Origin: Novosphingobium sp.
Lineage (GTDB): Bacteria; Pseudomonadota; Alphaproteobacteria; Sphingomonadales; Sphingomonadaceae
NCBI GenBank assembly: GCA_020848655.1
Contig: JADLHU010000115.1
Location: 11,899 to 75,898 of the forward strand
DNA: 64,000 bases
Reading direction: 5' to 3'
Part shown: positions 1 to 64,000 of the stretch, piece by piece
Layout of the letters: the number at the start of each line of letters is the position of its first letter
How positions within the stretch are numbered: position 1 is the first letter of the stretch
Translations under genes and position numbers: made by a program
The notes under the pieces: generated by a model
Seen by the model: the letters and a program-made list of their open reading frames with translations, nothing else
Told to the model about the DNA's origin: nothing
Database searches by the model: none

Positions 1-555
1 GACATGGCGCGCAACGCCAATCCGGCCTTGCATCAGGCCCGCGCCGGGGTCGATGTCGCGCGGGCGGGGCTGCGCGCGGCGCGGGCGGAAGGCCTGCCCA
101 CGGTGGGCGCCTTCGCCGAGGCGGGGCATGTGCGCGATCAGTTCTTTCCCGGCTACAAGGCGGATTCGGTGGCCGTCGGCCTGCGCGGCCGGTGGACCTT
201 GTGGGCAGGGGGCCGCGTCGCCGCGCAGACCCGCGCCGCCGCCGCCGATCTGGGTGCCAGCGAAGCCCGGTTGCGCGGCGCCGACCAGGCGCTGGAAGGC
301 ATGGTGATCGATGCCTGGCAGGGCTTGCTGACCGCGCAACGCATGACCGACGCCTCGCGCCTGCGCAGCGCTGCCGCGGACGAGGCCCTGCGCGGCACGC
401 GGCTGGAAGCGCAAGTCGGCGCCACGCCGACGCTGGCCGTGCTCGACGCCGAACGCGAAGCGATCGAAGCCGAAGCGGCGCTGCTCCAGGCCGAAGGCAT
501 GCGTACCGTCGCCGCCTGGCGGCTCAATGCGCTGGCGGGTAACATTGCTCCCTAG
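1..555 (+). CDS. TolC-family outer membrane efflux protein, C-terminal part (5' truncated)
   Basis: Frame open from base 1; OEP-type helical repeats and C-terminal 'G.TPTLAVLDAERE' motif. Confidence 0.8.
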   Translation, partial: DMARNANPALHQARAGVDVARAGLRAARAEGLPTVGAFAEAGHVRDQFFPGYKADSVAVGLRGRWTLWAGGRVAAQTRAAAADLGASEARLRGADQALEGMVIDAWQGLLTAQRMTDASRLRSAAADEALRGTRLEAQVGATPTLAVLDAEREAIEAEAALLQAEGMRTVAAWRLNALAGNIAP

Positions 556-730
556 CTGGACCAGCATGATGGGATCGAAATTCGGTTCGTAATCCGCCGT
601 CCCGCTGAACTTTGGTTCTGTCCTGACCCTAAACAGCGCGCCCGCCTTCGGGCGCAGCGGACCCGGTTCTGCTTCCCTAGCGGCGCGGCGCGCGATAGCA
701 TGGGGCGCTGAACCAAGGGGGAAGTTGGCT

Positions 731-1648
731 ATGGGCGGTTTTCTGATCTCGCTTGTCGTGCTGGTGGTGTTGTTCCTGCTGATGGGCGTGCGCGTTGTGC
801 GGCAGGGCTATGTCTACACCATCGAACGGCTGGGCAAGTACACGCTGGCGGCGCAGCCGGGGCTGCATGTGATCATTCCGTTCGTCGATCGTGTCGGCAA
901 CAAGGTCAACATGATGGAACAGGTGCTCGACATTCCGGGGCAGGAAATCATCACGCGCGACAACGCCATGGTCGGCGTCGATGCGGTGGTGTTCTTCCAG
1001 GTGCTGGACGCGGGTAAGGCGGCTTATGAAGTGGCCAACCTGTTCGTCGCCATCATGCAGTTGACCACCACCAACTTGCGCACGGTGATGGGTTCGATGG
1101 ACCTTGATGAAACGCTGTCCAAGCGGGACGAGATCAACGCCAAGCTGCTCAACGTCATCGATCACGCCACATCGCCCTGGGGCATCAAGATCACCCGGAT
1201 CGAGATCAAGGACATCCGCCCGCCGGCCGATATTTCCAACGCCATGGCCCGCCAGATGAAGGCGGAGCGCGAAAAGCGCGCGCAGATCCTGGAGGCCGAA
1301 GGCATGCGCGCATCGGAAATCCTGCGCGCCGAGGGTGAGAAGCAGGGCCAGATCCTGCAGGCCGAGGGCCGCCGCGAAGCCGCCTTCCGCGATGCCGAAG
1401 CGCGCGAGCGCGAGGCCGAGGCCGAAGCCAAGGCGACGACGATGGTGTCCGAAGCCATTGCCGCCTCGGGCAGCCAGGCGCTGAACTACTTCATCGCGCA
1501 GAAATATACCGATGCGGTCAGCCAGTTCGCCACCTCGCCCAACGCCAAGACCATCCTGTTCCCGGTGGAAGCGACGCAACTGATCGGCACGCTGGGCGGC
1601 ATCGGCGAACTGGTGAAGGATGCGCTGGGCAAGGACGCGAAGGGTTAG
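731..1648 (+). CDS. SPFH/band 7 (paraslipin/QmcA-like) membrane protein
   Basis: N-terminal TM, 'ERLGKY..PGLH.IIPFVD', 'QEIITRDN', coiled-coil 'KAEREKRA.ILEAEG'; ATG 731 chosen over TTG 725. Confidence 0.93.
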   Translation: MGGFLISLVVLVVLFLLMGVRVVRQGYVYTIERLGKYTLAAQPGLHVIIPFVDRVGNKVNMMEQVLDIPGQEIITRDNAMVGVDAVVFFQVLDAGKAAYEVANLFVAIMQLTTTNLRTVMGSMDLDETLSKRDEINAKLLNVIDHATSPWGIKITRIEIKDIRPPADISNAMARQMKAEREKRAQILEAEGMRASEILRAEGEKQGQILQAEGRREAAFRDAEAREREAEAEAKATTMVSEAIAASGSQALNYFIAQKYTDAVSQFATSPNAKTILFPVEATQLIGTLGGIGELVKDALGKDAKG

Positions 1649-1652
1649 GGCG

Positions 1653-2099
1653 ATGGCAGCGCTCGAATCGCTCGATCCGCACTATGCCTGGCTGGCGCTG
1701 GGCCTCGTGCTCGCGGCCGCCGAGATGGCGATTCCCGGCCTGTTCCTGATCTGGCTGGCCGGTGCGGCGATCCTCACCGGGCTGCTCACATGGGTGGTGC
1801 CGATGGGCTTTCCGCTGCAAGTGATGATTTTCGCGGTGCTCGCGATCGTGGGGGTGTTTTCCGGGCGGCGCTATCTGAGCAGCAATCCCGTGGTGTCGGC
1901 CGATCCGCTGATGAACGATCGCGGCGGGCGGCTGGTGGGCGAAGTGGTGGTCGTCACCCATGCCATCGTCGAAGGCAGCGGCCGGGTGAAGCAGGGCGAC
2001 AGCGAATGGCTGGTGCGCGGGCCGGATGCGGAACCGGGCACGCGAATGCGCGTTGCCGGGCACGATGGCGTCGTGCTTATTGTCGAGCATCTCCACTGA
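1653..2099 (+). CDS. NfeD family protein (YbbJ-like)
   Basis: Hydrophobic N-terminus '[11 protein letters not shown]' and C-terminal OB-fold-like 'GRVK.GDSEW'; usual partner of SPFH genes. Confidence 0.9.
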
Positions 2100-2107
2100 T
2101 CCCATAT
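2079..2107 (+). promoter_or_regulatory. Possible RpoH (sigma32)-type promoter for msrB
   Basis: ATTGTC-N16-CCCATAT resembles the alphaproteobacterial RpoH consensus CTTGAA-N15/16-CCTATAT. Confidence 0.35.
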
Positions 2108-2127
2108 CCGGCGGCAAGGAGAACCCG

Positions 2128-2526
2128 ATGACCGACAAGATCCAGCTTACCGACGCCGAATGGCGTGAACGGCTTTCCCCCGACCAGTACCGCGTCCTGC
2201 GCCAGGGCGGCACCGAGCGCGCGTTTACCGGCGCGTACGAACAGAACAAGGCGGCGGGCGAATATGTCTGCGCCGGCTGCGGCGAGCCGCTGTTCAGTTC
2301 CGAAACCAAGTACAATTCCGGTTCCGGCTGGCCCAGCTATTACCAGCCGCTCGCCAGCGATGCGGTGGAGGAACTGCGCGATACCTCGCACGGCATGGTC
2401 CGCGTCGAAGTGCGTTGCGCCAAGTGCGAAGGCCACCTGGGCCATGTCTTCCCCGATGGCCCGCAGCCCACGGGCCTGCGCTATTGCATCAACAGCGCCT
2501 CGCTGGATTTCAAGCCCAAGGAATAA
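2128..2526 (+). CDS. msrB: Peptide-methionine (R)-S-oxide reductase MsrB
   Basis: 'GTERAF', two Zn-binding CxxC, 'SGSGWPS', '[10 protein letters not shown]', 'RYCINS'; AAGGAG RBS. Confidence 0.97.
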
Positions 2527-2673
2527 CGGCAATCCTTCCCGAAACTGCGCATCGGGGCGGATGGCGCCAACGCGCCCCTTTGCCCATGCCGTTAAGCCTG
2601 TGTTATGCGTCGCCCATGCACAGCGCGTTCGTCCGGGCACACACGTCCTCAGAGGGGCCAAGGTCTTAACCAG

Positions 2674-4836
2674 ATGGCAGCAGACGCCACACGGCGCGGG
2701 AATTCGCAGGGCCGTTCCAACCCGCCGCCGCCATCCCCTCCGAAGAAGCCGCTGTGGCGGCGCGTGCTGCGGCGGCTGATCGTCTGGGGCTTCGCGCTGG
2801 CGCTGCTGGCGGCGATGGTCGTGGGCGTTTCGGTCTACGTGGCGGCGCAATCGCTGCCCAGCTATGAAAAGCTGAAAAGCAGCCAGAACGGCCAGATGAT
2901 CGTGGTGCGCGCGCGCGACGGGACCGAACTGGTCTCGCTTGGCCCCAGCTATGGCAAGTGGATGCCTTACGCGCAGATCCCGCAAGTGATGAAGGACGCG
3001 ATGACCTCGGTCGAGGACCGGCGCTTCCGCATGCACATCGGCGTCGATCCCGTGGGCATCGCGCGATCGCTGGTGGTGCGCCTGCGCAGTGGATACTGGC
3101 GGCAGGGGGCATCCACGATCACCCAGCAACTGGCGCGCACGGTGTTCCTCAACAACAGCCGCACGTTCGATCGCAAGATCCGCGAGGCGGTGCTGGCCAT
3201 GGCGATCGAAAGCAAGTTCTCGAAGGACCAGATCCTCGAACTCTATCTGAACAAGGTCTATTTCGGCGGTGGCGCCTATGGCATCGATGCCGCCAGCCGC
3301 AAGTTCTTCAGCCATCCCGCCAGCGAACTGTCGCTGCCCGAAGCGGCGATCATCGCCGGGCTGGTCAAGGCGCCGTCGCGCTTTTCGCCCACCGCCGATG
3401 CCAAGGCCGCGGTCACGCGCGCGCGGGTGGTGCTGGCGGTGATGGCTGATAATGGCGCGATCACGCCCGCCCAAGCCGCCGCCGCCGATCTCGACGCGGT
3501 GAAGCCGGCGCCCGAACAGGGGCAGAACTCGGCGCGCTATTTCACCGACTGGGCGCTGCCCCAGCTTGATCTGCTGCTGCCCGACAACCAGGAACCGATC
3601 GAGGTCTGGACCACGCTGGACATCGGCATGCAGCGCGCGGCGACGGCGGCGGTGCAGGCCAATGCGCCCGGCGGCGCGCAAGGCGCGCTGGTGGCGATGG
3701 ATCGCGATGGCGCGGTGCTGGCCATGGTCGGCGGCACCGATTACGTCACCTCGAACTACAACCGTGCCACAAACGCGGTGCGCCAGCCCGGTTCGGCGTG
3801 GAAGCTGTTCGTCTATCTGGCCGCGCTGGAAGCCGGCTACAAGCCCGACGATCGCGTGGTGGACGAAGCGGTGACGATCGACGGGTGGAGCCCGCGCAAT
3901 TCGGGCGGCACCTATGCCGGCGAGATCGACGTGCGCACGGCCTTCGCCTATTCGAAGAACACCGTCGCCGCGCAGCTTGGCAACGAAGTGGGCTTTGGCA
4001 CGGTGGCGTCGATGGCGCGGCGCTTCGGCATCACCACGCCGGTCAACACGCTGCCGTCGATGGTGCTGGGCACGTCCGACGTGCGGCTGATCGACATGAC
4101 TCGCGCATTCGCGGCGGTTTCGGCCAAGGGCACCGCGATCGATCCCTATGGCATCACCAAGGTGACCACCGCCAGCGGCGAAGTGCTTTACACCCACAAG
4201 ACCGCTACGCCGCAAGTGCTGGTGCCGCCCTATGTGGCCGCAGGCATCACCGACCTGCTGCAATCGGCCGTCGCCACCGGCACCGGCAAGGCGGCGCAGA
4301 TCGGGCGGCCGGTGGCGGGCAAGACCGGCACCACCAGTTCGAACAAGGACGGCTGGTTCCTGGGCTTTTCCAGCGGCGTGACCACGGGCGTGTGGATGGG
4401 CCGCGACGATGCCCGGGCGGTGCCCGGCCTGCAGGGCGGCGCGGCGCCAGCGCGCGCTTTCGCCGCGTTCATGCGCTATGCCGTGGCGCAGCGTCCGGTC
4501 GAGAAGTTCGATACCGAACTCAAGCTTCCCGAATGGCAGCTTGAGCCGGATGACGAGGCGATGCTCAACAATCCGGACAATTATTACTACGTCGATGAAC
4601 AGGGCAACCTGATCGAGCCGGCGGGCGGGGGCAATCCCGCCGCCCAGCCCGGCGCGGCCCCGGTCCCCGGCAGCGAAGGCGGCCCCGCCAACGGTGTGCC
4701 CGGCGGCGGGCTGGTGCCGGTGAACCCGCCGGCCGCCAACGACGATTTCCTCGACCAGGCGACGGGCCGCAGCCGCCCGCGCGACACCGCCACGCCGCGC
4801 CCGACGCCGCAACGACCGGGCACGGTGCCCCAATAG
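2674..4836 (+). CDS. Class A penicillin-binding protein (PBP1A family)
   Basis: TM anchor, transglycosylase motifs EDRRF, GASTITQQ, RK.RE; transpeptidase SxxK (SAWK), SxN (SKN), KTG; Pro-rich C-terminal tail. Confidence 0.95.
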   Translation: MAADATRRGNSQGRSNPPPPSPPKKPLWRRVLRRLIVWGFALALLAAMVVGVSVYVAAQSLPSYEKLKSSQNGQMIVVRARDGTELVSLGPSYGKWMPYAQIPQVMKDAMTSVEDRRFRMHIGVDPVGIARSLVVRLRSGYWRQGASTITQQLARTVFLNNSRTFDRKIREAVLAMAIESKFSKDQILELYLNKVYFGGGAYGIDAASRKFFSHPASELSLPEAAIIAGLVKAPSRFSPTADAKAAVTRARVVLAVMADNGAITPAQAAAADLDAVKPAPEQGQNSARYFTDWALPQLDLLLPDNQEPIEVWTTLDIGMQRAATAAVQANAPGGAQGALVAMDRDGAVLAMVGGTDYVTSNYNRATNAVRQPGSAWKLFVYLAALEAGYKPDDRVVDEAVTIDGWSPRNSGGTYAGEIDVRTAFAYSKNTVAAQLGNEVGFGTVASMARRFGITTPVNTLPSMVLGTSDVRLIDMTRAFAAVSAKGTAIDPYGITKVTTASGEVLYTHKTATPQVLVPPYVAAGITDLLQSAVATGTGKAAQIGRPVAGKTGTTSSNKDGWFLGFSSGVTTGVWMGRDDARAVPGLQGGAAPARAFAAFMRYAVAQRPVEKFDTELKLPEWQLEPDDEAMLNNPDNYYYVDEQGNLIEPAGGGNPAAQPGAAPVPGSEGGPANGVPGGGLVPVNPPAANDDFLDQATGRSRPRDTATPRPTPQRPGTVPQ

Positions 4837-4840
4837 ATCG

Positions 4841-5530
4841 TCATCGCGCGAACGTCAGCACCAGCGTATCGCGCCAGGCAGGCAGCGCCGGGTCGATGCG
4901 CTCTATCGGCGATGTGCCGTGGCGCACGCGCGCATCGTCCAGCAACAGCGCTTCGCCGGGGGCGGCCAGTCGATGGCGCGCCAGCGGGCGTCCGGCGCCG
5001 TCCTCGATCGTGGTCACGCCGCCGCGCAGGTTGGCGCTGCCGACCAAGACGATCAGCACCCGGTCGCGCCCGTCGCGGTGCATGCCCTCGGGCGTGGGCA
5101 GCCCCGGCGCGCCTGGCCCGGCGCTGATGCGAAACTGGTGCGCCTCGATCCGCCAGTCCGCTTCGCCGCCTACCAGCGCCGCCGTGCGCGCGACGATCGT
5201 GGCAAAGGGCGCGGTGGCCACGGTGGCGGGGGCGATGGGATCGAACCAGCGTTCCACCCCGCCGTTCAGCGGATTGTGATCGGTTTCCTGGAAATGCGGC
5301 GCGTGGGGCAGGCGCACCAGATCGCCGCCCGCCAGGCGGAACGCGCCATAGCGCCGCCGGCGATACGTGCCGCCATCGGCCATGTGGCCGTCCACCGGCA
5401 GGTCGTCCCAGCTTCGGGCGAAATCGGCCCATGACGGGGCGGTGACATCGGCCAGCCAGCCGGCCGGCTGGTGCAGGAACGGTCGCGTCCGGTCGTCCGG
5501 CGGCCTGGTGTCGGGAAACGTGATGGGCAT
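4841..5530 (-). CDS. 2OG-Fe(II) dioxygenase (PF10014/BsmA-like)
   Basis: 'D.HMADGGTYRRRRY', 'NPLNGG..R.F', 'PTPEGMHRDG' (HxD), distal His and 'RDTLV'. Confidence 0.85.
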   Translation of the reverse strand: MPITFPDTRPPDDRTRPFLHQPAGWLADVTAPSWADFARSWDDLPVDGHMADGGTYRRRRYGAFRLAGGDLVRLPHAPHFQETDHNPLNGGVERWFDPIAPATVATAPFATIVARTAALVGGEADWRIEAHQFRISAGPGAPGLPTPEGMHRDGRDRVLIVLVGSANLRGGVTTIEDGAGRPLARHRLAAPGEALLLDDARVRHGTSPIERIDPALPAWRDTLVLTFAR

Positions 5531-5636
5531 GATTGAACTGGTCCAAAGGGGGCTTTGATTGCCAGGATCGCCGATACAATGTGGATGGGCGGGGTGCAAC
5601 AATCGGGCGCGCGCGCTGCGGCGCCATCCGGCCTTG

Positions 5637-6230
5637 TCAGAACAGGAACAGCAGCGCGGTCAGCCCGGTCAGCACCGCCATGGTGCGGACGAACGCGGTC
5701 ATCGCCCGTTCGCTTTCCAGCAGTCCGCGCGCGCCCGCGCCCATCGCCACCCAGGCGATGTTGGCGGGCAACCCGACGACCGCGAACGTCAGCACGATCA
5801 CCGCAAGCTGGAAGGCCAGCGGGCGGTCGGCCACGGTGAAGGTGGCGATGGCCGGCGCGGCGATTGCCCAGGCCTTGGGGTTGATGAACTGGAAGCTTGC
5901 CCCCTGCCAGAAATTCAGCGGCTGCCCCCCTTCGCCCATGGTGACGCCGTTCGCGCGCCACAGCTTCACGGCAAGCCAGACCAGATAGGCTGCCCCCGCG
6001 ATCCGCAAGGCCCAGCGCAGCGCTGGCAGGGACGTGAAAACCGCGCCCAGGCCCAGGCCGCTCAGCGTCAGCAACACCGCGCAGCCGAAGCTGATCCCCA
6101 GCATGTGCGGCACCGAGCGGCGCATGCCGAAGGCCAGCCCCGATGAGGCCAGCATGATGTTGTTGGGGCCGGGCGTGGCGGTGCAGACGAAACTGTAAAG
6201 CGCCAGCGGCGCAAGTGTGGCAGGGTCCAT
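5637..6230 (-). CDS. LysE/RhtB family exporter
   Basis: 'TPGPNN', 'GAAYL.WLA', 'FQFINPKAW'. Confidence 0.92.
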   Translation of the reverse strand: MDPATLAPLALYSFVCTATPGPNNIMLASSGLAFGMRRSVPHMLGISFGCAVLLTLSGLGLGAVFTSLPALRWALRIAGAAYLVWLAVKLWRANGVTMGEGGQPLNFWQGASFQFINPKAWAIAAPAIATFTVADRPLAFQLAVIVLTFAVVGLPANIAWVAMGAGARGLLESERAMTAFVRTMAVLTGLTALLFLF

Positions 6231-6258
6231 TGTCGATCTCCTGCGCGTCAAATGAGGG

Positions 6259-6302
6259 TGATTGATCTATGAGTCAAATATGATATTGAACCATATCAAT
6301 CA
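6259..6302. promoter_or_regulatory. AT-rich divergent promoter with inverted repeats; probable operator of the MocR-type regulator
   Basis: TGATTGAT (6259-6266) / ATCAATCA (6295-6302) and TGATAT-N6-ATATCA (6281-6298). Confidence 0.5.
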
Positions 6303-6316
6303 TGATGGGTGAGGCG

Positions 6317-7714
6317 ATGGCGACCTGGCAACCGAAAATCCCGGACAGCGGCGAGCCGATCTACGAACGGCTGATCGCTGCCCTGCAACACGATGTGCGC
6401 GCCGGCCGGCTCGCGCCGGGGGACCGCCTGCCGCCACATCGCGATCTCGCCCATCGCATGGGGCTGAGCGTGGGGACGGTGAGCCGCGCCTATGTGGAAG
6501 CGGAACGGCGCGGGCTGGTGTCCAGCCATGTCGGGCGCGGCACGTTCGTCGTGCATCGCGCCGCCGCCGGCGCGGGGCACGACGAGCCGGGCGTGATCGA
6601 CATGGCGCACAATGTGCCGTCCACCGCCGCCGCGCGCCACGGGATCGGCGAAGCGCTCAACCGCCTGCGCCACCGGCCGGAACTTTCCGATGTCATGGAC
6701 TATGCCCCTCCCGAAGGCCTTGCCGCGGTCCGGCGGGCCGGAGCATCGTGGCTGCTGCGGCGGCATGGCGTGGCGCGCGCCTCTGCCGATTGCCTGATCC
6801 AGACCAATGGCGGCCAGCACGCGCTGGCGCTGGCCTTTGGTGCGCTGGCCCGGCCCGGCGATACGATCCTGTGCGAAGCGGCGACCTATCCCGGCATCCG
6901 CACGCTGTGCGATCACGCCGGCTATGCCTTGCGCGGCGTGGCCATGGATGCGCGGGGCATCGATCCCGAAGCCCTGGCGCGCGCCGCGCGCGAAACGGCG
7001 GCGAAAGTGCTGGTGGTGTTGCCCACCTTGCAGAACCCGACCACGATCACGCTCGATGCCCAGCGCCGCGCCGCGATCGTCGAGGTCGCCCGCGCCTGTG
7101 GGCTGACCATTGTCGAGGACGAGGCCTATCGCGCCCTGGCCGATGCCGATGCGCCCGAAGGCTTTGCCCAACTGGCGCCCGATCGCACGATCATGGTGGC
7201 GGGCCTGTCCAAGTCGCTCGCGCCGGGCTTGCGGCTGGGCTTCGTGCTGCCTCCCGAAGGCGCGGGTGCGGAGGCGCTGCGCGATCGCCTGCTGCGCGGA
7301 ATCCGGGCGATGGGCTATAGCCCGCCGTCGTTGGGCGGACTCGTTTTCAGCCAGTGGGAAGAGGATGGCACCGCCGATCGGATCGCCGACGAAGGGCTGG
7401 CCGAAGCCGAGGCGCGCTGCGCGCTGGCGCGCGACATCCTGGGCACGCGGATTGCCGTGCCGGGCGCGGGGCGCAGCCTGCACGTGTGGATGCCGATGCC
7501 GCTGATCGAGGCCGAACGGTTGAGCGCAAGGGCGCTGCGCGCGGGTATCGCGCTGACCCCGCCCGATGCGCCCGCGGTGGACGAAGCCGCGCCTTCGGGG
7601 GTGCGGCTGTGCCTGGGCGCGGTGGGCAGCCGCGCGGTGCTGGACGGCGCGCTGCGCAAGATCGCGGAGCTTGCCGGATCGCAGGGCTGCGGCTCGGCGA
7701 TGGGGCTGGTCTGA
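6317..7714 (+). CDS. MocR/GntR family PLP-dependent transcriptional regulator
   Basis: GntR wHTH 'GDRLPPHRDLA..GTVSRAY..GRGTFV' fused to aminotransferase fold (NP, DEAY, SK.LAPGLRLG); GAGG RBS before 6317. Confidence 0.93.
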   Translation: MATWQPKIPDSGEPIYERLIAALQHDVRAGRLAPGDRLPPHRDLAHRMGLSVGTVSRAYVEAERRGLVSSHVGRGTFVVHRAAAGAGHDEPGVIDMAHNVPSTAAARHGIGEALNRLRHRPELSDVMDYAPPEGLAAVRRAGASWLLRRHGVARASADCLIQTNGGQHALALAFGALARPGDTILCEAATYPGIRTLCDHAGYALRGVAMDARGIDPEALARAARETAAKVLVVLPTLQNPTTITLDAQRRAAIVEVARACGLTIVEDEAYRALADADAPEGFAQLAPDRTIMVAGLSKSLAPGLRLGFVLPPEGAGAEALRDRLLRGIRAMGYSPPSLGGLVFSQWEEDGTADRIADEGLAEAEARCALARDILGTRIAVPGAGRSLHVWMPMPLIEAERLSARALRAGIALTPPDAPAVDEAAPSGVRLCLGAVGSRAVLDGALRKIAELAGSQGCGSAMGLV

Positions 7715-8647
7715 ATGTCGGGCAAAGCTGACGCTGGTACGCCGGGCCTGCCCTGGCGGCCTTACGCCACGCTGGCGCTGGTCATGCTGATGTGGTCGGG
7801 CAATTTCATCGTGGGCCGCGCCGTGCAGGGGGCGATTCCGCCGTTCACGCTGGCCCTCGCGCGCTGGAGCGGCGCCGCGGCGCTGCTTCTGCCCTTCGCC
7901 TGGCCGCACGTGCGCGCCGACCGGCGGGTGCTGGCGGCGAACTGGCGGATCGTCCTGCTGCTTGGGCTGACGGGTGTGGCGGCGTTCAACGCGCTCATCT
8001 ATTCGGGGCTGCGATTTACCACGGCCAGCAACGGCCTGTTGCTCCAGGCGGCGATTCCGGCCCTGGTGCTGCTGTTCGATCGCACCGTTTTTGGCCAGCG
8101 GTTCCCCGCATTGCAGGTCTTTGCGGTGCTCTTGTCGATGGTGGGGGTGGCGCTGATCGTGCTGCGCGGCGATCCGGGCGCAATCCTGGGACTGACCTTC
8201 AACATCGGCGATCTGATGATTTTGGCCGCCACGGCGTGCTGGGCGGCTTACACCAGCCTTCTGCGTCTTCGCCCGCCCTGCCATCCGCTGGTGCTCCTGC
8301 TGGCCACTTTCGCCATCGGCATCGCGGTGATGCTGCCGCTTTCGGCGTGGGAACTGGCGCATGGCGCGACGATTCGCGTCACGCCGGCAACGGTGGGCGC
8401 GATTGTCTACGTGGCGGTGCTGCCCTCGCTGGTTGCCTATATCCTCTACAACGCGGCAGTTCGCGATCTGGGCGCGGCGGCGGCGGGGCAGACGATCACG
8501 CTGCTGCCGCTGTTCGGCGCGCTGCTGGCCGCCGCGCTGCTGGACGAGCGGCTGCACGCCTTCCACGCCGTGGGGATGTCGGCAATTCTGGGCGGCATCG
8601 TGCTGGGCGCGCTGGCCGGGCGCAGGCGTGTGGCCGAGTTTCCTTGA
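7715..8647 (+). CDS. DMT/EamA family transporter
   Basis: About 10 TM segments, 'WSGNF..GR', duplicated EamA pattern; abuts the regulator stop codon. Confidence 0.9.
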   Translation: MSGKADAGTPGLPWRPYATLALVMLMWSGNFIVGRAVQGAIPPFTLALARWSGAAALLLPFAWPHVRADRRVLAANWRIVLLLGLTGVAAFNALIYSGLRFTTASNGLLLQAAIPALVLLFDRTVFGQRFPALQVFAVLLSMVGVALIVLRGDPGAILGLTFNIGDLMILAATACWAAYTSLLRLRPPCHPLVLLLATFAIGIAVMLPLSAWELAHGATIRVTPATVGAIVYVAVLPSLVAYILYNAAVRDLGAAAAGQTITLLPLFGALLAAALLDERLHAFHAVGMSAILGGIVLGALAGRRRVAEFP

Positions 8648-8672
8648 CTTTTCGGCCCCGGACCAATAGCTG
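8644..8672 (+). promoter_or_regulatory. Probable sigma70 promoter of rpoZ
   Basis: TTGACT-N17-TAGCTG about 40 nt upstream of the rpoZ ATG. Confidence 0.5.
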
Positions 8673-8711
8673 GGCGGACTTCCCACGATTCTCAGTTTGT
8701 TCGGAGTGCCC

Positions 8712-9056
8712 ATGGCGCGCGTTACCGTCGAAGATTGCATCGACAAGATCCCCAACCGTTTCGATCTCGTGCTGCTTGCCGCGCAGCGCGCGCGCGAGAT
8801 TTCGGGCGGGGCGGAACTGACCATTGATCGCGACCGCGACAAGAACCCCGTCGTCGCCCTGCGCGAGATCGCGGAAGAGACGGTTCGCCCGGTCCTGCTG
8901 CGCGAGACGCTGGTGAGCTCGCTCCAGCGCGTCCTTCCCGAGGATGACGACGAAGTCGATGACATCGGCTCGCTCAGCCAGTCGGCCGAAGCGCTGCGCA
9001 TCACCGCGGCCGCGCCGGTGCGCAACACCTCGATCGGCGGCGATTACGAGGGCTGA
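8712..9056 (+). CDS. rpoZ: RNA polymerase omega subunit
   Basis: '[37 protein letters not shown]'; GGAG RBS. Confidence 0.98.
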
Positions 9057-9085
9057 ACCCCCGCATATCCGCCTGATGGCAAGAG

Positions 9086-9112
9086 AGGCTCCGGGTTTCC
9101 GGGGCCTTTTTT
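9086..9112 (+). terminator. Intrinsic terminator of rpoZ
   Basis: Hairpin AGGCTCCGG-GTTT-CCGGGGCCT followed by a T run. Confidence 0.85.
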
Positions 9113-9152
9113 GTGGCTGGCGGCCGCGTCTGCGGGCGCGGCGATGGCCCAT

Positions 9153-9189
9153 AAAAAATGGCCCGGCCTCTTGAATGAAGGCCGGGCCA
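9153..9189 (-). terminator. Intrinsic terminator of the lipoprotein-TonB receptor operon
   Basis: AAAAAA then TGGCCCGGCCT-N9-AGGCCGGGCCA (hairpin plus U tract on the minus strand). Confidence 0.85.
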
Positions 9190-9231
9190 GGTCGTCTGAA
9201 GGAAGGGGAACCTTCCGTCGGGGATGGGCGA

Positions 9232-11904
9232 TCAGAACGTCAGCGAGGCCGAGATCGACAGCGTGGTGCCCAGATCATAGGTGTTGAAATCGATCCGGTT
9301 GCCGGCGGTGGTCTGGAATTCCTGGTGGCGCGTGCCCAGCAGGTTGCGCGCTTCCAGCTTGAGTTCCATGTCCTGGCCGAACACCGGCATGCCTTCGCGT
9401 GCCACGAAATCGAGCTGGAAGCCGGGCTTCTCGATCACGTCGGGTTGCGGCGGCGTGCCGCGCAGGCCGCGGCTGACGACGCGCTTGCTGGCGTAGCTGA
9501 GCATGAGCGTCTGCTGCGAAAGCCGCTCGGTGTTCTCGAAGCCGAGTTGCAGGTTCACCAGGTGGTCGGACTGCCCGGTCAGCGCCGAGCCATCGCGGAA
9601 GTAGTCGGTGGCCAGCGATGAGGCGGCGGCGAAAACGGCCACGCTGTCGCCGTCGGTCACGCTCAGCTTCGACTTGGAGTAGGTATAGTTGACGATCGCC
9701 ACCGCGCGGCGATCCTGGAACCAGCCGCCGATCGGGGACAGGTCGAAATACTTCTGCGCTTCCACCTCGGCGCCATAAAGCTGGGCTTCGGGCGCGTTGG
9801 CATAGCTGGTGACGAGGTTGTCGCTCAGCAGGCTGACGAAGGCTTCGATCGGCCGCTTGATCTTCTTGTAGAACCCCGCGACCGACAGGCGCTGTTCGGG
9901 CGCGAAGTACCATTCGACGCGGGCTTCGCCGTTGTAGAGCGTACTGTCGGTCAGCAGCGGGTTGCCCAGGTACTGGCGGTTGCTTTCGGGATCGAAGTAC
10001 GGCTGGTAGATCAGTTCGCGGAACTGCGGGCGGGCGATCGTCTTGGATGCGCTGAGGCGCACTTGCAGGTCGGGCTGGATCTGCCAGGTCAGCGTCGCGG
10101 CCGGCAGCCAGTATTGCTTCTTCAGTTCGGTCCCGGCGATGGAAGGCGGCGTGAGGAACACCTGGATCGGTTCCACGCTCTGGCGCGCCCATTCAAAGCG
10201 CACGCCGGTATCGAGGCTGATCGCGTCGGTGATCTGCGCGTTGACTTTGGCATAGCCGGCCCAGTTGCGCAGCTTGGCGCGGAAGGCCGGGGTCGACTGG
10301 TCGGGTTCGATCAGGTCGATGCCAAGCTTTTCGACGAGGTTGGGCGCGAGCAGCAGGTCGGGCCGCAGCACCGAGACCGGCAGCAGGAAATCGCTGCCGG
10401 CGCGGAACAGGAACTGGCGGCGCGAGGCATCGCGGACCGTATCGCTGAACGCGCCGCCGATGGTGGCGGACCAGCCGGGCGCGATCTTGTAGCTGATATC
10501 GACGCCGCCCGACCACAGGTCCTCGTTGAGGTCCGAGAAGGTCACGCTGGCTTCGCCGTTGTTGCCGTTCAGCCGGTTGACGAAGAGGTTGCCATAGGGA
10601 TCGGCCGCCGAATTGGTGCGGACGTATTCGAACGAGGTCTGGTAGGGGGCTTCGCGCTGCGAATTGGCATAGCCGGCGCGCAAGTCGACCGACAGGTCGG
10701 CCAGCGGCTTGAGTTCGGCGACGAAGTGCGAATCGATCAACTGGCGCTCGAACCACGCGGTATCCTGTTGCAGGAAATCGGCGTCGGTCTGGTTGCGCTG
10801 GCCGATGCCATAGCGCGTCTGCTTGATCGTGTCGCGGATGTAGAGGTTGGTCCAGCGCAGCTTGTTCTCGCCGAATTCGAGGCCGAGACCGAGCAGGCCG
10901 TTGACGACGATGCGGTTGTCGGTGGTCACGCGCTCGAAATCGGTCTGCAACGTCGAAAGGTCGCTGCTGAACGAGGACTGCTGGATCGCGTCGCGGTTCT
11001 GCCACTTGTTGCTGAAGCCCGCCGCCGCGATCACGCCGAACTGCGCGCCGCCCAGGTCGAACGACTTGCCGGCCGAGAAGTTGAGCGAGAAGTTGGGCGG
11101 CAGGTTCGGCACGCGCTGCACGACCGCGCGGCTGAAGCGGACGAGCTGGGCCGCGACGGCCGAACTGTCGACCGTGCCATCGTTCAGCGATTGGCCGCTG
11201 GCGAAGAATGCCTTCAACGCGGGCGGCACGTCGCGGCTGCCGTTGTCGAAGCCGGTCCAGTCGCTTTTCGCGCCGTAGTAGCTGTAGCCGAACTGGCCGA
11301 TCGTCTCGGTGTTGCCGGCGATGCTGCCCCCGATGGTCAGGAAGGGATCGCGCGGAACGGACTTGGTGGTCAGGTTGATCACGCCGCCGCCGAACTCTCC
11401 GGGATAGTTCACCGAATAGCTTTTCTGGACGAGCGTGGAGGAAATGACACCGCTGGGGAAGATATCGAGCGGGACGACGCGGCGCAGCGGTTCGGGGCTG
11501 GGCAGCGGCGAGCCGTTGAGCAGCGCCAGCGAATAGCGATCGCCCAGGCCGCGCACATAGACGAGGCCCGAGCCGACGACGCTGAGGCCGGTGACGCGAC
11601 CCAGCGCACCGGCGATGTTGCCTTCGCCGGTGCGGGCGATCTCGGCGGTGGAGAGCACCGCGACGACCTGGTCCGAGGACTTGGCGAGGTTGCGGCTACG
11701 CAGGCCGGTGACGAGGATTTCGCCGGGAACCGATACTTCGACCTGTTCCTGTTCCTTCTCGGCCGGCGCCGGTTCGGCCACGGTGGGCTGATCGGCGGCC
11801 TGATCCGCGGGCAGGGCGGGTTCGGTCTGCGCGTAGGCGATGCTCGGCGCGATGAGCGCGGACGTGAAAAGTAGAGCGCTGGCGAGCCGCGACGACACGG
11901 TCAT
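9232..11904 (-). CDS. TonB-dependent receptor
   Basis: Signal peptide, TonB box 'EILVTG', plug 'VRGLGDRYS..LPSPEP.RRVVPLDIFP', C-terminal Phe. Confidence 0.93.
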   Translation of the reverse strand: MTVSSRLASALLFTSALIAPSIAYAQTEPALPADQAADQPTVAEPAPAEKEQEQVEVSVPGEILVTGLRSRNLAKSSDQVVAVLSTAEIARTGEGNIAGALGRVTGLSVVGSGLVYVRGLGDRYSLALLNGSPLPSPEPLRRVVPLDIFPSGVISSTLVQKSYSVNYPGEFGGGVINLTTKSVPRDPFLTIGGSIAGNTETIGQFGYSYYGAKSDWTGFDNGSRDVPPALKAFFASGQSLNDGTVDSSAVAAQLVRFSRAVVQRVPNLPPNFSLNFSAGKSFDLGGAQFGVIAAAGFSNKWQNRDAIQQSSFSSDLSTLQTDFERVTTDNRIVVNGLLGLGLEFGENKLRWTNLYIRDTIKQTRYGIGQRNQTDADFLQQDTAWFERQLIDSHFVAELKPLADLSVDLRAGYANSQREAPYQTSFEYVRTNSAADPYGNLFVNRLNGNNGEASVTFSDLNEDLWSGGVDISYKIAPGWSATIGGAFSDTVRDASRRQFLFRAGSDFLLPVSVLRPDLLLAPNLVEKLGIDLIEPDQSTPAFRAKLRNWAGYAKVNAQITDAISLDTGVRFEWARQSVEPIQVFLTPPSIAGTELKKQYWLPAATLTWQIQPDLQVRLSASKTIARPQFRELIYQPYFDPESNRQYLGNPLLTDSTLYNGEARVEWYFAPEQRLSVAGFYKKIKRPIEAFVSLLSDNLVTSYANAPEAQLYGAEVEAQKYFDLSPIGGWFQDRRAVAIVNYTYSKSKLSVTDGDSVAVFAAASSLATDYFRDGSALTGQSDHLVNLQLGFENTERLSQQTLMLSYASKRVVSRGLRGTPPQPDVIEKPGFQLDFVAREGMPVFGQDMELKLEARNLLGTRHQEFQTTAGNRIDFNTYDLGTTLSISASLTF

Positions 11905-11934
11905 CGGAATTCCCCCAAGATACAAATGGCAGGA

Positions 11935-11962
11935 CGGGGGCAGCCATTGACGGCTGCCCCCG
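11935..11962. other. Intercistronic GC-rich stem-loop (mRNA stabiliser or partial terminator)
   Basis: CGGGGGCAGCC-ATTGAC-GGCTGCCCCCG between the lipoprotein and TonB receptor genes; no U tract. Confidence 0.6.
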
Positions 11963-11985
11963 CGATTACGTCAGGCAACCGCCGC

Positions 11986-13578
11986 TCAGGTGGTCGGCAG
12001 CGAGGTGCAATCGCCCGAATTGCCCGAACCGAAGTTCGCCGTGCTGCTGTTGCAGGTCCAGCCGGCGTACCAGGTGTCGCTGGCGTTGCGCACCGCGCCG
12101 ATCCAGGACGTGGTGTCGAAGAAGCTGGAAAGGCCCTTCGGGTCGGTCGCCGCCACGCCGCTTTCGTTGGCGCCGTTGATGAACAGGCTGGACAGCGTGG
12201 CGGTCAGCGCGTCGCTGTTGTTGTTGCTGCCCGCGCCGAACTGCGTGGTGACCTGGGCGGCGGTGTAGCTGCCGCTGCCGAGGTACTTGGTCGCGTTGCA
12301 CTGCATCGCCACCGAGCGCGCGGTGAGCGTGGCGGGCGTGGTGCCCGTACCGTTCATGCGCAGGCACTCGTTGTTCGGGGACACGATCAGGCCGTTGATC
12401 CAGGTCGTGTCGGAATTGCCGCGCAGCAGCACGCTGGCAAGATCGGCGCCTTCGTTGTTGCTGCTGACCTGGCGCTGGATGCCGGTGAAGTTGGCCACCT
12501 TCAGCTTGGTGCGGGGGGTGTCGCCCTCGTTGCCGTTGCTGTCGATTTCCATCAGCGCGTCGCCCGCGCCATCGCGCTGGAGCAGCAGCGCGTACTGCAC
12601 GTTCATCTGCGCGCCGGTATCGACGTCGAGGCTGTCGTCGTCGGCGCCGACGCTGATGTAGTATTTCATGTTCGGGCTGCCGCCGAACCATTCGGAGCCA
12701 TCGTCCGAGCTGTTGTAGCTCATGATGTGGTCAAGCTGCGTGCCGGTGCCGATGCCTTCGCCGGTCAGCGACTGCAATTCGACGTTCGACCCCAGGATGA
12801 AGCCCGAATAGCGGATCTGGACGTAGCTCATCTTGCCGGCGTTGTAGCTGTCGCTGGCGCCGCCGAAGCGTGCCGGATCGGCCGAACCTTCGGTCTGGCG
12901 TTCGCAGGTGCCGGCGGTGACGCTGCCGGTGGTGCAATCGGTCACGGGCGCGCGGCCCATCAGCACGATGCCGCCCCACTGGCCTTGCGAGGTTTCCGAA
13001 TTGATGCCCAGCACGTTGTCGCGGCTGGTGAAGATGATCGGCTTGGCGGCGGTGCCCACGGCGTTGATCTTGTTGCCGCGATTGACCGCGAGCCACGACT
13101 GGCCGGTGCCGCCGAACAGGATCACGCCCGGTTCGATGGTCAGCGTGACGTTGGTATCGGCGGTGATCGGGGCGGTGCAGCCCACGGTCGAGGAGGTGAA
13201 CGACGCGGTGGGGGCGGTGAAACCGCCATCGCAGCCCACATCGACGCGGCCCGGCAACTGGTAGAGCAGGCCGGGGAGCTTGGGCAGCGTGGAGGACGAG
13301 CGGATCAGCTTGGGCAGGCTGCACACGCGCCAGGTGCCGGTCGGGCCGGTGATGGTGCCGGCATCGGTCAGGCCTTGCGGGTCGGCGATGGTCGGGCAGC
13401 CGGCGGCGGGCGTTACCGTGGCACCGCCGGACGAAGTCGGCGTGGGCGTCGGCGTCGGGGCCGGGTTGTTGATGACGACGTCGCCGCCGGTGCCGGGCGA
13501 GGCGATGTCGCTCGGACCGCAACCAGCGAGCGCGAGCGCGCTACAGCCGACAAGCAGCAAGCCATGGATATTCTTCAC
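11986..13578 (-). CDS. Cys-rich surface lipoprotein, beta-helix-like (possibly ElpS-like)
   Basis: GTG start with GAGGGG RBS, lipobox LAGC, PT linker, motifs 'YVQIRYSG', 'DDGSEWFGG', 'DDDSLDVDTG'; ElpS similarity is inferred from context only. Confidence 0.75.
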   Translation of the reverse strand: MKNIHGLLLVGCSALALAGCGPSDIASPGTGGDVVINNPAPTPTPTPTSSGGATVTPAAGCPTIADPQGLTDAGTITGPTGTWRVCSLPKLIRSSSTLPKLPGLLYQLPGRVDVGCDGGFTAPTASFTSSTVGCTAPITADTNVTLTIEPGVILFGGTGQSWLAVNRGNKINAVGTAAKPIIFTSRDNVLGINSETSQGQWGGIVLMGRAPVTDCTTGSVTAGTCERQTEGSADPARFGGASDSYNAGKMSYVQIRYSGFILGSNVELQSLTGEGIGTGTQLDHIMSYNSSDDGSEWFGGSPNMKYYISVGADDDSLDVDTGAQMNVQYALLLQRDGAGDALMEIDSNGNEGDTPRTKLKVANFTGIQRQVSSNNEGADLASVLLRGNSDTTWINGLIVSPNNECLRMNGTGTTPATLTARSVAMQCNATKYLGSGSYTAAQVTTQFGAGSNNNSDALTATLSSLFINGANESGVAATDPKGLSSFFDTTSWIGAVRNASDTWYAGWTCNSSTANFGSGNSGDCTSLPTT

Positions 13579-13649
13579 GATGAATTCCCCCTCAAGGTCG
13601 GAACGACGCGGCGGTCCCGCCGTCGCGAATCGCCAATTAGAGGAGGCAG

Positions 13650-13723
13650 GTGACAGTTTGTTTTCGTTATCGTGACGGTTTTCTTGCAATATTCGCGTCT
13701 ATAGTATGACGGATATATGACAA
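13650..13723 (-). promoter_or_regulatory. Pho box array upstream of the lipoprotein
   Basis: Minus strand TTGTCAT-ATAT-CCGTCAT (13706-13723), plus 11-bp-period half-sites CCGTCAC (13672-13678) and CTGTCAC (13650-13656). Confidence 0.75.
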
Positions 13724-13856
13724 TTACCGCGTGATCGGCGATTCCCGGGCGGCGGAATGGTGCCGGCTTCTTTGCTATAGGGATGGCAACCGGTGTTATT
13801 TCACGATCCGCGCCGGGCATTCCGAATCACGATGCGCAGGCCCGATGCACCGTGCG

Positions 13857-13874
13857 ATTGCAGTTTTATGACAG
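13857..13874 (-). promoter_or_regulatory. Pho box
   Basis: Minus strand CTGTCAT-AAAA-CTGCAAT, close to the PhoB consensus CTGTCAT-A(A/T)A(T/A)-CTGTCAY. Confidence 0.75.
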
Positions 13875-13948
13875 TTGTGAAATTTTTTTGATTCTCGCCG
13901 CCAGCGCGGCTTATCCTCCCTCCATCGAAACAGAACGGGAGAGATAAG

Positions 13949-14323
13949 ATGTCGATATCGCTGCTTCTCGCCAGCGCCCTGCTTGCCTCCCCCGCAACGC
14001 ATGTCGTCGCCAGCCCGGCGGACACCGATCGGGTCGAGGTGGCATATGATGCGCTGCGGGCCGGCCGGAACGATGCCGCCATCGCGCAACTGCGCGCCTC
14101 GGGCCTTGCCGCCGATGGTGATCCGGCGGCGCTGATCAACATGGGCACTGCCTATGCGCGGCTGGGCCGCCCTGACGCGGCCATGGCCTGCTTCAAGGCC
14201 GCCATGGCCAGCACCACGCGCTATGACCTGCAACTGGCGGACGGAAGCTGGGTCGATTCGCGCCTGGCCGCGCGCCGCGCCGCCGAAGCACTGGACCGCA
14301 GCGCCGCGCTCGCCATGCGCTGA
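13949..14323 (+). CDS. Small secreted TPR-like protein
   Basis: Signal peptide, TPR-like 'AALINMG.AYARLGR.D.A..CF..A'; GGGAGA RBS. Confidence 0.75.
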   Translation: MSISLLLASALLASPATHVVASPADTDRVEVAYDALRAGRNDAAIAQLRASGLAADGDPAALINMGTAYARLGRPDAAMACFKAAMASTTRYDLQLADGSWVDSRLAARRAAEALDRSAALAMR

Positions 14324-14359
14324 TCGGCCGCGCGCCACTTCACGCGAACTCCACACCGC

Positions 14360-14385
14360 CGACGGCCGGGGAAACCCGGTCGTCG
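14360..14385 (+). terminator. Stem-loop after the TPR gene
   Basis: CGACGGCCGGG-GAAA-CCCGGTCGTCG; weak U tract. Confidence 0.45.
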
Positions 14386-14439
14386 TTGCATTGGCACCGC
14401 GCCAATGAGATGGTTGGCCGGCTCGAATCGGCTGGCAAT

Positions 14440-14457
14440 ACGTCACACGGTTGTCAT
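14440..14457 (+). promoter_or_regulatory. Pho box upstream of the virB operon
   Basis: ACGTCAC-ACGG-TTGTCAT, 35 nt before the GTG start at 14493. Confidence 0.65.
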
Positions 14458-14492
14458 CTTTCGTGGCAAATAGGAGCCCGAAGGAGGGCGCG

Positions 14493-15149
14493 GTGAGTCG
14501 CAGTTCGGCCAATGTTTCGGTAATGACTGTCGCGGCCCCTGTGCTTTTCGCGGCGGGTCTTGCCTTGGGCGTGGCCACGGCGCGGGCGGACGTGATGGAA
14601 ATCGGCGGCGGCGGTCATGTCTGGATCGCCGGTGGCCCTATCGCCGCGCAGCCTGCCACGCAGCCCCTGGCGCTGGCCGCGGCCGGTTCGGAAACGCCGG
14701 CGGAACCTGTCGGCGGTGCGCCGGATCCCGCTGCGCTGACCCAGGTCGATGCCGCCGCCGGTCCCGCCGCATGGCGCGATCACGTGGCGCAGATGGCTGC
14801 CAAGTACGATGTCAGCCCGGCGCTGCTCGAAGCGCTGGTCTGGCAGGAAAGCCGCTGGAACACCGGTGCGGTGTCTCCGGCCGGCGCGCGCGGGCTGGCG
14901 CAGTTGATGCCCGGCACGGCACGCCAGATGGGCATCGATCCGGCCAATCCGCACGCCAACCTTGAAGGCGGCGCGCGCTATCTTCGCATGCAGCTCGATG
15001 CGTTCGGCGGCGATGTGGAGAAAGCGCTGGCCGCCTATAATGCCGGGCCGGGCCGCGTTATCCGCGCCGGTGGCATTCCCGCCATTCGTGAGACACGGGA
15101 CTATGTCGCTTCGATCATGACGCGATTGTCCAATCCAGTTCGGAGATGA
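14493..15149 (+). CDS. virB1: Lytic transglycosylase (VirB1-like)
   Basis: SLT motifs QES, 'GLAQLMP.T', 'AAYNAGPG'; GGAGG RBS; overlaps virB2 start. Confidence 0.85.
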   Translation: MSRSSANVSVMTVAAPVLFAAGLALGVATARADVMEIGGGGHVWIAGGPIAAQPATQPLALAAAGSETPAEPVGGAPDPAALTQVDAAAGPAAWRDHVAQMAAKYDVSPALLEALVWQESRWNTGAVSPAGARGLAQLMPGTARQMGIDPANPHANLEGGARYLRMQLDAFGGDVEKALAAYNAGPGRVIRAGGIPAIRETRDYVASIMTRLSNPVRR

Positions 15150-15472
15150 ATTCGATGCGTTCCATCAGGGCAGCCGGCATCGCGGCGCTTTTCGCCGCCA
15201 TGCTTCCCCAATCGGCGTTCGCGCAGGCGGTGCAGGGCGCGAACCCGCAAGGCTCCGGCCCGATCGTCGCTGCGCTGGGCTGGTTGCAGGGCACGCTGCT
15301 GGGCAATGTCGCCACCGCCGTCGCGGTCATGGCGGTGGCCGCCGTGGGCTTCATGATGCTGACCGGGCGGCTCAACTGGCGCTTCGGCGCCACGGTGATC
15401 ATCGGCTGCTTCATCCTGTTCGGCGCGGGGGCCATCGTTTCGGGCATCCAGTCCGCCGCTGGCGCGGGCTGA
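15146..15472 (+). CDS. virB2: VirB2/TrbC pilin
   Basis: Signal peptide ending AFA-Q, two hydrophobic segments, 'G.MML.GR..W', 'I.FGA..IV'. Confidence 0.9.
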   Translation: MNSMRSIRAAGIAALFAAMLPQSAFAQAVQGANPQGSGPIVAALGWLQGTLLGNVATAVAVMAVAAVGFMMLTGRLNWRFGATVIIGCFILFGAGAIVSGIQSAAGAG

Positions 15473-15478
15473 GCGGCG

Positions 15479-15760
15479 GTGGACCTTATCCGCCACCCCG
15501 TGCATCGCGCGCTGACGCGGCCGCAGATGTTCGCGGGCGTGACCTACAGCTTCTTCATCATCAATGCGGCGGTCACCACCGAAGTCTTCCTGATTTCCAA
15601 GAGCTTCCTGGCGCTGCCCGTGGCGCTGGCGATCCACGCGGTGGGCTATCTCGCGTGCCTGCGTGAACCGCGCGTGTTCGATCTGTGGATCACCCGGGTC
15701 AGCAAGTGCCCCAGGGTCCGCAACTGGCAGCGCTGGGGCTGCAACAGCTATGCGCCGTAA
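15479..15760 (+). CDS. virB3: VirB3
   Basis: 'ALTRPQMFAGV', two TM segments, 'EPR.FDLW', C-terminal 'NSY.P'. Confidence 0.92.
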   Translation: MDLIRHPVHRALTRPQMFAGVTYSFFIINAAVTTEVFLISKSFLALPVALAIHAVGYLACLREPRVFDLWITRVSKCPRVRNWQRWGCNSYAP

Positions 15761-15772
15761 GGGGTGGAACGA

Positions 15773-18202
15773 ATGGTCAGCATGAAAGTCGGCCTGCCCT
15801 GGGCGCGCAAGGAAGCGCTGGCGGGCGATCGCCTGCCCTACCTGGCGCTGATCGACGAGAACACCGTGCTGCTGCGCGATGGTTCGGTCATGGTCTCGCT
15901 GCTGGTGCCGGGGCTGGCCTTCGAAACCGCCGACAGCGACGAGCTGAACGCCCACACCGCCACGCGCGAGGTGCTGTTGCGCAGCTCGCTCGATGCACGC
16001 TTCGTGCTCTATCACCACGTGATCCGCCGCCGTGTTCATGTGGAACTGGACAGCCGCTTCGACGATCCGCTGGCCGGGCACATCGATGCGCGCTGGCGCG
16101 AAAAGCTGGCCGGCGGGGCGCTTTACGTGAACGACCAGTTCGTCACGCTGGTGCGCCGTCCGGCGCGCGGCAAGGCGGGCTGGGCGGAAAAGCTGTCGCG
16201 CCTGTGGAAGCAGCGCGGCGCCGCGCAGACCGAGGCCGATCCCGCCGACATTCGCACGCTGCGCGCGGCGGCTGGCGCGATGATCGCCTCGCTTTCGTCC
16301 TATGGCGCGCGCCTGCTGGGCGATTACCAGGGCGCGGGCGGCACCTGTTCCGAAGTGCTCGAAATGCTCTCGGCGCTTTATAACGGCGAAATGCGCCCGG
16401 TGCGCCGCCCGGCGGACGATGCCGACATCGGCCGGATGCTGCCTTATCGCCGGATCAGCTTCGGCCTGGACGCGATGGAACTGCGCGGCGCGGGTGGGGC
16501 GGGCGAAAGCAGCTTCGCCTCGCTCGTCAGCCTGAAGGACTATCCCGACAGCACCGCGCCCGGGCTGACCGACGCGCTGCTGCGCCTGCCATGCGAACTG
16601 GTGCTGAGCGAAAGCTACGCCCCGTCAGACCGGCAAGTCTCGCGCGAGCGGATCGACCTGGCCATCCGCCGGCTCAAGTCCGCCGACGAGGAAGCCATGG
16701 CCGAACGGCGCGAGATGATGCTGGCGCGCGATTCGCTGGGCACCGGCGCGGTGGCGTTCGGCGATCATCACCTGTCGATCCTCGTGCGCTCCAACCGGCT
16801 CGATGCGCTGGACGACGTGACCGCGATGTGCGCCGCCGCGCTGGCCGATGCCGGCGCCGTCGCGGTGCGCGAGGACGTGAACCTGGAGCCGGGCTTCTGG
16901 GGCCAGTTCCCCGGCAACGAAGGCTATCTGGTACGCCGCGCGCTGATCTCCAGCGCCAACATGGCCTGCTTCGGCTCGCTCCACGGCTTTGCCATGGGGC
17001 AAGCCAGCGGCAACCACTGGGGCGATGCCGTCACGCTGTTGCAGACCACCAGCGCGACGCCGTTCTTCTTCAACTTCCACCAGGGCGATCTGGGCAATTT
17101 CACCGTCATCGGCCCTTCGGGTTCGGGCAAGACCGTGGTGATGAACTTCCTGGCCGCGCAGGCGCAGAAGTTTTCCCCGCGCACCATCCTGGTCGACAAG
17201 GATCGCGGCGCCGAAGTCTTCGTGCGCGGCATCGGCGGGCGCTACAGCCGCGTCGCCGCCGGGCACCCCACCGGGTTCAATCCGATGGCACTGCCCGACA
17301 GCGCCGCCAACCGCGCTTTCCTGCGTGATTGGCTGGGCGTGCTGCTGGCGGCGAAAGGCCCCGAGGAAATGGCGACGATCGCGGGCGCGGTCGATGCCGC
17401 CTATGCCAACGATCCCGCGCTGCGCCGGCTTACGCATTTTCGCGAGCTGCTGGCCGGATCGCGCCGGCCCGAACCGGGCGACCTCGCCAGTCGGCTGGAA
17501 GCCTGGATCGCCGATGGCGAACATGGCTGGCTGTTCGACAATGCCGAGGACAGGCTTGACCTTTCGGCCCGCACATTGGGCTTCGACATGACCGCGCTGC
17601 TGGAAACGCCGCGCCTGCGCACGCCGGTGATGATGTACCTGTTCCACCGCATCGAGGAGCGGCTGGACGGCGAGCCGACGATGATCCTGATCGACGAGGG
17701 CTGGAAGGCGCTGGACGACGAGGTTTTCGCCGCGCGCATCCGCGACTGGCTGAAGACGCTGCGCAAGCGCAACGCGCTGGTCGGCTTCGCCACGCAATCG
17801 GCGCGCGATGCGCTTGACAGCCGCATCGCCACCGCGCTGGTCGAACAGACCGCGACGATGATCTTCATGCCCAATTCCCGCGCCCGCCCCGAAGACTATT
17901 GCGAGGGCTTCGGGCTGACCGCGCACGAACTGGACCTGATCCGCACGCTGCCCGCGCAAAGCCGCTGCTTCCTGATCCGCCAGAGCGATGCCTCGGTGGT
18001 GGTGCGGCTGGACCTTTCGGGCATGCCCGAAGTGCTGGCGGTGCTTTCGGGCCGCGAAAGCGTGGTCCGCCGGCTCGATGCCTTGCGCGCCGAATATGGC
18101 GATGCGCCATCGGCCTGGTATCCGGCGCTGACCGGCGAGATCTGGCCGGGTGACGCGGACGATGCCGCCGACGCCGCGCTGTGGACCGAGGCCGCCGAAT
18201 GA
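15773..18202 (+). CDS. virB4: VirB4 ATPase
   Basis: Walker A GPSGSGKT, 'DKDRG', Walker B ILIDEGW, 'RKRN..FATQS'; start may be 15764, 15773 or 15782. Confidence 0.95.
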   Translation: MVSMKVGLPWARKEALAGDRLPYLALIDENTVLLRDGSVMVSLLVPGLAFETADSDELNAHTATREVLLRSSLDARFVLYHHVIRRRVHVELDSRFDDPLAGHIDARWREKLAGGALYVNDQFVTLVRRPARGKAGWAEKLSRLWKQRGAAQTEADPADIRTLRAAAGAMIASLSSYGARLLGDYQGAGGTCSEVLEMLSALYNGEMRPVRRPADDADIGRMLPYRRISFGLDAMELRGAGGAGESSFASLVSLKDYPDSTAPGLTDALLRLPCELVLSESYAPSDRQVSRERIDLAIRRLKSADEEAMAERREMMLARDSLGTGAVAFGDHHLSILVRSNRLDALDDVTAMCAAALADAGAVAVREDVNLEPGFWGQFPGNEGYLVRRALISSANMACFGSLHGFAMGQASGNHWGDAVTLLQTTSATPFFFNFHQGDLGNFTVIGPSGSGKTVVMNFLAAQAQKFSPRTILVDKDRGAEVFVRGIGGRYSRVAAGHPTGFNPMALPDSAANRAFLRDWLGVLLAAKGPEEMATIAGAVDAAYANDPALRRLTHFRELLAGSRRPEPGDLASRLEAWIADGEHGWLFDNAEDRLDLSARTLGFDMTALLETPRLRTPVMMYLFHRIEERLDGEPTMILIDEGWKALDDEVFAARIRDWLKTLRKRNALVGFATQSARDALDSRIATALVEQTATMIFMPNSRARPEDYCEGFGLTAHELDLIRTLPAQSRCFLIRQSDASVVVRLDLSGMPEVLAVLSGRESVVRRLDALRAEYGDAPSAWYPALTGEIWPGDADDAADAALWTEAAE

Positions 18203-19410
18203 GCGCGTGCGATCAGGTTGCGGCGCAGGCTTCGGCCGGTGTCGCCCCCGCGCTCAGGGCGGTGGACTGCCTGGCCGGGGAAACCACGGCGGCGGCGTTC
18301 GGCCGATTGTTCGGCAGCGGCGGGGCGCTGCTGCCCGCGCTGACCATCATTCTCACGCTCTATATCGCCTTCTTCGCGATCTCGCTGCTTACCGGGCGCA
18401 GCCGGCTGGGCATTTCGGCGCTGACCCCGCGCATGCTGACGCTGGGCATGGTGCTGACCTTTGCGACAAGCTGGGTCGCCTATCAGGGCGTCGTCTGGAA
18501 CCTGACCGTGGGCGCGCCCGATCAGATCGCGGGCGTGCTGATGGGCGCGAGCGGGTCTGCCACGCAGCTTTTCGCCGATCGCATCGACATGGTCTTCGCC
18601 GCCATCGCCGACGCCGCAAATGCCGGCAAGGAAACCGCGCAGGCCGCCGCGCAAGGGGCGGAAGGCGCGAAGGCCGCCGTCGCATCGGGCAGCTTCACCC
18701 CCGGCAACCTGATGTGGCTGGGCGCATTGCTGCTGCTGCTGGGCACCGTGGGCGTATTGGTGACGGCGCGCATCGCGCTGGCCGTTCTGCTGGCGCTGGG
18801 TCCGGTGTTCCTGGTTTTCGCGCTGTTTCCGGGCACCCGCGGGCTGTGCGCCGGCTGGCTGCGCGGACTGGTGCTGACCGCGATCACGCCGCTGTTCGTG
18901 GTGGTGGGCGGCGGCATCGTGCTGGAACTGCTGGTTCCCGTGGTCGGCGCGCTGCAGGGGCCGGAAGGTGTCAACGGCCGCGCCGCGCTGGCATTGTTCC
19001 TGCTCGCCTCGGTCCACGTCGCGCTGATGGCCATGGTCATGCGCGTGGCCGGCACCATCGTGGCGGGCTGGCAGGTGTTCGGCCTGGCCGCAGAGGGCAG
19101 GGATCGCGCCGATCCGGCCAGCGCGCCGGCCCCGGCGCTGGGCGGGGCGGCCTATGCCGCCGGCCAGCCGTTTGCCGCATCGGCTGCCAGCCGCACCGCG
19201 GTGGTGATGCAGGGGGCCGATGGCGCCGCTGCCGCCGCCGGATCGTCCGCGCCCGCGCCTGCCTCCACGCGCGGCGGGCGCACCATCGTTCACCAGACAT
19301 CGGGGGCAACCGCGCCTCCGCTTCCACCGCTTGTCCGCCAGCGCGCGCGCGGTATCGGCAGCCGTTTTGCCGCACCGCAGCCGGGCCGGACAAGGGAGAT
19401 TATCCGATGA
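18199..19410 (+). CDS. virB6: VirB6/TrbL inner-membrane component with low-complexity C-terminal tail
   Basis: Polytopic, 'ALAVLLALGPVF..LF..TR..GW'; ATGA coupling with virB4 and virB9. Confidence 0.85.
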   Translation: MSACDQVAAQASAGVAPALRAVDCLAGETTAAAFGRLFGSGGALLPALTIILTLYIAFFAISLLTGRSRLGISALTPRMLTLGMVLTFATSWVAYQGVVWNLTVGAPDQIAGVLMGASGSATQLFADRIDMVFAAIADAANAGKETAQAAAQGAEGAKAAVASGSFTPGNLMWLGALLLLLGTVGVLVTARIALAVLLALGPVFLVFALFPGTRGLCAGWLRGLVLTAITPLFVVVGGGIVLELLVPVVGALQGPEGVNGRAALALFLLASVHVALMAMVMRVAGTIVAGWQVFGLAAEGRDRADPASAPAPALGGAAYAAGQPFAASAASRTAVVMQGADGAAAAAGSSAPAPASTRGGRTIVHQTSGATAPPLPPLVRQRARGIGSRFAAPQPGRTREIIR

Positions 19411-20213
19411 TCCGCAAGCTGTTGTTCGCCGCCACGCTGCGGGCCTCCACTGCTCATGCCGCGCCGCCACACGATCCGCGCCTGGCATCGCGCCTCTATC
19501 GTCCCGACGAAGTGGTGCGCGTCGATGGCCGGATGGGGGTGCAGGCCTCAATCGTCTTTGCGGATGACGAGCATATCGAGAACGTGGCCGTGGGCGATTC
19601 CGAAAGCTGGCAGATCACGCCCAACAAGCGCGCCAACCTGCTGTTCGTGAAGCCGCTGACCGCCAGCGCCCGCACCAACATGACGGTGGTGACCGACCAG
19701 CACACCTATTTCTTCGACCTGATCGCCGCGCCCGGCGCCACACCGGTCTATGCGCTGCGCTTTACTTATCCCGAAGCGCCCAGGCCCGCCGCCGCGCCGC
19801 AGCAGGCGGGGGCGGCACTGACCGACGCCGAACGTGGCGCGCTGGACGGGCAGCGCCCGGTCGATCCCGCCGCGCTCAACTTCGCATGGCGGCGGCAGGG
19901 TTCGGACAAGCTGCTGCCCGCGCGCATCTATGATGACGGGCAGGCGACGTACGTGATCTGGGCGGCCGGCGCGCCGATCCCGGCGATCCTCGTGCGCAAT
20001 GAAAAGGGCGATGAAGGCCCGGTTAATTTCGCGGTGCGCGGCGATACCATCGTGATCGACGACGTGCCCGGCCTGATCGTGCTGCGGTCTGGCAAGGCCA
20101 GCGCCACGCTGGTCAACCAGCGCCCGGTTTCCACGCGGGCAACGCCGCCCGCCAGTGCAACGGTGGCCGCCGCCGCCCAGCCTCCGGTTCCCTCCAGCGT
20201 GCAGAGCCAGTGA
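19407..20213 (+). CDS. virB9: VirB9/TrbG core-complex protein
   Basis: 'Y.PDEVV', 'E.I..VA.GD...W', 'LFVKP', 'TN.TV.T', 'IYDDG..TY'. Confidence 0.92.
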   Translation: MIRKLLFAATLRASTAHAAPPHDPRLASRLYRPDEVVRVDGRMGVQASIVFADDEHIENVAVGDSESWQITPNKRANLLFVKPLTASARTNMTVVTDQHTYFFDLIAAPGATPVYALRFTYPEAPRPAAAPQQAGAALTDAERGALDGQRPVDPAALNFAWRRQGSDKLLPARIYDDGQATYVIWAAGAPIPAILVRNEKGDEGPVNFAVRGDTIVIDDVPGLIVLRSGKASATLVNQRPVSTRATPPASATVAAAAQPPVPSSVQSQ

Positions 20214-21310
20214 CCATGCGCAACACCCGCAACCTTGCCGAACGCCTCGATCCGGCGAACGACCGCGACCCGCGCGAGGGTGCCGGCGCGGAAGTGATCG
20301 ACCTGGCCACGCGCACAGTGCTGCCCGCTGTCGCCCAGCGCAAGCCGCGCTCGGACGGGGCGGCGCTGGCCGGCGGCATCGCCGTGGTCGCGCTGCTTGG
20401 CGCGGCCACGTTCTGGAGCCTCAACGCCAGCCGCAGCGAACAGAGCGGGCCGGCGCAGAACCAGCCCGAGCAGGCCCCCGCCGTGCCGCCACAGGCGATC
20501 ACCGTGCCGCAGCCGGCCGCGCCTGCCGCTGCGCCGGGCCCGCAAGCCGCGCCCGCGCCGCAGCCGGTGCTGGCCGCGCCGCCGCAGACCGCGATCGCCA
20601 CCGCGCCGCGCGCCAATCCGGCATCGTCGCCCACCGTGGTGTTCGATGCCAGCGCGCTGCCCGTGCCGCTTGCGCCCGGCGTTCCGGTCACGCCCGGCGG
20701 CAATGGCAACGATGATTTCGCCGCCCGCATCGGCGGTGTCGGCGGCGCCAAGGCGGTGGCCACGGCAAACATCGATCCCAAGACCACGGTCACGCAGGGC
20801 ACGCTGATCCCGGCGGTGCTGGAAACCGCGATCGATACCGACGTGCCCGGCTATGTCCGCGCCGTGGTCAGCACCGATGTGCGCTCGTTCGATGGCAGCC
20901 GCGTGCTGGTGCCGCGCTCCTCGCGGCTGATCGGCCAGTACAAGAGCGGGCTTCAGGCGGGGCAGAAGCGCGCCTATGTGATCTGGACGCGGCTGATCCG
21001 CCCCGACGGCGTTTCGGTGGACATCGGATCGCCCGCCGTCGGCTTTTCGGGTGAGACGGGGCTGGCCGGCAAAGTCGAATCGCATTTCTTCGAACGCTTC
21101 GGTTCGGCCATGCTGCTGTCGGTGATCGGCGGCCTGTCCGCGATCGGTGGCAATGCGGGCGTGATCGTGGCGGGCAGCGGCCAGTCTGCGGCGGCGGCGG
21201 CCGTGGGGCAAAGCGGCCAGATCAGCCCCACCGTGCGCGTCCGCCAGGGTGAGCCGATCCGCGTGTTCACCGCGCGCGATCTCGATTTTTCGCGCGTCGC
21301 CCGCCAGTGA
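20210..21310 (+). CDS. virB10: VirB10/TrbI core-complex protein
   Basis: TM, Pro-rich linker, 'GT.IPAVLETAI.TD.PG', 'W.RLIRPDG', 'HFFERFGSA', 'RDLDF'. Confidence 0.94.
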   Translation: MTMRNTRNLAERLDPANDRDPREGAGAEVIDLATRTVLPAVAQRKPRSDGAALAGGIAVVALLGAATFWSLNASRSEQSGPAQNQPEQAPAVPPQAITVPQPAAPAAAPGPQAAPAPQPVLAAPPQTAIATAPRANPASSPTVVFDASALPVPLAPGVPVTPGGNGNDDFAARIGGVGGAKAVATANIDPKTTVTQGTLIPAVLETAIDTDVPGYVRAVVSTDVRSFDGSRVLVPRSSRLIGQYKSGLQAGQKRAYVIWTRLIRPDGVSVDIGSPAVGFSGETGLAGKVESHFFERFGSAMLLSVIGGLSAIGGNAGVIVAGSGQSAAAAAVGQSGQISPTVRVRQGEPIRVFTARDLDFSRVARQ

Positions 21311-22320
21311 CGGCGGCCGTCCACGCGCTGCCGACCGAGGCGTTGCCGGTGGCCGCGCCGCGCAGCGTCTATCTCGATGCCTATCTCGCGCCGCTGCGGC
21401 CCTGGCTCGATCGCGAAAGCGTGACCGAGATCCTGGTCAACCGCCCCGGCGAGATCTGGGTGGAAGACGCCGAGCATCCCGGCATGCAGTGCATCGCGCT
21501 GCCGGCGATCGACGCGCAACTGCTCCAGCGGCTGGCCGAACAGGTCGCGCGCATCAGCCACCAGGGCATCAATCGCGAACATCCGCTGCTGGCCGCGACG
21601 CTGCCGGCCGAAAACGGGCAGGGCGGCGCGCGTATCCAACTGGTCGGCCCGCCGGCCACGCGTGCCAACTGGGCGCTGGCGATCCGCCGCCACCGTCTGC
21701 TCGACCTGCCGCTCGACGCTTATGATCGCGGGCCGATCGTGGCGGCGGCGCAAGCGCCGATGCCCGATGCCGAGGCCGAGCCGATCGCCTACTTGCGCGA
21801 GGCGATCCGGCGGCGGCGCACCATCCTGATTTCGGGCGGCACGTCCACCGGCAAGACCACGTTCCTCAACGCCATGCTGCACGAAATCCCGCGCCACGAA
21901 CGCGTCGTGCTGGTCGAAGACACCGCCGAACTGCGCCTGCCGGGCGCCAACGGCGTGGGCCTGATCGCGGTGAAGGGCGAACTGGGCGAGGCCAAGGTTT
22001 CCGCCAACGAACTGCTGCAGGCGGCGCTGCGGCTGCGGCCCGACCGGATCGTGCTGGGCGAATTGCGCGGCAGCGAGACGGTGAGCTTCCTGCGCGCCAT
22101 CAACACCGGCCACCCCGGCTCGTTCTCCACCGTCCACGCCAACACCCCGCGCGGCGCGCTCGAACAGATCGCGCTGATGGCGATGCAGACCGGCATTGGC
22201 CTCACTCGCGCCGAAACGCTGGAATATGCGGCCTCGGTGATCGATGTCGTGGTCCAGCTCGATCGCATCGACGGCAAGCGCGGCATTGCCGCCATCGCGC
22301 AGTCCGCCGCGCTGGTCTGA
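21307..22320 (+). CDS. virB11: VirB11 ATPase
   Basis: 'EILVNRPGE', Walker A GGTSTGKTT, 'ED..EL', 'LRLRPDRI.LGELRG', 'NTGHPGS.ST.HAN'. Confidence 0.95.
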   Translation: MTAAVHALPTEALPVAAPRSVYLDAYLAPLRPWLDRESVTEILVNRPGEIWVEDAEHPGMQCIALPAIDAQLLQRLAEQVARISHQGINREHPLLAATLPAENGQGGARIQLVGPPATRANWALAIRRHRLLDLPLDAYDRGPIVAAAQAPMPDAEAEPIAYLREAIRRRRTILISGGTSTGKTTFLNAMLHEIPRHERVVLVEDTAELRLPGANGVGLIAVKGELGEAKVSANELLQAALRLRPDRIVLGELRGSETVSFLRAINTGHPGSFSTVHANTPRGALEQIALMAMQTGIGLTRAETLEYAASVIDVVVQLDRIDGKRGIAAIAQSAALV

Positions 22321-22321
22321 C

Positions 22322-23821
22322 CTAACTGAGATCCGCGCCGGCCGGCAGCAGGCGGGCTTCGGGTTGCAGCCCCAGCCATTCGGCCAACTGGCGCAAGTCC
22401 TTTTCGATGCCTTCGCTGTAGAGCGGGTGCAGCGGATCGCGCACGGCCAGCACCAGCTTGCCGTCCTCGCGCAGCAGCGCGCTGTTCGATAGCGATTGCG
22501 CGGCGCAGCCGCTGAACTTGCGGCACAGGCGCGCGGCAAGGCCCCAGGTTACCGCTTCGCGCAAGTCCTCGGCCGGGGCCAGCCGCGCCAGGCCTTCGGG
22601 AATGGTCGTGCGCCCGGTATTGGCCAGCGCGGCCATGGCCAGCAGGCCGCGCCCGGCATCGTCGATGCCGATCCAGCGCTTGCGCAGCGCCCAGCCGGCG
22701 GATTCCTCGGCGCGCAAGTTGGGTTCGATGCGCATCGCGGCCAGCGACATCATCGTCGCGCCCAGCCGCAGCGGTTCGCGTCCCGGCCCATCGCCGGCGC
22801 TGGCGGCGGCAGTCCACCCGGCCACCATGGTGCCGATCGAAGCGGGCGCGCCCATGGCCTCGGCAAAGGCGGCGATGCCGGCAACGATCGGGCTTTGCGC
22901 CTGCGTGGCGGGATCGAGCCGGCCATAAAGCAGCCCTTCGCGCAGCCCCCAGGCGGAGAACACCAGCGAGGACGGCGCGATTTCACGCAGCAGCACCGCC
23001 AGCAGCGCGGCGGCATCGGGCAGGGTGGCCAGCCGCGATCCCGCCAGGCGCGGCATCCGCTCCAGCGGCTTGCCCTTGGCCAGGCGCTGGCACAAGTTCA
23101 GCGCCACGTCGGGGGCCAGTTCGAAGCCGTGGGGATCGTCCAGCGGCCAGTTCATTTCGAACATCGCCACCCGCGCCAGCGCGCGCCACGATCCGCCCAC
23201 CAGGTAGAGCGGCAAATCCCGGCCATCCTGCCAGTTCGCCTCGCGCAATGTGCCGCGCACGGCGGCGGCAAAGCTGGTCGGACCGTGGCTGCGCATCGCG
23301 GCCAGGCGCAGTGTGCCGAAGGGCGTGGTGATGCCGTGTTCGCAGCGATCGCCATCGCAGACGATCAGTTCCAGGCTGCCGCCGCCCAGATCGGCGACCA
23401 CGCCGCGCGCGCCCGGAAAGGCGGCGATCACGCCCATGGCGCTGGTGATCGCCTCTTCCTCGCCCGAAAGCAGGCGCGGCCTGAGGCCCAGCGCGGCGAC
23501 GGCTTCGAGGAATTTCGGCCCGTTGGTGGCATCGCGCACGGCGGCGGTGGCCACCGTTTCCACGTCGGTCACACCCATGACGCGCAGCAGCGTGGCGAAG
23601 CGGGCGAGCGCCGCCAGCGCGGCTTTCATCGCCTTGCCCGAAAGGCGGCCGGTTTCGCCAAGGCCCCGGCCCAGCCGGGCGGTGACTTTCTCGTTCAGCA
23701 GCACCGTGGGCGAGCGCGGCGGGCCGCCATAGACGACGAGCCGGACGGTGTTCGACCCGATGTCGATGATGGCAAGCTGTTCGCGCATGGCGGCGCTGTT
23801 TAGGAGCTTGCGAAGGAACAT
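22322..23821 (-). CDS. ppx: Ppx/GppA exopolyphosphatase
   Basis: 'IDIGSNTVRL', 'ATAAVRDA.NG', 'SGEEEA', 'DLGGGS.E', 'GLREG'; alternative start 23788. Confidence 0.92.
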   Translation of the reverse strand: MFLRKLLNSAAMREQLAIIDIGSNTVRLVVYGGPPRSPTVLLNEKVTARLGRGLGETGRLSGKAMKAALAALARFATLLRVMGVTDVETVATAAVRDATNGPKFLEAVAALGLRPRLLSGEEEAITSAMGVIAAFPGARGVVADLGGGSLELIVCDGDRCEHGITTPFGTLRLAAMRSHGPTSFAAAVRGTLREANWQDGRDLPLYLVGGSWRALARVAMFEMNWPLDDPHGFELAPDVALNLCQRLAKGKPLERMPRLAGSRLATLPDAAALLAVLLREIAPSSLVFSAWGLREGLLYGRLDPATQAQSPIVAGIAAFAEAMGAPASIGTMVAGWTAAASAGDGPGREPLRLGATMMSLAAMRIEPNLRAEESAGWALRKRWIGIDDAGRGLLAMAALANTGRTTIPEGLARLAPAEDLREAVTWGLAARLCRKFSGCAAQSLSNSALLREDGKLVLAVRDPLHPLYSEGIEKDLRQLAEWLGLQPEARLLPAGADLS

Positions 23822-23834
23822 GGCAAATCGTCGG

Positions 23835-26000
23835 TCAGACGTTTCCACGGCGAAGCGACAGCTTGGGCACCTTGCGCCCACTGGTCAGCGCCGCGCCGCG
23901 GCCGGAAAGCGATGGATTGGTCATGAAATAGCGGTGGAGGTTGAACGGTTCGTCGCCCGGCTCCATCCGTTCCCATTCGCCGTCCGGGCCGAGCAGCCAG
24001 CTCTGTTCGGTATCGAGCAGGTTGGCGAGCATGACCTGGCTGAGGACCTGATCGTGGACGGTGCGGTTGCGGATCGGCACCAGCAGTTCGACGCGCCGAT
24101 CGAGATTGCGGCTCATCCCGTCGGCCGAGGAGATATAGACCCGCGCGCGGCGATTGGGCAGGTCGGCGCCGTTGGCGAAGGCCCAGATGCGGCTGTGTTC
24201 CAGAAAGCGGCCGATCACCGACTTGACGCTGATGTGTTCGGACAGGCCGTCCACGCCGGGGCGCAGGCAGCAGATGCCGCGGATCACCAGCGTGATGCTG
24301 ACCCCGGCCTGGCTGGCGGCATAGAGCCGGTCGATCAGGTCGGGATCGGTCAGCGAATTCATCTTGGCCCAGATCATCGCCGGCTTGCCCGCCTGGGCAT
24401 GGGCGATTTCGCGGTCGATGCAATCGTACAGCCGGTCACGCAGGCCGATGGGGGAAATCGCCAGCAGTTCGGTGCGCTTGGGTTCGACATAGCCGGTGAT
24501 GAAGTTGAACAGGCGCCCGGCATCGCGCCCCATGCGCGGATCGGCGGTGAAGAAGCTGAGGTCGGTATAGATGCGCGCGGTGACCGGGTGATAGTTGCCG
24601 GTGCCGAAATGGCAGTACGTGCGATAGCCATCGCCTTCGCGCCGCACCACCATCGAAACCTTGGCGTGGGTTTTCCAGTCGACGAAGCCGTAGATCACCT
24701 GCACCCCGGCGCGTTCCAACTGCGACGCCCAGAGCAGGTTCTGCTCCTCGTCGAAGCGGGCCTTCAGTTCGACCACGGCGGTGACCGACTTGCCGGCCTC
24801 TGCCGCCGCGATCAACTGGGCGATCACCGGCGACTGGTGCCCGGCGCGGTACAGCGTCTGCTTGATCGCCACGACATCGGGATCGGACACGGCCTGGCGC
24901 AGGAAATCGACCACCACTTCGAAACTTTCGTAAGGGTGGTGGATGACGATGTCCTTTTCCCGGATCGCGGCGAAGCAATCGCCGTCGTGTTCCAGGATGC
25001 GTTCGGGATAGCGCGGGCTATAGGGTTCGAACTTCAGGTCGGGGCGGTTTTCCTCGACGATGGCGGCCAGCCCGCTGATGCCGATCAGGCCTTCGGTCTT
25101 GATGACGATGGCATGGTCAAGCCCCAGCTTGTTGCGCAGCAGCGCTTCGGCCGCCGGATCGAATTCGCCCTGGAGCTGGAGCAGGATCACCTGGCCGCGC
25201 CGCCGCCGCTGGATCGCGGTGCGATAGTAGCGGACCAGATCCTCGGCATCCTCCTCGATCTCGATGTCGCTGTCGCGCAGCACGCGGAACACGCCGTGGC
25301 CCAGCACGCGAAAGCCGGGGAACAGCACTTCGGCATTGCGGCGCAGCAGTTCCTCGACGCTGATATACGTCACCTGCTCGCCCGCCGCGCCGCTGCCGGG
25401 CAGGCGGATGAAGCGCGGCAGCGCCTGCGGGATCAGCACCATTTCCATCAGTTCGGCATTGTCGGCGCTGCGCGCCAGCGAGAACAGGATGGCGATGCCC
25501 TGGTTGGCGGTGAACGGGAACGGGTGCGCCGGATCGATCGCCTGCGGGGTGATGACGGGCATCACGTGTTCGCGGAAATAGTCCTTCAGCCAGCGGGTTT
25601 GCGCGGCGTCCAGCCGTTCCTTGCCGGCGATGTGGATGCCCTTTTCGCCCAGCCGGCGCTTCAGGTCGCGGCGCGTTTCCTGCTGCGCCAGTTCCAGTTC
25701 GATCACGGCTTCGTGGATGGCGCCAAGCTGCTGCGACGGGGTGAGGCCGTCGGTGGAGATTTCCTCGATCCGGCGGCGCACCTGGCCCGCCAGCCCGGCG
25801 ACGCGGACCATCAGGAATTCATCGAGGTTGCTGCCCGAGATCGACAGGAAGCGCAGCCGTTCCAGCAGCGGATAAAGCGGATTGCGCGCTTCGGCGAGCA
25901 CGCGCTGGTTGAAGGCCAGCCAGCTCAGTTCGCGGTTGAAAAAGCGTTCTTCCGGTCCGGCGGGAAGCCCGATTTCGGTCTGCGCGTCGCCCCGGCTCAT
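23835..26000 (-). CDS. ppk1: Polyphosphate kinase 1
   Basis: 'NRELSWL.FN.RVL', 'HPYESF', 'ELKARFDE', 'KTHAK', 'GTGNY', 'RFLEHSR'; GGAG RBS before 26000. Confidence 0.97.
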   Translation of the reverse strand: MSRGDAQTEIGLPAGPEERFFNRELSWLAFNQRVLAEARNPLYPLLERLRFLSISGSNLDEFLMVRVAGLAGQVRRRIEEISTDGLTPSQQLGAIHEAVIELELAQQETRRDLKRRLGEKGIHIAGKERLDAAQTRWLKDYFREHVMPVITPQAIDPAHPFPFTANQGIAILFSLARSADNAELMEMVLIPQALPRFIRLPGSGAAGEQVTYISVEELLRRNAEVLFPGFRVLGHGVFRVLRDSDIEIEEDAEDLVRYYRTAIQRRRRGQVILLQLQGEFDPAAEALLRNKLGLDHAIVIKTEGLIGISGLAAIVEENRPDLKFEPYSPRYPERILEHDGDCFAAIREKDIVIHHPYESFEVVVDFLRQAVSDPDVVAIKQTLYRAGHQSPVIAQLIAAAEAGKSVTAVVELKARFDEEQNLLWASQLERAGVQVIYGFVDWKTHAKVSMVVRREGDGYRTYCHFGTGNYHPVTARIYTDLSFFTADPRMGRDAGRLFNFITGYVEPKRTELLAISPIGLRDRLYDCIDREIAHAQAGKPAMIWAKMNSLTDPDLIDRLYAASQAGVSITLVIRGICCLRPGVDGLSEHISVKSVIGRFLEHSRIWAFANGADLPNRRARVYISSADGMSRNLDRRVELLVPIRNRTVHDQVLSQVMLANLLDTEQSWLLGPDGEWERMEPGDEPFNLHRYFMTNPSLSGRGAALTSGRKVPKLSLRRGNV

Positions 26001-26049
26001 CTCGACTCCTGCATCATCCACCACATGGGGTTCCCGATCCGACGGAGAT

Positions 26050-26067
26050 GTTACAGTGGCATGACGA
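26050..26067 (-). promoter_or_regulatory. Pho box upstream of ppk1
   Basis: Minus strand TCGTCAT-GCCA-CTGTAAC. Confidence 0.6.
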
Positions 26068-26196
26068 ATGTGCGGTATTCCATGGTGCATTGTACTTACA
26101 TGGTGGCCGTGGTGGCGGCGCAGTTCAAGCGGTCTGCGAACTTGGTCATACATGCGGCGGCGGACGGATCGGCCCGGCCGCCGCCGCACGCCCGGT

Positions 26197-27549
26197 TCAG
26201 CGCGTGCCGGCGATGGCGGGAAGCGCGGGCTGTTCGGCATCGGGCAGGGGCACGCCCAGGATCGCGGCCAGCGTCGGCGCGATGGCGCGCATGTCGATCT
26301 CGCCCAGCGAACGGCCCTGCGGGATGCGCTTGCCCATCAGGAAGAAGCTGGAGCGCAAGTGCGGCACTTGCGGGAAATAGCCATGCGTGCCCTTGTATTT
26401 CGGCGTGTCGCGCAGCGGGGCGGCCGCGCCCGCGAAGCCCGCTGCCGCCGCATCGGGGGCCATGTTCACATAGAACGCCGCGTCGGGATTGCCGCCCATG
26501 CGCGCGATCCCGGCGCGGTCGGCCACTTCGGCGATGCCGTTGGCCGGATCGGCTTTCAGGCTGGCGAGCAGTTCGCCCACCCTGGCGGCCAGCGCCGCAT
26601 CGTCCTTGCGGGCAAGGACAATGGCGACCGAGCCGCCCGAAGGCCACGGCATCGCATCCCAGCCGGTGACCTTGCCGGCGGCGTCGAGCCGGATCAGCCC
26701 GGCGTCGATAAAGGCGCGGAAGAAGCTGGTCTCGCGCGTGATCGCTTCGAAGCCGTGGTCGCTGGCGACCGCGATGACCGCATCGGGATGGGCGGCGAGT
26801 TCGGCGGCGACGAGGCGGCCGACCACCGCGTCGATCCGTTCCAGCACGGCGTGGGCGCTGGCGGTATCGGGGCCTGCCATGTGCTGTTCGTGATCGAGCG
26901 CGGTGAGATAGGCAGTGACGAAATCGGGCTTGTGGCCGTCGATCAGCTTCACGGCAAAGCGCCCGCGATTCTCGTCGCCCTCGATGCTTTCGTCGATGCC
27001 TTGCGCGTAAGGCTCGCCCGCCGCCTGTTCCAGTTCGGCGACGAGACCCGGCGTCGCCAGCGCGGTCAGCAGCTTGGCGTCGTCGGCCTGGCCGGCGCGC
27101 CAGATCTGCGGCAGGTTCCACGTCACGCCCTTGGCGCCGACGCTGACCGGCCAGTGGACGTTGCCCACGCTCAGCCCCTTGGCGCTTGCGGCCGACCACA
27201 GCGTCGGCACGCGGATGTCGCTGGCGTACCAGTACCAGCCGCCATAGTTGGCCTGCAGCGGATCGAACGTGGTGTTGTTGACCACGCCGTGCCGGGCCGG
27301 GCTGGCGCCGGTCAGCAGCGTGGTGTGGCTGGGATAGGTCACCGTGGGCAGCACGCCGCGCACGCCGGTGGCAAAGGCCCCTTCGCGCAGGAAGCGGCGC
27401 AAGTTGGGCACTTTCAGGCCGCGCTGCTCCGCCTCGATCACGTCACCGGGGCGCAGCCCGTCGATGGAGATGAACAGCACCGGCTCGGCCATGGCGGGCG
27501 CCGCGGCGAGCAGGCTGGCAAGTGCCGGGAGGAGAAGCGCGGCCCGCAT
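26197..27549 (-). CDS. Secreted nucleotide pyrophosphatase/phosphodiesterase (alkaline phosphatase superfamily)
   Basis: Signal peptide, 'ISIDG', 'PTVTYPSHTT' (Thr nucleophile), 'D...H', 'SDHG', 'THGY'. Confidence 0.9.
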   Translation of the reverse strand: MRAALLLPALASLLAAAPAMAEPVLFISIDGLRPGDVIEAEQRGLKVPNLRRFLREGAFATGVRGVLPTVTYPSHTTLLTGASPARHGVVNNTTFDPLQANYGGWYWYASDIRVPTLWSAASAKGLSVGNVHWPVSVGAKGVTWNLPQIWRAGQADDAKLLTALATPGLVAELEQAAGEPYAQGIDESIEGDENRGRFAVKLIDGHKPDFVTAYLTALDHEQHMAGPDTASAHAVLERIDAVVGRLVAAELAAHPDAVIAVASDHGFEAITRETSFFRAFIDAGLIRLDAAGKVTGWDAMPWPSGGSVAIVLARKDDAALAARVGELLASLKADPANGIAEVADRAGIARMGGNPDAAFYVNMAPDAAAAGFAGAAAPLRDTPKYKGTHGYFPQVPHLRSSFFLMGKRIPQGRSLGEIDMRAIAPTLAAILGVPLPDAEQPALPAIAGTR

Positions 27550-27552
27550 GGC

Positions 27553-29820
27553 TCAGAACCCCGCCTTGATCGTGGCGAAGAACTGGCGCGGCGCGGCGAC
27601 CAGCAGTGTCTGGCGATCGCCGCTGTTGCCGGTGCCGCCCGAGTTGATCGTGCCGATGTACTGTTCGTCGAACAGGTTGCTGATGTTGAACTGCAGCTCG
27701 ATCTTGTCGGTGAAGCGATAGCCGAAAGCGGCATCGGCGACGAGGCGGGCGTCGACCGACTGGTCGTTGGTGTAGGTGAAATAGCGCTTCGACATGTAGT
27801 TGGCGGCGATGCGGCCGAAGGCCTTGCCATCGTCATAGCTCAGTTCGCCGCGCAGCATGTGCTTGGGCGCGTCGATCAGCGTCTTGCCCTTGATCGCGGC
27901 GGTCAGTTTGCCGGTAGCGTCGTAGACATCGTCGCGATAGGTCGCGTCGGTGTAGGTGTAGGACGCGAAGAGGCGGACGGATTCCGACAGCTTCAGGTCG
28001 CCCACGGCCTCGACGCCGATCGAACGGACCGAGCCGACATTCTGCAGGATCGACGGGCTGCCGACGATGCTGGCGCCGCTGGCCACGCTGAGCAGGCGAT
28101 CGTGGAAGTCCACCATGTAGCCGCCCAGCGAGCCGCTGAACGTGGAGGAGTGGTAGCGCAGGCCCAGTTCATAGGTATCGGACGTTTCCGGCTTGACCGT
28201 GTCCTTGATCGCGTCGAAGCCCTCCTGCGTCGTGCCGAACACGCCGCCGTTGACGCCGCCGAACGCGCGCATCGCCTGACTGAAGCTGGCGAACACTTCG
28301 CCCCTGTCGCCCAGGCCATAGACCAGCCCCACGCTCGGCTGGAACCAGTCCTGGGCCTTGATGCGGCCTTCGGGATAGACCGACTTGACGATGGCTTCGG
28401 CCCGGTTGGTGACCTTGAAGCCCTTCCAGCCGAGGTTGACCTTGAGCGCGCCCAGTTCGATCGCGTCCTGCACGCTGTATTGCAGCGTGTTGGTGGTGAA
28501 ATCGAAGTCCCACTGCGTGAAGAACGGATCGGTGGGGTAATCGCGGAAGCTGCGGCCGGCTTCCGTGCGGCTGGCCAGCGCATAGAAGCGGCGGGCCTGG
28601 TTGAACTTGGTGTGTTCGTACCAGCCGCCCACGGTGATCGTGTTGAAGCCCAGCGTGAAATCGGTCGATCCGAACGCGCCGTAGCGATCGATGTCATATT
28701 CGGTGGTGCGGATCGAGATCGGCGCGCCGGTGGGGCTGGGGACATAGGGCGTGCCCCACAGGCCCATGCCCTTGTTGTGGTGGTAATAACCCTTCAGCGC
28801 CACGTTCGCCGCTTCGCCCAGCGGCGACTTGAAGCCCAGCGCGGCCACGGTGTCCTTGCGCAGGCCCGAAGCGTCGTAATAGGCGTCGTCCGCCGACGTG
28901 TAGTTGCCCGGATAGACGGTGCCCGCCGCCGCGTTGGACACGGGTGCGCCGGTTTCGCTGCGGTTGTTGGCGATATCGGCCAATTGCACCGCCAGCGCAT
29001 AATCGGGATAGAGATTGTCCGCATCATAGCCGAGCCGCGCCAGCATGCTCAGCGACATGTCCTGATAATCCTGCTCGCGCCGGTCGGAATAGCTGAACCA
29101 GCCGTCGATCGTGGCGTCGCCCAGCGGCAGCACCGCCTTGGCGTTGACCATGTGCTGGTCCTGCGTGCCGTGGCCCTTGTACTTGTCGGTGGAGCCGTAG
29201 CCATAGGACACGAAGCCGCGCAGCCCCTGCTCGCCGCCGAAGTTCAGGCGGGCGAAGGCGCGGATCGTCTCGTCGCTGCCATAAGTGGCGTTGGCCTGCG
29301 CGCCGAAGCGGGGTTCGGGGTCGATCGAGAACGTCTCCATCGTGCCGCCCAGGTTGTTGGTCGCCTGCGTGAGCAGCGCGCCGGCGCCTTGCGAGACGCG
29401 CACCGAGGCGATGTTTTCGGGGCTGACGATGCGGCTGATGTGCAACCCGTTGTAGTTGCCATAGCTCATGTCGCCCAGCGGGATGCCGTCGAAGTTGAAG
29501 CCGATCTGGTTCTGGGTGAAGCTGCGGATGGTGACGCGGGTCGACCATTCGTAGTTGCCGAACGGATCGGAGGCCTGGATGTTGACGCTGGGCAGCCGTT
29601 CGATGGCGCGGATCGGGCTGGTGCCGGGCGTAAGGATCTGGATGGCTGCGGCGCCGACTTCCTGGACCTGGCGGGTCTGCCCCTGGCCAAGCACGACGAT
29701 GTCGCCGCCTTCGGCGGCATCGGCCGAAGCGCTGTCGGCATCGGCGGCGCCATCGGCGGCAAGCGCCGGCTGGGCCAGGAACGCGGTGGTGGCGAGCAAG
29801 GAAACGATAAGGCGACGCAT
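27553..29820 (-). CDS. TonB-dependent receptor
   Basis: Signal peptide from MRRLIV, 'DIVVLG', plug 'DGIPLGDMSYG', C-terminal 'KAGF'; 3 nt upstream of the phosphodiesterase. Confidence 0.93.
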   Translation of the reverse strand: MRRLIVSLLATTAFLAQPALAADGAADADSASADAAEGGDIVVLGQGQTRQVQEVGAAAIQILTPGTSPIRAIERLPSVNIQASDPFGNYEWSTRVTIRSFTQNQIGFNFDGIPLGDMSYGNYNGLHISRIVSPENIASVRVSQGAGALLTQATNNLGGTMETFSIDPEPRFGAQANATYGSDETIRAFARLNFGGEQGLRGFVSYGYGSTDKYKGHGTQDQHMVNAKAVLPLGDATIDGWFSYSDRREQDYQDMSLSMLARLGYDADNLYPDYALAVQLADIANNRSETGAPVSNAAAGTVYPGNYTSADDAYYDASGLRKDTVAALGFKSPLGEAANVALKGYYHHNKGMGLWGTPYVPSPTGAPISIRTTEYDIDRYGAFGSTDFTLGFNTITVGGWYEHTKFNQARRFYALASRTEAGRSFRDYPTDPFFTQWDFDFTTNTLQYSVQDAIELGALKVNLGWKGFKVTNRAEAIVKSVYPEGRIKAQDWFQPSVGLVYGLGDRGEVFASFSQAMRAFGGVNGGVFGTTQEGFDAIKDTVKPETSDTYELGLRYHSSTFSGSLGGYMVDFHDRLLSVASGASIVGSPSILQNVGSVRSIGVEAVGDLKLSESVRLFASYTYTDATYRDDVYDATGKLTAAIKGKTLIDAPKHMLRGELSYDDGKAFGRIAANYMSKRYFTYTNDQSVDARLVADAAFGYRFTDKIELQFNISNLFDEQYIGTINSGGTGNSGDRQTLLVAAPRQFFATIKAGF

Positions 29821-29871
29821 GATAACCCCCCTGGGTCGGTTGTTGTGGTGAGGGGCGATTAGGCCGCCGTT

Positions 29872-29933
29872 GTTACGGGCCGATGCCACTTGCGTGATGC
29901 ATCGGTGAAGATTCCAAGACGGCGGCGTGACCG
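29872..29933 (-). promoter_or_regulatory. Degenerate Pho half-site array
   Basis: Six 7-mers at exact 11-bp period on the minus strand: CGGTCAC, CCGTCTT, TCTTCAC, GCATCAC, GTGGCAT, CCGTAAC. Confidence 0.45.
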
Positions 29934-30029
29934 TAGGCTGACCGTCGGGTGTCAGGAAATCGTCATGATGCCCGGCTCGTCGTGTGAATCGTTGTTGCGG
30001 CGCAGCATGGATTGTCGCACAGTCGCCGG

Positions 30030-33000
30030 ATGATAAAGGCCGCGCTCCACCATCTGACGCGCTATCGGTACAACCGCCCCATCCGCTTGGGGCCACAGGT
30101 GATAAGGCTGCGCCCGGCGCCGCACAGCCGCACCGCCGTTCCCAATTATTCGCTGAAGATCAGCCCGGCGAATCACTTCCTGAACTGGCAGCAGGACCCG
30201 CACGGCAACTGGCTGGCGCGCGTCGTGTTTCCCGATCCGGTCGATCACTTCGCGATAGAGGTCGATCTGCTGGCCGAACTGGCGGTGATCAATCCGTTCG
30301 ATTTCTTCGTCGACCCGGAGGCGGAGGATTATCCCTTCGCCTATCCCGACATCCTGAAATCCGATCTCTCCGCCTATTTCGAGACCGAGCCGCAAGGCCC
30401 GCTGTTCGAAGCGCTGGTGGCCGAACATGCCGGTTACGCCGGGCGCACGGTCGATTTCCTGGTCGAGATCAACCGCCGCCTGAACGAGCGGATCAACTAT
30501 GTGATCCGCATGGAATCGGGCGTGATGACGCCCGAGGAAACGCTGGGCGTGGGCATCGGATCGTGCCGCGATTCGGCGTGGCTGCTGGTGCAACTGCTGC
30601 GGCGGCTGGGCTTCGCGGCGCGGTTCGTTTCGGGCTATTCGATCCAGCTCGTCGCCGACGTGATCCCGGTCGAAGGGCCGAAGGGCGTCAGCGAGGACGT
30701 GACCGACCTGCACGCCTGGGCCGAAGCCTATGTGCCCGGCGCGGGCTGGATCGCGCTCGATGCCACGTCGGGGATGTTCGCGGGCGAAGGCCATATCCCG
30801 CTGGCGGCGACGCCGCACTATCGCTCGGCCACGCCGATCGAAGGGCTGGCCGAACCCGCCGAAGTCGATTTCGCGTTCGAGATGGACGTGTCGCGCATCG
30901 CCGAGGCCGTGCGCATCACCAAGCCGTTCACCGAACAGCGCTGGCAGGCCCTGCTGGAGCTGGGCGACAAGGTGGACGCCGATCTGGCGGCCGGCGACGT
31001 GCGGCTGACCATGGGCGGCGAGCCGACATTCATCGCCGATACCGATTTCGATGCGCCCGAATGGAACGGCGAGGCGGTTGGCCCCACCAAGTCCGCCTAT
31101 GCCGACCGGTTGATCCGCCTGCTGCGCGAAAAGTTCGCGCCCGGATCGCTGCTGCACCACGGGCAGGGCAAATGGTATCCGGGCGAAAGCCTGCCGCGCT
31201 GGGGCTATTCGATCTACTGGCGCAAGGACGGCGTGCCGATCTGGCGCGATCCGGCGCTGATCGCGGGCGAAAAGCCGCAAGTGAAAGACGCCGACGCGCT
31301 GCCGCCCGAACTCGACGTGGGCCTGGCCGAAACCTTGATGCGCGAAACGGCGGGCATCCTTGGGCTTGAGGACGATTTCGTCCAGCCGGTCTATGAAGAC
31401 GCGGTGGAATGGATCCTCAAGGAAGGGGAACTGCCCGAAAACACCAGCCCGCTCGATCCCAAGCTGGACGATCCCGAGGAACGCCAGCGCTTCATGCGCA
31501 CGTTCGGGCGCGGGCTGACGCGGCCGGTGGGCTATGTGCTGCCGGTGCAGCGCTGGAATTCGGCCGACCAGTCGATCCCGCGCTGGAAAAGCGAACAGTG
31601 GAAAGTGCGGCGCGGCGTGCTGTTCGCGGTGCCGGGCGATAGCGCGCTGGGCTATCGCCTGCCGCTGGGTTCGCTGCCTTACGTGCCGCCTTCGGACTAC
31701 CCCTATATCCACCCGCGCGACACGGCGGAGCCGCGCGGCCCGCTGGCCGATTACCGCGAACAGGCGATCGAGCGCGGGGTGGACGTGCGCGAGGCCACCG
31801 CGCCCGCCGCGCAGCGCTCAGAACGAGTTGAAGGCCCGGCCGGCGCCGCGCAGGAGCGGGTAGAGCAGCACATCATCGAAGGCGCGGTGCGCACCGCGAT
31901 CACGGTGGAGCCGCGCGGAGACTTTCTTTCGGTGTTCATCCCGCCGGTGGAAGCGCTGGAGGATTACCTTGAACTGATCGCCGCGATCGAGGCCGTGGCC
32001 GAGGCGCACAAGCTGCCGGTGCGGATCGAAGGCTATCCGCCGCCGCCCGATCCGCGCCTGATCGTGCTGAAGATCACGCCCGATCCCGGCGTGATCGAAG
32101 TGAACATCCACCCGGCGGCAAGCTGGCGCGAATCGGTGTTCATCACCGAAACGCTCTATGACTGCGCGCGCGAAAGCGGGCTGACCGCCGACAAGTTCAT
32201 GGTCGATGGCCGATCGATCGGCACGGGCGGGGGCAATCACATCGTGCTGGGCGGGCCAAGCCTGCTCGATTCGCCGTTCATCCGCCGGCCCGACCTGCTC
32301 AAGAGCTTCGTGATCTACTGGCAGCGCCATCCCGCGCTCAGCTATCTGTTTTCGGGGCTGTTCATCGGCCCGACCAGCCAGGCCCCGCGCATCGACGAGG
32401 CGCGGCACGACAGCATCTACGAACTGGAAGTGGCGCTGGCGCAAGTGCCTGGCCCCGATCAGGCGCAGCCGCCGCCCTGGGTGGTCGATCGCCTGTTCCG
32501 CAACCTGCTGGTCGACGTGACGGGCAACACCCACCGCACCGAAATCTGCATCGACAAGCTGTTCTCGCCCGATGGGCCGACCGGGCGTCTCGGCCTCGTC
32601 GAGTTTCGCGGCTTCGAGATGCCGCCAGACGCCAAGATGTCTCTCGCCCAGCAATTGCTGCTGCGCGCTCTGACCGCGTGGTTCTGGAAACAGCCGCTCG
32701 ATGGCGGGCTGGTGCGCTGGGGCACGGCACTGCACGACCGGTTCATGCTGCCGCACTTCGTGTGGTCCGATTTCCTCGACGTGCTGGAAGACTTGCGGCA
32801 CGCCGGATACGATTTCGATCCGGTGTGGTTCGAGGCGCAGCGCCAGTTCCGCTTTCCCGTGCATGGCGCGGTCGAAGGCGGCGGGGTCTCGCTGGAAATC
32901 AGCCATGCGCTGGAACCGTGGAACGTGCTGGGCGAAACCGGCGCGATCGGCGGCACCGTGCGCTATGTCGACAGTTCGACCGAACGCCTGCAAGTGCGCG

Positions 33001-33404
33001 CCACGGGGCTGGTTCCCGGCCGCCACATCATCGCCTGCAACGGGCGCCGCGTGCCGCTGATCCCGGCCGGCGCGCCGGGCGAGGCGGTGGGCGGCGTGCG
33101 CTACAAGGCCTGGGCGCCGGCCAATTGCCTGCACCCGATGATGCCCGCGCACGCACCGCTGACGTTCGACATCCTGGACGCGTGGAACGGCCGCTCGCTG
33201 GGCGGCTGCGTCTATCATGTGGCGCATCCGGGTGGGCGCAACTATGATGACGTTCCGGTCAACGGCTATGAAGCCGAAGCCCGGCGCAAGGCCCGGTTCC
33301 AGGACTATGGCCATTCGCCGGGGCCACAGCAGATGCCGGCCGAGGAACTGGTGGGGGAATTCCCGATGTCGCTCGATCTTCGCCGGCCCGCGCGCGCGGG
33401 CTAG
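30030..33404 (+). CDS. Transglutaminase-like protein fused to DUF2126 putative amidoligase
   Basis: 'H.TRY.Y..RLRP', triad GSCRD / DLHAW / ALDAT, then 'TMGGEPTF', 'DPGVIEVN', 'GTGGGNH', '[11 protein letters not shown]'. Confidence 0.9.
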
Positions 33405-33424
33405 GACATTGGGGGGCTGATCGC

Positions 33425-35911
33425 GTGGGGGGCAATCCCGATCCGGTGCCGGCTTCGCCGGACAGGCTGGCCTGCTATCCGGTCGATGTCGGCGGCGGCG
33501 ACCTGTATCTTGGCGCTTCGGCGGCGGTGGCGCAGAAGTGGCGGGTGATGGCCAGCGGCCTTGGCGCGCTGTCCGAAGGCGGCGCTTCGTCGATCCAGGA
33601 CCAGGTGGCGCGCCAGATCGTCGACCTGGGCATGACCTTTCGCATCACCGGCGACGACGAGGAACGCAACTGGCCGCTGACGCCGATGCCGCTGATCATC
33701 GGCGCCGATGAATGGGCGCATGTCGAACGCGGGCTGATCCAGCGCGCATCGCTGCTCGAAAAGCTGGCCGCCGATGTCTATGGCCCGCAGACGCTGGTGG
33801 CCGAAGGGCACCTGCCCGCCGCCAGCATCGCCGGCAGCCGCTATTTCGCGCGCAAGATGCTGGGCGTCCAGCCCGCCAGCGGGCACTTCATCCACGTCTA
33901 TGCTGTTGATCTGGCGCGGGGCCCGCGCGGCCAATGGCGCGTGCTGGGCGATCGGCTGCGGCTGGCCAACGGCATCGGCTATGCGCTGGAAAACCGGCTG
34001 GCGCTGTCGCGCAGCGCCGGGGCGCTGCTGTCGGATATCCACGCCCGCCGGCTCGCCCGCTTCTTTGCCGACTTGCGCGAAGGCATCGCCGGCGATTGCC
34101 ACCGCGACCGGCCGCGCATCGCGCTGCTGACCCCCGGCCGCTTCAACCAGAGCTATCCCGAACAGGCGCATCTTGCGCGCTACCTGGGCCTGCCGCTGGT
34201 CGAAGGGCGCGACCTGACGGTCAGCGACGACCGGCTCTACGTGCGCACCATCGCCGGGCCGAAGCGCATCGACGCGGTGTGGCGCTGGATCGATACCAAC
34301 GCGCTCGATCCGATGAGCTTCGATTCGCGCAGCGAGATCGGCGTGGCCAACCTGTTCGACGCATGGTCGCGCGGGGGGCTGGAAATCGCCAACTGGCCGG
34401 GCGTGGAAGTGCTCGAATCGCGCGCTTTTTCGGCCTTCCTGCCGCGCTTGTGCGGGCGGCTCCTGGGCGAAACCCCGATCCTGCCCAATATCGCCACGTG
34501 GTGGTGCGGCCAGGCCGAGGAAGCCAGCGTGGTGCGCGAACGGTTCGATGAACTGGTCATCGCGCCCGCCTTCGGCCAGCAGGTCGAAGGGCTGGACGGG
34601 CTGGAGCCGCGCGCCGGGGCCAGCTTCAGCCCGGCCGAGCGCGCCGCGCTGCTCGAAGCGATGCGGCTTCGCCCGATGGACTATTGCGGGCAGGAAATCG
34701 TCCACCTTTCCACCACGCCCGCGATGATCGGCGATGATCTGGTGCCGCGCCCGTTCACCTTGCGCGCGTTCGTGGCGCGTTCGGCCGATGGCGGCTGGAC
34801 GGTGATGCCCGGCGGCTTCGCGCGCCTTTCGTCCAGCGGCGAACTGCTGACGTCGTTGATGGGCGAGGGCGATCTTTCGGCCGATGTCTGCATCGTCGAC
34901 GACGCACCCGAGCCGCACCATTCTGCCACCGTGCTGGGCGAAGTGCCCGCGATCCGGCGCGGCGGCGGCATCCTGGCCAGCCAGGCGGCGGACAACCTGT
35001 TCTGGTTCGGCCGCTATTGCGAACGCGCGGAAATGACCGTGCGCATCGTCCGCTCGATCCTGGGCAGTTCGATCGAGGTCGATGGCGGTTCGGATCGCGA
35101 TGCCCAGGTGCGCGGCAGCCTGGCGCGCATCCTGTACTTGTGGGGCGCGATCAGCGCCAAGACCGCCGCGCTGCCGTTCCCCGCCGTCTGCGCCGCCGCC
35201 TTGTCCGAAAGCGAGCTGCCGGGCGGCGTCGCCGCGCTGATGCGGCAAAGCCACGCGGTGGGCCTCAGCCTGCGCGAACGCTTCGCCCGCGATTTCTGGC
35301 GGATCGTGCAGCGCCCGATGGCGCGCATCGATCCCGATCGGCCGCATTCGATGCTGGGCGTGGCGATGGGGCTGATCGAGCATTTCGGCGCGCTTTCGGG
35401 CCTGATCGCGGAAAACATGGTGCGCGGCCCGGCCTGGCGCTTCCTCGAAATCGGGCACCGGCTGGAACGCGCGCTGTCGATCTGCCGGATCACGCGCCAG
35501 CTTTCCACGCACGGCGATCCGTCCGATGCGCTGGGCGCGCTGCTCGACTTGTGCGACAGCCAGATCGTCTACCGCTCGCGCTACCTGACCGCGCCCTTGC
35601 GCAATCCGGTGTTCGACCTGATCCTGCTCGATGGCGACAATCCGCGCTCGCTGGTGTTCCAGGTCCGCGCGATCAACGAACACATCGAGGCGCTGCCCGC
35701 GCTGACCGAGGACAACGTGCCCGAACGGCAACTGCTCGATGCCCGCGCCATCCTGGCCCCGTTGCAGAGCCTGACCGCCGAGGCCATCACCGACGAGCAC
35801 CTGCGCGATATCGAAACGCGGCTGCTGGGTCTGTCCGATTCGATCTCGGCGCGCTATTTCCTCCAGTTCGAAAAGCTGGAAGACAGGACGAACAGCAGCT
35901 TGCTGGCATGA
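33425..35911 (+). CDS. Circularly permuted type 2 ATP-grasp protein fused to an alpha-E (DUF403) domain
   Basis: 'GIGYALENR', 'LLTPG', 'LVEG.DL', 'MPGG.AR', then 'W.GRY.ERAE', 'G.RLERA', 'NPRS'. Confidence 0.9.
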   Translation: MGGNPDPVPASPDRLACYPVDVGGGDLYLGASAAVAQKWRVMASGLGALSEGGASSIQDQVARQIVDLGMTFRITGDDEERNWPLTPMPLIIGADEWAHVERGLIQRASLLEKLAADVYGPQTLVAEGHLPAASIAGSRYFARKMLGVQPASGHFIHVYAVDLARGPRGQWRVLGDRLRLANGIGYALENRLALSRSAGALLSDIHARRLARFFADLREGIAGDCHRDRPRIALLTPGRFNQSYPEQAHLARYLGLPLVEGRDLTVSDDRLYVRTIAGPKRIDAVWRWIDTNALDPMSFDSRSEIGVANLFDAWSRGGLEIANWPGVEVLESRAFSAFLPRLCGRLLGETPILPNIATWWCGQAEEASVVRERFDELVIAPAFGQQVEGLDGLEPRAGASFSPAERAALLEAMRLRPMDYCGQEIVHLSTTPAMIGDDLVPRPFTLRAFVARSADGGWTVMPGGFARLSSSGELLTSLMGEGDLSADVCIVDDAPEPHHSATVLGEVPAIRRGGGILASQAADNLFWFGRYCERAEMTVRIVRSILGSSIEVDGGSDRDAQVRGSLARILYLWGAISAKTAALPFPAVCAAALSESELPGGVAALMRQSHAVGLSLRERFARDFWRIVQRPMARIDPDRPHSMLGVAMGLIEHFGALSGLIAENMVRGPAWRFLEIGHRLERALSICRITRQLSTHGDPSDALGALLDLCDSQIVYRSRYLTAPLRNPVFDLILLDGDNPRSLVFQVRAINEHIEALPALTEDNVPERQLLDARAILAPLQSLTAEAITDEHLRDIETRLLGLSDSISARYFLQFEKLEDRTNSSLLA

Positions 35912-36795
35912 TCTACGCCGTCACCCACAAGACCACGATCCAGTATGCGGGTCTGGTCCGCCTTGCGCAGTTCAACCTCCGCTTGAAGCCGGCGGCGGCG
36001 CGCAGCCAGGTCGTCAGCGACTATCGCCTCACCGTCGATCCGGTGCCGTGGGCCCGGCAGGACGAGGCAGGGGCCTATATCGTCAACGAAACCCGGCTGA
36101 CGCTGCGCGATCCGATCGCGCGGCTGCGGATCGACAGCAGCTTCACCGTGGACGTGCTGCCCCCGCCCGTCGATTACGCGACGATCGCCAGCCCGACGGT
36201 GGCCGAAATCCGTGATCGCGCGCTGATGCGGCCCGATCTGGGCGCGGACAGCCCGGCTTCGTACCTTTTCGCCTCGCCGATCGCCGCGCCCGCGCCCGAA
36301 ATCGCGGCCTGGGCGCGCCGCTTCATCGCCGATGACACGCCGGTAATCGATGTCGGCCGCGCGCTGATGGCAGTGATCCACGCCGAATTCCGCTATGACA
36401 GCGACGCCACCAAGACCGATACGCGCCCGATCGAGGCGTTCCGCCAGCGCCATGGCGTGTGCCAGGACTTCACCCATGTGATGATCGTCGCGGCGCGCGC
36501 CTATGGCATTCCGGCGGCCTATGTCAGCGGCTACTTGCGCACGCTGCCGCCGCCGGGGCGGCCGCGGCTGGTCGGCGCGGATGCGATGCACGCCTGGGCG
36601 GCGCTGTGGTGCGGCGACGAGCTGGGCTGGATCGGCTTCGACCCCACCAACGATGCCTTCGCGCGCACCGATCACATCTTCGTGGCGATGGGCCGCGATT
36701 ACAGCGATGTCGCGCCGCTGGCCGGCTCGTTCCGGGGCGGGGCGGGGCAGGCGATGCAGGTCGCGGTCGATGTCGCGCCGCTGGAACCGGCCTGA
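35908..36795 (+). CDS. Transglutaminase family protein
   Basis: 'GVCQDF.H', 'YVSGYL', 'HAW', 'GFDPTN', 'GRDYSDV.P'; ATGA coupling. Confidence 0.92.
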   Translation: MIYAVTHKTTIQYAGLVRLAQFNLRLKPAAARSQVVSDYRLTVDPVPWARQDEAGAYIVNETRLTLRDPIARLRIDSSFTVDVLPPPVDYATIASPTVAEIRDRALMRPDLGADSPASYLFASPIAAPAPEIAAWARRFIADDTPVIDVGRALMAVIHAEFRYDSDATKTDTRPIEAFRQRHGVCQDFTHVMIVAARAYGIPAAYVSGYLRTLPPPGRPRLVGADAMHAWAALWCGDELGWIGFDPTNDAFARTDHIFVAMGRDYSDVAPLAGSFRGGAGQAMQVAVDVAPLEPA

Positions 36796-36804
36796 CGCGC
36801 GGCG

Positions 36805-36832
36805 CTTGCCAGGATCGGCGCGCGTCCCATAT
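36805..36832 (+). promoter_or_regulatory. Possible RpoH-type promoter for dps
   Basis: CTTGCC-N15-CCCATAT. Confidence 0.45.
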
Positions 36833-36882
36833 CGTGCAAGGCACGCCAGCGACCCGTGCCGGGCCGAACAAAGGAGCATCAC

Positions 36883-37368
36883 GTGGGCAAGAAATCTCAG
36901 AGCATCAACATCGGTCTGTCGGAAAAGCAGCGCGAGGCCATTTCCGATGGCCTGTCGCACCTTCTGGCCGACAGTTACACGCTCTACCTGATGACGCACA
37001 ACTTCCACTGGAACGTCACGGGGCCGATGTTCAACACGCTGCACGTGATGTTCATGCAGCAGTACACCGAACAGTGGGCGGCGCTGGACCTGATCGCCGA
37101 GCGCATCCGCGCGCTGGGCTTCCCCGCGCCGGGCACCTACGCCGAATTCGCCAAGCTGGCGTCGATCAAGGAAGTGGGCGGCGTGCCCAAGGCGCTGGAA
37201 ATGGTGCGCCACCTGGTCGATGCGCAGGAAGCCACCGCGCGCACCGCGCGCCACTTGTTCACGATCACCGATGAAGCCAACGACCAGCCCACCGCCGACC
37301 TGCTGACCCAGCGGCTCGACGTGCACGAAAAGACCGCGTGGATGCTGCGCAGCCTGCTGGAGGACTGA
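36883..37368 (+). CDS. dps: Dps family DNA-protection/ferritin-like protein
   Basis: '[13 protein letters not shown]', 'D.IAER', 'HEKTAWML'; AAGGAG RBS before GTG. Confidence 0.95.
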
Positions 37369-37370
37369 TC

Positions 37371-37461
37371 CTAGAGTGCATCAAAAGCTGCACTCTAGAT
37401 CCTTGTTTTTCCGTGATTTCCGAGCCGCCAGATGATTTCATCTGGCTCGAAATCACTCTAA
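37371..37461. repeat. CIR/Bru-RS-like palindromic intergenic repeat (MITE-like)
   Basis: CTAGAG...CTCTAA ends; hairpins CTAGAGTGCA-N8-TGCACTCTAG and GTGATTTC..CCAGATGA-TT-TCATCTGG..GAAATCAC separated by TTGTTTTT. Confidence 0.6.
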
Positions 37462-37922
37462 CCCGCCGATCCGGCGCGGGGCGTTGGTTCTGGCAACCAC
37501 GCGCCGCGCGTCGGAAGGATGCGCGCGGTTTCCATCACGCGCGCCAGCGTCGCCAGCGCCTCGATCATGTCGCCGATCGCGTCGTCCTCGACCAGCAGCC
37601 CCAGCGTATCGGTCACCACTTCCGGCCGGTCATCGTGCAGCGAGCACAGCAGGCTGATGATGATCGCCTCGTGCTCTGAAACGTGATTGCAGCCCAGCGC
37701 GCAAAAGTGGAATGTTTCCAGCCCCTTGCGATTGAACAGCGCCATCGTGCGCAGGAACGGCTGCAACCCGGCGATCACCCGCCACCGGGCAAAGCCCAGA
37801 CCCAGCACGCTGGCCGGGCAGGCGCGCATGCTCATCGCGCTGACCCAACTGCGCATCGCCCAGACCAGGAAACGCCCGCCCGGGTCCAGGCTGTTCACGG
37901 GACGATCGATGAAATCATACAT
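37458..37922 (-). CDS. Hypothetical Cys/His-containing protein
   Basis: GGAGAG RBS, plausible globular composition, 'RACP' and 'CALGCNHVSEHE'. Confidence 0.75.
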   Translation of the reverse strand: MYDFIDRPVNSLDPGGRFLVWAMRSWVSAMSMRACPASVLGLGFARWRVIAGLQPFLRTMALFNRKGLETFHFCALGCNHVSEHEAIIISLLCSLHDDRPEVVTDTLGLLVEDDAIGDMIEALATLARVMETARILPTRGAWLPEPTPRAGSAG

Positions 37923-37958
37923 GGCTGCTCTCCAGAATCGGTTGCGATCCGTCTGAAT

Positions 37959-37991
37959 TGTTATTGCAAATGATAGTGAATCGCAATAACA
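37959..37991. promoter_or_regulatory. Fur/iron-box-like operator
   Basis: AT-rich TGTTATTGC-N15-GCAATAACA palindrome containing AATGATAGTGAATCGCAAT. Confidence 0.55.
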
Positions 37992-38100
37992 GTGTGAGCG
38001 CAGCAGGTGTAATATCCCTTTCGCCCGCTGTTTGGCTCATGCCAGTCTCTCTCCCCTCCTTTGCCGGGGCTGCCTTCGGGCGGCTCCGGCGCTTTTCGGG

Positions 38101-38173
38101 GGCGGCGATGTGTCGGGGATGGGCGCCGCGTCAGGCGGCGATGTATCGGATTTGGGCGCCGCCTCAGGCGGCG
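38101..38173. repeat. Imperfect 33-bp tandem repeat (about 2.2 copies)
   Basis: GGCGGCGATGTGTCGGGGATGGGCGCCGCGTCA / GGCGGCGATGTATCGGATTTGGGCGCCGCCTCA / GGCGGCG. Confidence 0.7.
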
Positions 38174-38460
38174 CGGGGGCAATAGGCCGTGAAATAGCCG
38201 ACGATCGCGGATTCCAGCGGCATGTCGAATTCCACCCCGGCATCGTGGTGCGCGCACCAGCGCACGGTCGCGGGCAGCGGGCCGACGGGGCCGAGGTTCA
38301 GTTCGATGCGTTCGCCGGTCGCCAGGCTGCCTTCGCCTTCGGCCAGCCGGCACCCGGTGGCCGAGATCTGCGTCACGAAGCCGGTGCGATATCGCCCGGT
38401 CGCCGCGCGATATGTTGCCGCCACCTCGACTGAAAGCCGCGTATGCCGCCTGCGATCCAT
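38164..38460 (-). CDS. Stand-alone PilZ domain protein
   Basis: 'RRHTR' and 'QISATGC', 'VRW', 'GVEF'; the real gene is the last 98 aa of the 945-aa shadow ORF. Confidence 0.85.
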   Translation of the reverse strand: MDRRRHTRLSVEVAATYRAATGRYRTGFVTQISATGCRLAEGEGSLATGERIELNLGPVGPLPATVRWCAHHDAGVEFDMPLESAIVGYFTAYCPRAA

Positions 38461-38552
38461 CCTGCGTCCCCTGTTATGTCCCGCAGGTGTTGTGGCACCG
38501 TTAAGCTTAAGGCGAGGCTGCGACATTGGGTTAACCGATCGTTGCGCGGCGT

Positions 38553-38603
38553 TTGCCAGGAAACCGTCATCCCGCCGACATGAAGCTGGAGCGATAGTGT
38601 CAT
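38553..38603 (+). promoter_or_regulatory. Pho box array upstream of phoX
   Basis: 11-bp period TTGCCAG, CCGTCAT, CCGACAT, CTGGAGC, GTGTCAT. Confidence 0.65.
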
Positions 38604-38673
38604 GGAGCCCAGCTAACCCACCCCGGCGAATCCAGTCGGCCACAGGGCCAGTCCGCCAAAGGGGAAACACACC

Positions 38674-41133
38674 ATGCGCGCGTTGCATCACACCGTCGGC
38701 TATAGCGATGGCGATATCGACACCAATCCGTCCGCCAACCCGTCGCTCGCCGCGATCGTCGAGGAACGCTATTCGCGCCGGCAGACGCTGTTCGGCGGGC
38801 TTTCGGCGACGGCGGTGGCGCTGCTGGGCACCACGTTCCTCAGCGCCTGCGGCGATGACAACACGCCGCCCGTGGTCAGCGCCGGGCAGAACGGCACGTC
38901 CAGTTCGGGCCGCATCGTCACGCTGACGGGCACCGCCGAAGACAAGGACGGCATCGCCACTTATGCCTGGACCCAGACCGCGGGGCCGACCGTGACGCTG
39001 ACCGGCGTGACCAGCGCTACCGCGAAATTCCTGGCCCCCAGCGTCAGCGCCTCCACCGATCTCAAGTTCCGCCTCGATGTGACCGACACCAAGGGCAAGT
39101 TGACGAGTTCGACGACCACCGTCACCGTCACGCCGGGCGTGCTCGGCTTCACCGCCGTGCCCAAGGGCAAGGACGATATCGTCACGGTTCCGGCCGGCTA
39201 CACCGCGACGGTGCTCTACCGCCTGGGCGATCCGCTGGCGGCGGGCGTTGCCGCTTATGCCAACGATGGCAGCGACACCGGCTTCGCCCAGCGCGCCGGC
39301 GATCACCATGACGGCATGACCTGGTTCGGCCTGTCGAGCGCGGGCGCGGTCGATGCCGCATCGAGCACGCGCGGACTGATGTGCATCAACCATGAAAACA
39401 TCACGCAGTCCTATCTGCACACCGCCGGCGCCACCAACAGCGGCGGCGCGCGGCCCTATGCCGAAGTGATCAAGGAAATAGAGGCGCACGGCGTCAGCGT
39501 GGTCGAGTTCGGCAAGGGCGCGAACGGCTGGGGTTATGTCCAGAATTCCGCGTTCAACCGCCGTATCACGCCGCTCACGCCGATGACGATCAGCGGTCCG
39601 GCGCGCGGCGCGGCGCAGTTGAAGACGGTCTATTCCACCGATGCCACGCAAGCGCGCGGCACGATCAACAACTGCGCTAACGGCCATACGCCGTGGAACA
39701 CGTATCTGACGTGCGAGGAAAACTGGTCGGGCTATTTCCGCCGCGACGCCAGCGACGTGACCGCGCGCCCGGCGATCGCCGCCAAGCTCCAGACGTCGCT
39801 GGCCCGTTACGGCAAGGGCGCGGCGTCTGCCGGCAACTATGGCTGGACCACCGCCACCGCGCCGGCTGGCGATACCGGCCTCGCCAAGTTCAACATCACG
39901 CTCGATCCGGCCAAGCCGGTGGACGGCACCGGGGATTTCCGAAACGAAATCAATCAGTATGGCTGGGTTGTTGAGATCGATCCCTATGACCCCGCGTCCG
40001 CCCCGCGCAAGCGCACCGCGCTGGGCCGCATGAACCACGAAGGCGCCTGTCCGGGCCGCTTCACCGCCGGCACGAAGCCCGCGTGGTACATGGGCGACGA
40101 TGCGCAGAACGAATATCTCTACAAGTTCGTTTCGGCCACGGCCTGGTCGGCGGGTGATGCCAGCGCCACCAATCGCCTGGCGATTGGCGACAAGTATCTT
40201 GATGCTGGAACGCTTTATGTGGCGAAGTTCAATGCCGATGGCAGCGGGCAGTGGCTGCCCTTGGTGTTCGGCACCGGCCCGCTGACCGCCGCCAACGCGA
40301 CCTATCCCTTCGCCGATCAGGCCGATGTGCTGGTCAATACGCGGCTGGCCGGCGATGCGGTGGGCGCGACCCGGATGGATCGCCCCGAATGGACGGCGGT
40401 GAACCCGGCGAACGGCGAGGTCTACCTGACGCTCACCAACAATTCGTCGCGCACCGTCGCCACCACCGATGCCGCCAATCCGCGCGCCTATACCGATCCC
40501 AAGACCACCGGCAGCGCCACCAACGGCAATGCCAACGGCCACATCATCCGCCTGAAGGAAACCGGCGACAGCACCGAGGCGACGACATTCGCCTGGGATA
40601 TCTATGCCTTCGGCGCGGGCGCCGATCTCGATGCCACGAACATCAACCTGTCGGGCCTCGATGCCACCAACGACAGGTCCTCGCCCGATGGCCTGTGGTT
40701 CGGCCGCACCAGCAATGCCAGCGGGCTGGTGAAGCCCTTGCTGTGGATACAGACCGATGACGGTGCCTATACCGACGTGACGAACTGCATGATGCTGTGC
40801 GGCCAGCCCGGCACGGTGGGCGATGGCGCAGCGCGCACGATCACCAACACCATCGGCGCCACGTCCGGCACGCAGGCCACGCGCGTCGGCGCGGCGCCGG
40901 GCGCCGGCTTGCGCCGCTTTCTGGTGGGGCCGAAGGAGTGCGAGATCACCGGCATCGACACGACGCCCGATGGCACGGCGGTGTTCGTCAACATCCAGCA
41001 CCCCGGCGAAAACGGCAATCCGGCCAACGTGACCAGCAACTGGCCCGCCAGCCAGACCGGCACCGCCAGCGGCCGCCCGCGCTCGGCCACGGTGGTCATC
41101 ACCAAGAACGATGGCGGGGTCGTCGGCCTCTAA
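38674..41133 (+). CDS. phoX: PhoX family alkaline phosphatase (Tat lipoprotein with an Ig/PKD-like insert)
   Basis: 'SRRQTL' Tat motif, LSAC lipobox, 'HDGM', 'NHE', 'NNCANG.TPW.TYLTCEEN', 'ALGR..HE', 'MDRPE', 'PD', 'NIQHPGE'. Confidence 0.93.
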   Translation: MRALHHTVGYSDGDIDTNPSANPSLAAIVEERYSRRQTLFGGLSATAVALLGTTFLSACGDDNTPPVVSAGQNGTSSSGRIVTLTGTAEDKDGIATYAWTQTAGPTVTLTGVTSATAKFLAPSVSASTDLKFRLDVTDTKGKLTSSTTTVTVTPGVLGFTAVPKGKDDIVTVPAGYTATVLYRLGDPLAAGVAAYANDGSDTGFAQRAGDHHDGMTWFGLSSAGAVDAASSTRGLMCINHENITQSYLHTAGATNSGGARPYAEVIKEIEAHGVSVVEFGKGANGWGYVQNSAFNRRITPLTPMTISGPARGAAQLKTVYSTDATQARGTINNCANGHTPWNTYLTCEENWSGYFRRDASDVTARPAIAAKLQTSLARYGKGAASAGNYGWTTATAPAGDTGLAKFNITLDPAKPVDGTGDFRNEINQYGWVVEIDPYDPASAPRKRTALGRMNHEGACPGRFTAGTKPAWYMGDDAQNEYLYKFVSATAWSAGDASATNRLAIGDKYLDAGTLYVAKFNADGSGQWLPLVFGTGPLTAANATYPFADQADVLVNTRLAGDAVGATRMDRPEWTAVNPANGEVYLTLTNNSSRTVATTDAANPRAYTDPKTTGSATNGNANGHIIRLKETGDSTEATTFAWDIYAFGAGADLDATNINLSGLDATNDRSSPDGLWFGRTSNASGLVKPLLWIQTDDGAYTDVTNCMMLCGQPGTVGDGAARTITNTIGATSGTQATRVGAAPGAGLRRFLVGPKECEITGIDTTPDGTAVFVNIQHPGENGNPANVTSNWPASQTGTASGRPRSATVVITKNDGGVVGL

Positions 41134-41154
41134 AATGGTGTGACGTCAAACTGA

Positions 41155-41251
41155 TTCGTCCTTGCGAGGGGGAAGCTCCGCGGCAATCCAGGGCGCTTGC
41201 GTGCCGCCCTGGATTGCTTCCCCCGGCGGTTGCCGGGGTCGCAATGACGAA
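41155..41251. repeat. Alphaproteobacterial REP/RPE-like palindromic element between convergent genes
   Basis: TTCGTCCTTGCGA...GCAATCCAGGGCG-loop-CGCCCTGGATTGC...TCGCAATGACGAA nested inverted repeats. Confidence 0.65.
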
Positions 41252-41267
41252 GCACGTCCATCCTATA

Positions 41268-42677
41268 TCAGGGTGCGCCAAAGGCCGGGGCCAGCCCCAG
41301 CCAGCGCGATGCGGCGGGAATGCGCCGCAGGATCACGCGCTCCACCAGCAGCAGCGCGATCAGCGATGCGGCCAGCAGGGGCAGCGCCGCCGCCAGCAGC
41401 AGCACGATCAGCGCCATGCCGCGCAGCCTTGCCGGCGCTGCGGGCAGGGGCGGGGCGCCCAGCGTGCCCGCGGGCTTGCGCCGCCGCCACATCACGAAGC
41501 CGCTCACCACCAGCGTTACCAGCATCAGCGCGGTCGCCACGCCGACAAGCTGGTTGAACAGGCCCAGAAGCTGCCCTTCGTGCCACGCGATGCCATAGGC
41601 GACGATGCGGTCGATCGGGTGCTTGGCGGCGAAATCATCGCGCGCGGCTTCGGCGCCCGTTGCCGGATCGTAGGAGACGGATCGATTGAGCGTGCGGTTC
41701 TGCGCTTCCGATTTCACCGTCCACACATCGCCCGTGGGCGGGCCGAAGCGCTGCGGCGCGTGCGGCGGCAGGACCAGTACGGGGAAGGCCATGGCTTCGC
41801 CTCGTGCTTTTGCGACGAAGCGGGAAAGCTGCCCTGCCGGTAGCGCGGAGGCGGGCATCGCATGCGCCATTCCCGCCATTGCGGCATGATCGTGCGCGGC
41901 GTGGGGATCGGCGGGGGCGGCCACGGGCGCGCCGCCCGCGCCGACTTTCCATTGCTGCGGGCCTTTCACCCAGCCCATTTCGCTGCGCACCAGACGAAAG
42001 CCGCTGCCCCAGACCCCGGCCCAGGGCAGGCCGGTGCACAGCAGCACCAGCGCCAGGCCCGATACCCAGAACCCCGTCACCGCGTGCATGTCGCGCCAGG
42101 CCAGGCGCGATCCGTGCGACAGGCGCGGCCACGCCACGCCCGCCAGCCCGCGTCCGTCGGGCCACCACAGGTACAGGCCGGTCAGGATCATCACGATGGC
42201 CCAGCTTGCCGCCAGTTCCACCAGCCAGTCCCCGGCGCGGCCGAGCAGCAGCGATCCGTGGAAGCGCGCGATCGTGGCGGTGATGCGCGTTTCGGGATCG
42301 AGGCTGCCCAGCACTTTGCCTTGCGGCGAAACGAAGACATCGACCATCGGCTGCGCACCGGCCTGATCGCCTTTGGGCAGGGCGAGATGGACCATGGCCG
42401 CATCGCCGGCCGCTTCGGGCAGGCGATAGGCGTGGAAGCGCGCACCCGGAAAGGCCGCCAGCGCTGCCGCAAGCTGGGCGTCGGGCGAAACCGCGCCCGC
42501 CGTGCCCAGCTCGCGCCAGTCGCGTTCTTCCCAGCGATCGATCTGCGGCTTGAACAGATAGATCGCCCCGCTGCTCGCCAGCACCAGCACCAGCGGCATG
42601 ACAAGGAGCGCGGCATAGAAATGCCAGCGCCAGATCGTGCGATAGAGGGCGGCTCCCGTCATGTCCCCTGATGCCAT
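41268..42677 (-). CDS. PepSY-associated TM helix protein
   Basis: 'WRWHFYA', 'FHG.LL.G', 'RD.HAV.G', 'HEG.L.G', 'MW.RR.P'; His/Met-rich patch HAAHDHAAMAGMAHAM. Confidence 0.9.
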   Translation of the reverse strand: MASGDMTGAALYRTIWRWHFYAALLVMPLVLVLASSGAIYLFKPQIDRWEERDWRELGTAGAVSPDAQLAAALAAFPGARFHAYRLPEAAGDAAMVHLALPKGDQAGAQPMVDVFVSPQGKVLGSLDPETRITATIARFHGSLLLGRAGDWLVELAASWAIVMILTGLYLWWPDGRGLAGVAWPRLSHGSRLAWRDMHAVTGFWVSGLALVLLCTGLPWAGVWGSGFRLVRSEMGWVKGPQQWKVGAGGAPVAAPADPHAAHDHAAMAGMAHAMPASALPAGQLSRFVAKARGEAMAFPVLVLPPHAPQRFGPPTGDVWTVKSEAQNRTLNRSVSYDPATGAEAARDDFAAKHPIDRIVAYGIAWHEGQLLGLFNQLVGVATALMLVTLVVSGFVMWRRRKPAGTLGAPPLPAAPARLRGMALIVLLLAAALPLLAASLIALLLVERVILRRIPAASRWLGLAPAFGAP

Positions 42678-42691
42678 CGTGCGTCCCCCCT

Positions 42692-44695
42692 TCAGAACCG
42701 GGCGCGGACGCCGCCGTAGATGGCGCGGCGTTCGACCGGGTAGTAGATCGCCGAAGCGGCGGTGGCGGTCAGCACCGCCGAAATGTCGCCGATGGCCTTC
42801 TTGCCGGTCAGGTTGCGGGCATCGAGGAACACGTCGATGCCGTCGCGCACCGTCGCCCCGGCGGACAGGCCCAGCAGCGTATAGCCGGGCGCGCGGCTGG
42901 TGTTGGCATAGTCCGCCCAGCCGCCGTGGGGCACCCATTCCAGGTTGGGCGCGATGTGCAGCGCATCGGTGCCCAGGCGCAGTTCGCCGCGCACCACGTT
43001 CTTCGGCACCACCGGCAGGCTGTTGCTATGAAACTGCGTGTCGCCCCGAAAGCGGAAGTCCGAATATTGCCAGGTCTGGCGCAGGCGCAGCCATGCCGTC
43101 GGCTCCACGCTCAGCCCCACTTCCACGCCCTGGTGCAGCGTGCGATCGGCGTTGAAGGTGGCGGCGGGGATGTCGGCGCTGATCGAATATTGCAGCATCT
43201 CGCCCTTCAGCCGCGCGCGATAGGCCGCCACGTCCCAGCTCAGCCAGCCGGCCTTGCCACGCGTGCCGATCTCCGCCGTCCAGGCGCGCTGCGGCTTGAT
43301 GCCGGCAATCAGCGTGCTGACGCCCGAAACGGTCTGGAACACTTCGCCGAAGCCCGGAAATTCGGCCGAGCGGCTGTAGTTGGCGAAGACCTGGATATCG
43401 GCGGCAGGTTCGAACAGCACGCCGAACTTGGGCGAGAACGCATCGAAGCGCAGCCGCCCGTCCTGCATCTGCGTGGTCTTGATGCTGACCGTGCGCTTGC
43501 GGAAGCCATCGGCATAGATGCCGCCCGCGATCAGCGACAGGCCGGCGATCGGCGTGACGCGCGCTTCGGCATAGAGGTTCGCCGTGCGCGCATCCTGATC
43601 GGCATCGAACACCACCGCGCCGCGCTTGCCGTTCACGTTCTTGAACTGCCGCGCCCGCGTGCTGCCGCGCCGGATTTCTCCGCCCAAGGTCAGCGACAGC
43701 GGGCCGGCTTCGTGGTCCAGGCGGGCATAGGCGCCATAGTCGGTCGATTTCTGATCGATCACCTCGAAGATCGGGTGGAACAACTGCTTGGCGTTGACGA
43801 ACAGGCCCACGTCCAGCCGGGTCCGTCCCCAGTCGAACCGGGTGCGGTTCTGGAGGCGCAGGGAATCGATGTCGCGTTGCTGGTCGTTGGTGAAATTCCC
43901 GGTCCTGGGCCTGGTCAAGGCCACGGTGCGGGTCAGCGCGCCGGGCAGTTGCTGGTCCAGCGCGTTCACGCTGGCGTAGAGGCGCGTAGACACCGTTTCA
44001 GTGAGCTTCAGTCCGACGTTGCCGTTGAAGCGCAGCGAATGGCGCTTGGCGTGATCGCGGTCGCCGTCGGAGGTGTCGGCGCTGATGCCGGCCCAGTAGT
44101 CCGCCGGGCCGGAAGCGCCGCCGATCGTGGCCAGTCCGCGCAGCATGGCAAAGCTGCCGCCATCGGCGCGCACGTAAACGCCCGGCGCATCGCGGCCGTT
44201 CGGCGTCACGCCGTTGATCGCGCCGCCCAGCGTGCCCGAGCCAAAGCGCAGCGCGTTGGCGCCGCGATAGACTTCCAGGTGATCGAAGAAGATCGGCTCC
44301 AGTTCCTGGAAATCGCCGTTGTCGTCGGCAAGGTTGATCGGCACGCCATCCTGCAGCAGGGTCAGCCCGCGCATGTGAAAGCCGCGCGAAATGCCCGATC
44401 CGCGGATCGAAAGGCGCACTTCCTGGCCATAGCGCGGCTGGGTGTAGACGCCGGGCGAGAAGCCCAGCGTATCGCGCAGCGACACCAGCGACTTGTCGGC
44501 ATAATCGTCATACGTGACGACATCGGTGCCGCCGGCGGTCTTGTGCGCCCGCGTTTCGGCCTCGGTGGCGGCGCTGCGGCCGACCACGATGATGGTACGG
44601 CCGCTGTCGGCGTCGTCGGCTGAAACGGCGTCGTCGGCGAAGGCGGGGGTGGCCAGGGCGGCGGCGGCGGCCATGGCGATAAGCGAAGGTCTCAT
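42692..44695 (-). CDS. TonB-dependent receptor (probable metal/copper uptake)
   Basis: Signal peptide, 'TIIVVG', 'SIRGSG', 'LLQDG.P...ADD.GDF', C-terminal Phe. Confidence 0.92.
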   Translation of the reverse strand: MRPSLIAMAAAAALATPAFADDAVSADDADSGRTIIVVGRSAATEAETRAHKTAGGTDVVTYDDYADKSLVSLRDTLGFSPGVYTQPRYGQEVRLSIRGSGISRGFHMRGLTLLQDGVPINLADDNGDFQELEPIFFDHLEVYRGANALRFGSGTLGGAINGVTPNGRDAPGVYVRADGGSFAMLRGLATIGGASGPADYWAGISADTSDGDRDHAKRHSLRFNGNVGLKLTETVSTRLYASVNALDQQLPGALTRTVALTRPRTGNFTNDQQRDIDSLRLQNRTRFDWGRTRLDVGLFVNAKQLFHPIFEVIDQKSTDYGAYARLDHEAGPLSLTLGGEIRRGSTRARQFKNVNGKRGAVVFDADQDARTANLYAEARVTPIAGLSLIAGGIYADGFRKRTVSIKTTQMQDGRLRFDAFSPKFGVLFEPAADIQVFANYSRSAEFPGFGEVFQTVSGVSTLIAGIKPQRAWTAEIGTRGKAGWLSWDVAAYRARLKGEMLQYSISADIPAATFNADRTLHQGVEVGLSVEPTAWLRLRQTWQYSDFRFRGDTQFHSNSLPVVPKNVVRGELRLGTDALHIAPNLEWVPHGGWADYANTSRAPGYTLLGLSAGATVRDGIDVFLDARNLTGKKAIGDISAVLTATAASAIYYPVERRAIYGGVRARF

Positions 44696-44850
44696 GGAAA
44701 AATCCCTGAAGCTGCCTTCCGCAGTGCCCCCACGCGATTCGCGCGCCGGGAAACGGCGCGGCGGCGTGGGCGGACCTTGCGGAACTATTTTAAATCAGTG
44801 TCTTGGAAAGGGCACGCGCCAGCGATCGGCGCGCATCGGACGTGGTCCGT

Positions 44851-45261
44851 TCAGGCCCGCGCGGGTGGGCCGCGCAGCGGCGGGCGCAGATAGGCGACGC
44901 GCCGGGACTGGACTTGCGGGGCGGGGGTGAAGCCCAGCGCGATGATGAAGGCCAGAGCCAGCGCCAGCAGCGCCGGATCGGCCCCCGAAAGCGAAGCCAT
45001 GGCCAACGACGAGAACGCGCAAACACCGGAACCCTTGGCGGGCGCGGTCTGCGCCTCGCCGGGCTTGCCCGCGTGCGGCACCACGATCTGCCTGGTGATC
45101 TTCGCGCCCATCGTGTCGGCGCAGATTTCGATGGTCAGCACGCGCGATTGCTGGCCCAGCATATAGCCGGCCGGCACCAGCGCCTTCATCGCCAGCGCCG
45201 CCGCAAGCAGCAGCACGGCCAGCCGGCGATGGGCAAGCAGGAAAGCGCGCAAGGATTCCAT
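44851..45261 (-). CDS. DUF2946 family membrane protein (CruR-like uORF)
   Basis: TM plus 'PAGYM', 'IC', 'CAF', second hydrophobic segment, C-terminal 'RPPLRGPP'. Confidence 0.8.
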   Translation of the reverse strand: MESLRAFLLAHRRLAVLLLAAALAMKALVPAGYMLGQQSRVLTIEICADTMGAKITRQIVVPHAGKPGEAQTAPAKGSGVCAFSSLAMASLSGADPALLALALAFIIALGFTPAPQVQSRRVAYLRPPLRGPPARA

Positions 45262-45418
45262 CGATCGCGGCCCTTACCGGCAAATGCCCGCACTGTCACG
45301 CCGGGACGTGTCGGGAGGCGGCTGAGCCACTGAAAATTCATGAAATGTCAACCTTACCCCGCGAGTATGCATAGGCCATCGAAGCGTCTCGCAGGGTCGC
45401 ATTGCAGCGCGCTGGCCG

Positions 45419-48040
45419 GTGAATGAGATGATATTGCGCAGTGATGGTTCCCTTCCCGGCTTGTCTGCCCGGTTTTCCGGCATGTTGCCGTGTATCTGCG
45501 CTGTCCTGGCCATGGCCATTGGCGGCGGCGTGCTGGCGGGCTGGTTGCTGTCGCCGCAATGGTTGCGCGCCGTGTCCCCGATCCATGTTCCGATGAACCC
45601 GCTCACCGCCGTCTGCCTGATCCTGGGCGGCGCGGCGATCGCGATCCAGAGTGACGATCGCGGGCGCCTGGTCATGCTGCTTGGCGGCGCAGTTGCGCTG
45701 GGAGGGCTTTGGAAGTTCGCGGAAATCGGCATGGGCCTGCCCGCGCTCGACGGGGTGCTGTTCGCCGATCAACTGGATGGCGCGCCGGGTTCGATACCCA
45801 GCCGCATGGCTCCGAACACCGCGCTGGGGCTGGTCCTGGCGGGGGCAGCGCTGCTGCTGCTGCGCGCGCGCGGCCCGGCGGCGCGGATGGCTTCGCAATT
45901 CTGCGCGATCAGCCTGCTGCTGCTGCTGATCCTGGCGATGACCGGCTATCTTTTCGATCTGGAGCCGCTGCGCAAGGTGGCGTTCTACACCGCGATGAAG
46001 CCGGAAACGGTTCTGGGGCTGGGCATGATCGCGATCGGCGCACTGGCGCGCACGCGCGGCGGCGGGATGATCGCGCTGCTGCGCGACAATGGCCCGGCGG
46101 GCGCGATCTGTCGCCTCATCCTGCCGTTGACGCTGGCCGCGCCGCTGGTTGCCGGCTTGTTGCGCCTGTGGGGGCAAAAGCAGGGGTACTTTTCGGAACA
46201 GACCGCCATCGCGCTGCAAGTGACTGTGCAGGCCGCGTTGACCCTGGCCTTGCTGATGGCCAGCGTCATCGCGCTGGACCGCAGCGATCGCGCGCGCCGC
46301 GCCCGCGAACGTGCGCTGCGCGAAAGCGAGCAGTTCAACCGCCTGATCGCCGCGACCAATCCCGATAGCATTTGCCTGCTCGACGAAGATGGCCTGATCG
46401 GCTTCGCCAACGAGGCGGCGGTGTCCATGAGCGGGCGTTCCATCGGCGAGATCGTCGGCCAGCGCTGGGGCTATGGCTTCGATGCGGTAACGCGCGATCA
46501 GCGCGATACCGCGCTGGCGGCAGCGCGCGAAGGCGGCGTCGGGCGGCTTACGGTGCGCATCGCGCGTGCGCAGGGCACCGTGTCATGGTTCGATTCGCTG
46601 ATCTCGCGCCTGCCGTCCGATCACGACTGGCCCTTCCGCTTCCTCGTCGTGTCGCGTGATGTCACCGACAAGCGCAACAGCGAGGAACGCGATAAGTGGA
46701 AGGCGACGCATGACGCGCTGACCGAGCTGCCCAACCGGACCAGCTTTCAGGAACAGCTCGATTATCGCATCGCCACGGAAAGCGGCGGCGGCTTTGCCGT
46801 GCTGCTGATCGATATCGATAACTTCAAACTGGTCAACGACACGCTGGGCCACGATGCCGGCGATGCCCTGCTGCGCAGCGTCGCGCGCCGGATCACGCAT
46901 GCGGTGCGCGATTGCGACGTGGTATCGCGCGTGGCGGGGGATGAATTCGCGGTGCTGCTGGACAGCGTGCGCAGCGAACAGGGTGCGCTGGCCATTGCCG
47001 AACGGATCATCGACAGTTTCCGCGATCCCTGGGTCCACAAGAGCCGGATCGCCGATTGCCGGATCAGCGTGGGCGTGGCGCTGGCTTCGCGGCACGGTCG
47101 CAGCGGGCCGGAACTGCTGAAGAACGCCGATATCGCGCTGTTCGCGGCGAAGGCGCGCGGAAAGGGCCAGATCGCGGTGTTCCGCAGCGGCATGAAGGCG
47201 GCCGTGCAGCGCCGTACCCGGCAGATTGAACTGGCGCGCGAGGCGCTGCACCAGAACCTGATTGTGCCCTATTACCAGCCCAAGGTGGCGCTGGCTTCGG
47301 GCCGGTTGGCGGGATTCGAGGCCTTGCTGCGCTGGCGGCACCGGCAGCGTGGGGTGCAGTTGCCCGCGACCATCGCCGCCGCGTTCGAGGATCTCGAACT
47401 GGCGGGGGAAATCACCGACCGCATGCTGGAGCAGGTGATCGCGGATATGACGCGCTGGCTGGCCCAGGATGTCCGCTTCGGCCACGTCGCGATCAATCTT
47501 ACGGCTGCCGACTTGCGCCAGCACGATTTCGCCGAGCGGTTGATCGCCCGGCTTGATGCCAATGCCATCCCGCGCTGCCACTTGCAGGTGGAAGTGACCG
47601 AAACGGTGTTCCTGGGGCGCGGGGCCGAATATGTGGAGCGCGCGCTCAAGACGCTGAACGCCGCCGGCATTCGCGTGGCGCTGGACGATTTCGGCACCGG
47701 TTATGCCTCGCTCTCGCATCTCAAGCAGTTCCCGGTCGATATCGTGAAGATCGACCGCTCGTTCCTGAACGATGTCGAGCACAACGTGCACAACGATGCG
47801 ATCATCAACACCGTCATCAGCCTGGGCCACAGCCTGAACATCGAGATCGTTGCCGAAGGGGTCGAGACATTCGAGCAGGAACGCCGGCTGACCGCGCGTG
47901 GCTGCACCTATGGCCAGGGCTACTATTTCAGCAAGGCGGTGCCGGCGGCGCGGGTGTCGCGCCTGGCCGGCATGACGTTCAGGGGCGAACACACCAAGGA
48001 CGCCGACGAAACGATCGGGAGCGAAAGCGAGGCGGCCTGA
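45419..48040 (+). CDS. Membrane-sensor PAS-GGDEF-EAL protein
   Basis: Multiple TM segments, PAS, 'HDALT.LPNR', AGDEF, EAL, 'DDFGTGYAS', 'KID', 'EGVE'; start uncertain. Confidence 0.92.
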   Translation: MNEMILRSDGSLPGLSARFSGMLPCICAVLAMAIGGGVLAGWLLSPQWLRAVSPIHVPMNPLTAVCLILGGAAIAIQSDDRGRLVMLLGGAVALGGLWKFAEIGMGLPALDGVLFADQLDGAPGSIPSRMAPNTALGLVLAGAALLLLRARGPAARMASQFCAISLLLLLILAMTGYLFDLEPLRKVAFYTAMKPETVLGLGMIAIGALARTRGGGMIALLRDNGPAGAICRLILPLTLAAPLVAGLLRLWGQKQGYFSEQTAIALQVTVQAALTLALLMASVIALDRSDRARRARERALRESEQFNRLIAATNPDSICLLDEDGLIGFANEAAVSMSGRSIGEIVGQRWGYGFDAVTRDQRDTALAAAREGGVGRLTVRIARAQGTVSWFDSLISRLPSDHDWPFRFLVVSRDVTDKRNSEERDKWKATHDALTELPNRTSFQEQLDYRIATESGGGFAVLLIDIDNFKLVNDTLGHDAGDALLRSVARRITHAVRDCDVVSRVAGDEFAVLLDSVRSEQGALAIAERIIDSFRDPWVHKSRIADCRISVGVALASRHGRSGPELLKNADIALFAAKARGKGQIAVFRSGMKAAVQRRTRQIELAREALHQNLIVPYYQPKVALASGRLAGFEALLRWRHRQRGVQLPATIAAAFEDLELAGEITDRMLEQVIADMTRWLAQDVRFGHVAINLTAADLRQHDFAERLIARLDANAIPRCHLQVEVTETVFLGRGAEYVERALKTLNAAGIRVALDDFGTGYASLSHLKQFPVDIVKIDRSFLNDVEHNVHNDAIINTVISLGHSLNIEIVAEGVETFEQERRLTARGCTYGQGYYFSKAVPAARVSRLAGMTFRGEHTKDADETIGSESEAA

Positions 48041-48153
48041 CGCGCGCCGCGCGCTGATGGTCCGCCTATTCCAGATCCATTGGTCGCAAATTGTCGCAAG
48101 GCGGTTCGCCAGGCTTGCGCGCGATGCAAGGGCGCGTGAATAGAGGCCCGGAT

Positions 48154-49377
48154 GTGATCGAGGCGGCATTGGGGCGACTGGCTATCTTCAGGAATCTGGC
48201 TGAACCGAGCACGGGGCTGCGCCTGGCGCTTGGCTGTGCGGCGCTGGGCGCGGCGGTGACGCTGGCGGGGTGCGGCGGCGCCACGCGCGATGAAGGCCGG
48301 CGGGGATCGCCGGACGTGGGCTTCGTGGTGGTGCAGCCCACCCCCGTACCGATCATGACCCAGCTTGGCGGGCGTACCGTGGCCTTCGAAAGCAGCGAAG
48401 TGCGCCCGCAGGTCAGCGGGATCGTGCAGAAGCGCCTGTTCACCGAAGGCGCGCTGGTGCGCGCTGGCCAGCCGCTGTTCCAGATCGATCCCAGCCTCTA
48501 TCAGGCTGCCGTCAACCAGGCGGCGGCCAACCTGCAAAGCGCGCGCGCCAGTGCCGAGGCGGCCAGCGCGAAGGCCCAGCGCTATCGCCCGCTCGCCGCG
48601 ATGCAGGCAGTGGCGGAGCAGGACTATACCGATGCCCTGGCCGCCGCGCGGCAGGCGCGCGCCGCTGTCGCGCAGAGCCAGGCGGCGCTGGATACCGCGC
48701 GGATCAACTTGCGCTTCACCACGGTACCGGCCCCGATCGGCGGACGCATCGGCCGCTCGCTGTTTACCGTGGGCGCGCTTGTCGGCGCCAGCCAGTCCGG
48801 CCCGCTGGCGGTGATCCAGCGGCTCGATCCGATCAACGTCGATATGCAGCAGTCCAGCGCCGAACTGGTGGCGATGAAGAACGCGCTGGCCCGGGGCGGA
48901 GCCGCCGCCGGCAGCGCCGCCGTGCGCCTGAAGCTGGAAGACGGCAGCGATTATGCCTATCCCGGCACCGTGCAGTTTTCCGAAGTGACCGTGAACGAGG
49001 CGACCGGCACGGTCACGCTGCGCGCCCGCTTCCCCAATCCGCAAGGCTTGCTGCTGCCCGGCATGTTCGTGCAGGCGGTGTTCGAACAGGCCGTGCAGCA
49101 GGGCGCCTATCTGGTGCCGCAGCCGGCACTGGCCCGTGATGTCAACGGCGATGCTTTCGTCTTCGTGGTCGGCCCCGGCAACAAGGCCGTGCGTCGCGTG
49201 GTGAAGGCGGATCGCACGCAAGGCGGCAACTGGGTGGTTACGGCGGGGCTTTCGCCTGGTGACAGGGTGATCACCCAGGGCACCGCCGGTCTCAAGCAGG
49301 GCATGCCGGTGCGCCCGGTTGCCGCCGGCACGCCGCAGCAGGTGCGGGCGCGTGCTTCCGGCAAGCCCGCCGGCTGA
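48154..49377 (+). CDS. RND efflux membrane fusion protein (AcrA/MexA-like)
   Basis: LAGC lipobox, 'EVRPQVSGI', 'API.GRIG', 'FPNP...LLPGMFV'; start uncertain. Confidence 0.9.
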   Translation: MIEAALGRLAIFRNLAEPSTGLRLALGCAALGAAVTLAGCGGATRDEGRRGSPDVGFVVVQPTPVPIMTQLGGRTVAFESSEVRPQVSGIVQKRLFTEGALVRAGQPLFQIDPSLYQAAVNQAAANLQSARASAEAASAKAQRYRPLAAMQAVAEQDYTDALAAARQARAAVAQSQAALDTARINLRFTTVPAPIGGRIGRSLFTVGALVGASQSGPLAVIQRLDPINVDMQQSSAELVAMKNALARGGAAAGSAAVRLKLEDGSDYAYPGTVQFSEVTVNEATGTVTLRARFPNPQGLLLPGMFVQAVFEQAVQQGAYLVPQPALARDVNGDAFVFVVGPGNKAVRRVVKADRTQGGNWVVTAGLSPGDRVITQGTAGLKQGMPVRPVAAGTPQQVRARASGKPAG

Positions 49378-49386
49378 CCCCGCCCG

Positions 49387-52300
49387 ATGTCGCGCATCTT
49401 CATCGACCGGCCGATCTTCGCCTGGGTCCTGGCCATCATCGTGATGGTTGGCGGGATCGGGGCGCTGTTCGGACTGCCGATCGCGCAATATCCCGATATC
49501 GCGCCCACCCAGATCAATATCCGCGCCACCTATCCCGGTGCCAACGCGGCGACGCTGGAAAACAGCGTCACCCAAGTGCTGGAACAGTCGCTGACCGGGC
49601 TGGACGGGATGCTCTATTTCAGCTCGCAGTCCAGTTCGCGCGGGCAAACGAACGTGACGGTGATCTTCGCCAAGGGCACCGATCCCGATATCGCGCAAGT
49701 CCAGGTGCAGAACCAGGTGCAGACCGCGATCACGCGCCTGCCGCAGCCGGTGCAGCAGCAGGGCGTGCGCGTTACCAAGTCGAACCCGGATCAGTTGCTG
49801 CTTGCCGTGATCTATGACGAGAGCGACCGGCGCAGCAACCAGGACGTGTCGGACTATCTGTCGTCGAACCTGCAAGATCCGCTGTCGCGCGTCGAAGGGG
49901 TGGGCGATGTCAATGTCTTCGGCAGCCCGCATGCGATGCGCATCTGGCTCGATCCGCAGCGGCTCCAGGCGGTATCGCTGATGCCCGGTGACGTGGTGTC
50001 CGCGATCCAGGCCCAGAATTCCGAAGTGGCGGCGGGCGAAGTCGGCGGGTTGCCGGCGCCAGCGGGGCAGATGCTCAACGCCATCGTTACCGCTCAGTCG
50101 CGCCTGCAGACGGTTGAGCAGTTCGAGGCCATCGTGCTCAAGACCCTGCCCGATGGGGCCAGCGTGCGGCTGAAGGACGTGGCGCGGGTGGAACTGGGCG
50201 CGGAAAACTATTCCTCGGCGGCGCGTTTCGACGGCCACCCCAGCGCCGGCGTCGCCATCTCGCTGGCGCCCGGCGCGGATGCGCTGAAGACGGCCAGGCT
50301 GGTCAAGGCGAAAGTGGCCGAACTGGCCGCCGATTTCCCTGAAGGCCTGCGTTACGACTACGTCAACGACACCACCGCCTTCATCAAGCTTTCGGTCGAG
50401 GAAGTGATCATCGCGCTGGTCGAAGCCATCGTGCTGGTGGTGATCGTAATGTTCGTGTTCCTGCAAAGCTGGCGCGCCACGCTGGTGCCGGCGATCGCCG
50501 TGCCGGTGGTGCTGCTGGGCACCTTCGCGGTGTTCTATCTGGCCGGGTTCTCGATCAACACGCTCACCATGTTCGGCCTTGTGCTCGCCATCGGGCTGCT
50601 GGTCGATGACGCGATCGTGGTGGTCGAGAATGTCGAGCGGCTGATGCACGAAAACCCCGGCATGACCCCGCGCGAAGCGACGATCGAATCGATGCGCGAA
50701 ATCCAGGTGGCGCTGGTCGCCATCGCGCTGGTGCTGTCGGCGGTGTTCCTGCCGATGGCCTTCTTTGGCGGATCGACCGGGGTGATCTATCGCCAGTTCG
50801 CCGTGACGATCATCGCGGCGATGATGCTGTCGGTGCTGGTCGCGCTGATCCTCAGCCCGGCGCTGACCGCCACGCTGCTGCGCGCGCCCAGCGCCGACGG
50901 CGCGTCCGAGGCCAACTGGATCGACCGGCGCCTGCCAGGGGTCTCGCGCGGTCTGCATCGCGGGCAGGCGTGGTTCAATCGCGGTTTCGCCGCGCTGGTG
51001 GAGCGTTATCGCGGCGCGGTGGTCAAGGTGGTTGATCGCAAGTGGCGCTTCGTGGGGCTTTACGCGCTGATCCTGGCGCTGCTCGTGGTGCTGTTCGCAC
51101 GCCTGCCGACCAGCTTCCTGCCGATGGAGGACCAAGGCGTTGTCGCGTTGCAGTTCCGCCTGCCGGCAGGCGCGACGCAAGCCCGCACCCGCGAAGTGCA
51201 GGACGCGATCAACCGCTATTTCATGCAGGATGAAAAGGCCAACGCCCGCGCCATCTTCACGGTTGCCGGCGGCGGTGGCGGCGGCGGCGCCGTTGGGCAG
51301 AACACCGGGCAGGGCAACATCAACTTGCGCGACTGGAAGGAACGGCCCGGCACGGCGAACAGCGCCTCGGCGGTGGCCGAACGCGCGACGGGTGCGTTCA
51401 AGGCGCTGCGCGATGCGCAAGTCTTCGTGCTGGTGCCGCCCGCCGTGCGTGGGCTGGGCAACAGCGCCGGCTTCAATCTCCAGTTCCAGAACGCCAGCGG
51501 GATGAGCCGCGAGCAGTTCCTGGCGGCGCGCGACAGGCTGATGCAGATGGCCAGCGCCGATCGCCGGCTCGTTTCGGTGCGCCCGGCCGACCTGCCCGAC
51601 GTGGCGACGCTGAAAGTCGATATGGAACCGCAGCGGCTGACCGCCTATGGCATCGCGCCGGCCGATGCCAATGCCACGCTGGCGACCGCGTGGGGCGGGC
51701 GCTATGTCAACGATTTCGTCGATCAGGGGCGGGTCAAGCGGGTCTACGTGCAAGGCGATGCGCCCTATCGCGCCGACCCGGAAGGGCTGGGCCAGTGGTA
51801 CGTGCGCACCGCCAGCGGCGAGATGGCACCCTTCTCAGCCTTCGCCAGCATCGGCTGGTCCACCGCTCCGGCCAGTCTTTCCCGCTTCCAGGGCCTGCCC
51901 GCCGCCGAGATCCAGGGGCAGGCCGCGCCCGGCGTCAGTTCGGGCGAGGCGATGGCCGCGATCGAGGAAATGGCGGCGAAGATCCCCGGCACCAGCATCG
52001 GCTGGTCTGGCGCATCTTATGAGGAACGGATTTCGGCCGGCCAGGCGCCCCTGCTTTATGGGCTGTCGCTGCTGGTCGTGTTCCTGTGTCTGGCCGCGCT
52101 CTATGAAAGCTGGTCGATCCCTGTCGCGGTGTTGCTGGTGATCCCGGTGGGGCTTGTCGGCGCGGTGCTGGCGGTGACCTTGCGCGGGCTGGAAAACGAC
52201 GTGTTCCTGCAGATCGGCTTGCTGACCACGATGGGCCTTGCGGCCAAGAACGCCATCCTGATGATCGAGTTCGCCGAACAGGCGGAGCGGCAGGGCGCGC

Positions 52301-52581
52301 GCGTGATCGATGCGGTCCTCGAAGCCGCGCGCATCCGTCTGCGGCCGATCCTGATGACCAGCTTCGCCTTCATCTTCGGCGTGCTGCCGCTGGCGCTGGC
52401 GACGGGGGCGGGGGCCAACAGCCGCGTTGCCATCGGCACGTCGGTGATCGGCGGGATGCTGACCGCGGCGCTGCTGGCGATCTTCTTCATCCCGCTGTTC
52501 TTCGTTCTGGTGCGGCGTGGGGTGCGCGATGGCGTGGCGGCGCTGCGCCAACGCTTCGGGCGCAAGGGGCAGCGGGCATGA
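49387..52581 (+). CDS. RND efflux permease (HAE1, AcrB/MexB-like)
   Basis: 'FIDRPIFAWV', 'GLLVDDAIVVVEN', 'KNAIL', 'RLRPILMTS'. Confidence 0.96.
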   Translation: MSRIFIDRPIFAWVLAIIVMVGGIGALFGLPIAQYPDIAPTQINIRATYPGANAATLENSVTQVLEQSLTGLDGMLYFSSQSSSRGQTNVTVIFAKGTDPDIAQVQVQNQVQTAITRLPQPVQQQGVRVTKSNPDQLLLAVIYDESDRRSNQDVSDYLSSNLQDPLSRVEGVGDVNVFGSPHAMRIWLDPQRLQAVSLMPGDVVSAIQAQNSEVAAGEVGGLPAPAGQMLNAIVTAQSRLQTVEQFEAIVLKTLPDGASVRLKDVARVELGAENYSSAARFDGHPSAGVAISLAPGADALKTARLVKAKVAELAADFPEGLRYDYVNDTTAFIKLSVEEVIIALVEAIVLVVIVMFVFLQSWRATLVPAIAVPVVLLGTFAVFYLAGFSINTLTMFGLVLAIGLLVDDAIVVVENVERLMHENPGMTPREATIESMREIQVALVAIALVLSAVFLPMAFFGGSTGVIYRQFAVTIIAAMMLSVLVALILSPALTATLLRAPSADGASEANWIDRRLPGVSRGLHRGQAWFNRGFAALVERYRGAVVKVVDRKWRFVGLYALILALLVVLFARLPTSFLPMEDQGVVALQFRLPAGATQARTREVQDAINRYFMQDEKANARAIFTVAGGGGGGGAVGQNTGQGNINLRDWKERPGTANSASAVAERATGAFKALRDAQVFVLVPPAVRGLGNSAGFNLQFQNASGMSREQFLAARDRLMQMASADRRLVSVRPADLPDVATLKVDMEPQRLTAYGIAPADANATLATAWGGRYVNDFVDQGRVKRVYVQGDAPYRADPEGLGQWYVRTASGEMAPFSAFASIGWSTAPASLSRFQGLPAAEIQGQAAPGVSSGEAMAAIEEMAAKIPGTSIGWSGASYEERISAGQAPLLYGLSLLVVFLCLAALYESWSIPVAVLLVIPVGLVGAVLAVTLRGLENDVFLQIGLLTTMGLAAKNAILMIEFAEQAERQGARVIDAVLEAARIRLRPILMTSFAFIFGVLPLALATGAGANSRVAIGTSVIGGMLTAALLAIFFIPLFFVLVRRGVRDGVAALRQRFGRKGQRA

Positions 52582-53966
52582 AGCGGTTCGCCCCGGTGCT
52601 GCTTGCGCTGGCGCTGCCGGCCTGCTCGATGGCGCCGAAATATGCTCGCCCCACCGCGCCGGTGCCGTCATCGTGGCCGGTGGGCGATGCCTATCCGGCG
52701 CAAGACGAAGCTACGGTGCCCGCCGTGTCCTATCGCGAGATCTTCCGCGATCCGCGCTTGCAGGCCCTGGTCGAACAGGCGCTGGCGGGCAATCGCGATC
52801 TGCGCGTCGCCGCCGCCAATATCGCCGCCGCCCGCGCGCAAGTGCGCGTCCAGCGCGCCGCGCAGTTTCCCGAAATCGCCGCCACCGCCAGCGCCCGGCG
52901 CGATAGCGGCGCGAATGGTCCCGCCAGTCGCGGCTATGCCCTAGACGCCGGGATCAGCGCGTTCGAACTGGACCTGTTCGGCCGACTGGCATCGGCCACC
53001 GAAGCCGAGCGGCAACGCGCGCTGGGCACCGAGGCGGCGGCGCGTACCGTGCGGCTGGGCCTCGTTGCCGATCTCGCCACCGCCTGGGCCAGTCATGCCG
53101 CCGATGCCGAACTGCTGCGCATCGCGCAGGACACCGCCGCCAGCGCCCGGCGCAGCGTGGAATTGACGCGCGCCCGGCTGGACGGCGGCGTCGCGCCGCG
53201 CACCGATCTGCGGCAGGCGGAACAGATCCTCGCCACGGCCGAGGCGGATGTCGCCGCGCAGACGACCGCGCTGGCGCAGGATCGCAATCTTGTGCAACTG
53301 CTGGTCGGCGGGCCGTTCGATGCGGCGCTGTTGCCCGATCGGCTGGATGACGTGGTGGCTTCCATCGCGGTGCTGCCCGCCGGCACCGGGTCCAGCGTGC
53401 TGCTGCGCCGGCCCGATGTGATCGAGGCGGAATATGCGTTGCGCGCCGCCAATGCCGATATCGGCGTGGCGCGTGCCGAACTGTTCCCGCGCATCACGCT
53501 GACCGGGCTGGCCGGATTCGCCAGCGATGCGCTTTCGGCGCTGTTCGATTCGGGTGCATTCCACACCACGGTGGCCGGCGGCGCCAGCCAGGCGATCTTT
53601 TCCGGCGGCGGCGCGCGCGCGGCCGTCGCCGTCAGCCAGGCGCAGCGCGACGCGGCGCTCGCCGCCTATGAGCGCGCGATCCAGACCGCGTTTCGCGAAG
53701 TGGCCGATGCGCTGGCCCGGCAAGGCACCATCGCCGACGAACGGCGCGCATCCGCCCTACGGCTGGCCGCCACCGCCGACACCGCGCGGCTGACCGAAGC
53801 ACGCTATCGCGGCGGGGTGGACAGCTATCTGCAGAACCTTGACGCGCAGCGCAGCCTTTATGCCGCGCGCCAGCGGGATGCCGCCGTGCGGCTGGCGCAA
53901 GTGGTCAACCGCGTGGCGCTCTACCGCGCGCTGGGCGGCGATCAGGCCAGCGGCGGCGGCGAATAG
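52578..53966 (+). CDS. Outer membrane factor lipoprotein (OprM/NodT-like)
   Basis: 'LPAC-SMAPKY.RP', 'FELDLFGR', 'RRPD', 'ALGG'. Confidence 0.94.
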   Translation: MKRFAPVLLALALPACSMAPKYARPTAPVPSSWPVGDAYPAQDEATVPAVSYREIFRDPRLQALVEQALAGNRDLRVAAANIAAARAQVRVQRAAQFPEIAATASARRDSGANGPASRGYALDAGISAFELDLFGRLASATEAERQRALGTEAAARTVRLGLVADLATAWASHAADAELLRIAQDTAASARRSVELTRARLDGGVAPRTDLRQAEQILATAEADVAAQTTALAQDRNLVQLLVGGPFDAALLPDRLDDVVASIAVLPAGTGSSVLLRRPDVIEAEYALRAANADIGVARAELFPRITLTGLAGFASDALSALFDSGAFHTTVAGGASQAIFSGGGARAAVAVSQAQRDAALAAYERAIQTAFREVADALARQGTIADERRASALRLAATADTARLTEARYRGGVDSYLQNLDAQRSLYAARQRDAAVRLAQVVNRVALYRALGGDQASGGGE

Positions 53967-54022
53967 CGCGCCGGTTTGACCGCGCGCGCATTGCGGCGCA
54001 TGATCCGGGTGAGAGGTACGCA

Positions 54023-54976
54023 ATGGTCAAGGACGATCATGTTCACGCCAGCCGGGTGCTCGATGCGGTGCGCTCGCCCAGCAGCGCCGCTGTTTCCTTC
54101 GTCGCGGCATCGTGGTGCCGGTCCGCGCTCCACCATCGACTCGATCCCGAAGCGCACGCACAGCGCGAACTGATAAGCGCCCGCGCGCTGGCGGAACTGC
54201 GCGAAGCGCACCAGCCGCTGCTCGCCGTGGCCGGCCCGGTGCTGGACCAGATGTTCCGCTCCGTCGGGCGGTCGGGCTGCGGGGTGATCTTGTGCGATGC
54301 CGCCGGCGTCGTTCTGGAACGCCGCGCCGGCGCGGGCGACATTGCCGATTTCACCCGTGTCGGCCTTGTCGAAGGGGCAAGCTGGAGCGAGGCCGCGGAA
54401 GGCACCAACGGCATCGGCACTTGCCTGTTCGAAGGCAAGCCAGTGGTCATCCACCGCGACGAGCACTTCGCCAGCCGCAACATCGACATCAGTTGCATGG
54501 ATGCCCCGGTCCATGATCCTCAGGGCCGCCTGGTCGCCGCGCTAGACGTATCGAGCTGCCGCACCGATCACGGCCCGGCCATGGCCGACATGATCGGCGC
54601 GCTGGTGCGTGATGCGGCGCGGCGGATCGAGCGGGACTATTTCTGCAGCCACTACGGCGATGCCCGCATCGTCCTTCTGGGCGATGCGCCGGGCGGGACG
54701 GAACTGCTGGCGGTGGATCGCGACGATCTGGTCATCGGCGCAAGCCGTGCGGCGCGGCTCCGCTTCGGGTTGACCGACGGCGCACTGGAACACCCGCGCC
54801 CGCTTGACCAGTTGATTGGCGGCGATGCCGCGCCGTCGTTCGAACATGGCGACCGCGCGGTGTTGCGCCAGGCGCTGGCGCGCACCGGTGGCAACGCCAG
54901 CCAGGCGGCGCGGCTGCTCGGCATCGGGCGGGCGACGTTCTATCGCCGCATGGCGCGGGCCGGCCTGCACACCTGA
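54023..54976 (+). CDS. GAF plus Fis-HTH transcriptional regulator (AcoR-like, lacking the AAA+ domain)
   Basis: 'SW.RS', 'W.E..EGTNGIGT', C-terminal 'GN.S.AARLLGIGRAT.YR'; only 317 aa, no GAFTGA. Confidence 0.85.
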   Translation: MVKDDHVHASRVLDAVRSPSSAAVSFVAASWCRSALHHRLDPEAHAQRELISARALAELREAHQPLLAVAGPVLDQMFRSVGRSGCGVILCDAAGVVLERRAGAGDIADFTRVGLVEGASWSEAAEGTNGIGTCLFEGKPVVIHRDEHFASRNIDISCMDAPVHDPQGRLVAALDVSSCRTDHGPAMADMIGALVRDAARRIERDYFCSHYGDARIVLLGDAPGGTELLAVDRDDLVIGASRAARLRFGLTDGALEHPRPLDQLIGGDAAPSFEHGDRAVLRQALARTGGNASQAARLLGIGRATFYRRMARAGLHT

Positions 54977-55010
54977 TCGCCGAACGCAATGGGCCACCTG
55001 GCGCCGGCAC

Positions 55011-55030
55011 CTGTCTCGATAGCGAGACAG
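55011..55030. promoter_or_regulatory. Palindromic operator, probably for the adjacent GAF-Fis regulator
   Basis: Perfect inverted repeat CTGTCTCG-ATAG-CGAGACAG, 110 nt upstream of the aldehyde dehydrogenase. Confidence 0.65.
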
Positions 55031-55139
55031 CAACCGGCCGTGATCGCGCGCCCGGTCTTCCCCCCGCGCGCCGCGTGGCGCATCCGTGGCCTGACAGGCC
55101 GGTACAGCCGGCCGTGATCTGGGAACAGGAGAAGACTTC

Positions 55140-56663
55140 ATGGACAGCCTTGTGCAGGAACGCCCGACAGGATTGCAGGCGCCGTTCGCGGCCCGTTACG
55201 ACAACTTCATCGGCGGGCAGTGGGTCGCGCCGGCTTCGGGCCGCTATTTCGAGAACATCTCGCCGATCACCGGAAAGCCGGTGTGCCAGATCGCCCGGTC
55301 GGAAGCGGCGGACATCGAACTGGCGCTTGACGCGGCGCATCAGGCGAAGGACGCATGGGGCGAAACCCCGGTGGCGCAGCGATCGCTGATCCTGAACCGC
55401 ATCGCGGATCGGATGGAAGCCAATCTGGAAAAGCTCGCCACCGCCGAAACCTGGGACAACGGCAAGCCGATGCGCGAGACGATGGCCGCAGACCTGCCGC
55501 TGGCGATCGATCATTTCCGCTATTTCGCGGGCGTCATCCGCGGGCAGGAAGGCTCCATCGGGCAGATCGATGCCGATACCGTGGCCTACCATTTCCACGA
55601 ACCGCTGGGTGTCGTGGGCCAGATCATCCCCTGGAACTTCCCGCTGCTGATGGCCTGCTGGAAGCTGGCCCCGGCGCTGGCGGCGGGCAACTGCGTGGTG
55701 CTGAAGCCGGCCGAGCAGACCCCGGCCTCGATCATGGTGCTGGCCGAACTGATCGGCGATCTCCTGCCGCCGGGCGTGCTCAACATCGTCAACGGCTTCG
55801 GTCTGGAAGCGGGCAAGCCGCTGGCGTCGTCGAACCGCATCGCCAAGATCGCGTTTACCGGTGAAACCTCCACCGGCCGGCTGATCATGCAGTATGCCAG
55901 CGCCAACCTGATCCCGGTGACGCTGGAACTGGGCGGCAAAAGCCCCAACATCTTCTTCGAGGACGTCGCGCGCGAGGATGACGATTTCTTCGACAAGGCG
56001 ATCGAAGGCTTCGTGATGTTCGCGCTCAACCAGGGCGAGGTCTGCACCTGCCCCAGCCGCGCGCTGATCCACGAGAAGATCTATGACCGCTTCATGGAAC
56101 GCGCGCTGAAGCGCGTGGCCGCGATCGTGCAGGGCAATCCGCTCGATCCCGCCACGATGATCGGCGCGCAGGCTTCGGCCGAACAGCAGGCGAAGATCCT
56201 CGGCTATTTCGACATCGGTCGCGAGGAAGGCGCCGAACTGCTGATCGGCGGGGGCGCGGCGCAGCTTGGCGGCGATCTGGCCGGTGGCTTCTATGTGCAG
56301 CCCACGGTGTTTCGCGGCCACAACAAGATGCGCATCTTCCAGGAGGAAATCTTCGGACCGGTGGTTTCGGCCACCACCTTCCGCGATGCCGACGAGGCGC
56401 TGTCGATCGCCAATGACACGCTGTACGGCCTGGGCGCGGGCGTGTGGAGCCGCGATGCCAACACCTGTTATCGCTTCGGCCGCGCGATCCACGCGGGCCG
56501 GGTGTGGACCAATTGCTACCACGCCTATCCCGCCCACGCTGCGTTCGGCGGCTACAAGCAATCGGGCATCGGACGCGAAACGCATCGTATGATGCTGGAT
56601 CACTACCAGCAGACCAAGAACATGCTGGTCAGCTACAGCCCGAAGAAGCTGGGCTTCTTCTAA
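55140..56663 (+). CDS. aldB: Acetaldehyde dehydrogenase (AldB/ExaC type)
   Basis: 'IIPWNFP', 'FTGET..G', 'LELGGKSP', '[11 protein letters not shown]', 'EEIFGP', C-terminal 'LGFF'. Confidence 0.94.
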
Positions 56664-56745
56664 GGTTTCGCAACCTTTCCCTCGCCCGCGCGCTTCCCCT
56701 CCCGTACCCACCGGCGCGCGGGCACCCCATCACCGGAGATAGAGT

Positions 56746-57777
56746 TTGGCCAAGACCATGAAAGCGGCCGTCGTTCGCGAGTTCGGCAAGCCGCTGACGA
56801 TTGATGAAGTGCCCGTTCCCGAAGTTGGCCCCGGCCAGATCCAGGTCGCCATCCAGGCATCGGGCGTATGCCACACCGATCTCCACGCGGCCGAAGGGGA
56901 CTGGCCGGTCAAGCCCAATCCGCCGTTCATACCCGGCCACGAAGGTGTGGGCTTCGTCTCGGCGGTCGGCGCCGGGGTAACCCATGTCAAGGAAGGCGAT
57001 CGGGTGGGCGTGCCCTGGCTCTATTCGGCCTGCGGCCACTGCGTGCATTGCCTGGGTGGATGGGAAACGCTGTGCGTCGATCAGCTCAACACCGGCTATT
57101 CGGTGAACGGCGGCTTTGCCGATTACGTGATCGCTGATCCGAACTATATCGGCCACTTGCCGGCGAACCTCTCGTTCACCGAGATCGCGCCCGTGCTCTG
57201 CGCCGGGGTGACGGTCTACAAGGGCCTCAAGATGACCGACACCAAGCCGGGTGACTATGTCGCCATCAGCGGCATCGGCGGGCTGGGGCACATGGCGGTG
57301 CAATATGCCAAGGCCATGGGGCTGAACGTGGCGGCGATCGACATCGATGACGCCAAGCTGGACCTCGCGCGTCGCCTCGGCGCGACGATCACCGTCAACG
57401 CGCTGAACGAAGACCCCGAAACGGTCATCAAGCGCGAGACCGGCGGCGGCGTGAACGGCGTGCTGGTAACGGCGGTCAGCGAAAAGGCCTTCGCCCAGGC
57501 GGTCAACGTGGTGGCGCGCGGCGGCACGGTGGCGCTCAACGGGTTGCCGCCGGGCGATTTCCCGCTCAATATCTTCGGCATGGTTCTGAACGGCATCACC
57601 GTGCGCGGCTCGATCGTCGGCACCCGGCTCGATCTGCAGGAATCGCTGGAATTCGCGGCGCCGGGCAAAGTGCGCGCAACCGTGGAAACCGCGCGGCTGG
57701 AAGACATCAACCAGATTTTCGACCGTATGCACAAGGGCCAGATCGAGGGGCGCGTCGTGCTGGACATGACGGCCTGA
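56746..57777 (+). CDS. adhP: Zn-dependent alcohol dehydrogenase AdhP
   Basis: 'GVCHTD', 'GHEG.G', four structural Cys, 'G.GGLG'; TTG start with GGAG RBS. Confidence 0.95.
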
Positions 57778-57802
57778 TCGCGCCTGCGGCCGGATGCCGC
57801 CG

Positions 57803-58777
57803 TCAGGGCATTCGCGCCCCTTCGCGGCGGAAGGCATAGGTATCGTCCAGCCGGCTGCGCAAGTAGTCGGCGGCGGTGACGGGCGGATAGCGCGGCGGGC
57901 GATCGGGCGTCTCGCAGGTCGGCAGGCAGGCGATCAGCGCGTCCGGGTTGGGATCGAAGAAGAACGCGATCGAATGGCGCAGCCGCGCAGTGCGGTTCAT
58001 CACGCGGTGCGGGGTGGATTTGTAGGTGTCGTTGCTCCACCGCATCAGGCAATCACCGATGTTGCACACGAACGCGCCGGGCACCGGGGGCGCGGCGATC
58101 CAGGCGCCGTCACGCGTCTGCACTTCCAGCCCGCCGGTCTGGTCCTGCGACAGGATGGTGAGGCTGCCGTAATCGGTATGGGCACCCGCGCCGGGCCGGT
58201 CGGGCGCGGCGGCGCCGGCGGGATAGCGCAGCAGGCGCAGCGTCGCCAGCGGCCGGTCGATATAGGGCGCGAACCAGCCCCGCGGCAGGCCAAGGTCTAT
58301 CGCGAAGGCGATGTGCAGGCGTTCGGCCAGGCGGTGCATGGTGGTGTAGTATTCGGTCATGCAGACCTCGAAGCCGGGCAGGTCGGGCCACTGGTTCGGC
58401 CCGGCCGAAGGCAGATCGGGGTCGAACACTTCGCCCTGCGCCGGTTCGCGCCCGACGTTGAAAGCTTCCTTGAAATCGGCCGCGTCATCGGGATCGAGGC
58501 TTTCCGAGGTCAGCCCGGCATAGCCCCGGTTGTTCATCGAGCGCGAGATCGCCAGCGCGGTCTTGTCGGCCAGCGGCAGGTCGAAGAAGCAGGCCGACTG
58601 GGCATAGGCGCGCATCGAAAGATCGTCGGGCACGCCATGGCCGGCGATATAGAAGAAGCCGATGTTGCGGCACGCCTCGCCGATCGTGCGGGCCACCGCC
58701 TGGATCGCCGCTTCGTCGTCGCTGCCCAGCGGCGCCACGTCGATGATGGGCAGGACCGCATCCTCAGCCTTGTTCAT
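57803..58777 (-). CDS. IPNS-like 2OG-Fe(II) oxygenase
   Basis: 'LPIID', 'GFFY..GHG', 'NRGY', 'HTDYG', 'HRV', 'R.S'. Confidence 0.92.
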   Translation of the reverse strand: MNKAEDAVLPIIDVAPLGSDDEAAIQAVARTIGEACRNIGFFYIAGHGVPDDLSMRAYAQSACFFDLPLADKTALAISRSMNNRGYAGLTSESLDPDDAADFKEAFNVGREPAQGEVFDPDLPSAGPNQWPDLPGFEVCMTEYYTTMHRLAERLHIAFAIDLGLPRGWFAPYIDRPLATLRLLRYPAGAAAPDRPGAGAHTDYGSLTILSQDQTGGLEVQTRDGAWIAAPPVPGAFVCNIGDCLMRWSNDTYKSTPHRVMNRTARLRHSIAFFFDPNPDALIACLPTCETPDRPPRYPPVTAADYLRSRLDDTYAFRREGARMP

Positions 58778-58849
58778 GGCATTTCTCGTCCTGTTGGAAA
58801 TCGGGGGTGAAGCGGGCCGGCGCAGGAAGCGCACCGGCCCACCTCGGGA

Positions 58850-61237
58850 TCAGAAGCGCGCCCGGAAGGCGAGCAGCGCGGTGCGGCCTTCGCCGGGGAA
58901 GGCGGCGCTTTCGGTGTACGTGCTGCGCTGACGGATGTAATATCGCTCGTTCAGGATGTTGTTCACCTTCAGCGACACGCGGAATTGCGCGAAGTCATAG
59001 TGCACCGATCCGCGCAGCAGCGTGTAGGACGGGAAGGTCACGCTGTTCGGCAACTGGCCCCTGGTCTGGTCGATCCAGTTGCCGCCGATCGTCGCGCCAA
59101 GTCCGTTGCCCATTTCATAGTTGGCGAACAGGCCCAGCACGTTGCGCGGCATCGTGCGGTCGACATAGCCGGTGGAATAGCCGGGGAACGAGCAGGTGGA
59201 GGCCTGATAGATGATGCCCCAGCCGTTCTCGTCGGCCAGACCGAAGTCGGATGGGCGGACCGCCAGGAACGAGCAGCCGGAAATCCGCGTCTTCTGCCGC
59301 GTCGCCACGGCGGAAACGCCGAAGTTGCGGTTGATCGCCCAGCGCAGTTCGCCTTCCAGCCCCTTGGTGGTGGCGCCCACGAAATTTCCGCTGAGCAGTT
59401 CCGCCTGCCGCCGCTGCTGCTTGTAGGCCGACAGCGCCAGGAACAATCGGTCCTCGAATAACGAGGCCTTGATGCCGGCTTCAGTCAGCTTGGTGGGCGA
59501 AAGGAATTGGCCCGAACGCACCGCGCCCGGCAGAATCGCGCCGCCTTGCGTGGTTTCCAGCGCATAGGACTTGCCTTTGGTGACATAGGGCACCAGGCCG
59601 AAGGGCAGGGTCAGGCTGGCGCTGATCGACCAGCTTATCGCATCGGGATTGCCGCGATAGGTGGTGTTGAGCGGAGCCGAGAAATCGACGATGCCGGTGT
59701 TGCGCGATTTCACGTCATAGCTGTCATACCGCGCGCCGCCGGTGATCTGCACCAGATCGGCAACAGAGGCGGCGGCGTTGAAGAACACGCCCATGCCATC
59801 GATCTGCGAATGATAGTGCTGGTCCCACTGGCCGCCATATTCGTAGATCGGGTTGAACACGTCGTCGGGCGTCGACCCCACCGACATGTCCTGGCGGTCT
59901 ATCACCATGTAGCCGCGCGCGAAGACATAGCCTTCCTCGGACGTATAGCGCCGGTATCCCGCGCCCGCGACGTAATCGACCTTCAGCCAGTTCGACGGGT
60001 CGATCTTGCCGGTGAGCGACAGACGCAGCTCCTCCGCCCGTTCGCGCAGTCGCTTGGCAAAGCCATAGCCGTTGTAGGAATCGGCGTTGAGGTCATCCAG
60101 AAAGCCCTGGAGCTTGAGCACACCGGGACCTACGGCATGGCTAAGGTCGAACCAGGCCGTCACCGTGTCGGCATCGCCGAAATCGTAGGGCGAAGTGATC
60201 ACCGAGCGGCGCGAAAGCTGCACGTCCTTGATCGTCGCCGGATCGAGTTTGGAATAGGCGTTGGCCAGCGCGAAAAACTTGGTCACGCCGCCTGCCGCGA
60301 CGATGTCGGCCGGCAGGATATAGGCGGCGCCCGGCTTGACCAGCGCGGCGATCGGCTTGCCCGAAACGTAAGTGCCGTTGTCGATCAGGTCCTGCGTCAG
60401 GCGGTTGACGCCGGTCGATCCCTGCATGCCGCTGCCGCTGTAATATTGCGCGCCGATCTGCAGTTCGAAGCCGGCGGGCAGATCGGTGGCGAAGCTGGCC
60501 TGCGCCAGGTGGCTGCGCGGCTTGATGCCTTTGTAGTACTGCGAGGACTGGAGATATTCGTAGTAGACGTCGAACCCCGCATCGTGATCGCCCAGCTTGA
60601 TCGGCGCGCCATATTCCGCTTCGCCGCGCAGCAGGTTGTAGGTGCCGGCCGCCAGATCGACCTGGCCCAGCGCCGCCTGCCCGTTCTTGAAGCGCAGCGC
60701 GCGATCGGCGCGGGGGTTGAAGTTGACATAGCCCCCGGCGCGCCCCGTGCCATAGGCGGGCGAGGCGACGCCGCGCACGATCTCCAGGTTCAGCGCGCCC
60801 TCGATCGGGGTCACGAACGTGCCCTGGTTCTCCACGCGCTTGAAGCCGCGGAAGAAGTTGTCGGCATATTCGCCGCGAATGTTCACCGATCCGTCGACGC
60901 CGTAGAAGCTGTTGGTGAACACGCCGGGCGTCACCGCCACCAGGTCGCGCACCGTGGTCAGGCTGTACTGGTCCATCATCGCCAGCGACACGGTGGACGT
61001 GGAGCGCGGCGTTTCCAGTTGCGACTGGCCAAGGCCCAGCGCGTCGGTTTCGGTCGGCAGGATGGCGGAGCGGTTGCGCTCGCCGGTGACGAGGATGTCG
61101 CTTTCGGCCGCGTCCGAAGGCACGGCGGCGGTGGATGCGTCCGCGTCGCCAGCCCCGGCATGGGCCGGCGCGGAAGACAAAGCGAGGGTGATCGCGGCAC
61201 CGGCGGTGCCGCGGAGCAGGTATCCGGCAATGGTCAT
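58850..61237 (-). CDS. TonB-dependent receptor
   Basis: Signal peptide, 'DILVTG', 'ETPRS', 'IRG', C-terminal 'RARF'. Confidence 0.92.
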   Translation of the reverse strand: MTIAGYLLRGTAGAAITLALSSAPAHAGAGDADASTAAVPSDAAESDILVTGERNRSAILPTETDALGLGQSQLETPRSTSTVSLAMMDQYSLTTVRDLVAVTPGVFTNSFYGVDGSVNIRGEYADNFFRGFKRVENQGTFVTPIEGALNLEIVRGVASPAYGTGRAGGYVNFNPRADRALRFKNGQAALGQVDLAAGTYNLLRGEAEYGAPIKLGDHDAGFDVYYEYLQSSQYYKGIKPRSHLAQASFATDLPAGFELQIGAQYYSGSGMQGSTGVNRLTQDLIDNGTYVSGKPIAALVKPGAAYILPADIVAAGGVTKFFALANAYSKLDPATIKDVQLSRRSVITSPYDFGDADTVTAWFDLSHAVGPGVLKLQGFLDDLNADSYNGYGFAKRLRERAEELRLSLTGKIDPSNWLKVDYVAGAGYRRYTSEEGYVFARGYMVIDRQDMSVGSTPDDVFNPIYEYGGQWDQHYHSQIDGMGVFFNAAASVADLVQITGGARYDSYDVKSRNTGIVDFSAPLNTTYRGNPDAISWSISASLTLPFGLVPYVTKGKSYALETTQGGAILPGAVRSGQFLSPTKLTEAGIKASLFEDRLFLALSAYKQQRRQAELLSGNFVGATTKGLEGELRWAINRNFGVSAVATRQKTRISGCSFLAVRPSDFGLADENGWGIIYQASTCSFPGYSTGYVDRTMPRNVLGLFANYEMGNGLGATIGGNWIDQTRGQLPNSVTFPSYTLLRGSVHYDFAQFRVSLKVNNILNERYYIRQRSTYTESAAFPGEGRTALLAFRARF

Positions 61238-61301
61238 GGCAGTTTTCCCCTGAAGAAAAGTCCGTCGAAAGAGGAACTCAAATTATTGTTATTATTTATT
61301 T

Positions 61302-62348
61302 TTATTGTTTCTTGAACATGGTGTCGTAGAACTTGACGTAATACGATCGCATGTAATCGCCGTTCAGGAATGGCTTGTAGAGCGATGGCCGATCGGCGCT
61401 GACGAAGGCCTCGATCGGCTCCACCAGCACGTCGCGGTCGGGATTCATGAACATCGTCGCCGAATAGCGGTCGACGCGCTGGCGGCTGACGACACGGTGG
61501 TGGGTGGAAACGAATTCACCGTTGGTCCATCCCATCATCGTATCGCCGATGTTGATCACATAGGCGCCGGGCAGCGGCGGGGCGCTGATCCAGCGGCCGT
61601 CGCGCAGCTTCACTTCCAGCCCGCTGACATCGTCCTGAAGCAGCACGGTGAAGGAAGAGGCATCGGCATGCGCGCCGACGCCCACGTCGCTCGACGGCGC
61701 GTCATCGGCCGGGGCGGGGTAGTAGTTCAGCCCGAAGGCGGCGAGCGGGCTGCGGTGCAGCGCGACGAAATGCGCCTCGTCCAGCCCCAGCGCGATGGCG
61801 AAGGCGCGTTCCAGTTCCTCGCCCAGCGTCAGCAGCGCGCGCTGGTTCAGCATCATGGTCTCGACGAAACCGGGTTGCCCCGAGGGCCAGCGGTTCGACT
61901 GGTAGACCGGATCGTCGTTTTCGAAATTGGGATCGCTGGCGGGGATGACGCGCATCATCGTGAACTGTTCGAGCGTGCCGCCCGAAACAGATGTGGACGC
62001 GCGGCCCTCCTCGGTCAGCGAGGCGCCGGGGCGGGTGCCTTCGGCCGCCCCGCGCGAGGGCATGTAGCCGCACCACTGCCCGTCGAGCAGCGGCGCGCAT
62101 TGCATCTTTTCGGCGCGCGGACGCGCGAAGAAGGCCCGCGATTCGGCCAGAACGCGCTGGCGCAGGCTTTCGGGCACGCCGTGGCCCGTCAGATAAAAGA
62201 AGCCGACCTCGCGGCAGGCCTGGCCGATCAGCGCGGCGGTGGCGGCGCGGGCCGCCGCGTCGCCGTTCAGGAACGGCGCGAAATCGATCACCGGGATGGC
62301 ATCGAGCGCGATCTCGTCGGGCCGTTCGTAGACAAGCGGTGCGTTCAT
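61302..62348 (-). CDS. IPNS-like 2OG-Fe(II) oxygenase
   Basis: 'IPVIDF', 'GFFY..GHG', 'HAD', 'HRV', 'RYS'. Confidence 0.92.
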   Translation of the reverse strand: MNAPLVYERPDEIALDAIPVIDFAPFLNGDAAARAATAALIGQACREVGFFYLTGHGVPESLRQRVLAESRAFFARPRAEKMQCAPLLDGQWCGYMPSRGAAEGTRPGASLTEEGRASTSVSGGTLEQFTMMRVIPASDPNFENDDPVYQSNRWPSGQPGFVETMMLNQRALLTLGEELERAFAIALGLDEAHFVALHRSPLAAFGLNYYPAPADDAPSSDVGVGAHADASSFTVLLQDDVSGLEVKLRDGRWISAPPLPGAYVINIGDTMMGWTNGEFVSTHHRVVSRQRVDRYSATMFMNPDRDVLVEPIEAFVSADRPSLYKPFLNGDYMRSYYVKFYDTMFKKQ

Positions 62349-63355
62349 GATGCGAGGGTTCCCTTGCGAAGGTTCTGGCGCGCCAGCCAGTCGGCCAGGC
62401 GGCCGTCGGGGCGCAGCACCGGTTCGATCAGGGCGGCGGCCACGATCAGCAGGCCGACGAAGACCTGCACCCAGTTGCCCTGCGCGCCGATCAGGACCAG
62501 CCCGGTCTGGAGCATCGAAACGATGATCGCGCCGATCAGCGTGCCCGTGGCGGTGCCGATGCCGCCCGAAAGCGCCGCGCCGCCGATGATCACTGCGGCG
62601 ATGATCGCCAGTTCGCCGCCGCTGCCGGTGTTGGGCGCGCCCAGCCGCAGCCAGCCGGTGGTCAGCGCTCCGGCCAGCCCGCAGGCGAGGCCGAGCAGCG
62701 TGAACGTGCGGATCTTCACTCCGCCGGGGTTCACGCCCATCTGCAAGGCGGCGCGTTCGTTACCTCCGGTGGCGTAAAGGTGCGCGCCGAAGCGGGTGTA
62801 GCGCAGCACGAAGCCCGTGATCGCGAAGACCAGCGCCGCCCAGATCACTTGCGCGGGCAGCGGGCCGATATGGCCGCCGGCCACCGAGAAGAAGCTGCTT
62901 TCGACCGAGGCGGGAATATCGATCGACAGGCCCATGGTGATGACCAGCGCCAGTCCGCGCAGCAGGCTGAGCATACCGATGGTAAGGATGAACGAAGGCA
63001 CCCCCAGGCGCACCACGGCCAGTCCGTTGAACAGCCCGATCAATCCGCCCAGCATGGTCGCCAGCAGCGCCGCGGCCCAGGGATTCCAGCCCCAGTCCAT
63101 GATCGCCAGCGCGGCGACGATGCTGCACAGGCCATAGTTGGAGCCGATCGACAGGTCGACCTCGCCCGCGATCACCAGCATTGTCAGGGGCAGCCCGACG
63201 AGCAGCGTGAAGGCCGTGATGCGCAGGATCTCGAACTGGGTCTGCGTTTCCAGGAAATGCGGCGCGGCGGCCGCGAAGCCGATGAACAGCACCGCCGCGA
63301 CCAGCGCCATGGCGGCCTGGCGGTCGAACAGGCGCGACAGCGTGGCCGGGGTCAT
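62345..63355 (-). CDS. CUT2 (ribose-type) ABC transporter permease
   Basis: 'DLSIG', 'G.PSFI.T', 'GGN..AA..MG', 'IAAVIIGG....GG.G'. Confidence 0.92.
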   Translation of the reverse strand: MTPATLSRLFDRQAAMALVAAVLFIGFAAAAPHFLETQTQFEILRITAFTLLVGLPLTMLVIAGEVDLSIGSNYGLCSIVAALAIMDWGWNPWAAALLATMLGGLIGLFNGLAVVRLGVPSFILTIGMLSLLRGLALVITMGLSIDIPASVESSFFSVAGGHIGPLPAQVIWAALVFAITGFVLRYTRFGAHLYATGGNERAALQMGVNPGGVKIRTFTLLGLACGLAGALTTGWLRLGAPNTGSGGELAIIAAVIIGGAALSGGIGTATGTLIGAIIVSMLQTGLVLIGAQGNWVQVFVGLLIVAAALIEPVLRPDGRLADWLARQNLRKGTLAS

Positions 63356-64000
63356 GGCCGGGCCTCCTCGACCGCGCCGGTCATCAGCGAGACGACATCG
63401 TGGCGGGTCAGCTCCGCAATGGGGCGGTCGGCCACTTTCGCGCCCAGCCGCAGCACCACGACGCGGTCGGCGATCTCGAAGACGTTTTCCATGTTGTGGC
63501 TGACCAGCAGCACCGCCGCGCCCTCGGCGCGGATGCGGCGCACCAGATCGAGCACTTTCGCCGTCTCGCGCACGCCCAGCGCGGCGGTCGGCTCGTCCAG
63601 GATGACGATGCGCGCACCGGCCAGCACGGTGCGCGCCACCGCGATCGCCTGGCGCTGCCCGCCCGAAAGCGCGCGAACGGGCGTGTTCAGCGGCGGCAGC
63701 GAAACGCGCAACTGCTCGAACACGGCCTGTGCCTCGCGGTAAAGGCGGCGTCGGTCGAGCAGGAAGCCGAACTTCAGCGGTTCGCGCCCCAGGAACAGGT
63801 TCTCCGCGATGTCGCGATCGTCGACAAGCGCCAGCGTCTGGAAGACGGTGGCGATGCCGGCATCGCGCGCGGCCTGCGGCGATGTGATCGCAACCGGCGC
63901 GCCATCGATGCGGATTTCGCCGGCGCTGGGCCGGGTCACGCCCGAAAGGAGCGAGATCAGCGTGGACTTGCCCGCGCCGTTATCGCCCAGCAGCGCGGTG
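63352..64000 (-). CDS. Sugar ABC transporter ATP-binding protein (5' truncated by window end)
   Basis: Walker A GDNGAGKST in frame at about 63961-63987, 'LSGGQRQ', 'ILDEPT', 'SHN'. Confidence 0.93.
   Translation of the reverse strand, partial: TALLGDNGAGKSTLISLLSGVTRPSAGEIRIDGAPVAITSPQAARDAGIATVFQTLALVDDRDIAENLFLGREPLKFGFLLDRRRLYREAQAVFEQLRVSLPPLNTPVRALSGGQRQAIAVARTVLAGARIVILDEPTAALGVRETAKVLDLVRRIRAEGAAVLLVSHNMENVFEIADRVVVLRLGAKVADRPIAELTRHDVVSLMTGAVEEARP

Follow-up and report, generated by a model that had tools for sequence, protein, structure and literature searches.

A stretch of 64,000 nucleotides from Novosphingobium sp., referred to here as the window, contains a reduced type IV secretion system (T4SS) operon that probably encodes a PhoB-induced, two-step exporter of folded periplasmic proteins, similar to Bordetella Ptl, which displaced the type II secretion system (T2SS) and lacks VirB5, VirB7, VirB8, and a cognate VirD4. 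This reading draws on the gene set and its absences, the selection acting on the genes, a conserved Pho box, mutual exclusion with GspD, and a gene-order swap beside the genes for an ElpS-like lipoprotein (elp) and a TonB-dependent receptor (TBDR).

Gene content and integrity of the operon

The operon virB1-B2-B3-B4-B6-B9-B10-B11 with intact ATPase motifs, as described in the initial annotation, was recovered in full, with all eight products giving Pfam matches above cut-off (Table 1). The gene coordinates also agree with the earlier statement that four-base overlaps leave no room for virB5, virB7, or virB8, and such overlaps are found at B1/B2, B4/B6, B6/B9, B9/B10, and B10/B11. VirB10 aligns with R388 TrwE (E 5e-37) across both outer-membrane pore helices, with a shorter intervening loop, and VirB9 is alignable to R388 TrwF over residues 16-238. 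The Walker A, Walker B, and ATQS motifs of VirB4 are present in 81/81 sequences; VirB11 has Walker A in 66/66 sequences and Walker B in 65/66. The virB genes are under purifying selection (dN/dS 0.11-0.34), the lowest median being that of virB2 (0.11), and their GC content is host-like (0.70 vs 0.67). The synteny and dN/dS comparison proposed at the outset came out in favor of a domesticated system; the chromosomal neighbors are fixed as well.

Stops in seven virB2 alignments were found to be natural ends one residue early and not lesions. A single virB9 alignment contains a stop, and at one locus (L019) virB6 and virB9 are separated by a gap of 545 bases. At five loci virB11 is seemingly missing, but decay was rejected because the gene is present elsewhere in 5/5 genomes tested, with 86-89% identity. 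The operon is split in three genomes, in which box-virB2-virB11 lies beside elp and a virB2 copy and the remaining genes lie elsewhere. virB1 is dispensable; it is present in 28/80 loci, and elsewhere the box is often directly 5' of virB2.

Table 1. Features of the operon and its surroundings (window coordinates)
Feature	Position	Strand	Basis
TBDR, CC0171-like, paired with elp	9232..11907	-	Pfam; 56/80 loci
ElpS-like lipoprotein (elp)	11986..13575	-	LAGC lipobox, residues 17-20
Predicted Pho box before elp	13706..13721	-	perfect match; <=1 mismatch in 56/59 loci
Small TPR protein, signal-peptide-like N-terminus	13949..14323	+	weak TPR matches, below cut-off; 61/80 loci
Predicted Pho box before virB1	14442..14457	+	GTCAC-N6-GTCAT direct repeat, 11-bp period; GTCACACGGTTGTCAT
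virB1, lytic transglycosylase (SLT)	14493..15149	+	PF01464 E 2e-25, above Pfam cut-off
virB2, pilin	15146..15472	+	PF04956, above cut-off
virB3	15479..15760	+	PF05101, above cut-off
virB4, ATPase	15773..18202	+	PF03135 and TIGR00929, both above cut-off
virB6, polytopic membrane protein, Ala/Pro-rich tail	18199..19410	+	PF04610; tail from sequence
virB9, both domains	19407..20213	+	PF03524
virB10	20210..21310	+	PF03743
virB11, traffic ATPase	21307..22320	+	TIGR02788, above cut-off
ppk1-ppx	22322..26048	-	Pfam; 47 and 45 of 80 loci
One-mismatch box near ppk1-ppx	26050-26065		poorly conserved: <=1 mismatch in 10/42 relatives
PhoX alkaline phosphatase, PKD-like domain, twin-arginine-like lipoprotein signal	38674..41133	+	PF05787 E 2e-128

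Missing subunits and mobility genes

The VirB4 ATPase and the VirB9-VirB10 core of an MPF-T T4SS are present in the operon; VirB5, VirB7, and VirB8 were not found, nor was a cognate coupling protein or relaxase. The plus strand between 13900 and 22400 contains no ORF for a VirB7-like small lipoprotein, and the same scan was positive between virB6 and virB8 in 2/2 canonical operons. Searches of this genome (completeness 88%) for VirB8 and VirB5 had no positive control, so they were repeated in relatives, where controls were positive. Genomes with a VirB4 of this type (at least 74% identity) are called carriers, and there are 57 among 160 genomes drawn from the family, each at least 95% complete. 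Genome-wide searches were negative for VirB8 in 35/57 carriers and for the VirD4 family in 30/57, closed genomes included, and VirB5 was found in 0/4 closed carrier genomes, with its positive control detected.

The initial annotation had reported no VirD4, relaxase, integrase, or att/tRNA site in the window. This is correct, and no integrase, relaxase, or coupling protein was found among the proteins scanned (sets of 15 and 31). The single ARAGORN call, an odd tRNA-Asp(atc), was taken as spurious since it lies inside the virB10 coding sequence. One correction concerns the genome, in which another contig carries a relaxase and a contig-truncated TraG/VirD4 of an unrelated RlxS-type element. The description of the system as domesticated and non-conjugative is upheld by its conservation, by selection, and by the absence of VirB8 and VirD4 from many carriers genome-wide.

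The VirB4 tree, rooted on TrbE, has an unreliable root because the outgroup branch is long. Read from operons with both VirB5 and VirB8, it suggests a stepwise loss of VirB5, VirB7, and VirD4 and then VirB8, followed by gain of the box. A sister group (L083-L092) bears VirB8. A wider VirB8-less group (VirB4 54-70% identical) is mostly without the Pho box and coexists with GspD in several genomes, which implies that the reduced architecture did not originate specifically for phosphate. To our knowledge, no Gram-negative T4SS that functions without VirB7 and VirB8 has been described.

Pho box and predicted regulation

The Pho-box-like site noted earlier before virB1 proved to be conserved: a perfect GTCAY-N6-GTCAY box precedes the operon in 69/75 relatives' loci, compared to 2.6% of random windows. 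In the window, matches with at most one mismatch do not exceed chance (11 vs 8.75 expected), and the case for the box therefore rests on conservation across loci and on genome-wide rarity and placement. This genome has 16 perfect sites, including those of pstS, the phosphate porin (porin O/P), elp, and virB1. In this genome the motif, which we take to be the Pho-box consensus, has pstS and porin O/P as its reference points; pstS and virB1 share it, and PhoB is present. Induction of the operon by PhoB in phosphate starvation is likely, judging from these sites. Contig sets from one study of biofilm metatranscriptomes (four sets) give flat cover of the region (30/30 bins), and because this cover includes the divergent elp/TPR promoter region, DNA carry-over may account for it.

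The Pho box appears, from these predictions, to accompany whichever secretion system goes with elp, at least as a tendency. gspC is preceded by a Pho-like site scoring higher than the 95th percentile of the background in 13/16 elp-containing genomes with T2SS only and in 0/5 genomes without elp, and G261, where elp lies beside the T4SS, has gspC without such a site above threshold. Likewise, a virB box with at most one mismatch is present in 10/10 family genomes with unlinked elp and in 1/6 genomes without elp. G240 and G224 depart from this pattern: both have elp and lack GspD, yet their virB box has two mismatches.

Neighboring genes

The position of the operon between a Pho-boxed lipoprotein/TonB operon and ppx-ppk1, as initially described, stands; the elp box is perfect and the neighbors are conserved. 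ppk1-ppx is such a neighbor and lies outside the secretion machine. The elp product is predicted to be Cys-rich with a mainly beta-strand fold (pLDDT 90.5 for an alignment-based model, 32 for a single-sequence fold), and Foldseek returned only weak beta-helix matches for the model, none with E<=0.001. We infer its orthology to Caulobacter ElpS (CC0170) from synteny, lipobox position, and size. The TPR gene, co-oriented with the operon and previously overlooked, accompanies the elp-TBDR module also in loci lacking the T4SS (L102, L106-108, L136); since the gene is kept where the T4SS is missing, its product was discarded as a stand-in for VirB7.

Linked proteins with predicted export features, any of which might be cargo, are the lipobox lipoprotein, the TPR protein with its signal-like N-terminus, and, in three loci, PhoX. 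The PhoX gene lies directly 3' of virB11 in three loci (L007, L058, L243) and after gspD in two, and PhoX is a candidate cargo in some strains. Since PhoX of this type occurs in 9/57 carriers, it cannot be the universal cargo, and the earlier proposal of PhoX as cargo does not hold in general. A nucleotide pyrophosphatase/phosphodiesterase is also encoded near the operon.

Mutual exclusion with the T2SS

In the family draw, 76 of the 160 genomes have GspD, and only one genome has both GspD and the T4SS, where 27 would be expected. Among the 109 family genomes with elp, 50 have the T4SS only, 57 GspD only, one both, and one neither (a partial match); elp is found in one of 28 genomes without either system. 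A draw of 120 genomes from the genus gave 58 with elp (44 T4SS only, 12 GspD only, two both, none neither), and elp is found in none of 39 genomes without either system. The exceptions are nine carriers without elp and three genomes with both systems.

Gene order shows the same exchange. Loci L101-L103 read elp-TBDR-gspC..N, as in Caulobacter, and L133 reads elp-TBDR-virB1.. with orientation unchanged. In G171 the order is TBDR-elp|TPR-ppk-ppx; virB is missing between, and a T2SS lies elsewhere in the genome. G083, from the same genus, carries the T4SS but lacks GspD. Independent T4SS/T2SS switches are few: in a 90-genome rpoB tree of the genus all GspD genomes fall in one clade. Among independent pairs on the rpoB tree, the opposition of T4SS and T2SS gains no support (median p 1). 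The pairing of T4SS with elp is not significant (p 0.06-0.125), and physical linkage explains it as well.

Proposed function and alternatives

It is likely that the operon took over from the T2SS the task of exporting phosphate-scavenging proteins. Phospho-PhoB would induce virB along with elp-TBDR. Cargo would pass the inner membrane via Sec or Tat and fold in the periplasm, which would make a coupling protein unnecessary, and VirB4, VirB11, VirB3, and VirB6 would assemble a short, tip-less VirB2 pilus that, in the manner suggested for Bordetella Ptl, drives the cargo through the ring of VirB9 and VirB10. The cargo may be enzymes serving ElpS-TBDR scavenging, such as an ElpS-releasing protease and phosphatases (PhoX in some strains), and possibly the lipoprotein itself. 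According to excerpts of PMC2996285, Caulobacter ElpS reaches the surface without the T2SS, which is needed only for its release; thus, a protease or phosphatase, and not the lipoprotein, may be what is exported directly. The initial annotation had offered two functions, and T2SS exclusion with the swap of position and promoter favors export of periplasmic or lipoprotein cargo, while capture of DNA or organic phosphorus is left without specific support.

That capture would require a PhoB-induced importer with a retractile pseudopilus like that of ComB, which would supply phosphorus by drawing DNA or other phosphate polymers from outside the cell into the periplasm. The conserved Pho box and the nearby nucleotide pyrophosphatase/phosphodiesterase are consistent with it, ComB likewise works without VirB5 and VirD4 (PMC12857230, in excerpt), and this genome encodes the ComEC partner expected for such uptake (as two contig-end matches) and DprA. 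However, 10 of the 14 control genomes matched ComEC and 11 matched DprA, which are thus unspecific, the excerpts describe ComB as lacking the VirB11 that is conserved here and is one of two genes remaining next to the box where the operon is split, and GspD exclusion and the swap at the elp locus go unexplained, so we consider an importer unlikely. If the operon secreted nothing and instead built a pilus or other surface structure for attachment and biofilm formation when phosphate is short, this would account for the split operons that retain exactly the pilin and VirB11 under the box and for the low dN/dS of VirB2, and Bartonella Trw is an adhesive system without VirD4; yet in Trw both VirB2 and VirB5 occur in several copies (both points on Trw from PMC12857230, in excerpt), the VirB5 tip protein is missing here, a Tad/Cpa pilus secretin is already present in this genome, and T2SS exclusion is again unexplained. 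We judge this slightly less probable still.

It is also improbable, to much the same degree, that the operon is a PhoB-controlled machine of other function and that T2SS exclusion is lineage history, with one ancestral T2SS loss and later elp linkage. The single GspD clade, the independent pairs, and the boxless relatives that coexist with the T2SS fit this account, but the contrast of G171 with G083, the L133 layout, and the gain of the gspC box and loss of the virB box that track elp even when unlinked do not. An ICE remnant or part, decaying or completed in trans, is largely refuted and very improbable. In its favor, one preprint (10.1101/2025.11.19.689285, in excerpt) places the Erythrobacter copy within an ICE, and the relaxase and truncated TraG lie elsewhere in this genome. 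Against this stand the low dN/dS, intact motifs, host-like GC, the carriers without VirB8 or VirD4, and reported vertical inheritance (excerpts of PMC4919336); the ICE features of an integrase, an att/tRNA site, and patchy foreign-looking DNA were not found, and the neighbors are fixed.

Returning to the two-step exporter, a wider claim, of which we are slightly more doubtful than confident, is that this seven-protein machine without VirB5, VirB7, VirB8, and VirD4 may be the general phosphate-starvation secretion pathway in much of the sphingomonad family, a minimal pilin piston exchangeable with the T2SS that exports folded periplasmic proteins and in some lineages is switched only via the pilin and VirB11. 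If true, it would be the smallest functional Gram-negative type IV machine that we know of, VirB8 arches and VirB7 would be dispensable when no cytoplasmic hand-over is required, and one secretion family would have displaced another at the same locus and in the same regulon. It would also provide a harmless and culturable model for periplasmic cargo loading in Ptl-type systems, and the T4SS of 57/160 sampled sphingomonad genomes would be reinterpreted as serving phosphorus scavenging, not gene transfer. A literature search, thin on subscription journals, found no paper assigning this function to the cluster.

Comparison with known systems

Ptl of Bordetella pertussis has a VirB8 homolog and VirB11. 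It possesses VirB7 and operates without VirD4 and VirB5 on periplasmic cargo delivered by the general secretory pathway, with a piston-like pilus proposed (excerpts of PMC12857230). Like Ptl, the operon has VirB11 and no VirD4 or VirB5; unlike Ptl, it lacks VirB7 and VirB8, and the VirB8-bearing sister group is closer to the Ptl gene set. Ptl serves one dedicated toxin, whereas the system here would probably export nutrient-scavenging proteins under a Pho box. R388 Trw and pKM101 Tra have homologous VirB9, VirB10, and ATPases, but the operon is without VirB5, VirB7, VirB8, VirD4, and relaxase.

The cluster itself is already in two papers, since the Erythrobacter core T4SS, inherited vertically (PMC4919336) and ordered virB10-9-6-4-3-2-SLT-TPR (bioRxiv 2025.11.19.689285), is very probably the same; in the excerpts of both, gene transfer or an ICE is suggested, and subunit loss, the Pho box, and T2SS exclusion are not mentioned. 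Helicobacter pylori ComB, a DNA importer, comprises VirB6-10, including VirB7 and VirB8, and no VirB11 (excerpts of PMC12857230). The operon resembles ComB in being chromosomal and non-conjugative without VirD4 and VirB5, and differs from its set of VirB2-4 and VirB6-10 in conserving VirB11 and lacking VirB7 and VirB8. In Caulobacter crescentus, elpS is followed by its receptor gene (CC0171) and a T2SS cluster (excerpts of PMC2996285), and elpS, the receptor gene, and gspD/E/G/I are PhoB regulon members (PMC11208175 supplement 4, in part). As in that module, a lipoprotein and a TonB receptor adjoin a secretion system within the phosphate regulon, here by predicted boxes, but where Caulobacter has a T2SS, this genome has a reduced T4SS.

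Gene content of the operon

The T4SS operon encodes SLT, VirB2, VirB3, VirB4, VirB6, VirB9, VirB10 and VirB11, in that order by Pfam match, as the initial annotation had described. The claim that it has no room for virB5, virB7 or virB8 is likewise borne out: five junctions in the window are 4-base overlaps, and in relatives' loci the estimated gaps between virB4 and virB6, virB6 and virB9, and virB9 and virB10 exceed 120 bases in only 1 of 78, 1 of 75 and 0 of 73 cases, respectively. An ORF scan of the window revealed no VirB7-like small lipoprotein; the same scan gave a plausible VirB7 in both of two canonical operons. It also produced matches in 19 of 71 loci of relatives, all Ser/Arg-rich strings out of frame, which we read as noise.

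No integrase, relaxase or coupling protein was found among the scanned window proteins, as had been noted, but this absence does not extend to the whole genome (G000; 88% complete, one VirB4). Another of its contigs carries an RlxS/DUF3363 relaxase, a lytic transglycosylase and a TraG cut at the contig end, which belong to a separate mobile element. A tRNA-Asp(atc) called by ARAGORN lies inside virB10 and was taken as spurious. Across the 57 genomes that carry the VirB4 of this T4SS (carriers), a VirB8-family match is missing from the entire genome in 35 and a VirD4-family match in 30; VirB5 is absent from all four closed carriers and was found in the control. Because these subunits were not found in so many carrier genomes, the parts missing from the operon are not supplied in trans. 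The T4SS is almost certainly non-conjugative.

Coordinates of features in the window and in other loci
Feature	Location	Strand
ElpS-like lipoprotein gene (elp)	window 11986-13575	-
GTCAY-N6-GTCAY motif	window 14442-14457	
T4SS operon	window 14493-22320	+
tRNA-Asp(atc), rejected	window 20440-20536	
TonB receptor/phosphodiesterase pair	window 26197-29850	-
Three one-mismatch Pho-like boxes	window 29916-29966	
Transglutaminase-amidoligase/ATP-grasp cluster	window 30012-36795	+
Separate mobile element (G000:C47)	L096:842-10189	
Degenerate PhoB-like regulator (G000:C19)	L093:743-1417	
Genes similar to this regulator	L107, L271, L274, L275	
Split operons, Pho box-virB2-virB11 at elp/TPR site	L270:8593-9875, L271:5439-6800, L272/L273, L274:6429-7707	
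Relocated virB1-B10 beside ABC-transporter genes	L035:761-2710, L072:5488-8250, L073:4554-8292	
Divergent accessory T2SS clusters, phoX 3' of gspD	L234:5147-11356, L235:5941-11065	
Sister T4SS	L083-L092, L118, L236, L237	
VirB8-less operons	L111-L117, L238, L247-L249	
Frameshifted VirB8-less copy (G023)	L089:4852-12647	

Distribution and conservation

Relatives were taken as the best 80 of 462 related loci, mostly named Novosphingobium, with VirB4 75-87% identical. Culturable species with the T4SS include Novosphingobium mathurense and N. resinovorum (L010, L020). Among these best 80 loci the gene order is fixed as TBDR-elp / TPR-(virB1)-B2-B3-B4-B6-B9-B10-B11 / ppx-ppk, where TBDR is a TonB-dependent receptor and TPR a small TPR gene; virB1 is present in only 28 of the 80, several of which are cut short by a contig edge. 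The vir genes have median pairwise dN/dS values of 0.11-0.34, against 0.17 for ppk1. All 81 VirB4 sequences retain intact Walker motifs, confirming for this protein the ATPase motifs that had looked intact; synteny and dN/dS agree with the domesticated operon proposed initially.

An even draw of 160 genomes of the family contains the 57 carriers (VirB4 at least 74% identical). Related operons form a graded series. It starts with canonical operons, in which VirB5 and VirB8 are present (39-40% identity); a sister group has VirB8 but no VirB5 (50-57%), the next group lacks VirB8 and for the most part the Pho box too (54-70%), and the Pho-boxed group comes last. The sister T4SS is chromosomal, virB(1)-2-3-4-6-8-9-10-11, with neither virB5 nor virD4 in the operon; a DUF1800 gene lies 3' of it in one locus (L083) and repeated secreted-looking proteins in another (L092). 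Several VirB8-less operons occur in T2SS-bearing genomes. One VirB8-less copy shows several apparent frameshifts (virB2, virB4, virB9), possibly reflecting decay or assembly error.

The Pho box

The Pho-box-like site reported ahead of virB1 is conserved. The promoter test covered 75 of the 80 loci (2 are cut upstream and 3 lack a virB1/virB2 match), and 69 of these 75 have a perfect motif. The background rate was 2.6% in 1500 random windows, and a single shuffle out of 1500 matched; in loci without virB1, the motif still precedes virB2. Of 16 perfect sites in G000, five stand ahead of pstS, elp, virB1 and the genes for a phosphate porin and a PhoB-like regulator; these genes anchor the identification of the motif as a Pho box. 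Judging from the promoters, the operon is very probably under PhoB control.

3' of pstSCAB-phoU-phoB, G000 has a second PhoB-like regulator, which is degenerate and has a perfect box of its own, and similar genes are found near elp or virB11 in four loci. Three one-mismatch Pho-like boxes lie between two divergent gene groups of the window.

The operon is split in three genomes, with box-virB2-virB11 beside elp and the remainder, with a second virB2, elsewhere; in genome G255, the part beside elp is joined to it across a contig break. Relocated virB1-B10 copies with the second pilin mostly lack the box. In three loci such copies have no Pho box and adjoin ABC-transporter genes that, by eye, resemble a sulfate uptake cluster, so rewiring to sulfur starvation is possible.

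Exclusion with the T2SS

The only secretin in G000 is Tad-type. GspD, our T2SS marker, is present in 76 of the 160 family genomes and coincides with the T4SS in 1, compared with 27 expected. The 109 elp-bearing genomes of this draw divide into 50 with the T4SS only, 57 with GspD only, 1 with both and 1 with neither; for the 58 elp-bearing genomes in a draw of 120 from the genus, the corresponding numbers are 44, 12, 2 and 0. The gspC-N cluster is headed by the lipoprotein and receptor genes in the three T2SS loci inspected, matching the elpS-cc0171-gspC..N layout of Caulobacter, and the window lipoprotein shares with Caulobacter ElpS an LAGC lipobox at 17-20 (PMC2996285). The 47-gene Caulobacter PhoB regulon includes elpS, the receptor and gspD/E/G/I; in the available portion of that source no member is annotated virB, and several entries are hypothetical proteins (PMC11208175).

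Other observations point the same way as the exclusion pattern. Genome G171 has TBDR-elp/TPR-ppk-ppx with no virB in between and a T2SS elsewhere; G083, from the same genus, lacks GspD and carries the T4SS. In G261, elp, the receptor and virB1 onward are co-oriented, which is the Caulobacter arrangement but with virB where gsp stands. When gspC promoters were scored with a matrix built from virB boxes, 13 of 16 elp-bearing T2SS-only genomes (12 of the 16 fall within one clade) exceeded the 95th background percentile, as did 0 of 5 lacking elp. The virB box is kept in 10 of 10 family genomes with unlinked elp versus 1 of 6 without elp.

PhoX directly follows virB11 in three loci, and phoX lies shortly 3' of gspD in two divergent accessory T2SS clusters. 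This PhoX type occurs in 24 of the 160 genomes (8 T4SS only, 13 GspD only, 1 both, 2 neither), which counts against this enzyme as a universal cargo of the T4SS.

Proposed function

Known VirD4-less systems differ in what they do: Ptl exports periplasmic cargo, ComB takes up DNA and Trw forms adhesive pili (PMC12857230). Cytoplasmic cargo is unlikely here because there is no coupling protein. The initial annotation had left both DNA import and periplasmic export in view; the retention of VirB11, the absence of VirB5 and the exchange with the T2SS favor Ptl-like export of periplasmic cargo, and DNA import is not favored. The two pore helices of VirB10 and the two domains of VirB9 are preserved, making a VirB9-VirB10 outer-membrane ring plausible. 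The window lipoprotein, a predicted Cys-rich beta-strand protein, would fold in the periplasm. Many proteins 900-2400 aa long contain two to five copies of its domain (5133 clusters, E<=0.001), and a search for solved structures close to it found none.

Several observations weigh against export in place of the T2SS. The counts are not independent evidence because the genomes are kin: in an rpoB tree that covers 90 of the 120 genomes from the genus, all GspD carriers fall in one clade, independent-pair tests are not significant, and we estimate about four separate pointers to exchange (the split deep in the family, the clade in the genus, G171 and G261). Genomes G240 and G224 keep elp, have no GspD and have a degraded virB box, elp is missing from nine carriers, and three genomes have both systems; GspD is a weaker, divergent match in two of these and the third has 6% contamination. 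Caulobacter ElpS is surface-exposed even without the T2SS, and a T2SS-secreted protease was proposed by the authors to release it (PMC2996285); the true cargo may therefore be a protein other than the lipoprotein. On balance, we lean toward PhoB-induced, two-step export in place of the T2SS.

Comparison with known systems

What is very probably this cluster was noted earlier in 14 Erythrobacter genomes, as a T4SS with vertical inheritance (PMC4919336), and a preprint gives its gene order and interprets it as an ICE (bioRxiv 2025.11.19.689285); no functional study of it was found in the literature searched. The present analysis adds exclusion counts across whole genomes, the way the promoter box tracks elp, the split operons and an account of how far phylogeny supports the pattern. 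As proposed, the T4SS would work like Ptl, yet it departs from the Ptl gene set at VirB7 and VirB8. The sister T4SS, which has VirB8, is near the Ptl gene set and is a candidate second two-step exporter.
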